Of a DNA stretch of 31,989 nucleotides, positions 1 through 31,989 are shown in pieces. The position numbers and the translations under genes are program-made. The first letter of the stretch is position 1, and the number at the start of each line of letters is the position of its first letter. A model generated the notes under the pieces. It did not search any database. It was not told where the DNA came from and was given only the letters and a program-made list of their open reading frames with translations. This DNA is from an uncultured Planctomycetales bacterium (GTDB lineage Bacteria > Planctomycetota > Phycisphaerae > UBA1845 > JAFGLZ01), in NCBI GenBank assembly GCA_964390905.1, contig CAYMLO010000119.1, positions 1 to 31,989 on the forward strand, written 5' to 3'.

Positions 1-678
1 CCGCCGTTCTTCTGGAGCCTGTACCGCTGGCACATCCCCGACCCGATCTGCTTCGAGAAGGACCTGCGCGTGACGATCCAGGCGTTGGGATGGGGCAAGG
101 ACGGCAAGTACAAGAAGCTCGCCGCCGACATCGCCTCGGTGGCTTACTGGTACCAGACCGAACCGCACGCTGCGTTTCCGAAGTTGCCGTCGCTGAAGGA
201 GCGCACCACGCGCCAGGAATCGCTGGTGGTGAAGGCCACGGTGAAAGGGGCGCTGGAAGGCGAAGACCTCAGGGTGATTGCCAAGTCCGCGGGCAAGACG
301 ACCAAGCAGCAAACGGGCCTCCACGGAAGGACGGCCTGGAGCAAGGGCGCACATCTGTGGTGGACCGACGCCAAACCGGGCGATACGCTCGATCTGGCCA
401 TCCCGGTCGCCAGGGCGGGCAAGTGCCGGCTGAAGGTCCGGCTCACCAAGGCCTGCGACTACGGCATCGTCCAGCTCTGCCTGGACGGCAAGAAGCTCGG
501 CGATCCGATCGACCTGTACAACGACCAGGCCATCCCTGCCGATCCGATCGATCTGGGGGTGCATCAGCTCGAGAAGCGCGAGCACGTCTTGCGCGTCGAG
601 ATCGTCGGCACCAACGAGAAGGCCAAGAAGTCCTACATGTTCGGGCTGGACTACGTGCTCTTGGAGACGGTTGAGTAG
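1..678 (+). CDS. Hypothetical protein, C-terminal fragment whose 5' end lies outside the window. Possibly a DUF2961-like beta-sandwich protein, at low confidence.
   Basis: Frame 1 is open from nt 1 (PPFFWSLYRWHIPDPICFEKDLRVTIQALGW...) and continuous with the 70..678 track ORF. No upstream stop, so it is 5'-truncated. GC3-rich codon usage. No catalytic motif recognised. The 'YWYQ' and 'RWH..DPI' strings are reminiscent of DUF2961 but unverified. Confidence 0.55.
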   Translation, partial: PPFFWSLYRWHIPDPICFEKDLRVTIQALGWGKDGKYKKLAADIASVAYWYQTEPHAAFPKLPSLKERTTRQESLVVKATVKGALEGEDLRVIAKSAGKTTKQQTGLHGRTAWSKGAHLWWTDAKPGDTLDLAIPVARAGKCRLKVRLTKACDYGIVQLCLDGKKLGDPIDLYNDQAIPADPIDLGVHQLEKREHVLRVEIVGTNEKAKKSYMFGLDYVLLETVE

Positions 679-767
679 CCCGTCGGATTCGCACACGCGG
701 GTCCAAGCGCCTCGGGCTTCTTACCTGTCCGTCCCGCGGTTCTCCAGGTACAATCCGCCCCATCGCC

Positions 768-1319
768 ATGACCGCCCTCGTCGCACGAATCGTGCTGGCC
801 GTGCTGATGTTCCCGCTCGCCTTCTGCTTGGGCATCGCCATGACGGCGGCCCTGGGGAGCTCTGGCATCCTGACTGGCAGAGATGCCTTCATCGTAGGCC
901 TCATTGCCACCGGCACCTTCGTCATCCTCTACTGGTTGCTGTTGTGGCACCGATCCATCCGATGGACAAACCGCCGGGTCACCCAGACCCTTGTCTCCAT
1001 TCCAGGCTGCGCGCTTGCGGGTGTCATGATCGGCGTCATCGTGGCGGGTCCGGCGCCACAGGACGAGATTGGGGTCTTCATCGGTGGCGCGGTCGCCGTT
1101 TCGATCTGGCTTACGGTCACCGTCCTGATCTGGCGCGAAACGACGGCCGAACGCGTCGACCGCATCAGGCGGGCCACTGGGGATGTGCTCTTCTGCCCCA
1201 AGTGTGGCTACAACATGACCGGCCTGCATGAAGCCCGATGCCCCGAATGCGGAACCCGTTTCACGCTCGACCAACTCGTCGCCGCACAGAAGCAGGATCA
1301 ACTCGACGCCTCCTCCTGA
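768..1319 (+). CDS. Integral membrane protein with a C-terminal CxxC...CxxC zinc ribbon; function unknown.
   Basis: 183 aa with four hydrophobic helices (LAVLMFPLAFCLGIAMTAAL, IVGLIATGTFVILYWLLLW, ALAGVMIGVIVAG, AVAVSIWLTVTVLIW). These are followed by CPKCGYNMTGLHEARCPECGTRF, a Cys4 ribbon. Confidence 0.55.
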   Translation: MTALVARIVLAVLMFPLAFCLGIAMTAALGSSGILTGRDAFIVGLIATGTFVILYWLLLWHRSIRWTNRRVTQTLVSIPGCALAGVMIGVIVAGPAPQDEIGVFIGGAVAVSIWLTVTVLIWRETTAERVDRIRRATGDVLFCPKCGYNMTGLHEARCPECGTRFTLDQLVAAQKQDQLDASS

Positions 1320-1449
1320 TCATCGATCGTCGGGCCGTACCGCCGACCCGCTTGTTCGTACCGCTGCGGCAGCGTAGACTATGATACTCTTCATCTGCCT
1401 GCAGGGACGTTCCTAGAGGCAGGCCGAACAACGTCGTTGGAAGCACGCG

Positions 1450-2727
1450 ATGGACCACTTTGTGTACCGTGATGGGCAGTTGTACTGCGAGGACCTCCCC
1501 GCGGTGGATATCGCCGAGCAGGTGGGGACGCCGGTGTACGTGTACAGCCGGGCGACGATTCTGGACCACTACCGGCGGATCGCAGAGGCGTTCGCCGAGC
1601 TGGATCCGGTGATCTGTTACTCGATCAAGAGCTGTTCCAACACCCATATCTGCCGGCTGTTGGCCGAGGCGGGCGCCGGGTTTGACGTCGTTAGCGGGGG
1701 CGAGTTGTTTCGGGCACTGCAGGCGGGGGGGGATCCGGCCAAGATTGCGTTTGCGGGCGTGGGCAAGACCGATCGTGAGATCAACGAGGCCATCGACGCT
1801 GGCATCGGGCTGCTAACGGTCGAGAGCGAGGGCGAGCTGGCCAACATCGCGCGGATCGCCGGCGAGCGCCAGACCGAGGTGTCGGCGGCGCTGCGGATCA
1901 ACCCCGACGTCGATCCGAAGACGCACCGGTACACCTCGACGGGCAAACGGGAGACGAAGTTCGGCGTCGATTTGGCGCGGGCCCGACGTGCGTTCGAGGA
2001 TTTCGGCCGAGATCGATACCTGCGGCTGAGGGGCGTGCATCTGCACATCGGGTCGCCCATCAACTCCGTGGAGCCCTACGTCGAGGCGATCGGCAAGGCG
2101 CTGCAGCTGGTCGACGAGCTTCGGGATGCGGGATTCCAGGTCGATTCGTTCGACATCGGCGGCGGGTTCGGCGCGGACTACCAGCAGAATCAGGCGCCGC
2201 TCGCGGCCGACTACGCGGGGGCCATCGTGCCGCTGCTCCGCGACCGCGGACTCCGTGTCGTTATGGAGCCGGGCAGGAGCATCATGGGCAACGCGGGCAT
2301 CCTGCTGGCCAGAACGCAGTACACCAAGGTCTCGGGCGACAAGCAGTTCGTCATCGTCGACGCGGCCAACACCGATCTGATCCGGCCCAACCTGTATGGG
2401 GCGTTCCATTTCATCTGGCCCGCACAGCCGCCGGCGGGGCTCGAGCCGACGTGCCGGGAGGAAGGGCTTCGGATGGCGGGCACGGTGTCGGTCGACGTGG
2501 TCGGACCGGTGTGTGAGACGGGGGACTTCCTCGGTCTGGATCGGCATCTGCCTCCGGTGCAGCGGGGGGATCTGCTGGCGGTCTTCACCGCGGGGGCCTA
2601 CGGCTTTGCGATGTCCAGCCAGTACAACTCGCGCTGTCGGGCGGCGGAGGTGCTCGTGGCCGGCAGCGACTATCGCATCATCCGACGACGAGAGACGTAC
2701 GCCGATTTGGTTCAGGCCGAATGGTAG
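1450..2727 (+). CDS. lysA: Diaminopimelate decarboxylase (PLP-dependent Orn/DAP/Arg decarboxylase fold, group IV).
   Basis: PLP-lysine region ICYSIKSCSN. HLHIGSPI and GGGFG glycine loop. EPGRSIMGNAG and GPVCETGDFLG C-terminal motifs typical of DAP decarboxylase. 425 aa. Confidence 0.8.
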   Translation: MDHFVYRDGQLYCEDLPAVDIAEQVGTPVYVYSRATILDHYRRIAEAFAELDPVICYSIKSCSNTHICRLLAEAGAGFDVVSGGELFRALQAGGDPAKIAFAGVGKTDREINEAIDAGIGLLTVESEGELANIARIAGERQTEVSAALRINPDVDPKTHRYTSTGKRETKFGVDLARARRAFEDFGRDRYLRLRGVHLHIGSPINSVEPYVEAIGKALQLVDELRDAGFQVDSFDIGGGFGADYQQNQAPLAADYAGAIVPLLRDRGLRVVMEPGRSIMGNAGILLARTQYTKVSGDKQFVIVDAANTDLIRPNLYGAFHFIWPAQPPAGLEPTCREEGLRMAGTVSVDVVGPVCETGDFLGLDRHLPPVQRGDLLAVFTAGAYGFAMSSQYNSRCRAAEVLVAGSDYRIIRRRETYADLVQAEW

Positions 2728-2812
2728 ATGAGCGTCCTTGCCCCTGCCTGCCAGGAACGTCTATCCTCTGGGGGGTGTAGAGTTCGCGTCGCGCCGTCCA
2801 GGACCAGAAGCG

Positions 2813-4516
2813 ATGGCCACCGACGATCGGCCCTGGGTCAAATCCTACGACGAATGGGTCAACCCGGATCTTCCTGTCCCGGATACCTCCTATGTTGACC
2901 TGCTGGAGCAGACCTTCTGCGATTTCCCGGACCACGCGGCGTACCATTTCATGGGCGTCAGCGACACGTTCGGCGACCTGGACGAAAAGTCCCGGCGATT
3001 CGCCGGTTTCCTCGCCGAGATCGGTTGTGAGCCGGGAGACGTCGTCGGGATCTGCCTGCCCAACACCCCCCAGTACATGATCGCCCACGCGGGTGCGCTG
3101 CGAGCAGGATGCGTGGTCAGCGGGGTGTCGCCCCTCCTGTCTGCCAGAGAGATGGCGTATCAGCTCAGTGACTGTCGTGCCCGGGTCCTGGTGGTCCTGG
3201 ACGCGGTGTTCGAGCACAGGCTTCTGGACGTCCACGAGCAGGTGCCCGACCTCAGTCACGTCGTGGTGACCAACATCGCCGACTCGCTCCCGCGACTCAA
3301 GCGCCTCCTCGGCAAGATGCTGGGGAAGATCCCTACCGGTCGGACCGTCCCCGTGCCCGGCAAGACCATCGTCGGGTTCGGCGAGATCCTGCGAACGACC
3401 GCGCCGGGATGTCCCGAGGTCGAAGTAAGGCCCGAGGACATCTGCATGATCATGTACACCGGGGGGACGACGGGCCCGGCGAAGGGGGCCGAGATCACCC
3501 ACCGCAACCTGTCGGCCTTCGTTCATCAGGGCGTCAACTTGATTAACGCAGACCCGGGGGCGGAAATCTGCTGCTCCGCGGCGCCGTTCTTCCATATTGC
3601 CGGATCGGCTGTGAACATGTGGTGCATGGCCATGGCTTGCGCGCAGGTGCTTATCCCGGATCCGCGGAATACGCGCCACCTCGCCCGCCAGATCGCACGG
3701 CATCGGCCCACGTTCATGTTCAACGTCCCGTCGCTGTACCAGCTGCTCCTGGCCGACCCCGCATTCACGTCGCTGGACGCCTCCGTGTTTGAGCCGCTGC
3801 GGGCCTGCCTCTCCGGAGCTGCCCCCTTCTCGATGGAGACCATCCGAGGCCTGGAGCGTACGGTGGGCGAGGGCAAGGCCATCGAGCTCTACGGGATGAC
3901 CGAGGCGACGGCCCTCGTGACCATAAACCCCCTCGACGGGATCAAGAAACATGGCTCGGTGGGGCTGCCCATCCAGAATACGTGGGTCAAGCTGGTCGAC
4001 CTGGAAACCGGCAAGCGGGAGGTCCCCCTCGGCCAGGAAGGCGAGATCATCGTCAGCGGCCCTATCGTCATGAAGGGCTACCACAACAGGCCCGACGAGA
4101 CCGCCCACGCCCTGCGCGAGTTTCAGGGCAGGCGGTGGATGTTCACGGGCGACGTCGGCAGGATGGACGAGGACGGATACGTTTACATCATCGACCGGGC
4201 CAAGGACATGATCAACGTGGGGGGGTTCAAGGTCTTCTCGGTGGAGACCGAGGAGGTCCTGCACGAGCATCCGGCCGTGGCCTGCTGCGCTGTCGTGGGG
4301 CTGCCCAACCCCAAACGTCCGGGCAGCGAACTGGTCAAGGCCGTCATCCAACCTGCGCCCCAGTACAAGGATCGTGACGCCGCCGAGCTGAAGGACCAGA
4401 TCATCGACCACTGCCGTCGAAACCTGGCCCCTTACAAGGTGCCCAAGATCGTTGAGTTCGTGGACGAGATCCCGATGACGCCCGTCGGCAAGGTGGACAA
4501 GAAGGCCTTGCGGTGA
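2813..4516 (+). CDS. AMP-forming acyl-CoA synthetase / long-chain fatty acid-CoA ligase (ANL superfamily).
   Basis: AMP-binding signature MYTGGTTGPAKGAEITHRNL. YGMTEA, GDVGRMDEDGYVYIIDRAKDMI, and C-terminal PKIVEFVDEIPMTPVGKVDKKAL. The track start at 2738 (TTG) would abut the lysA stop. ATG at 2813 is preceded by AGGA and gives the typical N-terminus, so the start was placed there (uncertain). Confidence 0.85.
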   Translation: MATDDRPWVKSYDEWVNPDLPVPDTSYVDLLEQTFCDFPDHAAYHFMGVSDTFGDLDEKSRRFAGFLAEIGCEPGDVVGICLPNTPQYMIAHAGALRAGCVVSGVSPLLSAREMAYQLSDCRARVLVVLDAVFEHRLLDVHEQVPDLSHVVVTNIADSLPRLKRLLGKMLGKIPTGRTVPVPGKTIVGFGEILRTTAPGCPEVEVRPEDICMIMYTGGTTGPAKGAEITHRNLSAFVHQGVNLINADPGAEICCSAAPFFHIAGSAVNMWCMAMACAQVLIPDPRNTRHLARQIARHRPTFMFNVPSLYQLLLADPAFTSLDASVFEPLRACLSGAAPFSMETIRGLERTVGEGKAIELYGMTEATALVTINPLDGIKKHGSVGLPIQNTWVKLVDLETGKREVPLGQEGEIIVSGPIVMKGYHNRPDETAHALREFQGRRWMFTGDVGRMDEDGYVYIIDRAKDMINVGGFKVFSVETEEVLHEHPAVACCAVVGLPNPKRPGSELVKAVIQPAPQYKDRDAAELKDQIIDHCRRNLAPYKVPKIVEFVDEIPMTPVGKVDKKALR

Positions 4517-4561
4517 TGCGTTCCTTGATGGCAGCGTTGCGCCAGGACGGCGTTTGGCTGG

Positions 4562-5020
4562 CTAGGCTACGGGTTCGAAGTGGCTGATTGCCAGGATGTT
4601 GTCCTTGGGTTCCTCGCTGAAGACCGCCTGGACGCGCATGCCGACGCGGGCGTTCTCGACCTTGCCGCACTCGAGCAGGTGGGCGACGGGCGTGTCGGCG
4701 CCGTCGAGCTTGACGAGGGCCAAGACGTAGGGGGGCGCCTTGGGCTGGTAGGGCTCGGCGTAGCGGATGACGGTAAAGCCGGTCACCTCGCCGGTGGGCG
4801 CGATCTCGACCCAGCGATCGGTCAGGTTGGAGAAGCAACGTTCACACGTCTGGCGCGGGGGAACGAACGTTTTGTCGCACGCCTCGCACCTGACGCCGAG
4901 GATCTTGCGCTCGTCGCGGAGCGCGACGATGAACTTGCTGCCGGTGGCCCCTGCGAAGTACTGGTAGGGCAGGGCCATCTTGCCTTCGATCACAAACGCG
5001 TCGCCCTTGTCCTCGCTCAT
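4562..5020 (-). CDS. DUF35 family protein: rubredoxin-like Zn ribbon plus OB-fold, the usual partner of SCP-x thiolase-fold enzymes.
   Basis: CEACDKTFVPPRQTCERCFS (CxxC-x8-CxxC ribbon) followed by an OB-fold region (VEIAPTGEVTGFTVIRY...VLALVKLDG). 152 aa. ATG start with GAGG upstream. Confidence 0.8.
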   Translation of the reverse strand: MSEDKGDAFVIEGKMALPYQYFAGATGSKFIVALRDERKILGVRCEACDKTFVPPRQTCERCFSNLTDRWVEIAPTGEVTGFTVIRYAEPYQPKAPPYVLALVKLDGADTPVAHLLECGKVENARVGMRVQAVFSEEPKDNILAISHFEPVA

Positions 5021-5061
5021 GTCGCTAGCCTCGTGTCTTTCCGATGACCCGGCTCTGCCGT

Positions 5062-5562
5062 CTAGCCGTCGCCGCCCGCTGCATCCTCGATGATCTCGAA
5101 GTGTTTGATGTCTGTCATGGCCCCTTTGCGCTCATCTGCGTAGACGACGCGGACGCGGAGCCCGCGGCGGACCTTCTGTGGGTCTGGCGCGTCCAGCAGA
5201 TGCCAGAGCGGTGCGTGGCCCTGCGTGCCGTCCAGGTGCGCCCAGCAGGCGACGTAGGGCGTCTTGCGCGTCTCACCCGTGAGCGGGTCGGGGCTGGCGT
5301 AGTAGACCACGTCGAACTCGTGGATCACGCCCTCGGGACCCAACTCTTCCCACTCGGTTGCCTCGACGCGGCAGACCGCACACACCTCCCGGGGGGGGAG
5401 TTGGTGGCGGCCGCACTGGGGGCACTTGTTGGCCATGATCCGCTTGTTGTCGCGGAGCTCCCGAAGGAACCGCCCCATCACCGGACCGGTCGAAAAACGC
5501 TGAGGAATCGAGAGGATCTGTCGCGAGACGATCAGTTCCTGATCGGTCGTGTCTTTACCCAT
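5062..5562 (-). CDS. DUF35 family protein (Zn ribbon plus OB-fold), second paralog.
   Basis: CPQCGRHQLPPREVCAVCRV ribbon followed by an OB-fold (GVIHEFDVVYYAS...YVACWAHLDG). 166 aa. The start overlaps the upstream thiolase-like gene stop by 8 nt. Confidence 0.8.
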   Translation of the reverse strand: MGKDTTDQELIVSRQILSIPQRFSTGPVMGRFLRELRDNKRIMANKCPQCGRHQLPPREVCAVCRVEATEWEELGPEGVIHEFDVVYYASPDPLTGETRKTPYVACWAHLDGTQGHAPLWHLLDAPDPQKVRRGLRVRVVYADERKGAMTDIKHFEIIEDAAGGDG

Positions 5563-6751
5563 GGCTCGCGGCTCCCAGTTGGGGCTTGTTCTTCGACAAC
5601 AGCATCAACACCGTCCACAAGGTCCCGCCGAAGCCGGAAGCGAGCGCCAGGCGAACGGGCCCGGGCACCTGGTGGTCGCCGGCCGTCCCGCGAACTTGCA
5701 TGGCCGCCTCGGCGACGCGGACCAGCGCGGTCGCGCCGATCGGATTGCTCGCCATCACGCCTCCGGAGGGGTTGATGGCGATCTTGCCGTCCGGGCCGAT
5801 CTCGTCGTTCTCGACCATCCGGAGGTGTTCGTCGCCCTCGAGCAGCAAGAACTCCCGCATCCAGTCGAGGCCCCACCAGGCGGACGGGTCGTATACCTCG
5901 AACACGTCGAGATCGCGCACCGGATCGGTAACGCCGTTCCGGGCGAACAGCCGCTCGGCCGCCGCGCGATGCGTCGTCTGCTCCGGGGTGAACATCAGGG
6001 TCTCTTCGCGGTGTACGGTTTCGTGATCGACGACCCAGGCGGGATTGGCGTCGAAAGCGTCGACCTTGTCTTCCGATGCAAAGATCACCGCGCACGCCCC
6101 GTCGCTCTGCGAGCACATGTGCAGCATCCGCAGCTCGCCGACCAGGCGCAGGTCGGTGTCGGCGTAATCCTTGAGGTGGTTGCGGTCGAGCTGTAACCGG
6201 CGGTGCGCCTTAGCGTTGCGCATGGCGTTCTCGTCCATAATCGTTCGCAGCTTGATGGCTGCGAGCTTGGCCCGCTCCTCGCCGAACTCCTCGATGACCT
6301 GCTGCGCCGTCGTGCCGGTCAGCGCGCCGGTCTGCAGCCCACGTCCCCAGAGCGGATCGGCCATGTTGGTGATCCCGCCGGTGGTGTGGCCCTCCTGGAG
6401 CTTCTCGAAGCCGATGGCCAGGACGACATCGTGCAACCCCGAGGCCACGACGTTGTCGGCTGCGCAGGCCAGCGTCGATCCCGTCGTGCCGCCGGTGGTC
6501 AGACGGATCCCCGACTTGCCCCACGCCCCGCTGCCCAGGACGTGCCACATGTCGGGTTGATGCACCATCTCGAACAGCTCCATGTTCCCGTGCAGGACGC
6601 AGTCGACGTCGTCCAGGGCCAGCCGGGCGTCTTCGAGGGCCTCGACGACGGCCTCGTGGATCATTTCGGGTTGGTTGACCTCTTCGCGGTGGCTGGAGAA
6701 CTTCGACATCCCACAGCCGATGACGGCCACGTTTCGGTTCTTGGTCTTCAT
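5555..6751 (-). CDS. SCP-x type thiolase-fold protein that appears to lack the nucleophilic Cys; Ltp2-like.
   Basis: N-terminus NVAVIGCGMSKF is typical of SCP2 thiolases. GSTLA....ASGLHDVVLAIGFEKL matches the SCP-x block C-ATGSTAL....QGGxxDxVLxxGxEKM, but with G in place of the catalytic Cys (by-eye alignment). C-terminal INPSGG and ALASGFGG. RBS AGGAAGG before ATG 6751. Confidence 0.8.
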   Translation of the reverse strand: MKTKNRNVAVIGCGMSKFSSHREEVNQPEMIHEAVVEALEDARLALDDVDCVLHGNMELFEMVHQPDMWHVLGSGAWGKSGIRLTTGGTTGSTLACAADNVVASGLHDVVLAIGFEKLQEGHTTGGITNMADPLWGRGLQTGALTGTTAQQVIEEFGEERAKLAAIKLRTIMDENAMRNAKAHRRLQLDRNHLKDYADTDLRLVGELRMLHMCSQSDGACAVIFASEDKVDAFDANPAWVVDHETVHREETLMFTPEQTTHRAAAERLFARNGVTDPVRDLDVFEVYDPSAWWGLDWMREFLLLEGDEHLRMVENDEIGPDGKIAINPSGGVMASNPIGATALVRVAEAAMQVRGTAGDHQVPGPVRLALASGFGGTLWTVLMLLSKNKPQLGAASHG

Positions 6752-6809
6752 GCCGTCTGCCTTCCTGCTGTCGTCCTCACTGCGAGCGCGCTGCGCAGCG
6801 TCTTCTTCC

Positions 6810-7952
6810 CTAGCTTTCCAGCACGACGACCGTCTGCAACTGTCCGGCCGGTCCGGTCGCGCCCTGGGCGACGGCGCGCTTGGCGTCGGCCACCTGCCGA
6901 TCGCCCGCCTCGCCGCGCAGTTGAATGACGGCCTCGGCCATCCGGGCCATGCCGCCCAGCATGAGGGGGTTGCCGGCCAACATCCCGCCCGAGCGGTTCA
7001 CGTTGTCGTTGTCCGGTCCGCCGTCGCTCAGCCACTGGCCACCGCCGCCGGCCTCGCATAGGCCCAACCCTTCTGCGTATTGGGGCAACTGGTGCGCGTA
7101 CTGATCGGCGATCTCGACGACGTCGAACGCCTGCTTCGGATTATCGATTCCTGCCATGGCGTAGGCGCGCTCGGCGGCTCGCTGCAGGGCGAAGTTGCCC
7201 GCCAGGTCGCGCTCGCCCAGGAAGAAGCTGTCGTGGCAATTGCCGAGGCCCGTGACCCAAATGGGGCGGTCGGTGATCTCGGCGGCGCGCTGCTCGCTCG
7301 CGAGAATCATCGCCACCGCGCCGTCGGACACCGGGTACATGAAGGCCTCGCGGATCGGGTCGGCGAGCATGGGCGACGCCAGCGCTTCCTGTCGGCTGAG
7401 CGGCTTGTTGTCCTGGGCCACGGGGTTCTTGCTCGCCCACTGCCGGGCCCGAACGACCAGGTCAGCCAACTGTTCTTCGGTTACCCCCGACCGGGCCATG
7501 TAGGCCTGCGCCTGCATCGCCGCCGTCGCGAGATAGTCCAGCCCCACCGGCCGGGTGTAGAACGGATCAAACGCCAGGTGCGTCACCATGTTTCGGCTGG
7601 CCGGCTGCGACTCCTTGCAGTGTCCGGCGAGCAGCACGACGTCGTGGTGGCCCGACAGGATGACCGACGTGGCGTAGTACACCCCCTGCGCACCGTCGGC
7701 GGCGACCTTCTCCTCGCTCTGGAAATGGGCGCCAACCACGTCCGTCATCGCGCTGTCGGAGATCGTGCGGGCGTCGAAGACGTCGTCGGAGACCGTAACG
7801 GCCGCCTGGATGCCGTCCTCGCCGAACGCGAGGTGAGTCTGTTGGCGGACGGCGTCGACCACCTCCCAAACCATCCCCTGCATGCGGGCGTCCCACCTGT
7901 TGGTCTCGAACTTGGTTTGCGCGACCGCGCAGATAGCGACACGATTGGCCAC
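6810..7952 (-). CDS. SCP-x type thiolase-fold protein, second paralog, also apparently lacking the nucleophilic Cys.
   Basis: RVAICAVAQTKF N-terminus. AADGAQG....LSGHHDVVLLAGHCKE aligns to CATGSTA....QGGxxDxVL with A in the Cys position. C-terminal GGMLAGNPL. The track start at 7982 is TTG and would overlap PHP by 25 nt. GTG at 7952 is preceded by GGAGGT at the correct spacing and gives an M-ANRVAICAV N-terminus, so that start was chosen. Confidence 0.75.
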   Translation of the reverse strand: MANRVAICAVAQTKFETNRWDARMQGMVWEVVDAVRQQTHLAFGEDGIQAAVTVSDDVFDARTISDSAMTDVVGAHFQSEEKVAADGAQGVYYATSVILSGHHDVVLLAGHCKESQPASRNMVTHLAFDPFYTRPVGLDYLATAAMQAQAYMARSGVTEEQLADLVVRARQWASKNPVAQDNKPLSRQEALASPMLADPIREAFMYPVSDGAVAMILASEQRAAEITDRPIWVTGLGNCHDSFFLGERDLAGNFALQRAAERAYAMAGIDNPKQAFDVVEIADQYAHQLPQYAEGLGLCEAGGGGQWLSDGGPDNDNVNRSGGMLAGNPLMLGGMARMAEAVIQLRGEAGDRQVADAKRAVAQGATGPAGQLQTVVVLES

Positions 7953-7957
7953 GGGCC

Positions 7958-8572
7958 CTACCTCCAACCGATGTTCGTCCAATCGGACTGCGACGCCGTC
8001 GAATTATAGCAGATCCGGGCCTGGCCGTTTTTGATGGCCCGGAGGATGGCGTCTGGCTCCCTCTGGCAGTCTACCTCGACCCAGGCCCGGCCGCAGCCGT
8101 CGCGTGTGTGCGAATCGTCGGCGGTCACCTTGGGGCGGGGGATTTCGTCGACGTCGTACTCCGGCGTGTAGAAGCCCCGCAGCGTCACCTCGACGGCGTG
8201 GATGGGCAGGGTCTTCTCGATCTCGTTGATCCGCTCGACGACCTGATCGACGGTGAAGCCGTATTGCGCCGGATGGTTCAGGATGTTGAGCTCCTCGCGC
8301 TCGCCGCGGATCTGGCCTACGTGGAGGTAGCCCCAGGCAAAGACGCTCCGCTCGACGCCCTTGAAGACGAGCATGCCCTCGAACTCGTCGGGGACGTCCT
8401 CGTAGGCGTCAGGCCTGAACAGGAAGTCGTGATCGGTTAGGGCCACGAAGTCGAAGCCGAGATCGGCGTAGACCCGCAGGACCTCATGAGGCGACAGATC
8501 GCCGTCGCTGCAGGTGGTGTGTGTGTGGAGCGCACCTTTCAATGAGCGTGGGTTGTCGGTGGGTTGCTCCAC
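7958..8572 (-). CDS. PHP-domain metal-dependent phosphoesterase.
   Basis: LHTHTTCSDGDLSP (PHP motif I HxHxxxSDG). FVALTDHD, NHP, HAVEV. 204 aa. Embedded between the MaoC and thiolase-like genes on the same strand. Confidence 0.75.
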   Translation of the reverse strand: MEQPTDNPRSLKGALHTHTTCSDGDLSPHEVLRVYADLGFDFVALTDHDFLFRPDAYEDVPDEFEGMLVFKGVERSVFAWGYLHVGQIRGEREELNILNHPAQYGFTVDQVVERINEIEKTLPIHAVEVTLRGFYTPEYDVDEIPRPKVTADDSHTRDGCGRAWVEVDCQREPDAILRAIKNGQARICYNSTASQSDWTNIGWR

Positions 8573-8575
8573 GAT

Positions 8576-9112
8576 CTACTCCGAGGGCGGCGTGGCGTCG
8601 CGCATCATGTACATGACCTTCCACTCGCCCTCCTGGCAGACCTCGTTGCGCTGATTCATCACCTTCACGTCGAACGTGACGATGCCCAGGCCGGGCTTGC
8701 TGGTGGTTCGCTTGCTGGCGATGGTCTGTATGACGTAGATGGTATCGCCGATGAAGACGGGGTTTCTGAAATCCCACGTCAGGCCGAGGAAGGCGACGAT
8801 CCGGTGCTGATCCGCCCCGGGCATGCGCGCCGCCAGCCCCGACGCGAGCGACAAGCCCAGCAGGCCGTGCGCGATCCGCTGACCGAAGGGGGTGATCTTG
8901 ACGAACTCGGCGTCGGTATGGATCACGTTGAAATCGCCGGACAGCCCCGCGAAGTTGACGATGTCCGTTTCGGTGACCGTCCGTGCCGGCGACGTCGTCT
9001 CATGCCCGACCGCGACGTCCTCGTAGTGAACACCATCTGAAACGTCCACGCGTTCGTCCTTTCCGTAAGTCAGGTCCGCCGGCCCAACGAGCCCTGGGTC
9101 GGGTAGGCTCAC
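8576..9112 (-). CDS. MaoC-like (R)-specific enoyl-CoA hydratase/dehydratase, hot-dog fold.
   Basis: FAGLSGDFNVIHTDAEFVK....GQRIAHGLLGLSL....GDTIYV is the MaoC dehydratase signature. 178 aa. The start codon is GTG at 9112 with no strong RBS, so the start is uncertain. Confidence 0.78.
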   Translation of the reverse strand: MSLPDPGLVGPADLTYGKDERVDVSDGVHYEDVAVGHETTSPARTVTETDIVNFAGLSGDFNVIHTDAEFVKITPFGQRIAHGLLGLSLASGLAARMPGADQHRIVAFLGLTWDFRNPVFIGDTIYVIQTIASKRTTSKPGLGIVTFDVKVMNQRNEVCQEGEWKVMYMMRDATPPSE

Positions 9113-9254
9113 ACGACGAATCGACTACCATACCCGTGTTGATAGGGGGTTTCAACGCACGCCGCCGTGTCCATGGGAGGTCTGTAGGTTCTCCAGGACG
9201 GATCGCTGCTCGGGTCAGCCGGCCACACCGAGGGAACCGGCTTGGCTCGCCACA

Positions 9255-10403
9255 TCACATCGTCCGCTTGACGATCTCTCGGGCGATGATGAGGCGCTGG
9301 ATCTCCGAGGTGCCGGCGCCGATGACGCCGAGCTTGGCGTCACGCATCATCCGCTCGACTTCGTATTCCTGCATGTACCCGTATCCGCCGTGAATCTGGA
9401 CGGCTTCGGAGGCGGCCCGCATGGCCGCCTCGGACGCGAACAGCTTGGCGTGCGACGCCTCGGCCGAGCAGCGGACCCCGCGATCACACAGGTCGGCGGC
9501 TTTGTAGGTGAGCATCCGAGCGGCCTCGAGTTCCATGCTCATGTTGGCCAGCTTCTCGGCGACCATCTCGAACATCACGATGGGCTGCCCGAACTGCTGC
9601 CGTTCCTTGGCGTAGGCGATCGACTTGTCGAGCGCCGCCTGGATCATGCCCACCCCCAACGCGCCGCCGACTGCCCGCTCGACGTCGAGCCCGCCGAGCA
9701 GGATCCCCAGCGCTTCGTTTTCGCCCTTCACCAGGTTCTCGGTGGGCACGCGGCAGTCTTTGAAGAACAGCTCGCCCGTCGGCGATCCGCGGACGCCCAT
9801 CTTGTGCAGCGGCTCGCCGACCGAGAATCCGGGAAAACACCGCTCGATGATGAAGAAGCTGATGCCGCGGGGGCCGGCCTCCTTGTCCGTCCGGGCGTAG
9901 ACCAGAAAGACGTCGGCCACCGGGGCGTTGGTGATGAACGTCTTGCTGCCGTTCAGGACGTACTCGTCCCCTTGCCGGACCGCCGAGGTGGTCAGAGACA
10001 GCACGTCCGACCCCGCGCCCGGCTCGGTCATGGCAAGAGACCCCAGCTTCTTGCCACTGGCCAGGTCGGGCAGGTACTTCTGCTTCTGCTCCTCCGAGCC
10101 ATTGCACGCGAGCGAATGGTTGACCAACACTGCGGACGCCAGGTACGACAACGCCGTGGAGGGGCAGGCGTACGTGACCTCCTCGGCGATCAGGCAGCAC
10201 GTCAGAACCGATTGGTCCGTCCCGCCGTACGCTTCCGGCACCAGCACGCCCATCAGGCCCAGCTCGCTCATTTTCTTGAACGTCTCGACCGGGAACCGCG
10301 ACTCGCGGTCGACCTCCGCGGCCAGCGGCGCGATCTCGTTCCTTGCAAACTTGCGGACCATGTTCTGGATGTCGCGCTGCTCGTCGGTCAGGCTGAAATC
10401 CAT
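9255..10403 (-). CDS. Acyl-CoA dehydrogenase (FAD-dependent).
   Basis: MDFSLTDEQRDIQNMVRKFARNEIAP....YGGYGYMQEYEVERMMRDAKLGVIGAGTSEIQRLIIAREI, canonical ACAD N- and C-terminal blocks. The track start at 10448 adds 15 residues. ATG at 10403 is preceded by GGAAGGAG, so it was chosen (382 aa). Confidence 0.9.
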   Translation of the reverse strand: MDFSLTDEQRDIQNMVRKFARNEIAPLAAEVDRESRFPVETFKKMSELGLMGVLVPEAYGGTDQSVLTCCLIAEEVTYACPSTALSYLASAVLVNHSLACNGSEEQKQKYLPDLASGKKLGSLAMTEPGAGSDVLSLTTSAVRQGDEYVLNGSKTFITNAPVADVFLVYARTDKEAGPRGISFFIIERCFPGFSVGEPLHKMGVRGSPTGELFFKDCRVPTENLVKGENEALGILLGGLDVERAVGGALGVGMIQAALDKSIAYAKERQQFGQPIVMFEMVAEKLANMSMELEAARMLTYKAADLCDRGVRCSAEASHAKLFASEAAMRAASEAVQIHGGYGYMQEYEVERMMRDAKLGVIGAGTSEIQRLIIAREIVKRTM

Positions 10404-10436
10404 GGGTGTTGCTCCTTCCTGCCCGCCGCGAGACGG

Positions 10437-10473
10437 TTGACGGGGCATTGCGTGGTGACGTGCGGAACGTCAA
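10437..10473. promoter_or_regulatory. Candidate operator in the divergent ACAD-operon / Gfo promoter region: TGACG half-sites (TTGACG, GTGACG) and an inverted CGTCAA.
   Basis: Seen in sequence: ttGACGgggcattgcgtgGTGACGtgcggaaCGTCAa. TGACG-N7-CGTCA is a 5-bp inverted repeat. It lies 35-70 nt upstream of the ACAD start on the minus strand. No regulator gene is adjacent. Confidence 0.2.
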
Positions 10474-10639
10474 GTGGAACCAGGGACGACCTTATCACGA
10501 GCCCGGTGGAGGGTCAATGAAGGTGGACGCTGTTGAAAAGCACAGAACGGGCCGTTACAACCGCCCTTGCCTTGGCCGTGCCGTCGGCCATGCCTTCGGG
10601 CACGGGCAACGTTTGGGTCGCAACAGGAGGAGATGACAA

Positions 10640-11686
10640 ATGGCTGCCGAACCCCTTCGTTTCGCTCTGATCGGTGCCGGCATGGTGTCGGACGCGCACG
10701 CCAGATCCCTTGGCGAACTGCCCGATGCCGAGTTGGTGGTGGTCTTCTCGCGGACCGAGGCCCGAGCGAAGGCGTTTGCGGACAAGTACGGCGTGGCGTT
10801 CTCGACGGACCTGAAAGACGTCTTCGGCCGATCCGACGTCGATGCGGTGATCATCACGACCGCGCCCTACAACCACGAGCCACACGCCGTCGCGGCGATG
10901 CGGGCGGGCAAGCACGCGCTGGTCGAGAAGCCGATGGCCGTCACCACGGCCGAGTGCGACCACATGATGCAGGTCGCCGACGAGACGAGCCGGACGCTCG
11001 GCGTGATCTTCCAGAGCCGGTTCAAGCGGGACGTCCTGCGGGTCAAGGAGATGGTCGACACGGGGAGGCTCGGCGACCTGTTGCACGTCAGCGGCTACGT
11101 CAAGTGGTATCGCCCGCAGAGCTACTACGAAGCCAACGACTGGCGGGGCAAGACCGCCACCGAAGGCGGTGGCGTGGTCTTCTCGCAGGCCGGCCACACG
11201 CTGGATCTGATGCGGTGGATCGGCGGGCCCGTCGAATGGGTGTTCACGAACATGGTGACCGCGCCCGTCCACGAGGGCATCGAGATCGAGAACCTGGGCA
11301 CGGTGACGATGCGGTTCGCCAACGGCGCGACCGGCGTGCTGGAGGCGGCGACCGCGCTGTACCCCGGCCTGCCGGAGACGTTGGCCGTGCACGGCTCGAA
11401 CGGCACGGTCGTGCTCGAGGCCGGCGACGTCGTCACGTGGGAGATCCAGGACGCCGCCCCCGAAGATGCAGAACCGCCGAAGGAGTCCGACGAGGGCAGC
11501 GGCACGGGCGCGTCGGACCCCATGGCGTTCCCGATTACCTGGCACAAGATGCAGATCGCTGACTTCATCGACGCCGTGCGGACCGGTCGGCCGACTCAGA
11601 TGGATGGGCATCAGGGACGGATGCTCAACGAGGTGTGCGAGGCCATCTACGAATCCGCCCGAACGCTCAGCGTGGTCAGGCTCTAG
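10640..11686 (+). CDS. Gfo/Idh/MocA family NAD(P)-dependent oxidoreductase.
   Basis: LRFALIGAGMVSDAHARSL (Rossmann GxGxxS). AVVITTAPYNHEPHAVAAMRAGKHALVEKP (EKP motif). Strong RBS AGGAGGAG 7 nt upstream of the ATG. 348 aa. Confidence 0.85.
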   Translation: MAAEPLRFALIGAGMVSDAHARSLGELPDAELVVVFSRTEARAKAFADKYGVAFSTDLKDVFGRSDVDAVIITTAPYNHEPHAVAAMRAGKHALVEKPMAVTTAECDHMMQVADETSRTLGVIFQSRFKRDVLRVKEMVDTGRLGDLLHVSGYVKWYRPQSYYEANDWRGKTATEGGGVVFSQAGHTLDLMRWIGGPVEWVFTNMVTAPVHEGIEIENLGTVTMRFANGATGVLEAATALYPGLPETLAVHGSNGTVVLEAGDVVTWEIQDAAPEDAEPPKESDEGSGTGASDPMAFPITWHKMQIADFIDAVRTGRPTQMDGHQGRMLNEVCEAIYESARTLSVVRL

Positions 11687-11738
11687 CGCGCGCCGTCCAC
11701 GAGCGATGCCACGGCGTTCCTGCGCATCCCTTGCTTAA

Positions 11739-11777
11739 CCCCCCGCGTGCGGCGGGGGAGTGGCCGCACGCGGCCAC
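11739..11777. terminator. Two consecutive GC-rich hairpins between convergent genes; probable bidirectional terminator.
   Basis: CCCCCGC-gtgcg-GCGGGGG (11740-11758) immediately followed by GTGGCCGC-ac-GCGGCCAC (11760-11777). Located 53 nt after the Gfo stop and about 115 nt after the stop of the minus-strand secreted-protein gene. No T-tract. Confidence 0.4.
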
Positions 11778-11892
11778 GCTAAACGCGGATCCCCTCACGT
11801 GTACCCCATCTATGCGTCTATGTCCGACTGCCAAACCGGTGCATGCCCTTGGTGGTGGAACGCCAAACAGATTGCCCTGCTTCTCTGATCCG

Positions 11893-13908
11893 CTACTTCA
11901 CCCGCTCGGGCTTCGCGAAGTCGCTGGTCATTTCGACCGGTAGGCGGAAGACGTCGCCGTCTTTGTTGCAGAAGTACAGCCGGGAGTCCGATGGCCGTCG
12001 GCCGTGCCCGTCGGCCCAGAAGGCGTAGAAGTCCGGGTGGGCGTGGACGGGTCGGCGGACGTAGGTGTGGTTGTACGCGCTGTCCTGGGTCATCTGGCGC
12101 GTCATCTTCCAGTGTCTGCCCTGGTCGCGGCTGACCCACATGGCCACCTCACCCCCCGGGTTGAAGGGCTGCGGCCCGGTCTGCGTCGGGCCGATGATCC
12201 GCCACGCGTTCTCGGCCTCGATATAGATCGACCCGGTGTCGTAGTTGTTGTCCGAGATGATGTCACCGCCTTGCACGTCCCATTCCGTGCCGGTCCACCG
12301 AGCGGTGGTCCAGGTTCGCGGCATGTTTTTCGGGCCGGACTCATAGCCCTTGCTCGTGACGTAGAGGATGATGGGGTGGCCCTTGGCGTCGAAGTTGATG
12401 TCTTTCAGATAGACATTGAGCCGCTTGCTTTCGTACTCGCAGGCCAGCGCCGGATTGTCGGCCTTGGACAGCATCAATTCGAGCGCCTGGCCCTGAACGC
12501 TCTTCCAGGTCTCCCCGAAGTCGTCTGATTCCATGTAGTAGAGGTTGGTCCGCCAGTTCAAGCCCTTGGTATCCGGATGGTAGTTGAAGGCGATGCCGAC
12601 CTTCTTGTCTTGGTAGCACCGGCTGATCTGGTAGTGGCCGCGGGCAATCCTCGAGAGGAACCGACGCTCGGACCAGTTCACCCCGTCCGGGCTGGTCATC
12701 ATGCAATTGGACCGGCCCTCGGTGTAGTGCGTGTGGATGAACAGGAACCCCCTGCCCGGCAGGTACCAGGGATGAGGATAGGAGTAGTTGCCCTCCCAGA
12801 CACATTCGAACTGATCGACGGCGTGCGGCTTGGTGCTTCTTGAGATGTAGGACGGCCGGCTGGTCCCGTGGCTGCTGGAGAAGATCCAGATCGTGCCCTT
12901 GTCGTCGACGCTGATGACGGGATTGTCGTGGGCGTCGCTGGTCTTCTTGTCCAGCAGGAGGGTCGGGCGGGGGACCTGGCCGGTCCTGTGGTCGTAGTAG
13001 GAGACCATGTGGACCAGCGCGGTGTTGCTGCCTTTCCTGGTTCCGCCGTAGGTGAAGAAGGTCTTGTCGGCCTGCTTGACGTACCAGGCATGGGGGATGT
13101 GCTTGGCGCAGTAGGTGCCCAGCCCGCCGCTGTACTTGTATTTGTACTCGTCGTTGGAGCGTTGGTTGTAGTACCAGATCCCGCGGTAGCCGTCGTCCTT
13201 TCGGTTCATGATCAAGGCCGCCTTCTTCGCACGCCTGGCTGTCAGCGTACCGGGCGCCTGACTGGCCCACGTCTGCCCGGCCAGCCCGGCCTGGGTCCAT
13301 CGCCCGGCCAGTCCCTTGTCGAGATCTCCGTTTTGCTTGCCGGCGGCGACGGCGGCAATCTCCTCGTCACACAACACGCGTCGCCAGAGTCGGACGTCGG
13401 CCAACCAGCCATTCACGAAGCGATCGCTCTCGTTCAGGGCGCCGATGAACAGATCTCCCGACGGAACGGTCATCTTGCCCGGCGCCTTGGTCGTGGCCGT
13501 CAGCTTGCCGTCCCGGTAGGCCTTAATCACCTTGCCGTCGTAGCTGCCGGCGTAGTGCACCCAGATGTTGGCCTTGGGGGACGGGGCGGTGGCATGGGCG
13601 TAGGCGGGATCCTGGTGCCCGACGAGCATCCGCACGTTCCCTTTGTACAGATAGAACGTAAAGACATTGTTCGCCCGACCGCAGTTCAAGAAGACCTGTG
13701 ATCCCCCAGCCGATCGCAGCTTGACCCAGGCCGAGACGGTGATGGCCTGCGGATTGAGGGCGACGGCCCTGGCGGGAACGTGGTAGGCCGTCCTGCCGTC
13801 AAACGCGACGCCGTCGGCTGGCGCCGCGAGTGCAGCCGCACACGATCCCATCACGGTTGCGCAGGCGAATAGAAGACGTGCCCACCATCGACTGCATCGA
13901 TCCCTCAT
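11893..13908 (-). CDS. Secreted protein with an N-terminal LamG / concanavalin-A-like lectin domain followed by a BNR_4-like beta-propeller; putative polysaccharide-active enzyme.
   Basis: Signal peptide MRDRCSRWWARLLFACATVMGSCAAALAAPA. The LamG pattern is SAWVKL...FIGAL...GWLADVRLWRRVL. The second domain is rich in aromatic and Gly residues (YYNQRSNDEYKYKYSGG...FSSSHGTS). The track start at 13968 is GTG and overlaps the upstream gene. ATG at 13908 gives the signal peptide directly. Confidence 0.6.
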   Translation of the reverse strand: MRDRCSRWWARLLFACATVMGSCAAALAAPADGVAFDGRTAYHVPARAVALNPQAITVSAWVKLRSAGGSQVFLNCGRANNVFTFYLYKGNVRMLVGHQDPAYAHATAPSPKANIWVHYAGSYDGKVIKAYRDGKLTATTKAPGKMTVPSGDLFIGALNESDRFVNGWLADVRLWRRVLCDEEIAAVAAGKQNGDLDKGLAGRWTQAGLAGQTWASQAPGTLTARRAKKAALIMNRKDDGYRGIWYYNQRSNDEYKYKYSGGLGTYCAKHIPHAWYVKQADKTFFTYGGTRKGSNTALVHMVSYYDHRTGQVPRPTLLLDKKTSDAHDNPVISVDDKGTIWIFSSSHGTSRPSYISRSTKPHAVDQFECVWEGNYSYPHPWYLPGRGFLFIHTHYTEGRSNCMMTSPDGVNWSERRFLSRIARGHYQISRCYQDKKVGIAFNYHPDTKGLNWRTNLYYMESDDFGETWKSVQGQALELMLSKADNPALACEYESKRLNVYLKDINFDAKGHPIILYVTSKGYESGPKNMPRTWTTARWTGTEWDVQGGDIISDNNYDTGSIYIEAENAWRIIGPTQTGPQPFNPGGEVAMWVSRDQGRHWKMTRQMTQDSAYNHTYVRRPVHAHPDFYAFWADGHGRRPSDSRLYFCNKDGDVFRLPVEMTSDFAKPERVK

Positions 13909-13931
13909 TGTGGTAGACCCCGTAGCTGAAC

Positions 13932-15869
13932 TCACTGCTTGCAGAACTTGTACCCCTCGATCCCCCACGGCGGGAGGTTGGTCGTGGTGATCTTGCTGGT
14001 GCTCTTTTTGCAGGGATGAACCTTGCCCGTTGCCGCGTCGATCCTGCCGACCTGATACGCACCCGTCATGCCGAGCACGTCCGGGTTCAGGCCTATCTCG
14101 GCCGTGCCCGCCTTCTGTCCCAGGTTCGCCACGATCAACAGATAGGTGTCCTTGCTCGCCTTGTACACCACGCTGTGGAACGCTGGCTCCGAGGACGTCG
14201 CGGCGACGACGTTCTGCCCGGGCGTGTTGAACACGGCGGCCCGCTCGACGTCGATCTGGGCCAGGACTCGCCAGTAGGGCAGGATGAAGTCGTAGAGTGC
14301 GTCATCGGGTGCGCAGCCGAACACCAGGCCTTTGGTGTGTCGGGCCTTGATTCCCAGGACCAGGTGCGGGTAGAGACCCCACGCAGCCATCTTCGCCATG
14401 CCCTCGGCGTTCCGGTACCTGGGAAGGTCCAGCATCCAGGGCATACACACCCCGCCGCCCAGCATGCCCTTGTACGCCGCCTCGTCCAGACCGGAGAGCA
14501 TCTTGCGGTCCGACCCGGTCTCGCCGGGCAAGTACGCATCGAAGCACAGATTGGCGAGCACGCCGGAATTGAACGAGCCCTGATGACCGATCAAGAACCC
14601 CTCGGGCCCGACGATGTCCCGGAGTTGTCTGGTGAACAGGAAGTAGGCCCGAGCGGGGACATGCGTGCCGGTCTTGGAGAAATGCGTGTCACCCAGTGGG
14701 GTCTCTGGTTTGTATCTATTGTCATGATAAGAGGTTGCGCCAGGTCCGTGCCAGTCGACGTAGATGCCGTCCCAGTTGCGCTTGCAGTACTTCTGGAAGA
14801 ATCGGGTCTTGAGGGCGTACGGCTCGACGCCGCGCATGTAGAGGCCGACGCGGAGCCCCTTGCGGTGCGCGTAGTCGATCATGCGAACCATGTCCTTGTG
14901 GTTCCGGACCACGGCGTAGTCTGCGTGGGGATAACCGTTGCTGCCGCGCTGCAGCATCCATTCGTGGTGGAGGATCAGCATCGTGGCGTGCCGGGCGACC
15001 ATCTTGTCGATCTGCTCGTTGCTGGGGTACCAGTCCTTCGTGTCGAGCCAGTTGACCCAATGGTAGACGCGCTGTCCGATGACATTGCTCTTGGGCTTGC
15101 CCGTGACGGCGGCGCCCAGGCCCAGCGCGATCCGGTTCTGGTATCGGAGCGGCGCGGCCAGGGCTGCGTCGCCCCCACCCAAGGTCCAGGTGACCCGTCC
15201 GTCCTTCTGCTGGAAGCCCACCGCTCCGCCGATGGCCTTCTTATGCTCGACGATCACCTCGATCTCGTTGGTGAAGCTCCGTGCGGGGTGCTTGCTCGTG
15301 CCGAAGGCCGCGCGGGCGGATGGGAATCCGCCGGTCTTGATGGACACGTTGCGGTCGCGGTACTTGGGACCCTTTCGGACCGCTTCAGACACGGCGAATG
15401 ACACGCTTGCGCAGGATAGGGCAAAGGGCTTGTCTTCCAGGCGGGCGTCCAGATCGATGAACACCGCACCCTCGGGATGGATCTCATAGGACAGAGCGAT
15501 CTGCCACGGACCTGCCGCGCCATCCGCGGTACGGGGTCTGCCCTGCACCGCGATGCTGACCTTCTCGGGCCTGCCCGACAGCTTGAGCAGCTTGGCCTCT
15601 GCGTCGTTGGCGAGGGCGTAGGTGCGGTCCTTGTCCTGCAGCTCGAGCCTGGGGAACGTGGTCTCGGGTGCTGTCAAGGCAGTGTTCCATCCGGATCCGT
15701 CGTGGAGCTGCAGTTTGGAGATCTCGCCTCCCCTTGCCAGATCGACCACGAGGACGAAGTGATCGCCGCGCACCTTGACGGCTCGCTCGTCCCGCTGGAC
15801 CGACAACCCGCCGCGCGCAGCAGGGGCAATCGCCATTACCGCGAACAGCAGCGCAACCGGTGTTTTCAT
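13932..15869 (-). CDS. Secreted hypothetical protein, 645 aa. Putative glycoside-hydrolase-like TIM-barrel protein; family not recognised.
   Basis: Signal peptide MKTPVALLFAVMAIAPAARG. Central region with alternating beta/alpha character and conserved acidic and aromatic residues (LILHHEWM, GLRVGLYMRG, DGIYVDWHG). Long ORF with coding-type GC3 bias. Function inferred only weakly. Confidence 0.55.
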   Translation of the reverse strand: MKTPVALLFAVMAIAPAARGGLSVQRDERAVKVRGDHFVLVVDLARGGEISKLQLHDGSGWNTALTAPETTFPRLELQDKDRTYALANDAEAKLLKLSGRPEKVSIAVQGRPRTADGAAGPWQIALSYEIHPEGAVFIDLDARLEDKPFALSCASVSFAVSEAVRKGPKYRDRNVSIKTGGFPSARAAFGTSKHPARSFTNEIEVIVEHKKAIGGAVGFQQKDGRVTWTLGGGDAALAAPLRYQNRIALGLGAAVTGKPKSNVIGQRVYHWVNWLDTKDWYPSNEQIDKMVARHATMLILHHEWMLQRGSNGYPHADYAVVRNHKDMVRMIDYAHRKGLRVGLYMRGVEPYALKTRFFQKYCKRNWDGIYVDWHGPGATSYHDNRYKPETPLGDTHFSKTGTHVPARAYFLFTRQLRDIVGPEGFLIGHQGSFNSGVLANLCFDAYLPGETGSDRKMLSGLDEAAYKGMLGGGVCMPWMLDLPRYRNAEGMAKMAAWGLYPHLVLGIKARHTKGLVFGCAPDDALYDFILPYWRVLAQIDVERAAVFNTPGQNVVAATSSEPAFHSVVYKASKDTYLLIVANLGQKAGTAEIGLNPDVLGMTGAYQVGRIDAATGKVHPCKKSTSKITTTNLPPWGIEGYKFCKQ

Positions 15870-16155
15870 TGGAAGCTCCTGAGATCAACCGCATGCCCGC
15901 GCGCCGAACGTGGCGCGCGAAGCCGACCCTTCCGTATTCGTGTCCGACGACTATACCCACGCTCGGGTCGAAGCGAAAGGCGACGCGGCGAGCGGATCCG
16001 CCGTGCTTACGGATGACCTCTCGCAGATCCCATGGCGCCCTTCTGGTAGACTGGTATGGCGCCCTGCGGCGGCTTGGCCGGCTGTGTCGGATCGGGCACC
16101 GCCGGAGGGCCTTGGCACGGTGAGTCCCGGGCGAGGCCGGGAGGCAGGTTGCCGC

Positions 16156-17226
16156 ATGAACACACAGACCCCCCAGCGCATGGGATTCGCCTGCGCCTAC
16201 ACGCCCCTCCCGATTATCGATGCGGCCGGCTTCGTGCCCTTTCGCGTGCTGCCCATGGGCGACGCTCCGGATCAGGCCGGATCGTTCTTGCACGACAACA
16301 TCTGTCCCCATGTCAAGCGGGTCCTCGACCGCGCGTTGGGCGGCGACGTGCCCGAACTGGCCGGCGTGGTCTTGATGAATAGCTGCGACGCGATGCGACG
16401 GGTGTCGGATGCCTGGGCGACGGCCCGACCGGCGGATCGGGTCATCACGCTCGACCTGCCCATCGCATGCGACGACACGTCCGTGGCCCACTTCAAAGCG
16501 GAACTCGCACGGCTGATGGAGCGCCTCTCGGAATGGTCGGGTCGTCCGGTGACGGTCGAGGAGGTCGTTCAGAGCGTTGATCGCTACAACGCGTTGGCAG
16601 CCGGGCTGGAGCGCCTCGCTGACTACGCAGCAGTGGGCGCTCTGTCCGGGGGGCACCGGGTCCTCCAGGAGATCTTTAACCGATCGGTGACCCGGTCGGT
16701 GGACGAATCCCTGACCGAACTGGACCGGTTGGCGGCCGGGCAAGGCGATTCTCAACAGACCGATCCGGGCGTGCCGGTGCTCTTGTTCGGCAACGTGCTG
16801 CCGGACCCGGAGGCGCTTGAACTGCTCGAGGCCTGTGGCTGCCGTGTCGTGGCCGATGACGTCTGCACGGGGTCGAGGCAACTGGTGTGCTACCAGCTCG
16901 ACGGCCAGGAGGACCCGTTGGCGCAGCTTGCCCATGCGATCCTGTCCAGGCCGGCGTGTGCGCGGACGCTCGTCAGCCCGCAGGCGGGACTCTTGGCCGG
17001 GCAGGTGGCGGCTCGGGCGAGAGAATGTGGAGCGAAGGGCGCGATCGCCCACGTGATGAAGTTCTGTGACCCCTATTTGGCCCGGCTACCGGCCATCCGA
17101 GACGCGCTTCGTGAGGCCGGCCTGCCCCTGCTCGTGCTGGAGGGTGACTGCACGCTGCGGTCGCTGGGTCAACACCGAACGCGGATCGAGGCCTTCGTCG
17201 AGATGCTGGGAGGGTCCCCGCCATGA
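16156..17226 (+). CDS. 2-hydroxyacyl-CoA dehydratase / benzoyl-CoA reductase family D-component subunit (HgdB/BcrB-like, PF06050).
   Basis: N-terminus MGFACAYTPLPIIDAAGFVPFRV (the family's CxYxPxEIIxAAG start). Conserved Cys ligands ICPH, MNSCDAMRR, KFCDPY. The track start at 15910 adds about 80 residues of low-complexity sequence. ATG at 16156 is preceded by GGGAGG, so it was chosen. Confidence 0.75.
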   Translation: MNTQTPQRMGFACAYTPLPIIDAAGFVPFRVLPMGDAPDQAGSFLHDNICPHVKRVLDRALGGDVPELAGVVLMNSCDAMRRVSDAWATARPADRVITLDLPIACDDTSVAHFKAELARLMERLSEWSGRPVTVEEVVQSVDRYNALAAGLERLADYAAVGALSGGHRVLQEIFNRSVTRSVDESLTELDRLAAGQGDSQQTDPGVPVLLFGNVLPDPEALELLEACGCRVVADDVCTGSRQLVCYQLDGQEDPLAQLAHAILSRPACARTLVSPQAGLLAGQVAARARECGAKGAIAHVMKFCDPYLARLPAIRDALREAGLPLLVLEGDCTLRSLGQHRTRIEAFVEMLGGSPP

Positions 17227-18473
17227 TATTGCCCTACATCAAGGAGCTGGCCGCCGGGATTGAGGCGTCGCTTCGCTCGGATCCGAACCAGGACAGCGCT
17301 CGCAAGCGATTCACGCTCGAGATCGCCCGGCTCGGCATCCGGTTGTTTTCCGGCGAGGAGCGGGTGGCCTGGTGTGGGGTCTTTGCGCCCTTCGATCTTC
17401 TGACGGCCGTGGGGGTGACCTCGTGCTTTGCCGAGTTCGTGGGGGGCTGGTTGGCGACCATCGGGGCGGTTCAGCCCATGCTGGAAAAGGCTGAGCAGGC
17501 GGGGTACTCGACGGACTCGTGCAGCTACCATCGGGGCGTCATCGGTGCTGCTTTGGAGGGCATGATGCCCGAGCCGGACTTCCTGATTGCCACCTCGACG
17601 CCGTGCAGTGGCGGCATGGCGACCACCGAGAACCTTTCGCGGCATTTCAGCAAGGACCTGTTTACGATCCACATCCCGCGTGACGACGGCCCGGAGGGCG
17701 TGAAGTACTTGGCTGATCAGTATCGCGCCATGGTTGACTTCGTCACCGCGCAGATCGGCCAGCCTATGGATGCGGCGCGCCTGCGACAGGCCATGGAGAA
17801 GACCAACCGGGCGCGGGCCCTGCTGGACGAGGCGTACGCGTTGGCCCAGGCGGTGCCCACGCCAGCCCGCCGCCGCGATATGAGCAACCTTGGCATCGTG
17901 CTTCCGCTTCTGTTTGGCTCCGAGGCGGGAATCGAGGTCGCCCGAGCCTACCGCGACGAGTTCGCCCGAAAGGTCAAGGCCAAGATCGCCGGTGTGCCCG
18001 GCGAACGGATCCGGCTGATGTGGTTGCAGAATCGCATTCAGTTCAGCAACCCCCTGGAACAGTGGCTCGAAGAGGAGCATAAGGCGGTGCTGGTCTTCGA
18101 CGAACTCAACCAGATCTGCTGGGACCCGATCGATCTGGAGGATCCCTACATCGGTTTGGCTAGGCGGGCGCTGTCGATTCCCTTGGGCGGTCCGATCGAG
18201 CGCCGGATCAGGAACCTACAGCAACACGCGCGGGCCTACCGGGTGGACGGCGCGATCAACCCCTGCCATTGGGGGTGCCGTCAGGGCACCGGCGGCCGGG
18301 GCCTGGTCGAGCGGGGCCTAAAAGAGGTCGGCGTGCCTGTGTTGAACCTGGAGGTCGACTGCGTCGACCCCAGGCATTTCTCGGAAGGTCAGCTCAGGAC
18401 TCGCCTCGAGGCCTTCATCGAGATGATCGAAGGCAGGGGAGCGGGGGGCGCGAGACTGGAGGTGGCGAGCTGA
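17223..18473 (+). CDS. 2-hydroxyacyl-CoA dehydratase family D-component, large subunit (HgdA/BcrC-like).
   Basis: CSYHRGVIG, TPCSGGMATT and INPCHWGCRQG Cys motifs typical of HgdA-type subunits. ATGA start/stop overlap with the upstream subunit gene suggests translational coupling. 416 aa. Confidence 0.75.
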   Translation: MILPYIKELAAGIEASLRSDPNQDSARKRFTLEIARLGIRLFSGEERVAWCGVFAPFDLLTAVGVTSCFAEFVGGWLATIGAVQPMLEKAEQAGYSTDSCSYHRGVIGAALEGMMPEPDFLIATSTPCSGGMATTENLSRHFSKDLFTIHIPRDDGPEGVKYLADQYRAMVDFVTAQIGQPMDAARLRQAMEKTNRARALLDEAYALAQAVPTPARRRDMSNLGIVLPLLFGSEAGIEVARAYRDEFARKVKAKIAGVPGERIRLMWLQNRIQFSNPLEQWLEEEHKAVLVFDELNQICWDPIDLEDPYIGLARRALSIPLGGPIERRIRNLQQHARAYRVDGAINPCHWGCRQGTGGRGLVERGLKEVGVPVLNLEVDCVDPRHFSEGQLRTRLEAFIEMIEGRGAGGARLEVAS

Positions 18474-19307
18474 ATGGGGATCGGGTTTCGGGGCCCGGGG
18501 TCCGAGGCGAGTGGGTTCGACATGTATTATCTTGGCGTAGACATTGGCAGCTTGACGTGTGATGCGGTCCTGATCGACGAGGACGGGTGGGTGATGGCCT
18601 GGTCGGTGGTTCCGACGGGCGCGAGCAGTGTCCGGGCTATCGATCGTGTGCGGGCCGAAGTACTCGGCGCTGCTGGGATCAGGTCGGAGGATCTGGGCGC
18701 CGTGATCTCGACCGGCTACGGCCGGGATCGCGTTGACGGACGATTGGCGGCGGTGACCGAGATCACCTGCCACGCCCGGGGGATTCAGAGGTTACTGCCC
18801 GGCACCGAGATGTTGGTGGACATCGGTGGCCAAGACAGCAAGGCCGTCCGCCTCGACGGGGAGGGGCGGGTGGTGGAGTTCGCGATGAACGACAAGTGCG
18901 CGGCCGGGACGGGGCGATTCCTGGAGGCGATGGCCCGCGCGCTGGAGGTGGAGGTGGATCAGCTAGGCGGCCTGGACGACGGAGCGCGGGGCAACCTGAC
19001 ACTGAGCAGCATGTGCACGGTATTCGCAGAGAGCGAGGTGGTCTCGCTGATCGCCGAGGGGACCGACGTGTCCGAGATCGCGCGGGGCCTACACCGAGCG
19101 ATTGCTTCGCGGACCCAGGCGTTGGTCAAGCGGGTCGATCCTGCGGTTTCGGGTCTCCGTGTGGCGATGTCCGGCGGCGTAGCGCGAAACCCCGGCGTGG
19201 TCCGGGCGCTCGGCGCCGCCTTGGACTGCGACATCACCGTGCCCCCCGAGCCCGACATCGTCGGCGCCCTGGGCGCCGCCCTCATCGCCCGAGAGCGCGC
19301 CGGCTAG
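18474..19307 (+). CDS. CoA-substrate-specific enzyme activase (BadF/BadG/BcrA/BcrD/HgdC ATPase family); electron-transfer activator for the dehydratase.
   Basis: MYYLGVDIGSLTCDAVLID (ASKHA phosphate-1). ISTGYGRD. DIGGQDSKAV. MNDKCAAGTGRFLE. SGGVARNPGVVRALGAAL. The two Cys probably bridge the [4Fe-4S] cluster. The start may instead be the internal ATG at 18519. Confidence 0.85.
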   Translation: MGIGFRGPGSEASGFDMYYLGVDIGSLTCDAVLIDEDGWVMAWSVVPTGASSVRAIDRVRAEVLGAAGIRSEDLGAVISTGYGRDRVDGRLAAVTEITCHARGIQRLLPGTEMLVDIGGQDSKAVRLDGEGRVVEFAMNDKCAAGTGRFLEAMARALEVEVDQLGGLDDGARGNLTLSSMCTVFAESEVVSLIAEGTDVSEIARGLHRAIASRTQALVKRVDPAVSGLRVAMSGGVARNPGVVRALGAALDCDITVPPEPDIVGALGAALIARERAG

Positions 19308-19381
19308 TCCGCGTGCACGAGACCCGGAACCCGTTTACCACGCATGCGACCAATCACTGACTACAGCAAGCCGCCTTGTTA

Positions 19382-20527
19382 TCAGTCCGGGATTCTCCGC
19401 GCGCCCGCGACCGCATCCAGCTCGATCTCGAAGAGCAGGTCGTCGCGACAGATGTCGTCGTTGACGAGCACCGCGGGCAAGGCCTGGATCCCATGCTCTG
19501 CACAGTAGCCCCCCAGCGCTGGGATGTCCTCACTGTGCTTGAAGTAGGCGATGGCGCGCGAGACGTCGGCCCACCCCATGTCCCGCGACGCCAGGATGGC
19601 CTCGACCACCTCCATGGTCAGCGCCAGCTGGCCGGTCGCGTCGCCACCGTGAACGGTGTGTCCCTCGGGGGCGATACTGGCCGTACCGGAGACGAACAGG
19701 CGTCGATGATCGGGCGTGGCGAACTCAACCGCCCGACTGAACGAGCTACCGTACTCCAACGCCGGGCACTGGAGGGGAGACGGCACAGCGATGGCCTGCG
19801 CCTCCTGTCCTTTGGCCCTGACGGCCAGCAGCCCGCACGTCAGTGCGGCGCCGGCCGGATTCCGTCCGCCCACCCCCGTGCTGGCCGGTACCAAACCGTC
19901 GAAGACCCCCCGCTCTCGGAAGAAGGTATCTCGCGCCGTGTTGAACTGGCCATACCACGACAGGATGTCGTCATTGCAGAACCAGGTACGCAGCACATGT
20001 CCGAAGTTCATGCCCGTCGTCCGCAGGCCCGCCTCCATCTGTACGAAGACATCGCGGGCCTGCGCGTCCCGAGGCTGGGAGGCGTCCGCCGACACCAACC
20101 CGCCAAGACGGCAGTACTGTGCATGGTCATCCTCGAACAGACACCCCAGAACCCTGTCGCCCATCCGAAGCGGTTCGACCTGCGCGCCCGTGACCGCCCA
20201 GAGCTGCGTGCCGCCGACGTTGTCCAGGTCGCCGTTCTCGACCCAGGTCACGGGCCAGGCGACCTCGCCCAGCGTGGCGGTCAGCTTGCCCGTGCCAGAG
20301 CCGTTCCGCTCGCGCAGGCCGAAGACCTCCTGCGAGACGACGCCGGCGCGCCGGTCACGCACGGCGCCGGCGGCCCTCTCGAACATCGCCTCGGGGGGCT
20401 CGTCGCCGATGCGAACTGCGGTGACGAAGTGCTCCTCGCACGACGATCTTCGAAGCGTGACGATCTGGAGGTCCGCAGACACGCTCCGGTGCACTTCAGC
20501 CGTTGACGCGGCCTCATCACGTCTCAT
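19382..20527 (-). CDS. Tandem YjgF/RidA-like (endoribonuclease L-PSP fold) domain protein.
   Basis: The C-terminal half (LFVSGTAS....GDATGQLALTMEVVEAILAS....DVSRAIAYF....DDLLFEIELDAVA) has the RidA signature including the terminal FEIE motif. The N-terminal half shows a weaker second copy. The track start at 20548 is GTG. ATG at 20527 is preceded by GGAGAGGAAG, so it was chosen. Confidence 0.65.
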   Translation of the reverse strand: MRRDEAASTAEVHRSVSADLQIVTLRRSSCEEHFVTAVRIGDEPPEAMFERAAGAVRDRRAGVVSQEVFGLRERNGSGTGKLTATLGEVAWPVTWVENGDLDNVGGTQLWAVTGAQVEPLRMGDRVLGCLFEDDHAQYCRLGGLVSADASQPRDAQARDVFVQMEAGLRTTGMNFGHVLRTWFCNDDILSWYGQFNTARDTFFRERGVFDGLVPASTGVGGRNPAGAALTCGLLAVRAKGQEAQAIAVPSPLQCPALEYGSSFSRAVEFATPDHRRLFVSGTASIAPEGHTVHGGDATGQLALTMEVVEAILASRDMGWADVSRAIAYFKHSEDIPALGGYCAEHGIQALPAVLVNDDICRDDLLFEIELDAVAGARRIPD

Positions 20528-21086
20528 TCTGCTTCCTCTCCGACACACGCGCGCTCGCCCTGGTCCACCGGCAGAGAACAGCTTCGGTCGGATCGCGTGC
20601 GTGCGCCATCCTCGCGAGACGACGTTACTCCCTCGAAGTCAGGGGGGGCAGCGGGCTCATCATGGCGGCGAAGCTTGTCCTGCATCCGGAGAGTATACCA
20701 CCACCCAGGTCCTCTCCCCAACCTTGGTGCTCGTCCGCTCGTCCCGAGCGCGACAAGAACCCACACATTCGGGCGAACCGCCCGCTCTGGTCGCATTCTA
20801 CAGACTGCGGCGGATCAATTCCAATACGCCAGACGGTTTATACTGGCCGGGCGCCGCCTGCGGAGGTATAGATATTCATAGTCTGACATGTGCCCAAGAA
20901 CAGATCATCGCCTATCCGACCAGAACGCGGGTGTCCGAGCCCGTCCTTCGCACGAGGCGGAGGGCGGGCACCCAGAGATGGATGCTTGACAGGCGAGCGG
21001 GGCTTGGTTGACATGGTTCGGCAAGTACTTTCCGCCGGCGGGTCCGGCTGCGAAGCGGGCTGACGCTGGCGCGAGGGCAGACGCCG

Positions 21087-21869
21087 ATGTTTACAGTATA
21101 TGCCGTCTGTGCCGCGGTTGGTGGGACGATCCTGGTGTGTCAGTTCGTCCTGACGGTTCTGGGCCTGATCGGGGATGGACACGACGTCGCCGACGGCGGC
21201 CATGACGTAGGCGACGTAGGGCATGACGTCGGTGACGTCGGCCACGACGTGGCCGTGGCCGATCACGATCTGGTCGACGTTGCTCATGACGTGGGCGACG
21301 CCGGTGTTCACGTGGCCGAGGTCGGGACCGACGCGGCTCACGGGGGAGCCGCAGACGCGCACGTCGACGCCCATCACCACGGGGCCGATTGGCACGCCCA
21401 TCACCCCGGTGCGCAGGCCCAGACGCACGGCCCGTCGGCGTTCTTCAAGATCTTGACCTTCCGAACCGTCGTCGCTGGGATCGCGTTTTTCGGTCTGGCG
21501 GGCCTGGCGGGATCGGCCAGTTCGCTGGCGGGATACGTGACGCTTCTGGTCGCGGTGGGCGCCGGGTTGGGGGCCGTTTACCTAGTTCATGAGATGATGC
21601 GGGCACTGGCCAAGCTGAGGTCCGAGGGAACCGTCTACATCGGCCGGGCCGTCGGTGCGACCGCGACCGTCTATCTCACCGTCCCCGGCAACAAGGCCGG
21701 CATGGGCAAGGTCACGGTTGTCCTACAGGACCGCACGATGGAATATCAGGCGATGACGGAATACGAGGAGCTGGCCACCGGGACCGAGGTGGTCGTCACT
21801 GGTTTGCTCGGCCCGGGTACCGTAGAGGTCGAGTTGGCACCAGATGCCGGGAGTACTGAATATGTGTGA
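21087..21869 (+). CDS. NfeD-like membrane protein (flotillin/stomatin-operon partner, C-terminal OB-fold) carrying an inserted His/Asp-rich repeat region.
   Basis: N-terminal TM (VYAVCAAVGGTILVCQFVLTVLGLIG). Second hydrophobic block (FFGLAGLAGSASSLAGYVTLLVAVGAGLGAVYLV). C-terminal NfeD OB-fold (GTVYIGRAVGATATVYLTVPGNKAGMGKVTVVLQDRTMEYQAMTEYEELATGTEVVVTG). It lies immediately upstream of, and overlaps, the flotillin gene. Confidence 0.7.
   Translation: MFTVYAVCAAVGGTILVCQFVLTVLGLIGDGHDVADGGHDVGDVGHDVGDVGHDVAVADHDLVDVAHDVGDAGVHVAEVGTDAAHGGAADAHVDAHHHGADWHAHHPGAQAQTHGPSAFFKILTFRTVVAGIAFFGLAGLAGSASSLAGYVTLLVAVGAGLGAVYLVHEMMRALAKLRSEGTVYIGRAVGATATVYLTVPGNKAGMGKVTVVLQDRTMEYQAMTEYEELATGTEVVVTGLLGPGTVEVELAPDAGSTEYV
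21175..21410 (+). repeat. In-frame tandem repeat within the NfeD gene, roughly a 21-nt unit (catgacgt[c/a]gg[c/t]gacgt[c/a]gg), encoding (G)HDVGDV heptads and a His-rich tail.
   Basis: Seen in sequence: ggccatgacgtaggcgacgtagggcatgacgtcggtgacgtcggccacgacgtg... translating to HDVADGGHDVGDVGHDVGDVGHDVAVADHDLVDVAHDVGDAGVHVAEV....HVDAHHHGADWHAHHPG. Confidence 0.6.
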
Positions 21870-23604
21870 GTTGTTGGCCCAGCTAGAGGATCTTGGCGTC
21901 GAGAGCAACGCGTTGTGGATCGGCGTGATCGTCGTCTTCGTCGCGATTGTGTTCTTCACGTTCGTGTCGTTGCTGACCCGGCGGTACAAGCGGTGCCCCA
22001 GTAACAACGTCCTGGTCATCTACGGGAAGGTCTCGCGGGGCGTGAGCGCCAACTGCGTCCACGGTGGGGCCGCGTTCATCTGGCCGCTCGTCCAGGACTA
22101 CGCGTACCTCAGCCTCGAGCCGATGCAGATCGAGATCCCGCTGAAGGGCGCGCTGTCCAGCGAGAACATCCGCGTCAACGTGCCCAGCGTCTTCACCGTG
22201 GCGATCGGGACGCAGCCCGAGGTGATGCAGAACGCCGCCATCCGGCTGCTGGGCCTCAACGCAGCCGAAATCAGCCAGCAGGCCCAGGACATTATCTTCG
22301 GTCAGCTCCGGCAGGTGATCGCCTCGATGCAGATCGAGGACATCAACCGCGATCGCGAGAAGTTCCTGCAGAACATCCAGACATCGCTCGAGCCGGAGCT
22401 CCAGAAGATCGGGCTGGTGCTGATCAACGTCAACATCACCGACATCACCGACGAGTCGGGCTATATCGAGGCCATCGGTCGCAAAGCCGCTTCGCAGGCG
22501 ATCCAGCAGGCCCGCGGCGACGTGGCCGACCAGGAGAAGATGGGCGAGATCCGCGTCGCCGAGGCCGAGCGCGAAAAGGCCGTCCAGGTCGCCAACGCCC
22601 AGAAGCTCCGTCAGATCGGCACCCGCGAGGCCGAGCGCGACCAGGCAGTGCGGCTTGCCGAGCTGGAAAAGGAGCAGAAGGTCGGCGAGCAGACCGCCGC
22701 CTACGAGCGCGACGCCCAGGTCAAGGAGGCCGAACGCGAGCAGGCCGTCCGCATCGCCAACCTGGACAAGGAGCAGAGGATCGGCGAGGAGACGGCCGCC
22801 CTGCAGCGCGAGGCCCAGGTCAAGGATGCCGATCGGTCCAAGCGGATCGCCGTGGCCGAGGCGAACGCCCTGGCGGTCACGGGCGAGAACGAGTCGCAGG
22901 CGAAAATCGCGGCCTCCAAGGCTGATCTGCAGGTCAAGCAGGCCGAGGCCTACGAGTTGGGTGAGACCCGAAAGCGTGAGGCCGAGGCCGCCGTCCTCGA
23001 GGCCCAGAACCGCGCGATGGCCAAGGCCGCCCTCGCCGACGCTGAACGCGTCGAGGCCGAGAAACGCGCCGACCTCGAGGCCACCGCCAAGGCCGAGAAG
23101 GCCCGAATTGTCGTTCAGGCCCAGGCCGAAGCGGAGAAACGACGCGTCGAGGCCGAGGGCGAGGCCGCCGCCATCTTCGCCAAGCTCGAGGCGGAGGCCA
23201 AGGGCGAGTACGAGATCCTCGCCAAGAAGGGCCAGGGCCTCCAGCAGATCATCGACGCCTGCGGCGGGTCGCGCGAGGCCTTCCAGATGCTCATGCTGGA
23301 GCACCTCGACGCCCTGGCCAGCACGGCCGCCCAGGCCATCTCCAACATCAAGTTCGATAAGGTGATCGTCTGGGAGAACGGCAGCCCCAACGGGAGGAGC
23401 AACACGGCCAACTTCCTGAGCAACCTGTCCCACGCCCTGCCGCCCATGCTCCAGGTCATGAAGGACATCGGCGGCGTGGAGCTGCCGGAATCCCTGATCA
23501 AGCTGAGAGGCGACGCCGAGCCCGACGTTGCCGCCGACAGCTCAGCGCCTGCGACGCCTGCCGAGGCCGAGGGATCGGCCCAGGACGGAGACGGGAAGGC
23601 GTGA
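21862..23604 (+). CDS. Flotillin (SPFH/band-7 domain, FloT/YuaG-like) with an extended Glu/Ala-rich coiled-coil repeat region.
   Basis: N-terminal hydrophobic hairpin (LWIGVIVVFVAIVFFTFV). SPFH core (NVLVIYGK....IRVNVPSVFTVAIG....LRQVIASMQIEDINRDREKF). Then repeated EAEREKAVQVANAQKL / EAERDQAVRLAELEKEQ / EAEREQAVRIANLDKEQ flotillin-type coiled coil. The track ATG at 21844 is possible. ATG at 21862 has GGGAG 8 nt upstream and was chosen. Confidence 0.85.
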   Translation: MCELLAQLEDLGVESNALWIGVIVVFVAIVFFTFVSLLTRRYKRCPSNNVLVIYGKVSRGVSANCVHGGAAFIWPLVQDYAYLSLEPMQIEIPLKGALSSENIRVNVPSVFTVAIGTQPEVMQNAAIRLLGLNAAEISQQAQDIIFGQLRQVIASMQIEDINRDREKFLQNIQTSLEPELQKIGLVLINVNITDITDESGYIEAIGRKAASQAIQQARGDVADQEKMGEIRVAEAEREKAVQVANAQKLRQIGTREAERDQAVRLAELEKEQKVGEQTAAYERDAQVKEAEREQAVRIANLDKEQRIGEETAALQREAQVKDADRSKRIAVAEANALAVTGENESQAKIAASKADLQVKQAEAYELGETRKREAEAAVLEAQNRAMAKAALADAERVEAEKRADLEATAKAEKARIVVQAQAEAEKRRVEAEGEAAAIFAKLEAEAKGEYEILAKKGQGLQQIIDACGGSREAFQMLMLEHLDALASTAAQAISNIKFDKVIVWENGSPNGRSNTANFLSNLSHALPPMLQVMKDIGGVELPESLIKLRGDAEPDVAADSSAPATPAEAEGSAQDGDGKA

Positions 23605-23655
23605 CCCCATCGTGACCCCGCGCGAGCTGGCATCCTGTGCGAGTGGCGTAACGAT

Positions 23656-23754
23656 GGAGTGCGGCGGCTTGACGCCGCTTTCTCATCGCTAACCGCTGCG
23701 CACGCGCCAGCTCGCTCCGCGAGCCGACAAAGCGGCGTCAAGCCGCCGCACTCC
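23656..23754. repeat. 26-bp perfect inverted repeat (GGAGTGCGGCGGCTTGACGCCGCTTT ... AAAGCGGCGTCAAGCCGCCGCACTCC) with a 47-nt spacer. Each arm carries a nested GCGGCG/CGCCGC palindrome.
   Basis: Seen in sequence: arms at 23656-23681 and 23729-23754 are exact reverse complements. It lies 52 nt after the flotillin stop and 8 nt before the methyltransferase start. No T-tract. Confidence 0.7.
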
Positions 23755-23761
23755 AAAGTCA

Positions 23762-24955
23762 ATGGACGCCGCGATCCACAAGGCATACTGCAAGAAGTCC
23801 GAGAGCGTCCGATGGGCCAAGCGGAGGATCGCGCTGGACATCCCCGTCGACGTCTTCAGCTCACATCAGCTTGACCTTGGTACCAGCTTCCTGCTTCGAA
23901 GGATGGCATCGGCGGGGGCGAGATGGCCAACCTCGCTCGACCTCGGCTGCGGCTATGGCCCCATCGCGCTGTTCCTTGCTTCCACGGGCCTCAGCGAGCA
24001 CGTGTACGGCATCGACCGCGACGCCCTGGCCGTCGCCTTCGCCGAATGGAACGCCCGACGCAACAGCGTGGACGGGGTCACCTTCGAGCCGGGCCTGGCC
24101 TATGACGCCGTCGGCGAGCGCAGATTCGATCTGGTCGTCGCCAATATCCCTGCCAAGGCCGGCGACAGCATGCATCGGTTGTTCCTCTTGGGCGCACAAG
24201 AACACCTCACGCCTACGGGCGAGGTCTGGATCGTCGTCGTCCAACCCCTCGAAGACGCCGTCGACGAGATCCTGGCGCACGAGAACGTCGAGCTGCGTGA
24301 CAAGGCTGCCCGCCCGGGACACGTCGTGTACCGCTATGCCTTCAAGGGCCCAGTCCCCATGCCTGCGGATCCGTACGACCGTGGGCTCAGGTCGTTTCGC
24401 TGGAAGTCGATCCGCTATCAACTGCAGGCCTGGCACGGCCTGCCGGAGTTCGACACGCTCGCCATCGACACGGAGCTCGGCTTCTCGCTGCTGGCCCAGT
24501 ACACGAAGCGCGAGCAGGTCAGGTCTGTCGCGGTCTGGAACCCCGGCCACGGACATCTACCCGTGTTCTTGAGCAGGGTGGTCGCGCGCCCCTTCGATCT
24601 GCGCATCTTCGGGCGTGATTGCCTTGCCATCGAGGCGACGCGACGCAATTTGGCATTCAGTGGTTTCGCGGGCCGGGTCGAGACGTGCGTTTCGATCGAC
24701 TCGGCCGTTGGCGATGACGCCTGTAGGCCGGATCTGGTTGTGGGCCGGCTGAATGCTGCGCTGGGGGACCGACTGTCCAGCGAGATCGTCGCTCGGTGGT
24801 TCGCCGACCATCCCGACTGCACGGTCATCGTGTGCGGGCGTGCCGCCTTTGCCGCGCGCGTCGAGCAGCGACTCGCGCCACATGGCGTTGAGGTCGTCCA
24901 GAGGCTCAAGCGCAAGGGCTTCAGCGCCGCGCGACTGCGACGCAAGCGAGCGTGA
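23762..24955 (+). CDS. Class I SAM-dependent methyltransferase of the RsmC/RlmG 'methyltransferase small domain' type, followed by a second, degenerate MTase-like domain.
   Basis: VFSSHQLDLGTSFLLRRM. LDLGCGYGPIALFLA (motif I). DLVVANIPAK (motif IV, NPPY-like). The second half (VAVWNPGHGHLPVFLS....LVVGRLNAALGD) resembles an inactive duplicate. 397 aa. Confidence 0.7.
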   Translation: MDAAIHKAYCKKSESVRWAKRRIALDIPVDVFSSHQLDLGTSFLLRRMASAGARWPTSLDLGCGYGPIALFLASTGLSEHVYGIDRDALAVAFAEWNARRNSVDGVTFEPGLAYDAVGERRFDLVVANIPAKAGDSMHRLFLLGAQEHLTPTGEVWIVVVQPLEDAVDEILAHENVELRDKAARPGHVVYRYAFKGPVPMPADPYDRGLRSFRWKSIRYQLQAWHGLPEFDTLAIDTELGFSLLAQYTKREQVRSVAVWNPGHGHLPVFLSRVVARPFDLRIFGRDCLAIEATRRNLAFSGFAGRVETCVSIDSAVGDDACRPDLVVGRLNAALGDRLSSEIVARWFADHPDCTVIVCGRAAFAARVEQRLAPHGVEVVQRLKRKGFSAARLRRKRA

Positions 24956-24970
24956 GGGCTCCGCACGGAG

Positions 24971-25021
24971 GTCCGACCCTATCAGAGGCCCGACCTTATC
25001 AGAGGCCCGACCGTGAGGAAG
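24971..25021. repeat. Three imperfect tandem copies of a 17-nt unit (G[T/C]CCGACC[C/T/G]T[A/G]...AG) in the convergent intergenic region.
   Basis: Seen in sequence: gtccgaccctatcagag / gcccgaccttatcagag / gcccgaccgtgaggaag. Confidence 0.5.
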
Positions 25022-25028
25022 GGCTCCG

Positions 25029-25049
25029 GGATCGATCGCCGATCGATCC
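25029..25049. terminator. GATC-rich 9-bp perfect inverted repeat GGATCGATC-gcc-GATCGATCC between convergent genes; possible bidirectional terminator hairpin.
   Basis: Seen in sequence at 25029-25049. It lies between the methyltransferase stop (24955) and the stop of the sialidase-like gene (25062). No flanking U-tract. Confidence 0.3.
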
Positions 25050-25061
25050 TGGGATCGCTCC

Positions 25062-26213
25062 CTAACGGTCGCGGCTCTGATGCTCAGGCGTCCAGATCGT
25101 CGCGGCGATGTACCGGTCCTGGTCGGCGCGGTCATTGAAGTAGTAGACCGTCACGATCCTGCCGTCCGGCGTCTGGACGGTTCGCGGATAGCCCAGATCC
25201 CGACAGCCTCCGTCGTCGCGCAGGATGATCTCCGGTCCCCAGGTCTTGCCCTGGTTTGTGCTGAGTCTGGCGCGAATGCCGAAGGGCGCGGCGCGGTAGC
25301 CATAAGTGATGCACACCCGGCCGTCCTGAAGCACGATCATGCTGGCGGGATTTCCCTCGCCGGTGTCGGGAGCGGGCGTGCTGAGATGCCGCCAGGTCTT
25401 GCCGTTGTCGGTCGAGACGTAGGCGTCGATCCAACGCTTCGGCCCCTCGCGTCGCCGCACGGCCGTCAGCAAGCGCCGCTGCGACAGGCGGACCGTCGAG
25501 GGCATGATGCCGAATCCGTCCGGCTCCGGACCGATCCACGACACGAAGTCCCACGTTTTGCCGCCATTCGTGGTTCGGACACACAGCGGCCGGCCCTCCC
25601 GACCGTTCGACTTCGCCGCCGTCAAGAACAGCATGCAGTCTTTCGGACCGTTGACGATGTAGTCCGTCCGCGCGGCGATCCCCTTCCGACCGAAGAGGGG
25701 CAGCTTGAACGGTCCCGACCACGTGACGCATCGGTCGGTGGACCAATAGAACCGGGAGGCGCCGGTGTGAACGCTCCACATGCGAACCGTCATCGCGAAA
25801 TCGGGATGGGTAAAGTCGATCCCGCCCGGACAGTCGATCGGCTTGGCCTCGACAAGGCCCGGGGGACGCGTGCCGTGCAGCCCCGGGCCTTGCGGAATCA
25901 GCACGCCCTTGGCCGAGGGGTTCTCGATCCGCCACGTCACGCCGCCGTCCCGGCTCCGGGCCAACAGGTGTTCCTCCGGCCGCTTGCGATCGATGTGGTG
26001 CCGCGTCGGTCCCAGGTCCTTGTAGTAGCCCGCGCTGAACCCGACGACGATCTCGTTGCCCCACGACCAGATCCCGTGGTTGGCGGGCCAACCGCCGAAA
26101 CGTCCGGGCTTCTTGTAGACGTCCACGTGCTTCACGATCGCTGCCCCCTTCGAACCGAACGCCCCCGCAGGGACGGCCACCATCGTCATGACGGACACAA
26201 GTGCGAAACGCAT
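25062..26213 (-). CDS. Secreted BNR-repeat / sialidase-fold (exo-alpha-sialidase-like) beta-propeller glycoside hydrolase.
   Basis: Signal peptide MRFALVSVMTMVAVPAGAFG. Four Asp-box (SxDxGxTW) repeats: SRDGGVTW, TTNGGKTW, STDNGKTW, STNQGKTW. 383 aa. Confidence 0.7.
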   Translation of the reverse strand: MRFALVSVMTMVAVPAGAFGSKGAAIVKHVDVYKKPGRFGGWPANHGIWSWGNEIVVGFSAGYYKDLGPTRHHIDRKRPEEHLLARSRDGGVTWRIENPSAKGVLIPQGPGLHGTRPPGLVEAKPIDCPGGIDFTHPDFAMTVRMWSVHTGASRFYWSTDRCVTWSGPFKLPLFGRKGIAARTDYIVNGPKDCMLFLTAAKSNGREGRPLCVRTTNGGKTWDFVSWIGPEPDGFGIMPSTVRLSQRRLLTAVRRREGPKRWIDAYVSTDNGKTWRHLSTPAPDTGEGNPASMIVLQDGRVCITYGYRAAPFGIRARLSTNQGKTWGPEIILRDDGGCRDLGYPRTVQTPDGRIVTVYYFNDRADQDRYIAATIWTPEHQSRDR

Positions 26214-26253
26214 GAGAGAAACGCTACCTCCCGCAAGCGGAACCCCGCCCGCG

Positions 26254-29028
26254 CTACTCCGTCTCCAGCCAGTTCTCCCCGTAGGCGACGTTGACCTTGA
26301 CGGGCACGTTGAGCGTCATGGCCGACTCCATCTCGTGGCGAACCATGTCCACCTCAACGTCGACGGCGTCCTTGGGCACCTCGAAGACGAGTTCGTCGTG
26401 CACTTGGATGAGCATACGGCTGGGCCGGGCCTCGTCGCGGATGCGGCGGTGGATGCTGATCATCGCGCGTTTGATCAGGTCGGCGGCGCTGCCCTGGATG
26501 ACGGTGTTGACGGCCAATCGTTCGGCCGCCGAGCGGGCGGGTCGGGTGCGGGCGTTGATGTCGGGGATCGCGCGCCGCCGGCCGAGGATCGTCTCGACGT
26601 AGCCCTGGGACTTGGCCTGCTCGATGCATCGATCGATGAAGGCCCGCACGCCATGATAGCGCATGAAATACATGTCGATGAAGGTGCGGGCCTCGCCGAC
26701 GCTCATGCCGGTCTGACGGCTGAGCCCGAACGCCCCCTGTCCGTAGAGGATGCCGAAGTTGACGGCCTTGGCCCGGCTGCGCTGCTCCTTCGTGACGTCC
26801 TTGGGCTCGATGCCGGCCACCTGGGCGGCCACGAACCGGTGGATGTCCTGGTCCTCGGCGAACGCACGGCAGAGGTTCTCGTCGCCGCTGAAGTGGGCGG
26901 CCAGCCTCAGCTCGATCTGGCTGTAGTCGGCCGTGAGCAGGACGTGGTCCTTTTGTCCGGGCACGAACGCGCGGCGGATCTGCCGCCCGATCTCCGTGCG
27001 GATGGGGATGTTCTGCAGATTCGGGTCGCTGCTGGACAATCGGCCGGTGATCGCGCCGGTCTGGTGGAAGCTGGCGTGGATCCGGTCGGTTCGAGGGCAG
27101 ATCATGTCGGGCAGCGTATCGACGTACGTGCCCTTCAGCTTGCTCAGCTCACGGTAGGCGAGCACCTCGCGTGCGATCTCGCTATCGTGCCGTGCGACCA
27201 GCTCGGTCAGCGTCGCCGCGTCGGTGCTCCGACCGGTCTTGGTCTTGCGGATCACCGGCAGCCCGAGTTCGTCGAAGAGCACTTCGGCGAACTGCTTGGT
27301 GGAGTCGATGTTGAAGGGCCGGTCGGCCAAGGCGTGGATCCGGTCGGTCAGCCCGGCCAGTCGGTCGGCCATCGTCTTGCTCATCTCGCCGAGGAGCTCG
27401 GCGTCGAGCGTCACGCCGTTGTACTCCATGTCCGCCAACACCTGGACCAACGGCATCTCCGTTTCCGCGAACAGCGTCTTGAGCGCCGCGTCCTCGCCTA
27501 GCTGCTGACGAAACAGCTCACACAGCCGCCAGGTGAAATCGGCGTCTTCGGCGGCGTACTCGGCCACGCGGGAGATGTCGACCTGATCGATCGAGAGCTG
27601 GTCCTTGCCCTTGCCGATCAGGTCGGTGATCGGGATCATCCGGTGGTCGAACAGCTCGGAGGCCAGGGCGTCGAGCGAATGGCTTCGGCGGGACGAGTCG
27701 AGCACGAAGCTGGCGATCAGACTGTCGAAATCCGCGCCGCGGACCTCGATGCCGGCCGTCCGCAAGACGGACAGATCGTACTTGAGGTTGTGGCCACACT
27801 TGGCCACGTCGGGATTCGCGAAGACGGGCCCCAGGATCGCGATGACCTTCTCTAGGGGCACCGTCCGCCCCGCCAGGCCGCGAACGGGCACGTAGCAGGC
27901 CTTCTCGGGCTCCCACGAGAACGACAGACCCACCAGATCCGCCTCGACGGGCTGCAGGCTGGTCGTTTCGGTGTCGAAGGCGAACCGGTCGAGCTTGGCG
28001 AGCTGCTTGGCCAACCGTTTGAGCTTCGGCTCGGTATCGACCAGGTCGTACGCGCCTTTGGGTGGCGCGGTCATGTCGATGCGCGTCCCGGTTCCCTCAG
28101 TCGTCTCGTCTTTGACCTCCTCGTCCTTGGCCGGCGCGGGTTTGGCCGGCTTCTTCGGGGCGGCCTCGGCTTCGCCCAACTGCTGCAGCAGCCGGGTGAA
28201 GTTCAGCTCCTCGAAGATGGGTGCCAACGCTTCCCGTTCGAATCCCTCGAACCGGCACGCGGCCAAATCGAAATCCATCGGCACGTCGTCGCGAAGCGTC
28301 ACCAGCTGTCGGGTCAGCGGCATCTGCTCTGCGAAGGCCTGGACGTTCTGGCGCTGCTTGGGCGTCAGCTCGTCGGCGTGGGCCAGGACACCCTCGGCCG
28401 ACCCATACTTGGCGATCAGCTTGGCGGCCGTCTTGACCCCGATGCCGACCACGCCCGGGACGTTGTCCGTGCTGTCGCCCGTTAGGGTCTGGATGTCGAT
28501 GGCTTGCTCGGGACGGTAGCCCTTCTTGGCCTCGACGGCAGCCGCATCGATCTCCTCGTCCTTGCCGGGGTCGTATAGGATCACGCGGTCGGTCAAGAGC
28601 TGCTCGAGATCCTTGTCGCGGCTGACGATGACGACCCGGAGGTCGGGGTGTTCGTCGGCGACCCGTCGCGCGATCGTGGCGATCAGGTCGTCGGCTTCGA
28701 ACCCCGGTTTGACCAGCAGCGGGATCCCCGCCGCCCGAACGATCTCGAGCATGCGATCGTGCTGCGGGCCGAAGTCGTCGGGAGGCGGTTCGCGGTTGGC
28801 CTTGTACGCGTCGTACAGCTCGGCGCGAAAGACCGGCGCCTCGTCCGTGTCGATGACCATGGCCAGGTAGTCCGGTTTGCGAGCCCGCACCAGGCCAAAC
28901 AGCATCTGGCAAAAGACGTAGGTTCCCCGGGTTGGCTCGCCGGATGGGGCGCTTAAGTCACGAAACGGGGCGTAGTAACAACGGAAGATCTGCGCGTGGC
29001 CGTCAATGAGGTGGAGCGTTTCAGGCAT
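26254..29028 (-). CDS. polA: DNA polymerase I (5'-3' exonuclease, 3'-5' exonuclease and polymerase domains).
   Basis: Full three-domain architecture. Pol motif A LLTADYSQIELRLAAHFSGDE, motif B RSRAKAVNFGILYG, motif C VHDELVFE. The track start at 29097 is TTG. ATG at 29028 (MPETLHLIDGHAQIF) is preceded by GGGAAGGAA and was chosen. 924 aa. Confidence 0.95.
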   Translation of the reverse strand: MPETLHLIDGHAQIFRCYYAPFRDLSAPSGEPTRGTYVFCQMLFGLVRARKPDYLAMVIDTDEAPVFRAELYDAYKANREPPPDDFGPQHDRMLEIVRAAGIPLLVKPGFEADDLIATIARRVADEHPDLRVVIVSRDKDLEQLLTDRVILYDPGKDEEIDAAAVEAKKGYRPEQAIDIQTLTGDSTDNVPGVVGIGVKTAAKLIAKYGSAEGVLAHADELTPKQRQNVQAFAEQMPLTRQLVTLRDDVPMDFDLAACRFEGFEREALAPIFEELNFTRLLQQLGEAEAAPKKPAKPAPAKDEEVKDETTEGTGTRIDMTAPPKGAYDLVDTEPKLKRLAKQLAKLDRFAFDTETTSLQPVEADLVGLSFSWEPEKACYVPVRGLAGRTVPLEKVIAILGPVFANPDVAKCGHNLKYDLSVLRTAGIEVRGADFDSLIASFVLDSSRRSHSLDALASELFDHRMIPITDLIGKGKDQLSIDQVDISRVAEYAAEDADFTWRLCELFRQQLGEDAALKTLFAETEMPLVQVLADMEYNGVTLDAELLGEMSKTMADRLAGLTDRIHALADRPFNIDSTKQFAEVLFDELGLPVIRKTKTGRSTDAATLTELVARHDSEIAREVLAYRELSKLKGTYVDTLPDMICPRTDRIHASFHQTGAITGRLSSSDPNLQNIPIRTEIGRQIRRAFVPGQKDHVLLTADYSQIELRLAAHFSGDENLCRAFAEDQDIHRFVAAQVAGIEPKDVTKEQRSRAKAVNFGILYGQGAFGLSRQTGMSVGEARTFIDMYFMRYHGVRAFIDRCIEQAKSQGYVETILGRRRAIPDINARTRPARSAAERLAVNTVIQGSAADLIKRAMISIHRRIRDEARPSRMLIQVHDELVFEVPKDAVDVEVDMVRHEMESAMTLNVPVKVNVAYGENWLETE

Positions 29029-29217
29029 CGTGGGTTCCTTCCCGGACGGCGCTGACGTGGCCCGATGGAGCCTACCCCCACAGGAAGGTCGGGTCAAGGT
29101 CGCCCCTTTTCGGCCCCCTCGGCGAGGCTATAATACCCACAGGATGGTCTTGTGCCTCCTGCGACACCGGATTCGATCGTCGGGGTCGCTGATCTTCCGT
29201 AGCCGTTCACGTCTGCG

Positions 29218-30345
29218 GTGATGCGAACAAGGGATTGGGTGCTGGAACGGGGACGAGCCGAGATGATCCTGGGACAGTGGGACCTGAGGTCTCAAGCCCG
29301 TGTCCATTCCCCGGCAGGGCCGAAGCGGGGATTCACCCTCATCGAGCTGCTCGTGGTGGTGGCCATCATCGCGTTGCTGATCGCTATCCTGCTTCCGTCT
29401 CTGGCCGGTGCACGCGCCCAGGCCCGGACGACGGTCTGCGCCTCGCGGATCAGCCAGCTCGGCAAGGCTCTGTTCAACTATGCCGACCACTACGACGAGT
29501 ACCCACCCTTCATGGGCTGCACGCCCGGCAAAGGCTGGCCGGTCCTGGACGACCACGTCGGGGGGATCTGCGACCCGAACGAAGACTGGATCTTCTCGCT
29601 GCCCGGGATGTGGACGACCAAGGAGGAATGGCAGGACAACTTCTACCGCGCCCGGGAGGAGGAGTGGGTCGACGTCGTTCCGGTGCCCCAGAGCGGGACA
29701 TTGTTCAAGTACGCCCGATTTGCGGCCTTGTATCGCTGCCCGGACTTCGAACGGGTCAGCGATTCGGATAAGACGCAGAACGCGTTCAACTTCACACGTC
29801 CGGAGTGGGGCAGGAAGTTCCGGTGCCCGGGGGGTCGGCCTGGAGAGATCGGTTGGGCCGGTTTCCCGGAAGAGGGCGGGTGGGTCAGCGACGCCGGGAT
29901 TCCGTACGGCGATTTCAAGGGGCATATCCTACGACTGAGCGCCGCCTACGCCCCGGCCATGCTACCCATGCTCATCGACGAACAGTGGGACCGCCACGTC
30001 GCCCGGCCACCCGCCATGTTCGAATCGCCGATCGAGTACTTCAAACACCACTGGATGGACACCGATCCGCTCATGTGCACCGACGACGAGGTGGCCCAGT
30101 ATCACGGCCAGCCGGTCATCGAGTCGGAATTCTACGATCCGGAGAAGCCCTTCAAGAGAGGCAGCATCTTCTACTACGATGGACATGTGGATCTCCGCCG
30201 CGATCCGGCTCCCTCAGACGATCCCGGCAAACGCGATACCGAGACCAACCTCCGCAAAATGCCCGGCGCTCTGAAGAACGTGGCAGAGGCGGTCTTCGCC
30301 CAACGGGGGTTGCAGTCGCCGATTCCGATACCGAAGCTGTGGTAG
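29218..30345 (+). CDS. DUF1559 protein with a prepilin-type N-terminal cleavage/methylation domain (Planctomycetota-type pseudopilin-like protein).
   Basis: KRGFTLIELLVVVAIIALLIAILLPSLAGARAQARTTVCASRISQLGKAL is the class III signal / N-methylation motif plus transmembrane helix. The C-terminus (IFYYDGHVDLRRD) is typical of DUF1559. The start could be 29218, 29221 or 29263 (MILGQW...). Confidence 0.8.
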   Translation: MMRTRDWVLERGRAEMILGQWDLRSQARVHSPAGPKRGFTLIELLVVVAIIALLIAILLPSLAGARAQARTTVCASRISQLGKALFNYADHYDEYPPFMGCTPGKGWPVLDDHVGGICDPNEDWIFSLPGMWTTKEEWQDNFYRAREEEWVDVVPVPQSGTLFKYARFAALYRCPDFERVSDSDKTQNAFNFTRPEWGRKFRCPGGRPGEIGWAGFPEEGGWVSDAGIPYGDFKGHILRLSAAYAPAMLPMLIDEQWDRHVARPPAMFESPIEYFKHHWMDTDPLMCTDDEVAQYHGQPVIESEFYDPEKPFKRGSIFYYDGHVDLRRDPAPSDDPGKRDTETNLRKMPGALKNVAEAVFAQRGLQSPIPIPKLW

Positions 30346-30508
30346 TCTTCATGCAGCAACGTTCTGCCCCAGCCGCTCTGGGGCACCTCCCCGGGGCATC
30401 TGGGGCTTTGTGTGTTCCGGAGGCGCGCCTCCGGCTTGGCCCGCACTCGAGAATCGAGTAGGTTTGGGGTCACGCTCAGCCGCTTGCGGGAGTCCGTGCG
30501 TGGCCGTC

Positions 30509-31989
30509 ATGTGCCAGATTGCCCTGCTTGGTGCCGTCCCTGGGTCGACCGCGGTGGGGGTGCCTTCCCCCGGATTCCTCCTGGGGCTGATGTTGTTCGT
30601 GGGGATCGCCTTCGGGGCGGCCGCGCGCTTCGTCCATCTGCCTCGCGTCATCGGTTATCTGATTGGCGGCGTTTGCCTCAAGCTGGCGCTGGCGGCGTTT
30701 GTGTCGTCATCTGCCGCCGCGGGGGGGGCAGGCCCGGCGGATGCGTCCAGTCCGCTGGCGTTTGCCGAAGCGATCCGGGCGGTCGGGGGAGGATCGGCGC
30801 CGCTCGCCCCGGTCTATGACGTCGTCCTGGGTCTGATCATGTTCACGCTCGGCGGCGTCTTCGAGCGGAAGCACCTCTCCCGCGTGGGTCACCGTGTCAG
30901 CCGTCTCAGTCTGGCCGAGTGCGGCGTGACGTTGGGGTGTGTCGGACTCGGGTGTTTTGTCCTTCTGCTGCTAACGGGATCTGGTCGGATCGGGGAGCGG
31001 TGTGCGTTCGCTCTCCTGCTGGGCATCGCGGGCATCGCCACGGCGCCGGCCGCTACGCTGTTGGTTCTTCGGGAGTACCAGGCCAAGGGACCGATGACGG
31101 ACTCCACACTGACCTTGGTCGGGCTGAACAACATCATCAGCACGGTGCTGTTTCACGTGGCGTTTCTGGCCCTGGCGGGAACGGGGGTGATCGAGTCGAG
31201 CCTGGCCCCGGATCGGGCGGTATGGCTGGACCTGATGATGGTGACGGTGGGGAGCATCGTGCTCGGCGGAGTGCTGGGTTTGCTGATCAGCGTTGCCCAC
31301 GCCAAACTGTCGATCGGCGAGACGATGCTGGTCTTCATGGGGATCGTCCTGGCGTTGGGGGCGGGGCGAAACTGGTTGGCCGACGAGCCAATCGGTCTAT
31401 CCTTCAACTTCATGCTGACCGCGCTGTTCATGGGGGCGACGTTTACCAACGTCGCCATTGACGGCGAGCGGCTGACCGAGGCGTTGAGGCCCATCTCCAC
31501 CCCGCTGTTTGCGGCCTTCTTCGTGCTGGCCGGATACGACCTGCATCTGGATGAGTTGACCCGCCTCGGCTGGTTGGGGGGTGGGTACGTCGTCCTCCGC
31601 ACGGTGGGGAAGATCGTCGGTGGCACGATCGGCGCGCGGTGGGCGGGGGAGTTGGAGAACGTCAAGCCAACCATCGGCGCCGCCCTAGTCTGTCAGGCCG
31701 GTGTCGCCATCGGGCTCGCCGTCTTTCTGGCCGAACACTGGCCCAGCCCGTTGGCTGACACCTTCACGACCGTCATCTTCGGATCGGTGGCCCTGTTCGA
31801 GTTGACGGGACCGCTCGGCGTCAAGTGGGTCGCCGTGCGAGCGGGCGAGGTGAAAGCCGTCACGTTGCTCAGGCGAGCCAAGCCCGCGCCGGTCGAGGGG
31901 GTGTCTTCGACGCTGACCATCGTCGGATCGATGCTGCGGCTGCTGGGCGTGAAACGGGATCAGGTCATCGGGGAGCACTACAGCCGGGT
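30509..31989 (+). CDS. Cation:proton antiporter (CPA/Na+-H+ exchanger family, KefB-like membrane domain). 3'-truncated by the window end.
   Basis: Frame 2 is open from about 30440 to the window end (not in the track because there is no stop). Multiple TM helices, e.g. FLLGLMLFVGIAFGAAARFVHLPRVIGYLIGGVCL (first TM plus the antiporter signature 'P.V.GYL.GG'), LTLVGLNNIISTVLFHVAFLALAG, ETMLVFMGIVLALGAGRN, PLFAAFFVLAGYDL. The start is uncertain: ATG 30509, GTG 30560 or ATG 30590. Confidence 0.7.
   Translation, partial: MCQIALLGAVPGSTAVGVPSPGFLLGLMLFVGIAFGAAARFVHLPRVIGYLIGGVCLKLALAAFVSSSAAAGGAGPADASSPLAFAEAIRAVGGGSAPLAPVYDVVLGLIMFTLGGVFERKHLSRVGHRVSRLSLAECGVTLGCVGLGCFVLLLLTGSGRIGERCAFALLLGIAGIATAPAATLLVLREYQAKGPMTDSTLTLVGLNNIISTVLFHVAFLALAGTGVIESSLAPDRAVWLDLMMVTVGSIVLGGVLGLLISVAHAKLSIGETMLVFMGIVLALGAGRNWLADEPIGLSFNFMLTALFMGATFTNVAIDGERLTEALRPISTPLFAAFFVLAGYDLHLDELTRLGWLGGGYVVLRTVGKIVGGTIGARWAGELENVKPTIGAALVCQAGVAIGLAVFLAEHWPSPLADTFTTVIFGSVALFELTGPLGVKWVAVRAGEVKAVTLLRRAKPAPVEGVSSTLTIVGSMLRLLGVKRDQVIGEHYSR

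Follow-up and report, generated by a model that had tools for sequence, protein, structure and literature searches.

A conserved PHP-thiolase-fold-DUF35 gene module in an uncultured Planctomycetales bacterium: a candidate system for retro-aldol cleavage of branched acyl-CoAs

Organization of the locus

What reaction might be carried out by an acyl-CoA operon that encodes two thiolase-fold proteins, two DUF35 proteins and a PHP-fold protein? The question is raised by contig CAYMLO010000119.1 of an uncultured Planctomycetales bacterium, analysed here as a window of 31,989 nucleotides (the whole stretch of DNA), in which seven co-directional genes run along the minus strand in the order ACAD, MaoC, PHP, ThlB, ThlA, DUF35b, DUF35a. 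The seven genes and their domain assignments had been put forward in an original prediction, and both are borne out by the ORF list and Pfam. The genes of the operon and the ligase gene that converges on it are the following:

9255..10403, minus strand: acyl-CoA dehydrogenase (ACAD); 382 aa from the second ATG of an ORF that opens at 10448; four Acyl-CoA_dh domains, E 1e-20 to 1e-47
8576..9112, minus strand: MaoC-type (R)-specific enoyl-CoA hydratase; 178 aa; PF01575, E 4e-25
7958..8572, minus strand: PHP-fold small metal-dependent (phospho)esterase-like protein; 204 aa; PF02811 24.8 bits, PF13263 21.2 bits
6810..7982, minus strand: ThlB, SCP2-type thiolase-fold protein; 390 aa from TTG; Thiolase_C_1, E 4e-25
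5555..6751, minus strand: ThlA, SCP2-type thiolase-fold protein; 398 aa; Thiolase_C_1, E 5e-22
5062..5562, minus strand: DUF35b, zinc ribbon and OB-fold; 166 aa; zf-ChsH2 E 2e-8, OB_ChsH2_C E 2e-5
4562..5020, minus strand: DUF35a, zinc ribbon and OB-fold, final gene of the operon; 152 aa; OB_ChsH2_C E 2e-15, zf-ChsH2 E 2e-8
2738..4516, plus strand: AMP-forming acyl-CoA ligase, convergent; likely start at 2813, giving 567 aa; AMP-binding E 4e-87

With the starts of the longest ORFs, the spacings from ACAD to DUF35a are 142, 3, -25, 58, -8 and 41 nt, in keeping with the gaps of at most 142 nt and the two overlaps described previously, whereas the starts of public gene callers give 205, 3, 5, 58, -8 and 41 nt, that is, a gap of 205 nt and a single remaining overlap, the 8 nt by which DUF35b overlaps the ThlA stop. 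The gene callers start MaoC at 9049 (157 aa), and the true start of ThlB is likely the GTG at 7952 (380 aa). The gap between ACAD and MaoC contains a weak promoter-like site, and the stop codons of the ligase and DUF35a genes are 45 nt apart. Pfam searches and public gene calls revealed no 3-hydroxyacyl-CoA dehydrogenase among the operon genes. The window also encodes a protein with N_methyl and DUF1559 domains, which, like the closest relatives of the module, speaks for a Planctomycete origin.

A five-gene core shared across phyla

The gene order is shared by dozens of unrelated genomes and is more than chance. All related loci come from MAGs, the closest being those of Planctomycetales and Phycisphaerae, and the seven-gene unit is repeated amid unrelated flanking genes in Phycisphaerae, Hydrogenedentes and others. 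PHP, ThlB, ThlA, DUF35b and DUF35a are collinear in 43 of the 55 informative loci, with hosts in Planctomycetota, Hydrogenedentota, Desulfobacterales, Syntrophales, Myxococcales and other groups. ACAD and MaoC are frequent companions, accessory to this core: ACAD lies upstream of it in Planctomycete and Hydrogenedentes loci (64-84% identity), 32 of the 78 related loci have a MaoC gene, and several genomes have the five genes without ACAD or MaoC, so that a beta-oxidation framing may hold only in some lineages. In Desulfobacterota the genes around the module encode acyl-CoA ligases, TetR regulators, paired ACADs and SCP2 domains; second Thl/DUF35 sets found in these clusters are not accompanied by a further PHP gene.

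The thiolase-fold and DUF35 proteins

In ThlA, Gly88 occupies the position of the nucleophilic Cys, Y287-D-P-S replaces the HDCF motif of SCP2 thiolases and Asn336 replaces the His of their GHP motif, all three features being invariant or nearly so among 120 homologues. ThlB shows replacements at the same sites (nucleophile Cys to Ala, HDxF to ADQY, GHP to GNP). The original prediction had been staked on the absence of intact Cys-His-His/Cys triads from the two proteins; since both ThlA and ThlB lack every thiolase catalytic residue, it withstands this test. Pfam and NCBIfam profiles further indicate that neither protein is KAS-III-like or HMG-CoA-synthase-like. Judging from their sequences, ThlA and ThlB probably cut carbon-carbon bonds by retro-aldol chemistry rather than by thiolysis.

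Characterised aldolases of this fold use as catalytic base a Tyr that replaces the His of HDCF (YDHF in Ltp2, YDCY in Sal), and Sal has Gly in place of the nucleophilic Cys (PMC12329534). ThlA, with its Tyr287, is thus the candidate retro-aldolase subunit of the module. Its homologues are 60-89% identical across phyla, and an alignment of 34 sequences contains more than 150 invariant columns, including the Tyr at the aldolase position and several His/Glu motifs. The ThlA clade has invariant His/Glu-rich motifs and a two-residue insertion of its own, absent from the actinobacterial PRK08313-type relatives, and these motifs could reflect a different chemistry. The best NCBIfam family for ThlA is PRK08313 (255 bits against a cutoff of 514). 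ThlB, 54-83% identical across phyla and always directly upstream of ThlA, best matches PRK06066 (219 bits) and then PRK07937 (161 bits), both under cutoff; it is presumed to be a non-catalytic partner subunit.

The zinc ribbon of DUF35b is a canonical C-x2-C-x10-C-x2-C, and that of DUF35a is likewise of the canonical C4 type. In a tandem DUF35 protein of S. clavuligerus, the N-terminal half is best matched by DUF35b and the C-terminal half by DUF35a, which implies a 1:1:1:1 stoichiometry of the four proteins. Two paralogous thiolase-fold genes and two DUF35 genes would fit a pseudo-alpha2beta2 assembly, much as the alpha2-beta2-type heteromer proposed earlier. In Desulfobacterales, DUF35b is fused to SCP2, or to a ligase and SCP2.

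Comparison with known systems

The locus had been likened to an Ltp2/ChsH-style module. Its composition (ACAD, MaoC, SCP2-thiolase fold and DUF35) and the aldolase-type Tyr of ThlA agree with this, but the module contains no member of the Ltp2 or Sal families. A placement of ThlA in either family was rejected: it has neither the YDHF/YDCY motif nor the second catalytic residue, and in sequence it is no closer to Ltp2 and Sal than to true thiolases. ThlA carries Pro at the site of the Ltp2 His and of the essential Cys304 of Sal, and Asn in place of Ltp2 Tyr344; no residue of ThlA is therefore recognised as an acid catalyst.

In the Ltp2-ChsH2(DUF35) complex (PDB 6ok1) a DUF35 zinc-ribbon/OB domain is bound to an SCP2-thiolase fold, as predicted for the module; Ltp2, like ThlA, has lost the nucleophilic Cys, and in both a Tyr opens the H/Y-D-x-x motif (TM 0.77-0.78). 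In its pathway Ltp2 follows an ACAD and a MaoC hydratase, and its substrate is a tertiary 3-hydroxyacyl-CoA (PMC12329534). Nevertheless, the motif reads YDHF in Ltp2 and YDPS in ThlA, Ltp2 is absent from the sequence matches of ThlA at E < 1e-3, the DUF35 proteins of the module are, unlike ChsH2, not fused to the hydratase, and the core of the module would be a heterodimer of two paralogues as opposed to the Ltp2 homodimer. The bile-acid aldolase Sal-Shy(DUF35) (PDB 9myr) shares with ThlA the Gly at the nucleophile position, the Tyr base and an amide at the GHP position (Gln in Sal, Asn in ThlA), and its alpha-beta-beta-alpha DUF35 arrangement would be shared by the predicted heteromer of the module. 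Sal is a weak sequence match to ThlA (E 1e-4), and the zinc ribbons are C4 in the module and C3H1 in Sal-Shy. The separation of DUF35 from MaoC, stressed in the original prediction, is indeed present; it is not novel, since Atf1/ChsH4 (and MSMEG_6561) already comprise an aldolase and a stand-alone DUF35 as separate genes of one operon (PMC10398937). That system differs from the module in its single aldolase gene, single DUF35, lack of PHP and actinobacterial sterol context. BbsAB, the archaeal thiolase/HMG-CoA synthase/DUF35 complex, PhlABC and MucABC are also DUF35-stapled dimers of SCP2 type, and ThlA is equally similar in fold to every DUF35-partnered family (TM 0.74-0.81); these four systems, however, use an active-site Cys, which ThlA and ThlB lack, and have no PHP partner.

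On sequence grounds, the closest architecture is an actinobacterial set of PRK07937, PRK08313 and a tandem DUF35 protein, which is a better analogue than Ltp2/ChsH. Like the module, it has two adjacent paralogous thiolase-fold genes and two DUF35 domains, with the same A/B pairing: the actinobacterial A-type subunits of PRK08313 and ThlA share the Gly at the nucleophile position, E-x-Y-x-P-[FS] and N-P-I-G-A, and the B-type subunits of both pairs lack the Tyr. We take PRK08313 and PRK07937 to be Ltp3/Ltp4-type proteins and Rv3521 to be the DUF35 protein, the set presumably corresponding to the Rv3521-ltp4-ltp3 layout. Ltp3 and Ltp4 are described as aldol-lyases required only for branched (C24-branched) sterol side chains, which, if our Ltp assignment is right, gives the set a reported role on beta-branched substrates (PMC6273163). 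The similarity has its limits: the module proteins are only 31-34% identical to those of the set, with ThlA at about 33%, and ThlA and ThlB fall far under the NCBIfam cutoffs, the DUF35 genes of the module are unfused and follow the Thl genes whereas the actinobacterial tandem DUF35 precedes them, and the module is attached to PHP and resides in anaerobic, non-actinobacterial hosts.

The PHP protein

The PHP gene has no explanation in the Ltp2 analogy, and the original prediction merely listed it. It is nonetheless a core gene, the most faithful partner of the thiolase-fold and DUF35 genes across phyla: in 58 of 72 loci ThlB lies no more than 3 kb downstream of it, and in many loci 5 nt separate the PHP stop from the ThlB start, or the two overlap. 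Its PF02811 and PF13263 scores are just below the gathering score; an AF2 model (pLDDT 91.5) finds TM0559, RNase AM and BVU_3505 as best folds, with probability 1.0. The invariant residues H16, H18, D23, H48, E74, H84, H100, E128, D152, D153 and H155 correspond to a full predicted metal site. Small PHP phosphoesterases (TM0559, RNase AM and the pAp phosphatase Cv1693) have the same fold and the complete conserved His/Asp/Glu metal ligands, at identities of only 12-21%, and the CehA/McbA family of non-phosphate hydrolases matches the PHP N-terminus. Paralogues with 46-52% identity occur in unrelated gene contexts, suggesting that a general hydrolase was recruited to the module. We know of no thiolase-fold aldolase system with a place for a PHP protein, nor of any small PHP-family member that takes part in acyl-CoA metabolism or partners a thiolase-fold or DUF35 complex.

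A proposed pathway

The best solved relatives of ACAD are the isovaleryl-CoA dehydrogenases (IVD) 4o5m and 4kto (372 bits), the alignment to 4o5m being gap-free over 381 residues at 47.5% identity. ACAD has Glu at the IVD base position (LDVER) and Ala at the position of MCAD Glu376 (IGAGTSE), an arrangement of the base that points to beta-branched acyl-CoA substrates and fits the branched or tertiary-carbon substrate envisaged before; it also scores well against acryloyl-CoA reductase (418 bits) and butyryl-CoA dehydrogenase-type models. The hydratase-2 motif of MaoC, FAGLSGDFNVIH, is intact, with its Asp and His, and among solved structures the protein is closest to small MaoC and PhaJ-type hydratases. 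The convergent ligase is present at the 3' end as described, but it is not a conserved neighbour: it does not adjoin the module in the closest relatives, and homologues near the module (47-53% identity) were seen only in two Desulfobacterota clusters, so that its link to the operon is doubtful.

We lean, with modest confidence, towards an operon for a beta-oxidation-like cycle that ends in retro-aldol cleavage in place of oxidation and thiolysis. ACAD would desaturate a beta-branched acyl-CoA and the MaoC hydratase would add water to yield the 3-hydroxyacyl-CoA, which for such a substrate would be a tertiary alcohol, beyond oxidation by any dehydrogenase. A 1:1:1:1 heteromer of ThlA, ThlB, DUF35b and DUF35a, a pseudo-symmetric version of the alpha-beta-beta-alpha Ltp2/Sal-DUF35 complexes, would then cleave the C-alpha/C-beta bond, giving acetyl-CoA (or propionyl-CoA) and a ketone or aldehyde. 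Tyr287 of ThlA would act as base on the 3-hydroxyl, ThlB may widen or shape the pocket without taking part in catalysis, and the two zinc-ribbon/OB proteins would staple the dimer. For the version in the window we would guess that short 3-methyl-branched acyl-CoAs are the likeliest class of substrate; isovaleryl-CoA, for example, would be converted via 3-methylcrotonyl-CoA and 3-hydroxy-3-methylbutyryl-CoA to acetone and acetyl-CoA. The SCP2 fusions and paired ACADs of Desulfobacterota suggest long lipophilic (isoprenoid or steroid-like) branched acyl-CoAs there. PHP probably belongs to the same functional unit, as a subunit or the next enzyme; our guess is that it is a metal-dependent hydrolase whose target is a phosphate or ester group, carried by the substrate, by the product or by the CoA moiety.

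Alternative readings

PHP might instead be the real catalyst, a metal-dependent lyase or hydrolase acting on a CoA ester (cf. HMG-CoA lyase), with the ThlA, ThlB and DUF35 proteins as a scaffold that binds and channels acyl-CoA; or the complex might couple condensation or cleavage to dephosphorylation. The faithful linkage of PHP to the core, its invariant metal ligands, the non-phosphate hydrolases among its relatives, the loss of most known catalytic residues from both thiolase-fold proteins and the existence of the five-gene core without ACAD or MaoC would all suit such a role. We consider it unlikely, given that the characterised close structural relatives are all phosphoesterases, that paralogues reside in unrelated contexts, that the second Thl/DUF35 sets do without a PHP and that the invariant Tyr of ThlA stands exactly at the aldolase base position. 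The same residue losses, along with the SCP2 lipid-binding domains fused to DUF35b in Desulfobacterota and the dispersed PHP paralogues, could be explained by a non-enzymatic complex for binding and transfer of lipids or acyl-CoA (the "lipid-transfer protein" sense of Ltp), co-transcribed with an unrelated housekeeping phosphatase. This appears very unlikely: the extreme cross-phylum conservation of ThlA, which extends to the aldolase-position Tyr and the His/Glu motifs, is typical of an active site and not of a lipid binder, and the module is tightly linked to ACAD and hydratase genes.

The cycle could also run in the synthetic direction: acetyl-CoA would condense with a ketone or aldehyde in an aldol-type reaction, MaoC would dehydrate the product and ACAD would serve as an enoyl-CoA reductase, to supply branched acyl-CoA for lipids or secondary metabolites. 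Although ACAD scores well against a reductive enzyme, acryloyl-CoA reductase, the DUF35 complex of a structural neighbour, the archaeal thiolase/HMG-CoA synthase, pulls unfavourable condensations and a hydrolytic PHP step could render condensation irreversible, we find this direction distinctly improbable, as thermodynamics disfavour condensation onto ketones, no electron-transfer flavoprotein or biosynthetic genes adjoin the module in the neighbourhoods examined, and the Desulfobacterota clusters have a catabolic layout. That ThlA and ThlB are ordinary thiolytic or condensing enzymes (an SCP-x/BbsB-type thiolase, an archaeal thiolase/HMG-CoA synthase/DUF35 system or a PhlABC-type acyltransferase) is scarcely credible and already contradicted by sequence: the public annotation is "acetyl-CoA C-acetyltransferase" and SCP2 thiolases, archaeal thiolase and BbsB give the strongest matches in sequence and fold, yet the nucleophile, the His and Cys of HDCF and the His of GHP are replaced in both proteins, NCBIfam thiolase and BbsB models all score far under cutoff, and neither KAS-III nor HMG-CoA synthase is resembled.

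Retro-aldol cleavage of a branched acyl-CoA, the reading we prefer, would be the task of a previously unstudied five-gene module that is kept in many uncultured anaerobic bacteria.

Operon organization and genomic setting

The ORF list together with Pfam assignments bears out the seven co-directional minus-strand genes of the original prediction. The last five of them (PHP, ThlB, ThlA, DUF35b and DUF35a) are referred to below as the five-gene core.

Genes of the operon (ORF list and Pfam) and the convergent ligase gene
9255-10403, minus strand: ACAD, 382 aa
8576-9112, minus strand: MaoC hydratase, 178 aa
7958-8572, minus strand: PHP-like protein, 204 aa
6810-7982, minus strand: ThlB, thiolase-fold protein (presumed non-catalytic partner), 390 aa
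5555-6751, minus strand: ThlA, thiolase-fold protein (candidate catalytic subunit), 398 aa
5062-5562, minus strand: DUF35b, 166 aa
4562-5020, minus strand: DUF35a, 152 aa
2738-4516, plus strand: AMP-forming ligase, convergent on DUF35a, the last gene of the operon

The spacings described earlier, with gaps of at most 142 nt and two overlaps, are obtained with longest-ORF starts but not with the public gene-caller starts of identical contigs, which give an ACAD-MaoC gap of 205 nt and leave the 8-nt ThlA/DUF35b overlap as the sole one. An Rfam scan detected no RNA element within the operon; the promoter scan returned 2 weak promoter-like sites against 0.4 expected, and terminator-like sites were as numerous as in the shuffle expectation.

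The window comes from the chromosome of a Planctomycete. Its closest relatives are Planctomycetales and Phycisphaerae MAGs, and at 29218-30345 it encodes a prepilin-type N_methyl + DUF1559 protein, of a family that we take to be characteristic of this phylum. Membership of the convergent ligase in the system is doubtful, the gene being a conserved neighbour in no other genome. For the same reason, the Hgd-like operon (15910-19307), a GFO oxidoreductase and a DAP decarboxylase were rejected as parts of the system, none of them being kept beside the aldolase module in other genomes. The Hgd-like operon (plus strand) consists of co-directional genes for two HGD-D family proteins (438 and 416 aa; 2-hydroxyacyl-CoA dehydratase / benzoyl-CoA-reductase-like) and a BcrAD/BadFG-type activator ATPase (277 aa), and identifies the organism as an anaerobe that uses radical acyl-CoA chemistry.

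Several other genes of the window are of separate interest. A 388-aa protein (19382-20548, minus strand) has a RidA/L-PSP domain confined to its C-terminal third (residues 270-380), with no Pfam match in its long N-terminal part. At 21087-23604 (plus strand), two genes overlap. The first encodes a protein of 260 aa, devoid of Pfam matches, in which a striking repeat stretch is rich in His, Asp, Val and Gly (GHDVGDVGHDVGDVGHDV...); the second encodes an SPFH/Band-7 (flotillin-like) protein of 586 aa whose long coiled region is rich in Glu, Ala and Lys. Glycan-degradation-type genes (11893-15869 and 25062-26213, both minus strand) encode a LamG + BNR protein (sialidase-like, 691 aa), an unannotated 645-aa protein and a BNR_2 protein, and GH172 and a giant Peptidase_C10 protein lie farther along the same contig, upstream (L083, 16074-21197). 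These genes are typical Planctomycete content, unrelated to the operon.

Active-site residues of the thiolase-fold proteins

ThlA and ThlB were aligned to solved SCP2 and archaeal thiolases. The position of the nucleophilic Cys is occupied by Gly88 in ThlA (TTGGTTGST against NNNCSTGST of 6hrv) and by Ala in ThlB; the HDCF motif (HDAF in the archaeal thiolase) reads Y287-D-P-S in ThlA and A-D-Q-Y in ThlB, which has no candidate base; and the His of the GHP motif is Asn in both proteins (Asn336 of S-N-P in ThlA, G-N-P in ThlB). Gly88, Tyr287, Asp288 and Pro289 are invariant in 120 ThlA homologues, and Asn336 is retained in all but one (119/120). Every NCBIfam thiolase model, as well as the BbsB model, scores far under its cutoff for the two proteins. 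Given these replacements and scores, neither intact triads nor membership in an ordinary thiolase family, which would have spoken against an aldolase-type module, was found, and judging by their sequences ThlA and ThlB cannot be thiolases. The missing Cys and His residues likewise contradict an identity as HMG-CoA synthase or PhlABC-type enzymes, all of these readings being ruled out by the lack of the Cys, while a KS-type decarboxylase is ruled out since both of the His residues that it requires are also lost.

ThlA carries in addition a series of invariant, clade-specific His/Glu-rich motifs (SSHRE, HGNMELFEMVHQPDxWH, EKLQEGHTTGGITNMADPLW and DHxTxHREE), which are missing from its actinobacterial relatives and mostly fall within segments that AlphaFold leaves unplaced in the monomer (pLDDT below 50). 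We regard these motifs as probable loops of an interface or an active site, and with them a chemistry that goes beyond the Ltp2/Sal model is conceivable. That DUF35 and ThlA touch physically is independently supported by P0061, a 596-aa Hydrogenedentes protein that is a natural fusion of an OB-fold (DUF35) and a ThlA-type protein, the latter with 77% identity to ThlA.

Comparison with characterised aldolases

Retro-aldolases that consist of a thiolase-fold protein and DUF35 and follow an ACAD and a MaoC hydratase in their pathway are known already, as are stand-alone DUF35 partners. In Ltp2, the motif YDHF provides Tyr294 as base and a His that forms the oxyanion hole, with Tyr344 as acid; in Sal, where the nucleophilic Cys is changed to Gly, the motif YDCY provides Tyr302 as base and Cys304 as acid; and in TbSLP the same motif is YDCF, the authors recognising an XDCX pattern shared with SCP-2 thiolases (PMC12329534). 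The present alignment of ThlA was used to match the aldolase motif to thiolase HDCF. Since Ltp2 and Sal use a Tyr base and Sal has the Gly, ThlA possesses an aldolase-type Tyr and Gly. The remaining residues differ, however. The Tyr shared with Ltp2 (Y287) stands in YDPS, with Pro in place of the Ltp2 His, and the second catalytic Tyr344 is not matched: about 50 residues past the motif Tyr, ThlA has Asn336, whose presumed equivalence to Ltp2 Tyr344 and Sal Gln352 is based on spacing (294+50, 302+50). With respect to Sal, the essential Cys304 of YDCY corresponds to the invariant Pro289.

The SCP2-thiolase fold and the C4 zinc-ribbon/OB DUF35 of Ltp2-ChsH2 (6ok1) are both represented by genes of the operon: ThlA matches 6ok1 with a TM of 0.77-0.78, and both DUF35 proteins contain a C-x2-C-x10-C-x2-C zinc ribbon. 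Whereas DUF35 is fused to the MaoC subunit in that system, here MaoC (8576-9112) and the two DUF35 proteins are separate ORFs. In the fold search with the ThlA model, all DUF35-partnered thiolase-fold families match equally well (TM 0.74-0.81), and the fold therefore cannot tell an aldolase from a thiolase.

The nearest relatives from cultured organisms are only ~33% identical (tblastn, plasmid records). The Streptomyces clavuligerus match belongs to a three-gene set encoding a 339-aa OB-fold protein followed by thiolase-domain proteins of 354 and 388 aa. NCBIfam places the first of these thiolase-domain proteins (354 aa) in PRK07937 ("lipid-transfer protein"), with 550 bits for a cutoff of 419, and the second (388 aa) in PRK08313, with 713 bits for a cutoff of 514. 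The 339-aa protein is a tandem DUF35; its N-terminal half has DUF35b as its best match, its C-terminal half DUF35a. PRK08313 (NF006180) is also the best family for ThlA, at 255 bits and thus below its cutoff of 514, and ThlB scores 161 bits against PRK07937 (NF005924), below the cutoff of 419. Two adjacent paralogous thiolase-fold genes and two DUF35 domains are therefore common to this set and the window, although their order differs (ThlB-ThlA-DUF35b-DUF35a in the window, [tandem DUF35][PRK07937][PRK08313] in S. clavuligerus). In an alignment of the window, actinobacterial and Desulfobacterota proteins, the A-type signature of Gly, E-x-Y-x-P-[FS] and N-P-I-G-A is common to ThlA, the PRK08313 protein, a Rhodococcus relative and the paralogues of the second Desulfobacterota set; all B-type subunits lack the Tyr.

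We take PRK08313 and PRK07937 to be the Ltp3 and Ltp4 families, and Rv3521 to be a DUF35 protein. The documented gene order is Rv3521-ltp4(Rv3522)-ltp3(Rv3523). Ltp3 and Ltp4 have been described as aldol-lyases that are dispensable unless the sterol side chain is branched (C24-alkyl) (Wilbrink 2012, cited in PMC6273163), and the literature evidence cited there for their retro-aldol role is of a genetic kind only. In view of the composition of the actinobacterial set, the common signature and the correspondence of the DUF35 halves, the four Thl/DUF35 proteins of the window look, at the sequence level, like an unfused, distant version of a PRK07937/PRK08313-type heteromer rather than like Ltp2/ChsH. 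The Ltp2/ChsH-style module originally proposed is thus supported in part: its composition is confirmed and the thiolase residues are lost, but its closer architectural counterpart is this heteromer. The fused tandem DUF35 argues for a 1:1:1:1 unit of ThlA, ThlB, DUF35b and DUF35a, which by analogy would correspond to the alpha-beta-beta-alpha complexes of Ltp2 and Sal, but with pseudo-symmetry.

Accessory enzymes

The best solved relatives of the ACAD are the IVDs 4o5m and 4kto (372 bits; 47.5% identity to 4o5m without gaps), with human IVD at 324 bits. Butyryl-CoA dehydrogenase-type proteins reach nearly the IVD score (354 bits), and an acryloyl-CoA reductase model gives 418 bits, which is under the cutoff of that model. 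The ACAD segments LDVER and IGAGTSE align with GLDYER and IGAGTSE of 4o5m and contain the IVD base arrangement, that is, Glu in the former and Ala in the latter; these presumably correspond to the positions of IVD Glu254 (helix G) and MCAD Glu376, respectively. The same arrangement is common to all operon-linked ACADs of the Planctomycete/Hydrogenedentes type. Module-linked Desulfobacterota ACADs that align well also lack the MCAD-type Glu, while degenerate ACAD partners and a few outlying copies in this phylum deviate from the IVD-type pattern. The MaoC protein (PF01575, E 4e-25) has an intact hydratase-2 motif, FAGLSGDFNVIH at residue 54, with the catalytic Asp and His present. Taken at the level of sequence motifs, the accessory enzymes are suggestive of branched substrates.

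The PHP gene and conservation of the module

ThlA is conserved to an unusual degree: its homologues in Phycisphaerae, Hydrogenedentes, Thermodesulfobacteriota, Myxococcales, CSSED10-310 and others show 69-89% identity when taken from the protein search and 60-89% when taken from the locus comparison. The order PHP-ThlB-ThlA-DUF35-DUF35 recurs in all neighbourhoods viewed, from three phyla. A genome scan with the PHP family as probe recovered 78 loci, all in MAGs from anoxic habitats. Of the 72 informative loci, 58 have ThlB no more than 3 kb downstream of PHP, and in 2 more loci it is farther downstream, behind an ACAD gene pair; the full ordered ThlB-ThlA-DUF35b-DUF35a array is present in 43 of 55 loci extending far enough (tblastn synteny). 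The PHP stop codon directly adjoins or overlaps the ThlB start codon in several loci. The PHP gene thus belongs to the module. Searches for a cultured host (genome scan, cluster look-up and plasmid collection) yielded only MAGs, or relatives no more than 34% identical.

Phycisphaerae, Hydrogenedentes and others have the same seven-gene unit as the window, set between unrelated flanking genes, and the five-gene core stands alone amid unrelated genes in some Hydrogenedentes and on one complete Planctomycetaceae chromosome. In Desulfobacterales, an ACAD and a degenerate ACAD partner are located upstream of the core, and a MaoC gene and another ACAD downstream. Here an SCP2 lipid-binding domain is joined to DUF35b in one protein, and many loci add a complete AMP-forming acyl-CoA ligase to this fusion (L001, 11228-13579; L002, 11247-12407; and many further Desulfobacterales loci); to judge from this domain arrangement, the ligase fusion would tether substrate activation to the thiolase-fold complex. 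A second Thl/DUF35 set is often present as well, without a PHP gene of its own. At locus L089, the operon is interrupted between ThlB and ThlA by a 120-aa gene (9595-9957) with 23S_rRNA_IVP / bAvd domains, as known from diversity-generating retroelements.

Pfam PHP scores for the PHP-like protein lie just under gathering. Its AF2 model (pLDDT 91.5) matches TM0559, RNase AM and BVU_3505 with a Foldseek probability of 1.0, and also Cv1693; these are small PHP phosphoesterases with unknown or nucleotide-related function. The ligand set H-x-H, D, H, E, H, D-x-H is invariant (H16, H18, D23, H48, E74, H100, D153 and H155). This confident model and the invariant ligands make it very likely that the protein is an active metalloenzyme. 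A full-text literature search combining DUF35, thiolase and PHP found no match, and we know of no system that would explain the role of a PHP protein beside an acyl-CoA lyase; to our knowledge, such a conserved partner is without precedent for the thiolase-fold/DUF35 enzyme class.

Exceptions to the PHP-ThlB linkage are mostly PHP paralogues of 46-52% identity in unrelated contexts (Rokubacteria, UBP15 and elsewhere), among which no common theme emerged. In the Rokubacteria MAG locus L075 (9995-13295), a paralogue (46-50% identity) is directly upstream of an MqnA/MqnD-family (VitK2_biosynth) gene and adjoins a CofH/MqnC-type radical-SAM gene (futalosine-pathway menaquinone genes), with two MaoC genes 4 kb off; L076 and L077 hold paralogues likewise, L075 being the annotated locus of the three. 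This menaquinone-gene context is a possible hint at the ancestral role of the PHP clade.

Proposed reaction and its alternatives

In the proposed scheme, the ACAD would convert an acyl-CoA to the 2-enoyl-CoA, MaoC would hydrate the latter to the (3R)-3-hydroxyacyl-CoA, and ThlA, with Tyr287 as base, would cleave this intermediate by retro-aldol chemistry into acetyl- or propionyl-CoA and a carbonyl compound. With a beta-methyl substrate the hydroxy intermediate would be a tertiary alcohol, for which reason oxidation and thiolysis would be replaced; no 3-hydroxyacyl-CoA dehydrogenase was found in the operon. For the window version we would favour a short 3-methyl-branched substrate, e.g. isovaleryl-CoA, giving acetone and acetyl-CoA, and for the SCP2-fused versions long isoprenoid or steroid-like acids. 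A C18 methyl ketone is formed when bacteria degrade phytol, which is consistent with such a cleavage. Literature searches on 3-hydroxyisovaleryl-CoA, acetone and leucine and on the phytol-derived C18 ketone returned nothing useful, and that on DUF35 in an anaerobic setting no relevant paper.

Other roles have to be weighed against retro-aldol cleavage by ThlA. PHP may be the catalyst and the thiolase-fold/DUF35 assembly its scaffold, which would account for the five-gene core standing alone. The module might possibly run in the biosynthetic (condensing) direction, but its catabolic-type neighbours disfavour this, and a pure lipid-binding role is unlikely in the face of the invariant polar residues. 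A more far-reaching extension of the retro-aldolase reading, which we put forward as a rather improbable speculation, is that PHP-ThlB-ThlA-DUF35b-DUF35a would be an unrecognised five-subunit enzyme of anaerobes, uniting a trinuclear-metal PHP with a thiolase-fold/DUF35 scaffold whose new active site would comprise Tyr287 and the clade-specific His/Glu motifs. Together with the IVD-type dehydrogenase and MaoC, it would open to beta-methyl-branched acyl-CoAs a route that needs no carboxylation (and neither biotin nor ATP), turning isovaleryl-CoA from leucine into acetone and acetyl-CoA, and in the SCP2-fused Desulfobacterota versions isoprenoid acids, e.g. phytenoyl-CoA, into methyl ketones.

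Implications

Several things are new here: the clade, heteromeric and strongly conserved, has an active-site signature of its own; a PHP metalloprotein is its constant associate; and it is widely spread among uncultured anaerobes of at least six phyla. Equally new is that all of its members go under other names, the databases listing them as acetyl-CoA acetyltransferase, thiolase family protein or hypothetical protein. The PHP partner could reveal a new function of PHP proteins or a new kind of coupled reaction, and such aldolases are also of biocatalytic interest for C-C bond formation. If the retro-aldolase reading is right, thiolase-fold/DUF35 retro-aldolases are no speciality of aerobic steroid degraders, but a widespread tool with which anaerobic Planctomycetota, Hydrogenedentota, Desulfobacterota and others in sediments and digesters handle acyl-CoAs beyond the reach of normal beta-oxidation, and the module would make the anaerobic breakdown of beta-branched acids, whether leucine-derived, isoprenoid or steroid-like, directly testable.

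Follow-up and report, generated by a model that had tools for sequence, protein, structure and literature searches.

Adjacent SCP2-thiolase-fold paralogues devoid of the thiolase catalytic residues in a conserved DUF35-associated module: a candidate retro-aldol lyase

The two adjacent SCP2-thiolase-fold paralogues, here termed ThlA and ThlB, that are encoded in the window (the whole analysed stretch of 31,989 nucleotides from an uncultured Planctomycetales bacterium) both lack the nucleophilic cysteine of thiolases. This was the core of the original prediction made from this DNA, and it was borne out by HMMER and MAFFT alignments and by conservation in 121 homologues of each protein. The alignments also show the two proteins to be devoid of both histidines and of the acid/base Cys in HDCF. 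With the nucleophilic Cys, the His and Cys of HDCF and the His of the Gly-His-Pro (GHP) motif all missing, thiolysis by the canonical mechanism is, as judged from sequence, excluded for ThlA and ThlB, in agreement with the prediction that neither is a canonical thiolase. As the Cys-less state is conserved in the 121 homologues of each, the alignments indicate that it is a stable trait and neither an error nor the mark of a pseudogene. The paralogues are not equivalent: ThlA displays the Gly and Tyr-Asp signature of the Sal/Ltp2 aldolases, and ThlB resembles a structural partner.

Catalytic positions of ThlA and ThlB

Both open reading frames were confirmed on the minus strand, and both products show a Pfam Thiolase_C_1 domain along with a weak match to Thiolase_N. 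ThlB is about 28% identical to ThlA. Public gene calls point to its GTG start, their 380-aa product P0121 being 100% identical; ThlB residues are numbered here in the 390-aa frame of a longer ORF that begins with TTG and reaches 7982.

5555-6751, minus: ThlA, SCP2-thiolase-fold protein, 398 aa, ATG start (Thiolase_C_1, 4.7e-22); proposed catalytic (retro-aldolase) subunit
6488-6490, minus: ThlA Gly88, nucleophile position
6464-6466, minus: ThlA Cys96, not a substitute nucleophile
5885-5893, minus: ThlA Tyr287-Asp288-Pro289, HDCF position
5744-5746, minus: ThlA Asn336, GHP His position
6810-7952, minus: ThlB, SCP2-thiolase-fold paralogue, 380 aa from GTG at 7952 (Thiolase_C_1, 4.4e-25); proposed non-catalytic partner
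7698-7703, minus: ThlB Ala94/Ala95 (Ala94 at 7701-7703), nucleophile position
7098-7109, minus: ThlB Ala292-Asp-Gln-Tyr295, HDCF position
6969-6971, minus: ThlB Asn338, GHP His position

Alignment to SCP2-type and archaeal thiolases places no Cys at the nucleophile site of either protein. The Gly anticipated at this position of ThlA is Gly88: in HMMER/phmmer comparisons it faces the nucleophilic Cys of four solved thiolases (6hrv, 6hsj, 6esq and 7yvy), with TTGGTTGST of ThlA pairing with NNNCSTGST and EAACASGS. It also coincides with the Cys in the NAC[AS][ST]G of canonical sequences when ThlA is aligned by MAFFT with 73 full-length family representatives (74 sequences, canonical Cys/HDCF/GHP representatives included). 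The His-Asp-Cys-Phe of SCP2-type and archaeal thiolases is replaced in ThlA by Tyr287-Asp-Pro-Ser, and across five solved relatives Tyr287 faces the His of HDCF, HDAF or HDMA, and Asn336 that of GHP. Gly87, Gly88, Tyr287, Asp288 and Pro289 are invariant in the ThlA family (n = 121) and Asn336 is kept in 120 of the 121 sequences; most members of the broader ThlA-like clade, to identities of ~30%, retain the Tyr.

For ThlB, the prediction of an Ala in place of the Cys held, but the residue chosen (Ala95) was one off: HMMER sets Ala94 against the Cys of 7yvy (EKVAADG vs EAACASG), and MAFFT would prefer Gly97 as the equivalent. This ambiguity is harmless because the whole segment of residues 90-101 (EEKVAADGAQGV) is free of Cys. 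Within the ThlB family (n = 121), position 94 is Ala, Ser, Asp, Thr or Pro and position 95 is Ala, Ser, Gly or Gln, whereas Asn338 is found in 120 of 121 sequences. The Tyr at the HDCF position is absent in ThlB.

The AF2 models of both proteins are clear SCP2-thiolase folds. For ThlA (pLDDT 82, with confidence falling under 50 in the stretches 87-89 and 120-135), the best Foldseek matches are 6hrv, 6esq and 7yvy; for ThlB (pLDDT 86), the best matches are 4yzo, 6et9 and 7yvy. The equivalents of the catalytic loops are invariant at 38 of 55 positions in ThlA vs 33% over the whole protein, with the invariant residues clustering in loops of the former active site (TTGGTTG, SQSDGAC, YDP and PSGGV..NPIGA). 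The corresponding figures for ThlB are 23 of 60 vs 21%, with just 1 of 9 in the HDCF equivalent. These figures, together with the position of ThlA as the most conserved protein of the module, fit a pair of one catalytic and one partner subunit.

Gene neighborhood and phyletic spread

The paralogues belong to a module with the order PHP-like metalloprotein, ThlB, ThlA, DUF35a and DUF35b, whose usual neighbors are genes for a MaoC hydratase, acyl-CoA dehydrogenases and an acyl-CoA ligase. In the window these are:

4562-5020, minus: DUF35b, second zinc-ribbon + OB-fold adaptor, 152 aa (Pfam)
5062-5562, minus: DUF35a, zinc-ribbon (CxxC...CxxC) + OB-fold adaptor, 166 aa (Pfam zf-ChsH2, OB_ChsH2_C)
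7958-8572, minus: PHP-family metalloprotein, 204 aa, directly upstream of ThlB (Pfam PHP and PHP_C just under cut-offs)
8576-9112, minus: MaoC-type (R-specific) enoyl-CoA hydratase (Pfam MaoC_dehydratas, 4.3e-25); public gene call (L001) 157 aa, start near 9049
9255-10448, minus: acyl-CoA dehydrogenase (Pfam Acyl-CoA_dh_N, _M, _1); public gene call (L001) 382 aa, start near 10403
2738-4516, plus, convergent with the operon: AMP-forming acyl-CoA ligase (Pfam AMP-binding, 4.3e-87); public gene call (L001) 567 aa

The dehydrogenase, the hydratase and the thiolase-like pair are tightly spaced in the same orientation, and the start of DUF35a overlaps the stop of ThlA by 8 bases. Pfam scans of eight cluster proteins detected no 3-hydroxyacyl-CoA dehydrogenase domain, and the operon encodes no aldehyde dehydrogenase.

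The search recovered 80 loci with the module, under the labels Planctomycetota, Hydrogenedentota, Desulfobacterales, Syntrophales, Spirochaetota and others; it spans several phyla, known in the main from environmental genomes. ThlA is its most conserved protein, with a median identity of 68% (80 loci) and 62-89% identity between phyla. ThlB immediately precedes ThlA in 74 of 74 loci, and 56 of 56 have the two DUF35 paralogues, with DUF35a downstream of ThlA, which argues for ThlB, ThlA, DUF35a and DUF35b being an obligate four-protein unit. The functional unit had originally been drawn around these four; their grouping stands, but it is too small, as the PHP protein is near-constant (in 63 of 65 loci its gene is found no more than 1.2 kb upstream of ThlB) and the MaoC hydratase, dehydrogenase and ligase share the pathway. 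The PHP protein shows a weak match to the RNase AM/TrpH-type PHP 7ug9, and its His16, His18, Asp23, His48, Glu74, His84, His100, Glu128, Asp153 and His155, at least 97% conserved among 69 orthologues, are read as a putative PHP metal-ligand set. Of 41 well-covered loci, 30 have the MaoC hydratase.

Domain fusions link these components further. DUF35b and MaoC form a single polypeptide, with the DUF35 N-terminal, in all 28 loci where the two are adjacent; in the Spirochaetota locus L056, DUF35b is instead fused to a beta-keto-acid cleavage enzyme (BKACE) domain, and in that phylum the module comes with genes for BKACE and CoA-transferase. In 28 of 30 Desulfobacterota-type loci, a single ORF encodes DUF35a and the AMP-ligase upstream of it. 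SCP2 lipid-binding domains are fused to DUF35a in L053 and L056, with two of them between the AMP-ligase and DUF35a in L053 (Pfam). The ligase of the Desulfobacterota loci lies within the module and is ~30% identical to the AMP-forming ligase of the window. Desulfobacterales loci pair a full-length acyl-CoA dehydrogenase gene with one lacking the N-domain (Pfam on L053; tblastn across loci).

A proposed retro-aldol reaction and its alternatives

We propose, as a reading with about an even chance of being correct, that ThlA and ThlB constitute a heteromeric retro-aldol lyase of the Sal/Ltp2 kind rather than a thiolase. Together they would make up a thiolase-type dimer of two different subunits, with a separate DUF35 adaptor capping each, in a layout like the DUF35-aldolase-aldolase-DUF35 of ChsH2(DUF35)-Ltp2 and Shy(DUF35)-Sal. 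The ligase would generate a lipid acyl-CoA, which the acyl-CoA dehydrogenase would desaturate and the MaoC hydratase, adding water, would convert to a 3-hydroxyacyl-CoA; ThlA would then cut the C2-C3 bond to release an aldehyde or ketone and acetyl- or propionyl-CoA. In this reaction Tyr287 may act as general base on the 3-hydroxyl, which the Gly88 backbone would hold, with Asn336 helping to stabilize the thioester enolate. ThlB would be a structural or substrate-binding partner, and the DUF35 proteins would tether the hydratase to the core, along with the ligase-SCP2 lipid-binding arm in other lineages. The SCP2 fusions and paired dehydrogenases point to hydrophobic, bulky and perhaps branched lipid substrates. 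The original suggestion that the pair and two DUF35 proteins make a lyase or scaffold is thus supported in refined form, the two terms probably applying to one subunit each.

The characterised aldolases have two reported features in common: where thiolases have the nucleophile they carry a Gly that contacts the substrate hydroxyl through its backbone, and they have the Tyr of a Y-D-x-x motif in place of HDCF; the Phe variant of CtSal Tyr302 abolished activity, and TcLtp2 Tyr294 is the reported catalytic base (PMC12329534). ThlA carries both features, Gly88 and Tyr287, the latter equated with the Sal/Ltp2 Tyr through the alignment of each to the HDCF motif rather than by direct alignment with 6ok1 or 9myr. 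This, like the operon logic of dehydrogenase, MaoC hydratase and thiolase-like pair that matches Ltp2 and Sal, and like the Shy-type domain order of the DUF35b-MaoC fusions, would favor an aldolase. Against it, ThlA has neither known catalytic acid (the Sal Cys corresponds to the invariant Pro289, and Asn336 lies near the position of Ltp2 Tyr344), so its chemistry could differ from that of Sal/Ltp2. Further, ThlA is no nearer to Ltp2/Sal than to true thiolases by fold and sequence, the BKACE partner of DUF35b in Spirochaetota may point to keto instead of hydroxy chemistry in certain lineages, the operon lacks an aldehyde dehydrogenase gene, and the conserved PHP metalloprotein is without a place in the Sal/Ltp2 scheme.

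Alternatively, ThlA and ThlB could be catalytically dead and, with the DUF35 adaptors, provide only an assembly platform for substrate channelling between the real enzymes, namely the PHP metalloenzyme, MaoC or BKACE, and the ligase-SCP2 arm. The absence of every canonical catalytic residue from both proteins and of both aldolase acids from ThlA would fit this, as would the lineage-specific DUF35 fusions, expected of a docking hub, and the connecting function that DUF35 has within the archaeal complex of thiolase and HMG-CoA synthase (PMC12329534). However, we regard it as unlikely: ThlA is the best-conserved protein of the module, its invariant residues lie in former active-site loops, where a pure scaffold is expected to keep interfaces, and its Tyr persists in distant relatives. 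A comparably low probability attaches to the pair running another Cys-independent reaction on CoA thioesters, be it decarboxylation of a malonyl- or beta-keto-type substrate, retro-Claisen or hydrolytic cleavage using the PHP metal, or the aldol-forming direction. Condensing enzymes use a His-Asn pair to stabilize the enolate, and the Asn at the second-His position resembles it; the BKACE and CoA-transferase genes of Spirochaetota and the nearly constant PHP protein with its putative ligands point the same way. TbSLP, with a Y-D-C-F motif, slowly decarboxylates malonyl-CoA, but CtSal does not (PMC12329534). Also against such a reaction, Pfam found no carboxylase or carboxyl-transferase gene in the window operon, and the dehydrogenase-MaoC pairing and DUF35b-MaoC fusion put a 3-hydroxyacyl-CoA directly upstream in most lineages.

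It is highly improbable that either paralogue has remained a thiolase through a misplaced nucleophile or another Cys (Cys96, Cys213 or Cys220 of ThlA; Cys122 of ThlB). Cys213 and Cys220 are invariant among the 121 ThlA homologues, in a distant second-module paralogue (L017) a Cys directly precedes the canonical site (TETCGSVG), and AF2 is unsure of residues 87-89. Yet the independent phmmer and MAFFT alignments agree on Gly88, the two His and the HDCF Cys required for thiolysis are gone as well, Cys213 aligns with the second Cys of QCCPTSDG, a motif that canonical thiolases carry besides the nucleophile, and the ThlB segment is Cys-free. The suggestion that the Cys of LACAAD could substitute was not upheld: Cys96 lies eight residues further on, within the following helix (AF2 helix 92-103), and though present in 116 of 121 homologues, it is Ala or Gly in the other 5, Ala in a Rhodococcus relative and Ile in the second-module paralogue. 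We therefore rejected it as a conserved substitute nucleophile.

Comparison with known systems

Sal-Shy of Comamonas testosteroni is described in PMC12329534 and PMC11321319 as a bile-acid side-chain aldolase/hydratase (PDB 9MYR), with Shy docking on Sal via its DUF35 domain. ThlA shares with Sal the SCP2-thiolase fold, the Gly and the Tyr opening the HDCF-replacing motif, and the module shares the DUF35 partner and the dehydrogenase, hydratase and C-C lyase logic. The DUF35-MaoC architecture of Shy, with DUF35 N-terminal (PMC10398937), recurs as the fusions of orthologous Desulfobacterota and Myxococcota loci. Unlike the Sal homodimer with one DUF35 type and no PHP partner, the module has two diverged paralogues and two DUF35 paralogues, and the essential Sal Cys304 (Y-D-C-Y) is Pro289 in ThlA. 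ThlA matched 9myr with E = 1.3e-4 in sequence searches, and 9myr was not among the best 50 listed Foldseek matches.

Ltp2-ChsH2(DUF35), the steroid C17 side-chain aldolase of Thermomonospora curvata and Mycobacterium (PDB 6OK1), likewise combines a Cys-less thiolase fold and a Tyr base at the motif start (Y-D-H-F) with a DUF35 partner and nearby MaoC hydratase and acyl-CoA dehydrogenase genes. It differs in the third motif residue (His vs Pro in ThlA), in its catalytic acid Tyr344 (Asn336 in ThlA), in not being heteromeric as the module would be, and in the C-terminal DUF35 of ChsH2 (PMC10398937), which is free-standing or N-terminal to MaoC here. The module occurs in mostly uncultured lineages that do not belong to the Proteobacterial and Actinobacterial steroid degraders known so far.

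The SCP2-type and archaeal-type thiolases that use a DUF35 partner (zebrafish SCP2-thiolase, 6HRV; the M. thermolithotrophicus thiolase/HMG-CoA synthase/DUF35 complex, 6ESQ; BbsAB, 7PXP) are the best sequence and fold matches of ThlA/ThlB, but keep the Cys, HDCF or HDAF, and GHP, none of which ThlA or ThlB has. TbSLP of T. brucei (5AB4) and ST0096 of S. tokodaii (4YZO) are thiolase folds that also lack the nucleophilic Cys. The former, a proposed aldolase, keeps the motif Cys, and the latter has Ser at the Cys position and keeps HDMA and GHP, both unlike ThlA. The published descriptions of them considered here mention neither paired paralogues nor a PHP partner, both features of the module.

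Two adjacent thiolase-like paralogues also occur as Ltp3/Ltp4. A possible kinship of ThlA/ThlB with them rests on the nearest NCBIfam models, PRK08313 and PRK07937 ('lipid-transfer protein'), all matched far below their cut-offs, and on what we take to be the Ltp3/Ltp4 protein lengths. In actinobacterial sterol catabolism these adjacent 'aldol lyase' genes are, in the part of Wilbrink 2012 relayed by PMC6593523, needed for C24-branched sterol side chains, the aldol-lyase role being proposed from genetics. On the Rhodococcus plasmid pLP1 (L083), a relative 34% identical to ThlA keeps its signature (HTGGATGG, EVYAPF and ANPIGAT). Its gene adjoins a truncated ThlB-like gene, a DUF35 gene, genes for the N- and C-terminal halves of MaoC and a pair of neighboring acyl-CoA dehydrogenase genes. 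Unlike the module here, this cluster lacks a PHP protein and contains a single DUF35. Other actinobacterial plasmid matches are 31-33% identical to ThlA (tblastn).

Operon organization and fold of ThlA and ThlB

The adjacent thiolase-fold paralogs ThlA and ThlB, which are ~28% identical, are encoded in a tightly packed minus-strand operon on which a ligase gene converges.

Genes of the operon and the convergent ligase gene in the window
9255-10448, minus strand: acyl-CoA dehydrogenase
8576-9112, minus strand: MaoC hydratase
7958-8572, minus strand: PHP-family protein, 204 aa
6810-7952, minus strand: ThlB; GTG start, 380 aa by public gene calls; Pfam Thiolase_C_1, E = 4.4e-25
5555-6751, minus strand: ThlA, 398 aa; Pfam Thiolase_C_1, E = 4.7e-22
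5062-5562, minus strand: DUF35a; CxxC...CxxC zinc ribbon followed by an OB fold
4562-5020, minus strand: DUF35b; CxxC...CxxC zinc ribbon followed by an OB fold
2738-4516, plus strand: AMP-forming acyl-CoA ligase

The PHP gene lies 3 bases 3' of the MaoC stop and 5 bases 5' of the GTG start of ThlB, a gap of 58 bases separates ThlB from ThlA, and the start of DUF35a and the stop of ThlA share 8 bases; DUF35b and MaoC are recognized by Pfam as separate genes in the window. ThlB residues are numbered here in a 390-aa frame (a TTG ORF extending to 7982). Two further features of the window lie outside the operon. A divergent gene adjoining the acyl-CoA dehydrogenase (10640-11686, plus strand) codes for a Gfo/Idh/MocA-family oxidoreductase, whose matches among the loci L001-L082 are confined to L001 and L002, two metagenome contigs identical to the window. 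About 5 kb away from the operon, a radical dehydratase system (15910-19307, plus strand) comprises two HGD-D family proteins (2-hydroxyacyl-CoA dehydratase component D) and, after them, an activator ATPase of the BcrAD/BadFG type.

AF2 models of ThlA and ThlB (pLDDT 82 and 86, pTM 0.88 and 0.90, respectively) adopt the fold of the SCP2-subgroup thiolases, with TM-scores of 0.76-0.89 against 6hrv, 6esq, 7yvy and 4yzo. The Foldseek neighbors of both models are SCP2-type and archaeal thiolases, the BbsB thiolase, TbSLP, PhlC, Sal and Ltp2. One of these relatives, the "thiolase-like protein" ST0096 of Sulfolobus tokodaii (PDB 4yzo), aligns with a serine at the nucleophile position and keeps HDMA and GHP at the other catalytic motifs, a further state of partial loss within the same fold group. 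Curated NCBIfam cut-offs were reached neither by ThlA and ThlB nor by their relatives from Rhodococcus or the paralogs in second modules: ThlA comes nearest to PRK08313, scoring 255 bits where 514 are required, and ThlB to PRK06066, with 219 of the required 516 bits.

The PhlABC- and MucABC-like acyltransferases, whose PhlC and MucABC chains rank in the middle of the Foldseek matches for both models, combine a Cys88 nucleophile in an SCP2-like subunit with a second subunit resembling KAS III or HMG-CoA synthase. Neither feature is seen in the pair: the cysteine is missing, both subunits are SCP2-thiolase-like, and Pfam found thiolase domains alone, with no HMG-CoA synthase or KAS III match in either protein. 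We therefore rejected both such an acyltransferase and a thiolase/HMG-CoA synthase complex.

Loss of the thiolase catalytic residues

The original prediction was that both paralogs appear to have lost the nucleophilic cysteine and that, if so, neither could be a thiolase, and our analysis bears this out. In phmmer searches of all PDB chains, the ThlA segment IRLTTGGTTGST aligns opposite INVNNNCSTGST of the zebrafish SCP2-thiolase and likewise opposite RVEAACASGSLA of an archaeal thiolase, and Gly88 therefore occupies the position of the nucleophilic cysteine, which in thiolases lies at the N-terminus of helix N-alpha3. The same searches place "FEVYDPSAWW" of ThlA opposite "IELHDCFSAN" and "SGGVMA-SNPIGAT" opposite SGGLISKGHPLGAT. 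With a 101-residue fragment of ThlA as the query, Tyr287 falls opposite the histidine of HDCF, HDAF or HDMA and Asn336 opposite that of GHP in all five PDB relatives aligned (6hsj, 6hrv, 7yvy, 4yzo and 7pxp). As for ThlB, "EKVAADGAQG" aligns opposite "EAACASGGAA" of 7yvy, "VEIADQYAH" opposite "FEVHDAFTV" and "GNP" opposite "GHP". Hence, the HDCF and GHP motifs of thiolases read YDPS and SNP in ThlA and ADQY and GNP in ThlB, and the HDCF histidine, its acid/base cysteine and the GHP histidine are absent from both proteins in alignments to solved thiolases.

These replacements are conserved family-wide. Among 121 aligned sequences per protein (120 database homologs and the window sequence), Gly87, Gly88, Tyr287, Asp288 and Pro289 of ThlA are invariant and Asn336 is retained in 120. 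In the ThlB family, position 94 is alanine in 110 of 121 sequences (otherwise Ser, Asp, Thr or Pro), position 95 is Ala, Ser, Gly or Gln, and Asn338 is present in 120. At the cysteine site of ThlB, phmmer places Ala94, one residue before the alanine originally chosen; this segment is rich in alanine and glycine, its alignment is ambiguous and its exact register varies with the method, but residues 90-101 hold no cysteine at all. The suggestion that Cys96 of ThlA (in "LACAAD") might stand in as the nucleophile does not survive: the AF2 model has helix 92-103 after the nucleophile loop and places this residue eight residues into it, 5 of the 121 close homologs have another residue here, and it is alanine in a Rhodococcus relative and isoleucine in a distant paralog. 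We accordingly ruled it out on both helix position and its lack of conservation in the wider clade. With the nucleophile, HDCF and GHP residues all replaced in both proteins, we consider a cryptic thiolase scarcely credible.

Many homologs of ThlA and ThlB carry the automatic (JGI) name "acetyl-CoA C-acetyltransferase". As that activity needs the missing cysteine and histidine residues, the name is almost certainly wrong.

The cysteine-less lineage extends well beyond the close homologs. An exhaustive HMMER search with ThlA against 1.84 billion cluster representatives recovered 2,444 relatives at E <= 1e-3. Of the best 150 of these, 73 are full-length; in an alignment of those 73, Gly88 again fell under the canonical cysteine. 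In this set, 36 are ThlA-like, with Gly at 88 and 91, Asn at 336 and usually E-x-Y-x-P/A at 285-289; 22 are ThlB-like: three residues are deleted after the nucleophile position, residue 88 is Gly or Ala, residue 336 is mostly Asn or Asp, and the Tyr at 287 is lacking. Canonical thiolases (N-A-C-[AS]-[ST]-G, HDCF or HDAF, GHP) appear among the 73 only at or below ~30% identity. The cysteine-less lineage is much larger than the two steroid enzymes Ltp2 and Sal: among the nearest representatives of 50%-identity clusters, the strictly paired ThlA/ThlB family accounts for the majority, and it is 62-89% conserved across several phyla. The loss of the cysteine is real, and it points to a large, mis-annotated enzyme family.

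Gene neighborhood, fusions and variant modules

We scanned one genome per species and obtained 80 loci (L003-L082), nearly all from metagenome-assembled genomes; the two that come from cultured strains are those of Desulfosarcina widdelii PP31 (L036) and D. alkanivorans PL12 (L053). Loci labelled Phycisphaerae and Planctomycetales show 84-89% identity; the further labels are Hydrogenedentota, Desulfobacterales, Syntrophales, Spirochaetota, Leptospirales, Nitrospirales, Myxococcales and Balneolaceae.

Conservation of the gene neighborhood by tblastn synteny
ThlB, directly upstream of ThlA: 74/74 loci
PHP protein, <=1.2 kb upstream of ThlB: 63/65 loci
DUF35a, downstream of ThlA: 56/56 loci
DUF35b, downstream of ThlA: 56/56 loci
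MaoC, within the locus: 30/41 loci
Acyl-CoA dehydrogenase, within the locus: 30/41 loci
Acyl-CoA ligase, within the locus: 29/41 loci

Four of these genes, or five with PHP, co-occur obligately. ThlA is the most conserved protein of the module, with a median identity to the window protein of 68%, followed by ThlB and DUF35a (60% each), DUF35b (56%) and PHP (53%). The constant co-encoding of two Thl and two DUF35 paralogs implies a predicted hetero-complex. Our search of full-text literature found no description of the PHP-ThlB-ThlA-DUF35a-DUF35b module. In the 69 orthologs of the PHP protein, His16, His18, Asp23, His48, Glu74, His84, His100, Glu128, Asp153 and His155 are at least 97% conserved and may be read as a metal-ligand set; the protein has a weak, distant similarity to RNase AM/TrpH-type phosphoesterases.

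In Desulfobacterota and Myxococcota, partner enzymes are fused to the DUF35 proteins: DUF35b and MaoC form a single ORF, with DUF35 N-terminal, in all 28 loci where they are adjacent, and the AMP-ligase and DUF35a form one in 28 of 30. In D. alkanivorans PL12 (L053), the ligase-DUF35a fusion (9294-11978) is an 894-aa protein in which Pfam detects two SCP2 lipid-binding domains between the ligase and DUF35a, and the DUF35b-MaoC fusion spans 12124-13014. The SCP2 domains also precede DUF35a in a Spirochaetota MAG (L056, 9205-15028), where DUF35b is fused not to MaoC but to a beta-keto-acid cleavage enzyme (BKACE; 306 bits), suggesting that a common core is the docking site for chemistry that differs by lineage. 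In Desulfobacterales loci there is also a TetR gene, along with an adjacent pair of acyl-CoA dehydrogenase genes, one of which lacks an N-terminal domain match. Such paired genes resemble the heteromeric steroid acyl-CoA dehydrogenases.

The BKACE fusion of L056 is followed by genes for a crotonase and both subunits of a CoA-transferase, as well as by a second DUF35-ThlB'-ThlA' module, which is more distant.

More distant ThlB'-ThlA' modules (34-39% identity)
L017: 12105-14432
L075: 15008-17176
L056 and L060: second modules of these loci

The DUF35 gene precedes ThlB'-ThlA' in the Spirochaete-type loci and follows it in L017. The ThlA' of L017 reads "TETCGSVG", with a cysteine one position before the canonical site, and keeps YNPF and TNP, and the ThlB' of L075 has YDAF and GHP. 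The ThlB'-ThlA' pairs thus differ in catalytic make-up from one module to another.

Relationship to known aldolases and predicted function

Cysteine loss in thiolase-fold aldolases is already known. To our knowledge, those described so far are Ltp2 and Sal, two steroid enzymes that form homodimers and come from aerobic Actinobacteria and Proteobacteria. The ThlA/ThlB family is set apart by a distinct active-site signature and by an additional PHP metalloprotein. In TcLtp2, Tyr294 (in Y-D-H-F) is the base and Tyr344 the acid, and CtSal uses Tyr302 and Cys304 in Y-D-C-Y, both motifs corresponding to HDCF of the SCP2-thiolase; CtSal further has a glycine at the thiolase nucleophile position, whose backbone touches the substrate hydroxyl, and is joined by the DUF35 domain of Shy, a hydratase, in a DUF35-Sal-Sal-DUF35 complex (PMC12329534). 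Shy itself joins an N-terminal DUF35 to a C-terminal MaoC (PMC10398937).

ThlA resembles Sal in the invariant Gly88 at the nucleophile position and, probably, in Tyr287 at the first position of Y-D-C-Y, an equivalence with Tyr302 that is transitive, as both are equated with the HDCF histidine; in the PDB sequence searches, Ltp2 (6ok1) and Sal (9myr) rank below the thiolases aligned with ThlA and ThlB. It differs in that the position of the catalytic acid Cys304 is the invariant Pro289 (Gln294 in ThlB), while ThlB, with Ala292, lacks the Sal tyrosine altogether. Ltp2 likewise shares the first tyrosine with ThlA, but its motif histidine is proline in ThlA, and Asn336 rather than a tyrosine lies ~50 residues downstream at the GHP position, to which Tyr344 would be equivalent by spacing. 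The single-ORF DUF35b-MaoC of other lineages matches the layout of Shy and would putatively dock on the pair; in contrast to the homodimers flanked by identical DUF35 domains, two Thl and two DUF35 paralogs are present here. By analogy, the locus probably works most like Shy-Sal. The pair shares some but not all of the features that mark Sal and Ltp2 and lacks the catalytic residues that define a thiolase, and it lies outside both clades in its catalytic residues, predicted quaternary composition and similarity.

The two paralogs are unequally constrained: in the five former catalytic loops of ThlA, 38 of 55 positions are invariant as against 33% overall, whereas in those of ThlB this is so for 23 of 60 as against 21% overall, with just 1 of 9 in the HDCF equivalent. 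Together with the standing of ThlA as the most conserved protein, this asymmetry suggests one catalytic and one partner subunit, with ThlA predicted to be the former and ThlB the latter. We give about even chances to a heteromeric ThlA/ThlB retro-aldol lyase, capped by DUF35 and fed by the dehydrogenase and MaoC. ThlA and ThlB would take the place of the thiolase homodimer, with one DUF35 capping each, and the DUF35 proteins would tether the ligase-SCP2 arm as well as the hydratase. A 3-hydroxyacyl-CoA generated by the dehydrogenase and MaoC would be cleaved by ThlA, in which Tyr287 would be the base, the backbone at Gly88 would hold the hydroxyl and Asn336 would stabilize the enolate. To judge from the SCP2 domains and the paired dehydrogenases, the substrate may be a bulky or branched lipid.

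Given how many positions are invariant in the former catalytic loops of ThlA, we think it unlikely that the pair is a purely structural hub. Some other cysteine-independent chemistry, possibly involving the PHP center or keto substrates, would draw on the conserved His/Asp/Glu set and the BKACE fusion; with MaoC and an acyl-CoA dehydrogenase in most of the loci scored for them, it too seems improbable. Extending the retro-aldol proposal, the five-gene unit could conceivably, if rather doubtfully, be the core of an unrecognized oxygen-independent lipid-degrading machine, widespread in taxa largely known as anaerobes. Here, a heteromeric thiolase-fold lyase with a new catalytic set of Gly, Tyr and Asn, devoid of the cysteine and the second tyrosine, would act on beta-blocked or bulky acyl-CoAs (isoprenoid, steroid or hopanoid side chains) beyond the reach of ordinary beta-oxidation; the DUF35 adaptors would plug in a lineage-specific hydratase, beta-keto-acid cleavage enzyme or ligase-SCP2, and the PHP enzyme would supply a second activity.

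If ThlA/ThlB is an aldolase, it would offer organisms of sediments and digesters a route to shorten lipid chains that block beta-oxidation and would be the third way around the missing-acid problem among these enzymes. The acetyltransferase names would mislead metabolic reconstructions of these uncultured groups.

The actinobacterial Ltp3/Ltp4 are listed as aldol lyases on genetic evidence (PMC6593523). These are also adjacent paralogs, and their similarity to ThlA/ThlB is indirect, via the below-cut-off NCBIfam models and a cluster on the Rhodococcus qingshengii plasmid pLP1 (L083; NZ_CP088909.1, 32175-45335). We did not find a PHP gene in this cluster, which codes, in order, for two acyl-CoA dehydrogenases, the N- and C-terminal halves of MaoC, a 304-aa truncated ThlB-like "hypothetical protein", a ThlA-like protein, one DUF35, a CaiB transferase, an SDR and a FadD ligase. 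Its ThlA-like protein is 34% identical to ThlA and has the same Gly/Tyr/Asn signature.

Follow-up and report, generated by a model that had tools for sequence, protein, structure and literature searches.

A three-gene operon of the BCR/HAD/DCCP superfamily with a predicted double-cubane subunit in an uncultured Planctomycetales bacterium

Class I benzoyl-CoA reductases (BCR), 2-hydroxyacyl-CoA dehydratases (HAD) and double-cubane cluster proteins (DCCP) belong to one superfamily. Class I BCRs are stable four-subunit enzymes with two different ATPase subunits (BcrA/D or BzdP/Q), while the HAD layout comprises two D-type subunits and one homodimeric activator. The ligands of the [8Fe-9S] cluster of the BCR subunit BzdN have been listed, and the corresponding site of the dehydratase subunit HadC is a [4Fe-5S] remnant (both PMC11971306). 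The first-pass annotation of the DNA described here took the known functions of the family to be confined to amino-acid fermentation and aromatic-ring reduction, a view that is now outdated, since the family also includes DCCP, TudS and the lipid ester reductases PlsA/GeR (PMC11971306; PMC7317905; bioRxiv 10.1101/2022.04.21.487849).

The stretch analysed in this study (31,989 nucleotides; hereafter the window) contains three adjacent genes whose products probably make up a complete iron-sulfur radical enzyme of three components, driven by ATP and belonging to an uncharacterised clade of the superfamily, with a reductive reaction as the favoured reading.

Gene layout, host and surroundings

The features of the locus are as follows, with positions counted from the first letter of the window.

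15870-16155, + strand: intergenic region of 286 bp, 5' of the operon and shared divergently with a minus-strand gene at 13932-15869 (ORF map)
16156-17226, + strand: B gene (356 aa), PF06050, E = 6.8e-60
17223-18473, + strand: A gene (416 aa), PF06050, E = 9.6e-72
18474-19307, or from 18522, + strand: activase gene (277 or 261 aa), PF01869, E = 8.4e-58; TIGR00241

The ORF map returned three plus-strand genes at 16156-19307, exactly where they had been annotated, and the two couplings described were also present: an ATGA overlap at the B/A junction (17223-17226) and, at the A/activase junction, a TGA (18471-18473) with an ATG directly after it (18474). All three genes are intact and lie close together, and the set is complete as claimed, comprising a D-component pair and an activase from the BCR/HAD superfamily of radical enzymes. 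For the activase, ATG 18522 (261 aa) is a possible start in place of ATG 18474 (277 aa): the Met of the downstream start aligns with HadI Met1 and a close relative has a 261-aa gene call, while the upstream start has a GGAGG 9 nt before it. The intergenic region at 15870-16155 gave no sigma-70-like match and no Rfam match and contains no regulator gene, and MarR is absent from the window. The planctomycete host suggested at first agrees with DNA polymerase I, whose named best matches were all from Phycisphaerae or Planctomycetota, and the host is a Phycisphaerae-like planctomycete of the polysaccharide-degrading type. The window also contains a DUF1559/N_methyl gene, which was counted toward a planctomycete host.

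The distances described to ACAD, MaoC, thiolase-fold and CoA-ligase genes (~6 kb) and to glycan-type genes were borne out, but the link proposed between the operon and the acyl-CoA cluster is weak: the latter is a separate minus-strand operon with unrelated genes in between, and CoA-metabolism genes are rare near relatives of the operon. In a census of 84 related loci that covered AMP-binding, ACAD, MaoC, CoA-transferase, ECH and ETF genes, each of the first five families was present within 10 kb at no more than 4-6 loci (CoA-transferase at 4), and ETF at 2. The best model for the ACAD of the window is the acryloyl-CoA reductase AcrC, at 418 bits and below the cut-off of 640. In the window, no CoA-transferase or 2-hydroxyacid dehydrogenase gene adjoins the operon, including the hadA-type and ldhA-type genes, nor does acdB-etfBA. 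The gene calls around the operon include no ferredoxin gene, and no benzoyl-CoA or aromatic pathway genes are found among the annotated genes of the window.

Superfamily placement and predicted metal clusters

Membership of the two D-type proteins in PF06050 (HGD-D) is clear (203.9 and 242.8 bits, cut-off 28.4), yet scores against models of individual enzymes are far lower: 77.8 bits for NF052455 (HadB; cut-off 750), 93.3 for NF052456 (HadC; 700), 55.8 for BzdO (448.6), 49.2 for BcrB (486.6), 82.1 for BzdN (453.8) and 74.6 for BcrC (421.2). For both subunits the double-cubane protein model NF040772 ranks first among the NCBIfam models, with scores (117.2 and 90.2 bits) far short of its cut-off of 350, and none of 99 relatives scanned alongside A came near any NCBIfam equivalog cut-off. 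Solved HadB, BzdO and DCCP reach only 42-48 bits. The ortholog group collapses to one 50%-identity representative (604 bits), followed by Heimdallarchaeota (398 bits) and then by a continuum at 30-35% identity. In a neighbour-joining tree (40 bootstraps, HadB present as a fragment), the superclade of A has 85% support and lies outside the BzdO+BcrB+MbdO+HadB clade (100% support), while DCCP and YjiM form a separate clade, also with 100% support. As regards the phylogeny proposed as a check, HadB and HadC alone stand for the dehydratases in this tree. The identity first proposed stands at the level of the BCR/HAD superfamily, but the equivalog scores and the tree establish neither a dehydratase nor a benzoyl-CoA reductase. 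The operon belongs to the BCR/HAD/DCCP superfamily yet fits the definition of none of its characterised members.

Judged by its modelled fold (AlphaFold, pLDDT 87.5), A is the large, catalytic-type PF06050 subunit: the closest folds are HadB (TM 0.78/0.82) and BzdO (TM 0.79/0.76), with HadC, BzdN and DCCP lower at about 0.67. On alignment, A C100, C128 and C352 correspond to BzdO Cys95/128/380 and are invariant in 81 orthologs and 100 superclade representatives, and W50, E71 and the conserved Y102 correspond to BzdO Trp46, Glu65 and Tyr97. A is therefore predicted to hold a three-Cys [4Fe-4S] cluster with one open iron. Tyr97 of BzdO hydrogen-bonds the thioester oxygen, and its counterpart is Y102. 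Three other BzdO residues differ in A (Tyr298 to L295, His131 to G131, Gln274 to N270), of which His131 is missing from BcrB and MbdO too. The motifs quoted for A (CSYH, PCSGG, CHWGC) were all found, but C348 of CHWGC is at no known ligand position. It is one of four cysteines (C51, C68, C348, C380) kept in 75-81 of the 81 orthologs and specific to this clade, their conservation ending outside the ortholog group and not extending to the wider superclade.

The best solved relatives of B are BzdN (86.5 bits) and HadC (81.8 bits). Six of its cysteines, C13, C50, C77, C237, C268 and C304, match BzdN Cys36/73/100/263/293/327 in the alignment, and none of them varies among 68 orthologs. The CAY, NSCD and KFCD motifs quoted for B were all recovered, and the ligand set is complete on alignment as claimed, although the cysteines originally listed for B are only three of the six at conserved ligand positions. 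R30, R241 and R265 align with the distal-subcluster arginines of BzdN (Arg53/267/290); two of the three do not vary among the 68 orthologs, 48 of which have Arg at the remaining position. The full six-Cys double-cubane set is common to B, BzdN, DCCP and YjiM, whereas HadC, BcrC and MbdN lack Cys1 and Cys5 in the alignment, the two positions being Pro and Ala in HadC. Since B retains all six positions, the reduced, three-ligand [4Fe-4S]/[4Fe-5S] beta site of the HAD type is not matched, and the cluster predicted for B is an [8Fe-9S] double cubane of the BzdN type. The predicted metal-cluster make-up would then be nearer to that of a reductase than to that of classical dehydratases. B has one additional conserved cysteine, C332, beyond the BzdN set.

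The activase scores 227 bits against TIGR00241 (acyl-CoA dehydratase activase; cut-off 125). Its top solved match is HadI (4eht; 224 bits), followed by MbdQ, HgdC and DCCP-R, and it has both Cys motifs that bridge the cluster (NDKCAAGTGRF and CTVFAESE), aligned with those of HadI and MbdQ.

Orthologs that are 55-73% identical occur across many phyla, with metagenome-assembled genomes labelled Desulfobacterales, Syntrophales, Myxococcota, Planctomycetota, Spirochaetota, Nitrospirae, Gemmatimonadota and Binatia. These comparisons indicate a widespread, highly conserved and so far uncharacterised clade that is distinct within the BCR/HAD/DCCP superfamily. The usual arrangement is a MarR-B-A(-activase) module, with MarR directly upstream in at least 35 of 70 assessable loci and the activase directly downstream in at least 32 of 74, about half having no adjacent activase; both counts are minima, as genes called in loci L088 and L089 fell outside the position thresholds. 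No second ATPase gene was found in the window or in the orthologous loci, which have a single activase gene only. In L088 a Mo enzyme resembling EbdA lies next to the ortholog, together with an acyl-CoA ligase and an ACAD; in a few Desulfobacterales loci the orthologs have as neighbours a MaoC gene and a CoA-transferase similar to Pct/FadX; CoA ligases adjoin the Heimdallarchaeota sister clade and some orthologs; and a Desulfallas relative sits amid radical-SAM genes.

Possible reactions of the enzyme

The predicted components suggest a route for electrons. A HadI-like ATPase homodimer with one bridging [4Fe-4S] cluster would accept an electron from a low-potential donor of the cell, and ATP hydrolysis would presumably push it from the ATPase into the B-A heterodimer. 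There, the BzdN-type [8Fe-9S] double cubane that the alignment assigns to B would receive and store electrons. At the [4Fe-4S] cluster of A, with its one free iron beside the conserved Glu, Tyr and Trp, the carbonyl of a substrate that is probably of the thioester type would be converted to a ketyl or neutral radical. The operon thus most likely encodes a low-potential enzyme, a reductase or a radical enzyme, that is driven by ATP and has a substrate of the thioester type. A net reduction, or a reductive elimination, seems likelier than redox-neutral 2-hydroxyacyl-CoA dehydration, because the partners of dehydratase operons are absent and because, to our knowledge, the electron-storing double cubane predicted for B has so far been found only in reductases (BzdN, DCCP). 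However, Thauera-type BCRs reduce benzoyl-CoA though BcrC and MbdN lack the six-Cys set; reduction thus does not depend on a double cubane, and one in B would be no proof of a reductase. Two further findings count against the favoured interpretation, namely the single ATPase gene, which is the HAD/DCCP pattern and not that of BCR, and the top solved match of the ATPase, which is a dehydratase activator. The explanation as a whole must also accommodate the lack of conservation of BzdO His131 and Tyr298 in A and the many loci without an adjacent activase.

If the enzyme were a classical 2-hydroxyacyl-CoA dehydratase paired with its activator, serving a fermentative or hydroxy-acid pathway along the lines of the first-pass annotation and using lactoyl-CoA, 2-hydroxyglutaryl-CoA or some other 2-hydroxyacyl-CoA, this would account for the gene layout, the HadI-like activase, a fold of A that is equally near HadB and BzdO, and the three-Cys site, Glu, Tyr and Trp common to A and HadB. 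The AcrC-like ACAD of the window and the CoA-transferase and MaoC genes of the few Desulfobacterales loci point the same way. This reading is nevertheless unlikely, given the distance of both proteins from the HadB and HadC cut-offs, the position of A outside the HadB-containing clade, the retention in B of the two ligand cysteines lost in HadC, the scarcity of CoA-transferase genes near relatives, the lack of a CoA-transferase or 2-hydroxyacid dehydrogenase adjoining the operon, and a usual partner that is a MarR regulator and not a set of pathway enzymes. A minimal aryl-CoA reductase of class I (Bzd-like) that dearomatises, reductively dehydroxylates or dehalogenates a benzoyl-CoA analogue under BadR-like MarR control is very unlikely. 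The BzdO, BcrB, BzdN and BcrC models are all far under their cut-offs, A branches outside the BCR clade with Leu in place of the BCR-conserved Tyr298 and Gly in place of BzdO His131, a single ATPase gene replaces two distinct ones, no ferredoxin gene lies around the operon, the host is of a polysaccharide-degrading type, and no aromatic-pathway genes were seen in the window. These points are set against the six-Cys set and Arg environment common to B and BzdN, the top solved match of B, the accompanying MarR regulators, the many carriers among Desulfobacterales or Syntrophales, and the EbdA-like enzyme, ligase and ACAD beside the L088 ortholog.

A third alternative, a MarR-controlled, DCCP-like reductase of a small or non-CoA molecule (in detoxification, or in cofactor or lipid modification) that needs no CoA-activating enzyme, is likewise unlikely. 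The conserved unit is MarR-B-A(-activase) alone, without recurrent pathway neighbours, NF040772 is the top NCBIfam match for both subunits, one relative lies amid radical-SAM genes, and non-CoA enzymes are known in the family (DCCP, TudS and GeR/PlsA; PMC7317905; PMC11971306; bioRxiv 10.1101/2022.04.21.487849). However, the fold of A is the catalytic alpha/O-type of CoA-ester enzymes and not that of DCCP, A retains the counterpart of the thioester-oxygen-binding Tyr of BzdO, the NF040772 scores are well below the cut-off, the architecture is heterodimeric whereas DCCP is a homodimer, the PF09989 domain of GeR/PlsA is missing, and the Heimdallarchaeota sister clade and some orthologs have CoA ligases next to them. 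It is possible, and suggested here only tentatively, that MarR-B-A-activase represents a third functional class in the BCR/HAD family: a minimal two-electron reductase, driven by ATP and horizontally mobile, in which a BzdN-type double cubane feeds a [4Fe-4S] active site lined with extra thiols. If so, these thiols would be C51, C68, C348 and C380 of A and C332 of B, and the chemistry would be new to the family; examples are a reductive dehydroxylation, a reductive elimination and the reduction of a substrate that is not aromatic or not a CoA ester. On this tentative reading, a further redox or metal site might be built from the pseudo-symmetric extra cysteines of A and B (in 'E-x-D-C').

Comparison with known systems

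BzdNO of Aromatoleum sp. CIB (PDB 8S02; PMC11971306) is likewise a heterodimer of two PF06050 paralogs, with a small subunit having six cysteines at [8Fe-9S] positions and three distal arginines and a large subunit having a three-Cys [4Fe-4S] site with Glu65, Tyr97 and Trp46, all with equivalents here. Identity is only about 20-25%, A branches outside the BCR clade, and the extra conserved cysteines (C51, C68, C348 and C380 in A, C332 in B) set the two apart; the Bzd system has BzdP and BzdQ, compared to one ATPase gene in the window operon, which differs in this from class I BCRs in general. HadBC/HadI of Clostridioides difficile (PDB 3O3M, 4EHT) also combines two D subunits with a homodimeric HgdC-type ATPase, and HadB has the catalytic three-Cys site, Glu and Trp of A, but HadC has four of the six cysteines and a [4Fe-5S] remnant where B has all six (PMC11971306).

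DCCP/DCCP-R of Carboxydothermus hydrogenoformans (PDB 6ENO, 7YYL) and YjiM/YjiL of E. coli resemble the operon in the six [8Fe-9S] ligand cysteines of B and in the single homodimeric ASKHA ATPase partner. DCCP, however, is built from a single homodimeric protein that has a 7-Cys motif, whereas two diverged paralogs are found here, B having six of the seven cysteines and A only the three proximal ligands with certainty. The PlsA/GeR glycerol ester reductases are assembled from the same kinds of ATPase and HGD-D parts but with a wholly different domain architecture, as single fused polypeptides, GeR combining two PF01869 (BcrAD_BadFG) domains, PF09989 (DUF2229) and HGD-D fragments (bioRxiv 10.1101/2022.04.21.487849), while the window proteins are separate, with full-length HGD-D and no PF09989 match. 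These reductases show that the family is able to reduce non-CoA (lipid ester) substrates (bioRxiv 10.1101/2022.04.21.487849).

Operon structure, host and distribution

The operon B-A-activase encodes two PF06050 (HGD-D) subunits, here called B and A, and an ATPase of the activator type, and constitutes a genuine member of the superfamily that comprises benzoyl-CoA reductases (BCR), dehydratases (HAD) and double-cubane cluster proteins (DCCP). Its genes are as follows:

16156-17226, + strand: B, 356 aa, PF06050 full-length (E = 6.8e-60)
17223-18473, + strand: A, 416 aa, PF06050 full-length (E = 9.6e-72)
18474-19307, + strand: activase ATPase, 277 aa, PF01869 (E = 8.4e-58)

The ORF map and the sequence bear out the three coupled genes described in the first-pass annotation, including a 4-nt overlap (ATGA) between B and A and an A stop codon (TGA, 18471-18473) that is followed without a gap by ATG 18474; every motif quoted in that annotation was also found in the operon proteins. 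The start of the activase is ambiguous, and either of two positions is possible: a well-spaced GGAGG lies upstream of ATG 18474, while the alignment with the dehydratase activator HadI begins at ATG 18522 (Met17), and a relative from the same 90%-identity cluster carries a 261-aa gene call. No riboswitch or promoter was found in the 5' region of the operon.

The host is a planctomycete. GC content is even throughout the region, and public metagenome contigs of 55-198 kb carry the same three genes in an identical context. The named best matches of the DNA polymerase I (26254-29028, - strand) all belong to Phycisphaerae/Planctomycetota, with a top identity of 76%. Proteins combining prepilin N-methylation with DUF1559 are a hallmark of planctomycete genomes, and the DUF1559/N_methyl protein gene with a prepilin-type N-methylation motif at 29218-30345 (+ strand) therefore agrees with the Phycisphaerae assignment by DNA polymerase I.

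Genes for a relative occur at 220 loci in 185,579 species, each represented by one genome. The top 80 of these 220 show 54-73% identity, and the tight clade keeps 55-73% identity across at least eight phylum-level lineages. The MAG labels of the top 80 include Planctomycetales, Desulfobacterales, Desulfobacteraceae, Desulfomonile, Desulfosudis oleivorans and Syntrophales, as well as Myxococcota, Spirochaetota, Nitrospirae, Gemmatimonadota, Binatia and others; Desulfomonile tiedjei is a species label among the related loci. Clustering of all ORFs at related loci revealed the recurrent gene order MarR - B - A - activase, with MarR directly upstream at 35 of 70 assessable loci and the activase directly downstream at 32 of 74, both counts being lower bounds, since gene calls place MarR and an activase at L088, and MarR at L089 (two related loci), that fell outside the position thresholds. 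The window itself contains no MarR gene, and the search of NCBIfam for a MarR ligand gave only weak, uninformative matches. At 7 of the 74 loci, a hydantoinase_A-like ATPase gene followed by an HDAC-like gene replaces the activase. In Desulfobacterales MAGs (L023, L025, L026, L029, L030, L031, L033, L043 and L051), B-A is followed by a hydantoinase_A/oxoprolinase-like ATPase of about 561 aa, which is accompanied by a histone-deacetylase-family protein in place of the HgdC-type activase. This ATPase may be an alternative partner or an unrelated insertion.

Family position, subunit roles and cluster ligands

Neither B nor A reached any curated equivalog cut-off in NCBIfam, nor did any of 99 relatives scanned together with A come near one.

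NCBIfam scores of B and A and the corresponding cut-offs
B, double_cubane: 117 bits (cut-off 350)
B, HadC: 93 bits (cut-off 700)
B, BzdN: 82 bits (cut-off 454)
B, BcrC: 75 bits (cut-off 421)
A, double_cubane: 90 bits (cut-off 350)
A, HadB: 78 bits (cut-off 750)
A, BzdO: 56 bits (cut-off 449)
A, BcrB: 49 bits (cut-off 487)

The database names of relatives are all generic (e.g., '2-hydroxyacyl-CoA dehydratase subunit D'). Among solved structures, BzdN (86.5 bits) and HadC (81.8 bits) match B about equally well, followed by DCCP (62 bits); A reaches only 42-48 bits against HadB, BzdO and DCCP. The activase exceeds the cut-off of TIGR00241, 'acyl-CoA dehydratase activase' (227 versus 125 bits), contains both cluster-bridging Cys motifs, and among solved ATPases matches HadI best (224 bits), then MbdQ, HgdC and DCCP-R, the reductase of DCCP. 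In its AlphaFold model (pLDDT 87.5), A most closely resembles HadB (TM 0.78/0.82) and BzdO (0.79/0.76), both catalytic subunits, with a poorer fit to the accessory or DCCP type (TM about 0.67); on this model, A is the predicted substrate-binding subunit and B the predicted accessory subunit.

When 1.84 billion 50%-identity representatives were searched exhaustively, the entire ortholog group of A was recovered as one representative (604 bits). Next came two proteins, one from Heimdallarchaeota (45% identity, 398 bits) and another at 42% identity, beyond which lies a continuum of proteins with 30-35% identity to A; 234 representatives had E < 1e-30. The A clade is a tight, strongly conserved group within a much larger unexplored radiation. 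A neighbour-joining tree (40 bootstraps) was built from A-type and B-type sequences, YjiM, the BCR-type references BzdN/O, BcrB/C and MbdN/O (sequences from the supplement of PMC11971306), and HadB, HadC and DCCP rebuilt from HMMER alignments. In this tree, in which HadB and HadC alone represent the dehydratases and, like DCCP, are fragments, the A superclade (85% support) stands apart from a 100%-supported clade of BzdO, BcrB, MbdO and HadB, the B clade (100%) groups loosely with BzdN, BcrC, MbdN and HadC, and DCCP and YjiM form their own clade (100%).

The first-pass annotation had described full sets of cluster ligands, and these sets are complete on alignment; nor are B and A of the fused type that would place them with 'activase-associated' proteins. 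BzdN holds an [8Fe-9S] double cubane through Cys36/73/100/263/293/327 (BzdNO structure, 2025; PMC11971306). In the alignment, C13, C50, C77, C237, C268 and C304 of B occupy all six of these positions and are invariant in 68 orthologs. The Arg residues 53, 267 and 290 of BzdN, which encircle the distal subcluster (PMC11971306), have counterparts in R30 and R241 of B, both invariant, and in R265, which is Arg in 48 of 68 orthologs. DCCP and E. coli YjiM also possess the six Cys. The double cubane was lost in dehydratases, with HadC retaining a [4Fe-5S] remnant (PMC11971306), and two of the six Cys positions are occupied by Pro and Ala in HadC. Thauera-type BcrC and MbdN likewise lack Cys1 and Cys5 when their sequences from the PMC11971306 source data are aligned with B, indicating that the double cubane is not general to class I benzoyl-CoA reductases.

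In BzdO, a [4Fe-4S]-OH2 cluster is held by Cys95/128/380, Glu65 acts as acid/base beside the Fe-OH2, and Tyr97 forms a hydrogen bond with the thioester oxygen (PMC11971306). C100, C128 and C352 of A correspond to the three BzdO/HadB ligands and are invariant in 81 orthologs and 100 distant relatives, and W50, E71 and Y102 align with BzdO Trp46, Glu65 and Tyr97. A has Gly at the position of BzdO His131, Leu at the BCR-conserved Tyr298 and Asn at Gln274. Four further cysteines (C51, C68, C348 and C380) are conserved only within the tight clade of A. C51 and C68 lie within one residue of the first ligand and the 'seventh Cys' of DCCP in an ambiguous alignment, while C348 and C380 have no counterpart among solved members. 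C380 belongs to an 'E-V-D-C' loop that has a pseudo-symmetric counterpart, E-G-D-C332, in B; C332 is likewise Cys in 66 of 68 orthologs. Judging from the alignment, the match of W50 to the BzdO Trp that occupies the lost subcluster site argues against a second [4Fe-4S] subcluster, and hence a second cubane, formed by the extra cysteines of A.

Genomic context

The first-pass annotation had linked the operon to a nearby cluster of CoA genes:

2738-4516, + strand: FadD-like CoA ligase, convergent to the minus-strand acyl-CoA run
4562-5020, - strand: DUF35/ChsH2-like OB + zinc-ribbon protein
5555-6751 and 6810-7982, - strand: two SCP-x-type thiolase-fold proteins
7958-8572, - strand: PHP-domain protein
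8576-9112, - strand: MaoC hydratase
9255-10448, - strand: acyl-CoA dehydrogenase family (ACAD) protein

The minus-strand genes constitute a run of their own (10448-4562); between it and the operon lie the genes for a GFO/IDH/MocA oxidoreductase and for two secreted proteins of glycan type. Together with the ligase, the run forms a self-contained acyl-CoA module that resembles bulky-acyl-CoA thiolase/aldolase systems (steroid side chain or benzylsuccinate-type). The link found no comparative support at 84 related loci (phmmer with annotated references, within 10 kb; mean flank examined 13 kb), with AMP-binding and MaoC genes at 6 loci each, ACAD at 5, and CoA-transferase and ECH at 4 each; a conserved association was rejected on these counts.

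The genes directly flanking the operon are encoded on the minus strand, and neither is conserved at other loci. Divergent from the operon is a 645-aa protein (13932-15869, - strand) with a signal-peptide-like N-terminus and no Pfam/NCBIfam match, whose gene overlaps by 37 nt the stop end of the gene for a Laminin_G_3 + BNR_4 protein (11893-13968); it was found at 1 of 84 loci and was rejected as a conserved partner. Convergent with the activase is a 388-aa protein (19382-20548, - strand) with a C-terminal RidA/YjgF domain and a weak match to FkbO/Hyg5 chorismatases (70 bits, cut-off 325), which was also rejected, being beside the module in none of the other 83 loci. Further downstream, a 260-aa protein (21087-21869, + strand) contains a His/Asp-rich 'GHDVGDV' repeat block and hydrophobic segments, and its gene overlaps the start of that for an SPFH/Band 7 protein (21844-23604, + strand), which suggests a possible NfeD-like/SPFH pair with a metal-binding-looking repeat.

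The most pathway-like context was found once, at L088 (508-11084), a locus encoding a 66%-identical ortholog. Divergent from its MarR-B-A-activase genes are an EbdA-like Mo enzyme alpha subunit (ethylbenzene-dehydrogenase-like), an MtaA/URO-D-like protein, a FadD4-like CoA ligase and a PimD/IpdE2-like ACAD. The Heimdallarchaeota sister pair adjoins a CoA ligase. In Desulfallas sp. Bu1-1 (L086, 4089-9907), a relative of A (38% identity), with its B partner and an activase fragment, is encoded between radical-SAM genes, directly after one of the SPASM type and one of the B12-binding type; this suggests that part of the wider superclade serves to modify peptides or cofactors and not to break down CoA esters. 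These single contexts are suggestive, not recurrent.

Reaction type and comparison with known families

On the basis of homology to HadI/HadBC, DCCP-R/DCCP and BzdPQ/BzdNO (PMC7317905; PMC9351452; PMC11971306), ATP hydrolysis by the ATPase dimer would drive the injection of low-potential electrons, which the double cubane of B would take up and hold; the open-iron [4Fe-4S] cluster of A, together with E71 and Y102, would then generate a radical from a carbonyl, most likely that of a thioester. Within this overall model, the odds are roughly even that the enzyme performs a net reduction or a reductive elimination and not the classical dehydration of a 2-hydroxyacyl-CoA. In favour of this reading, double cubanes are so far known from reductases alone, the operon lacks the CoA-transferase, 2-hydroxyacid dehydrogenase and ETF genes that accompany dehydratases, and the clade falls outside that containing HadB. 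However, the ATPase is a single HadI-like protein, and Thauera-type BCRs reduce without a six-Cys subunit, both of which count against it. The alpha-hydroxy-acid dehydration proposed in the first-pass annotation finds no backing in the comparative data.

Enzymes of the BCR/HAD/DCCP superfamily operate at some of the lowest redox potentials in biology, performing Birch-type reductions and ketyl-radical eliminations. To our knowledge, only a handful of their reactions have been described, and family proteins without an assigned substrate are common in anaerobes. Literature searches on planctomycete or deltaproteobacterial 2-hydroxyacyl-CoA dehydratases, or by family name, found nothing on the A/B clade; a Geobacter paper reportedly concerns an orphan activase only. 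If the substrate were identified, ATP-driven Fe-S radical chemistry would gain a new reaction, and it would become clearer which strictly oxygen-sensitive metabolism is common to polysaccharide-degrading Phycisphaerae and sediment Desulfobacterales. The operon is a good target for Fe-S enzymologists.

Family by family, the operon proteins failed the defining features tested for HAD, class I BCR, DCCP and the lipid ester reductases PlsA/GeR, membership in the last being rejected on domain architecture. They are best placed in a subfamily of their own, uncharacterised and widely distributed, whose cofactor pattern is a hybrid of features that have so far been separate: a predicted double cubane of the Bzd type, a single activator as in HAD, and additional cysteines that are putative active-site residues.
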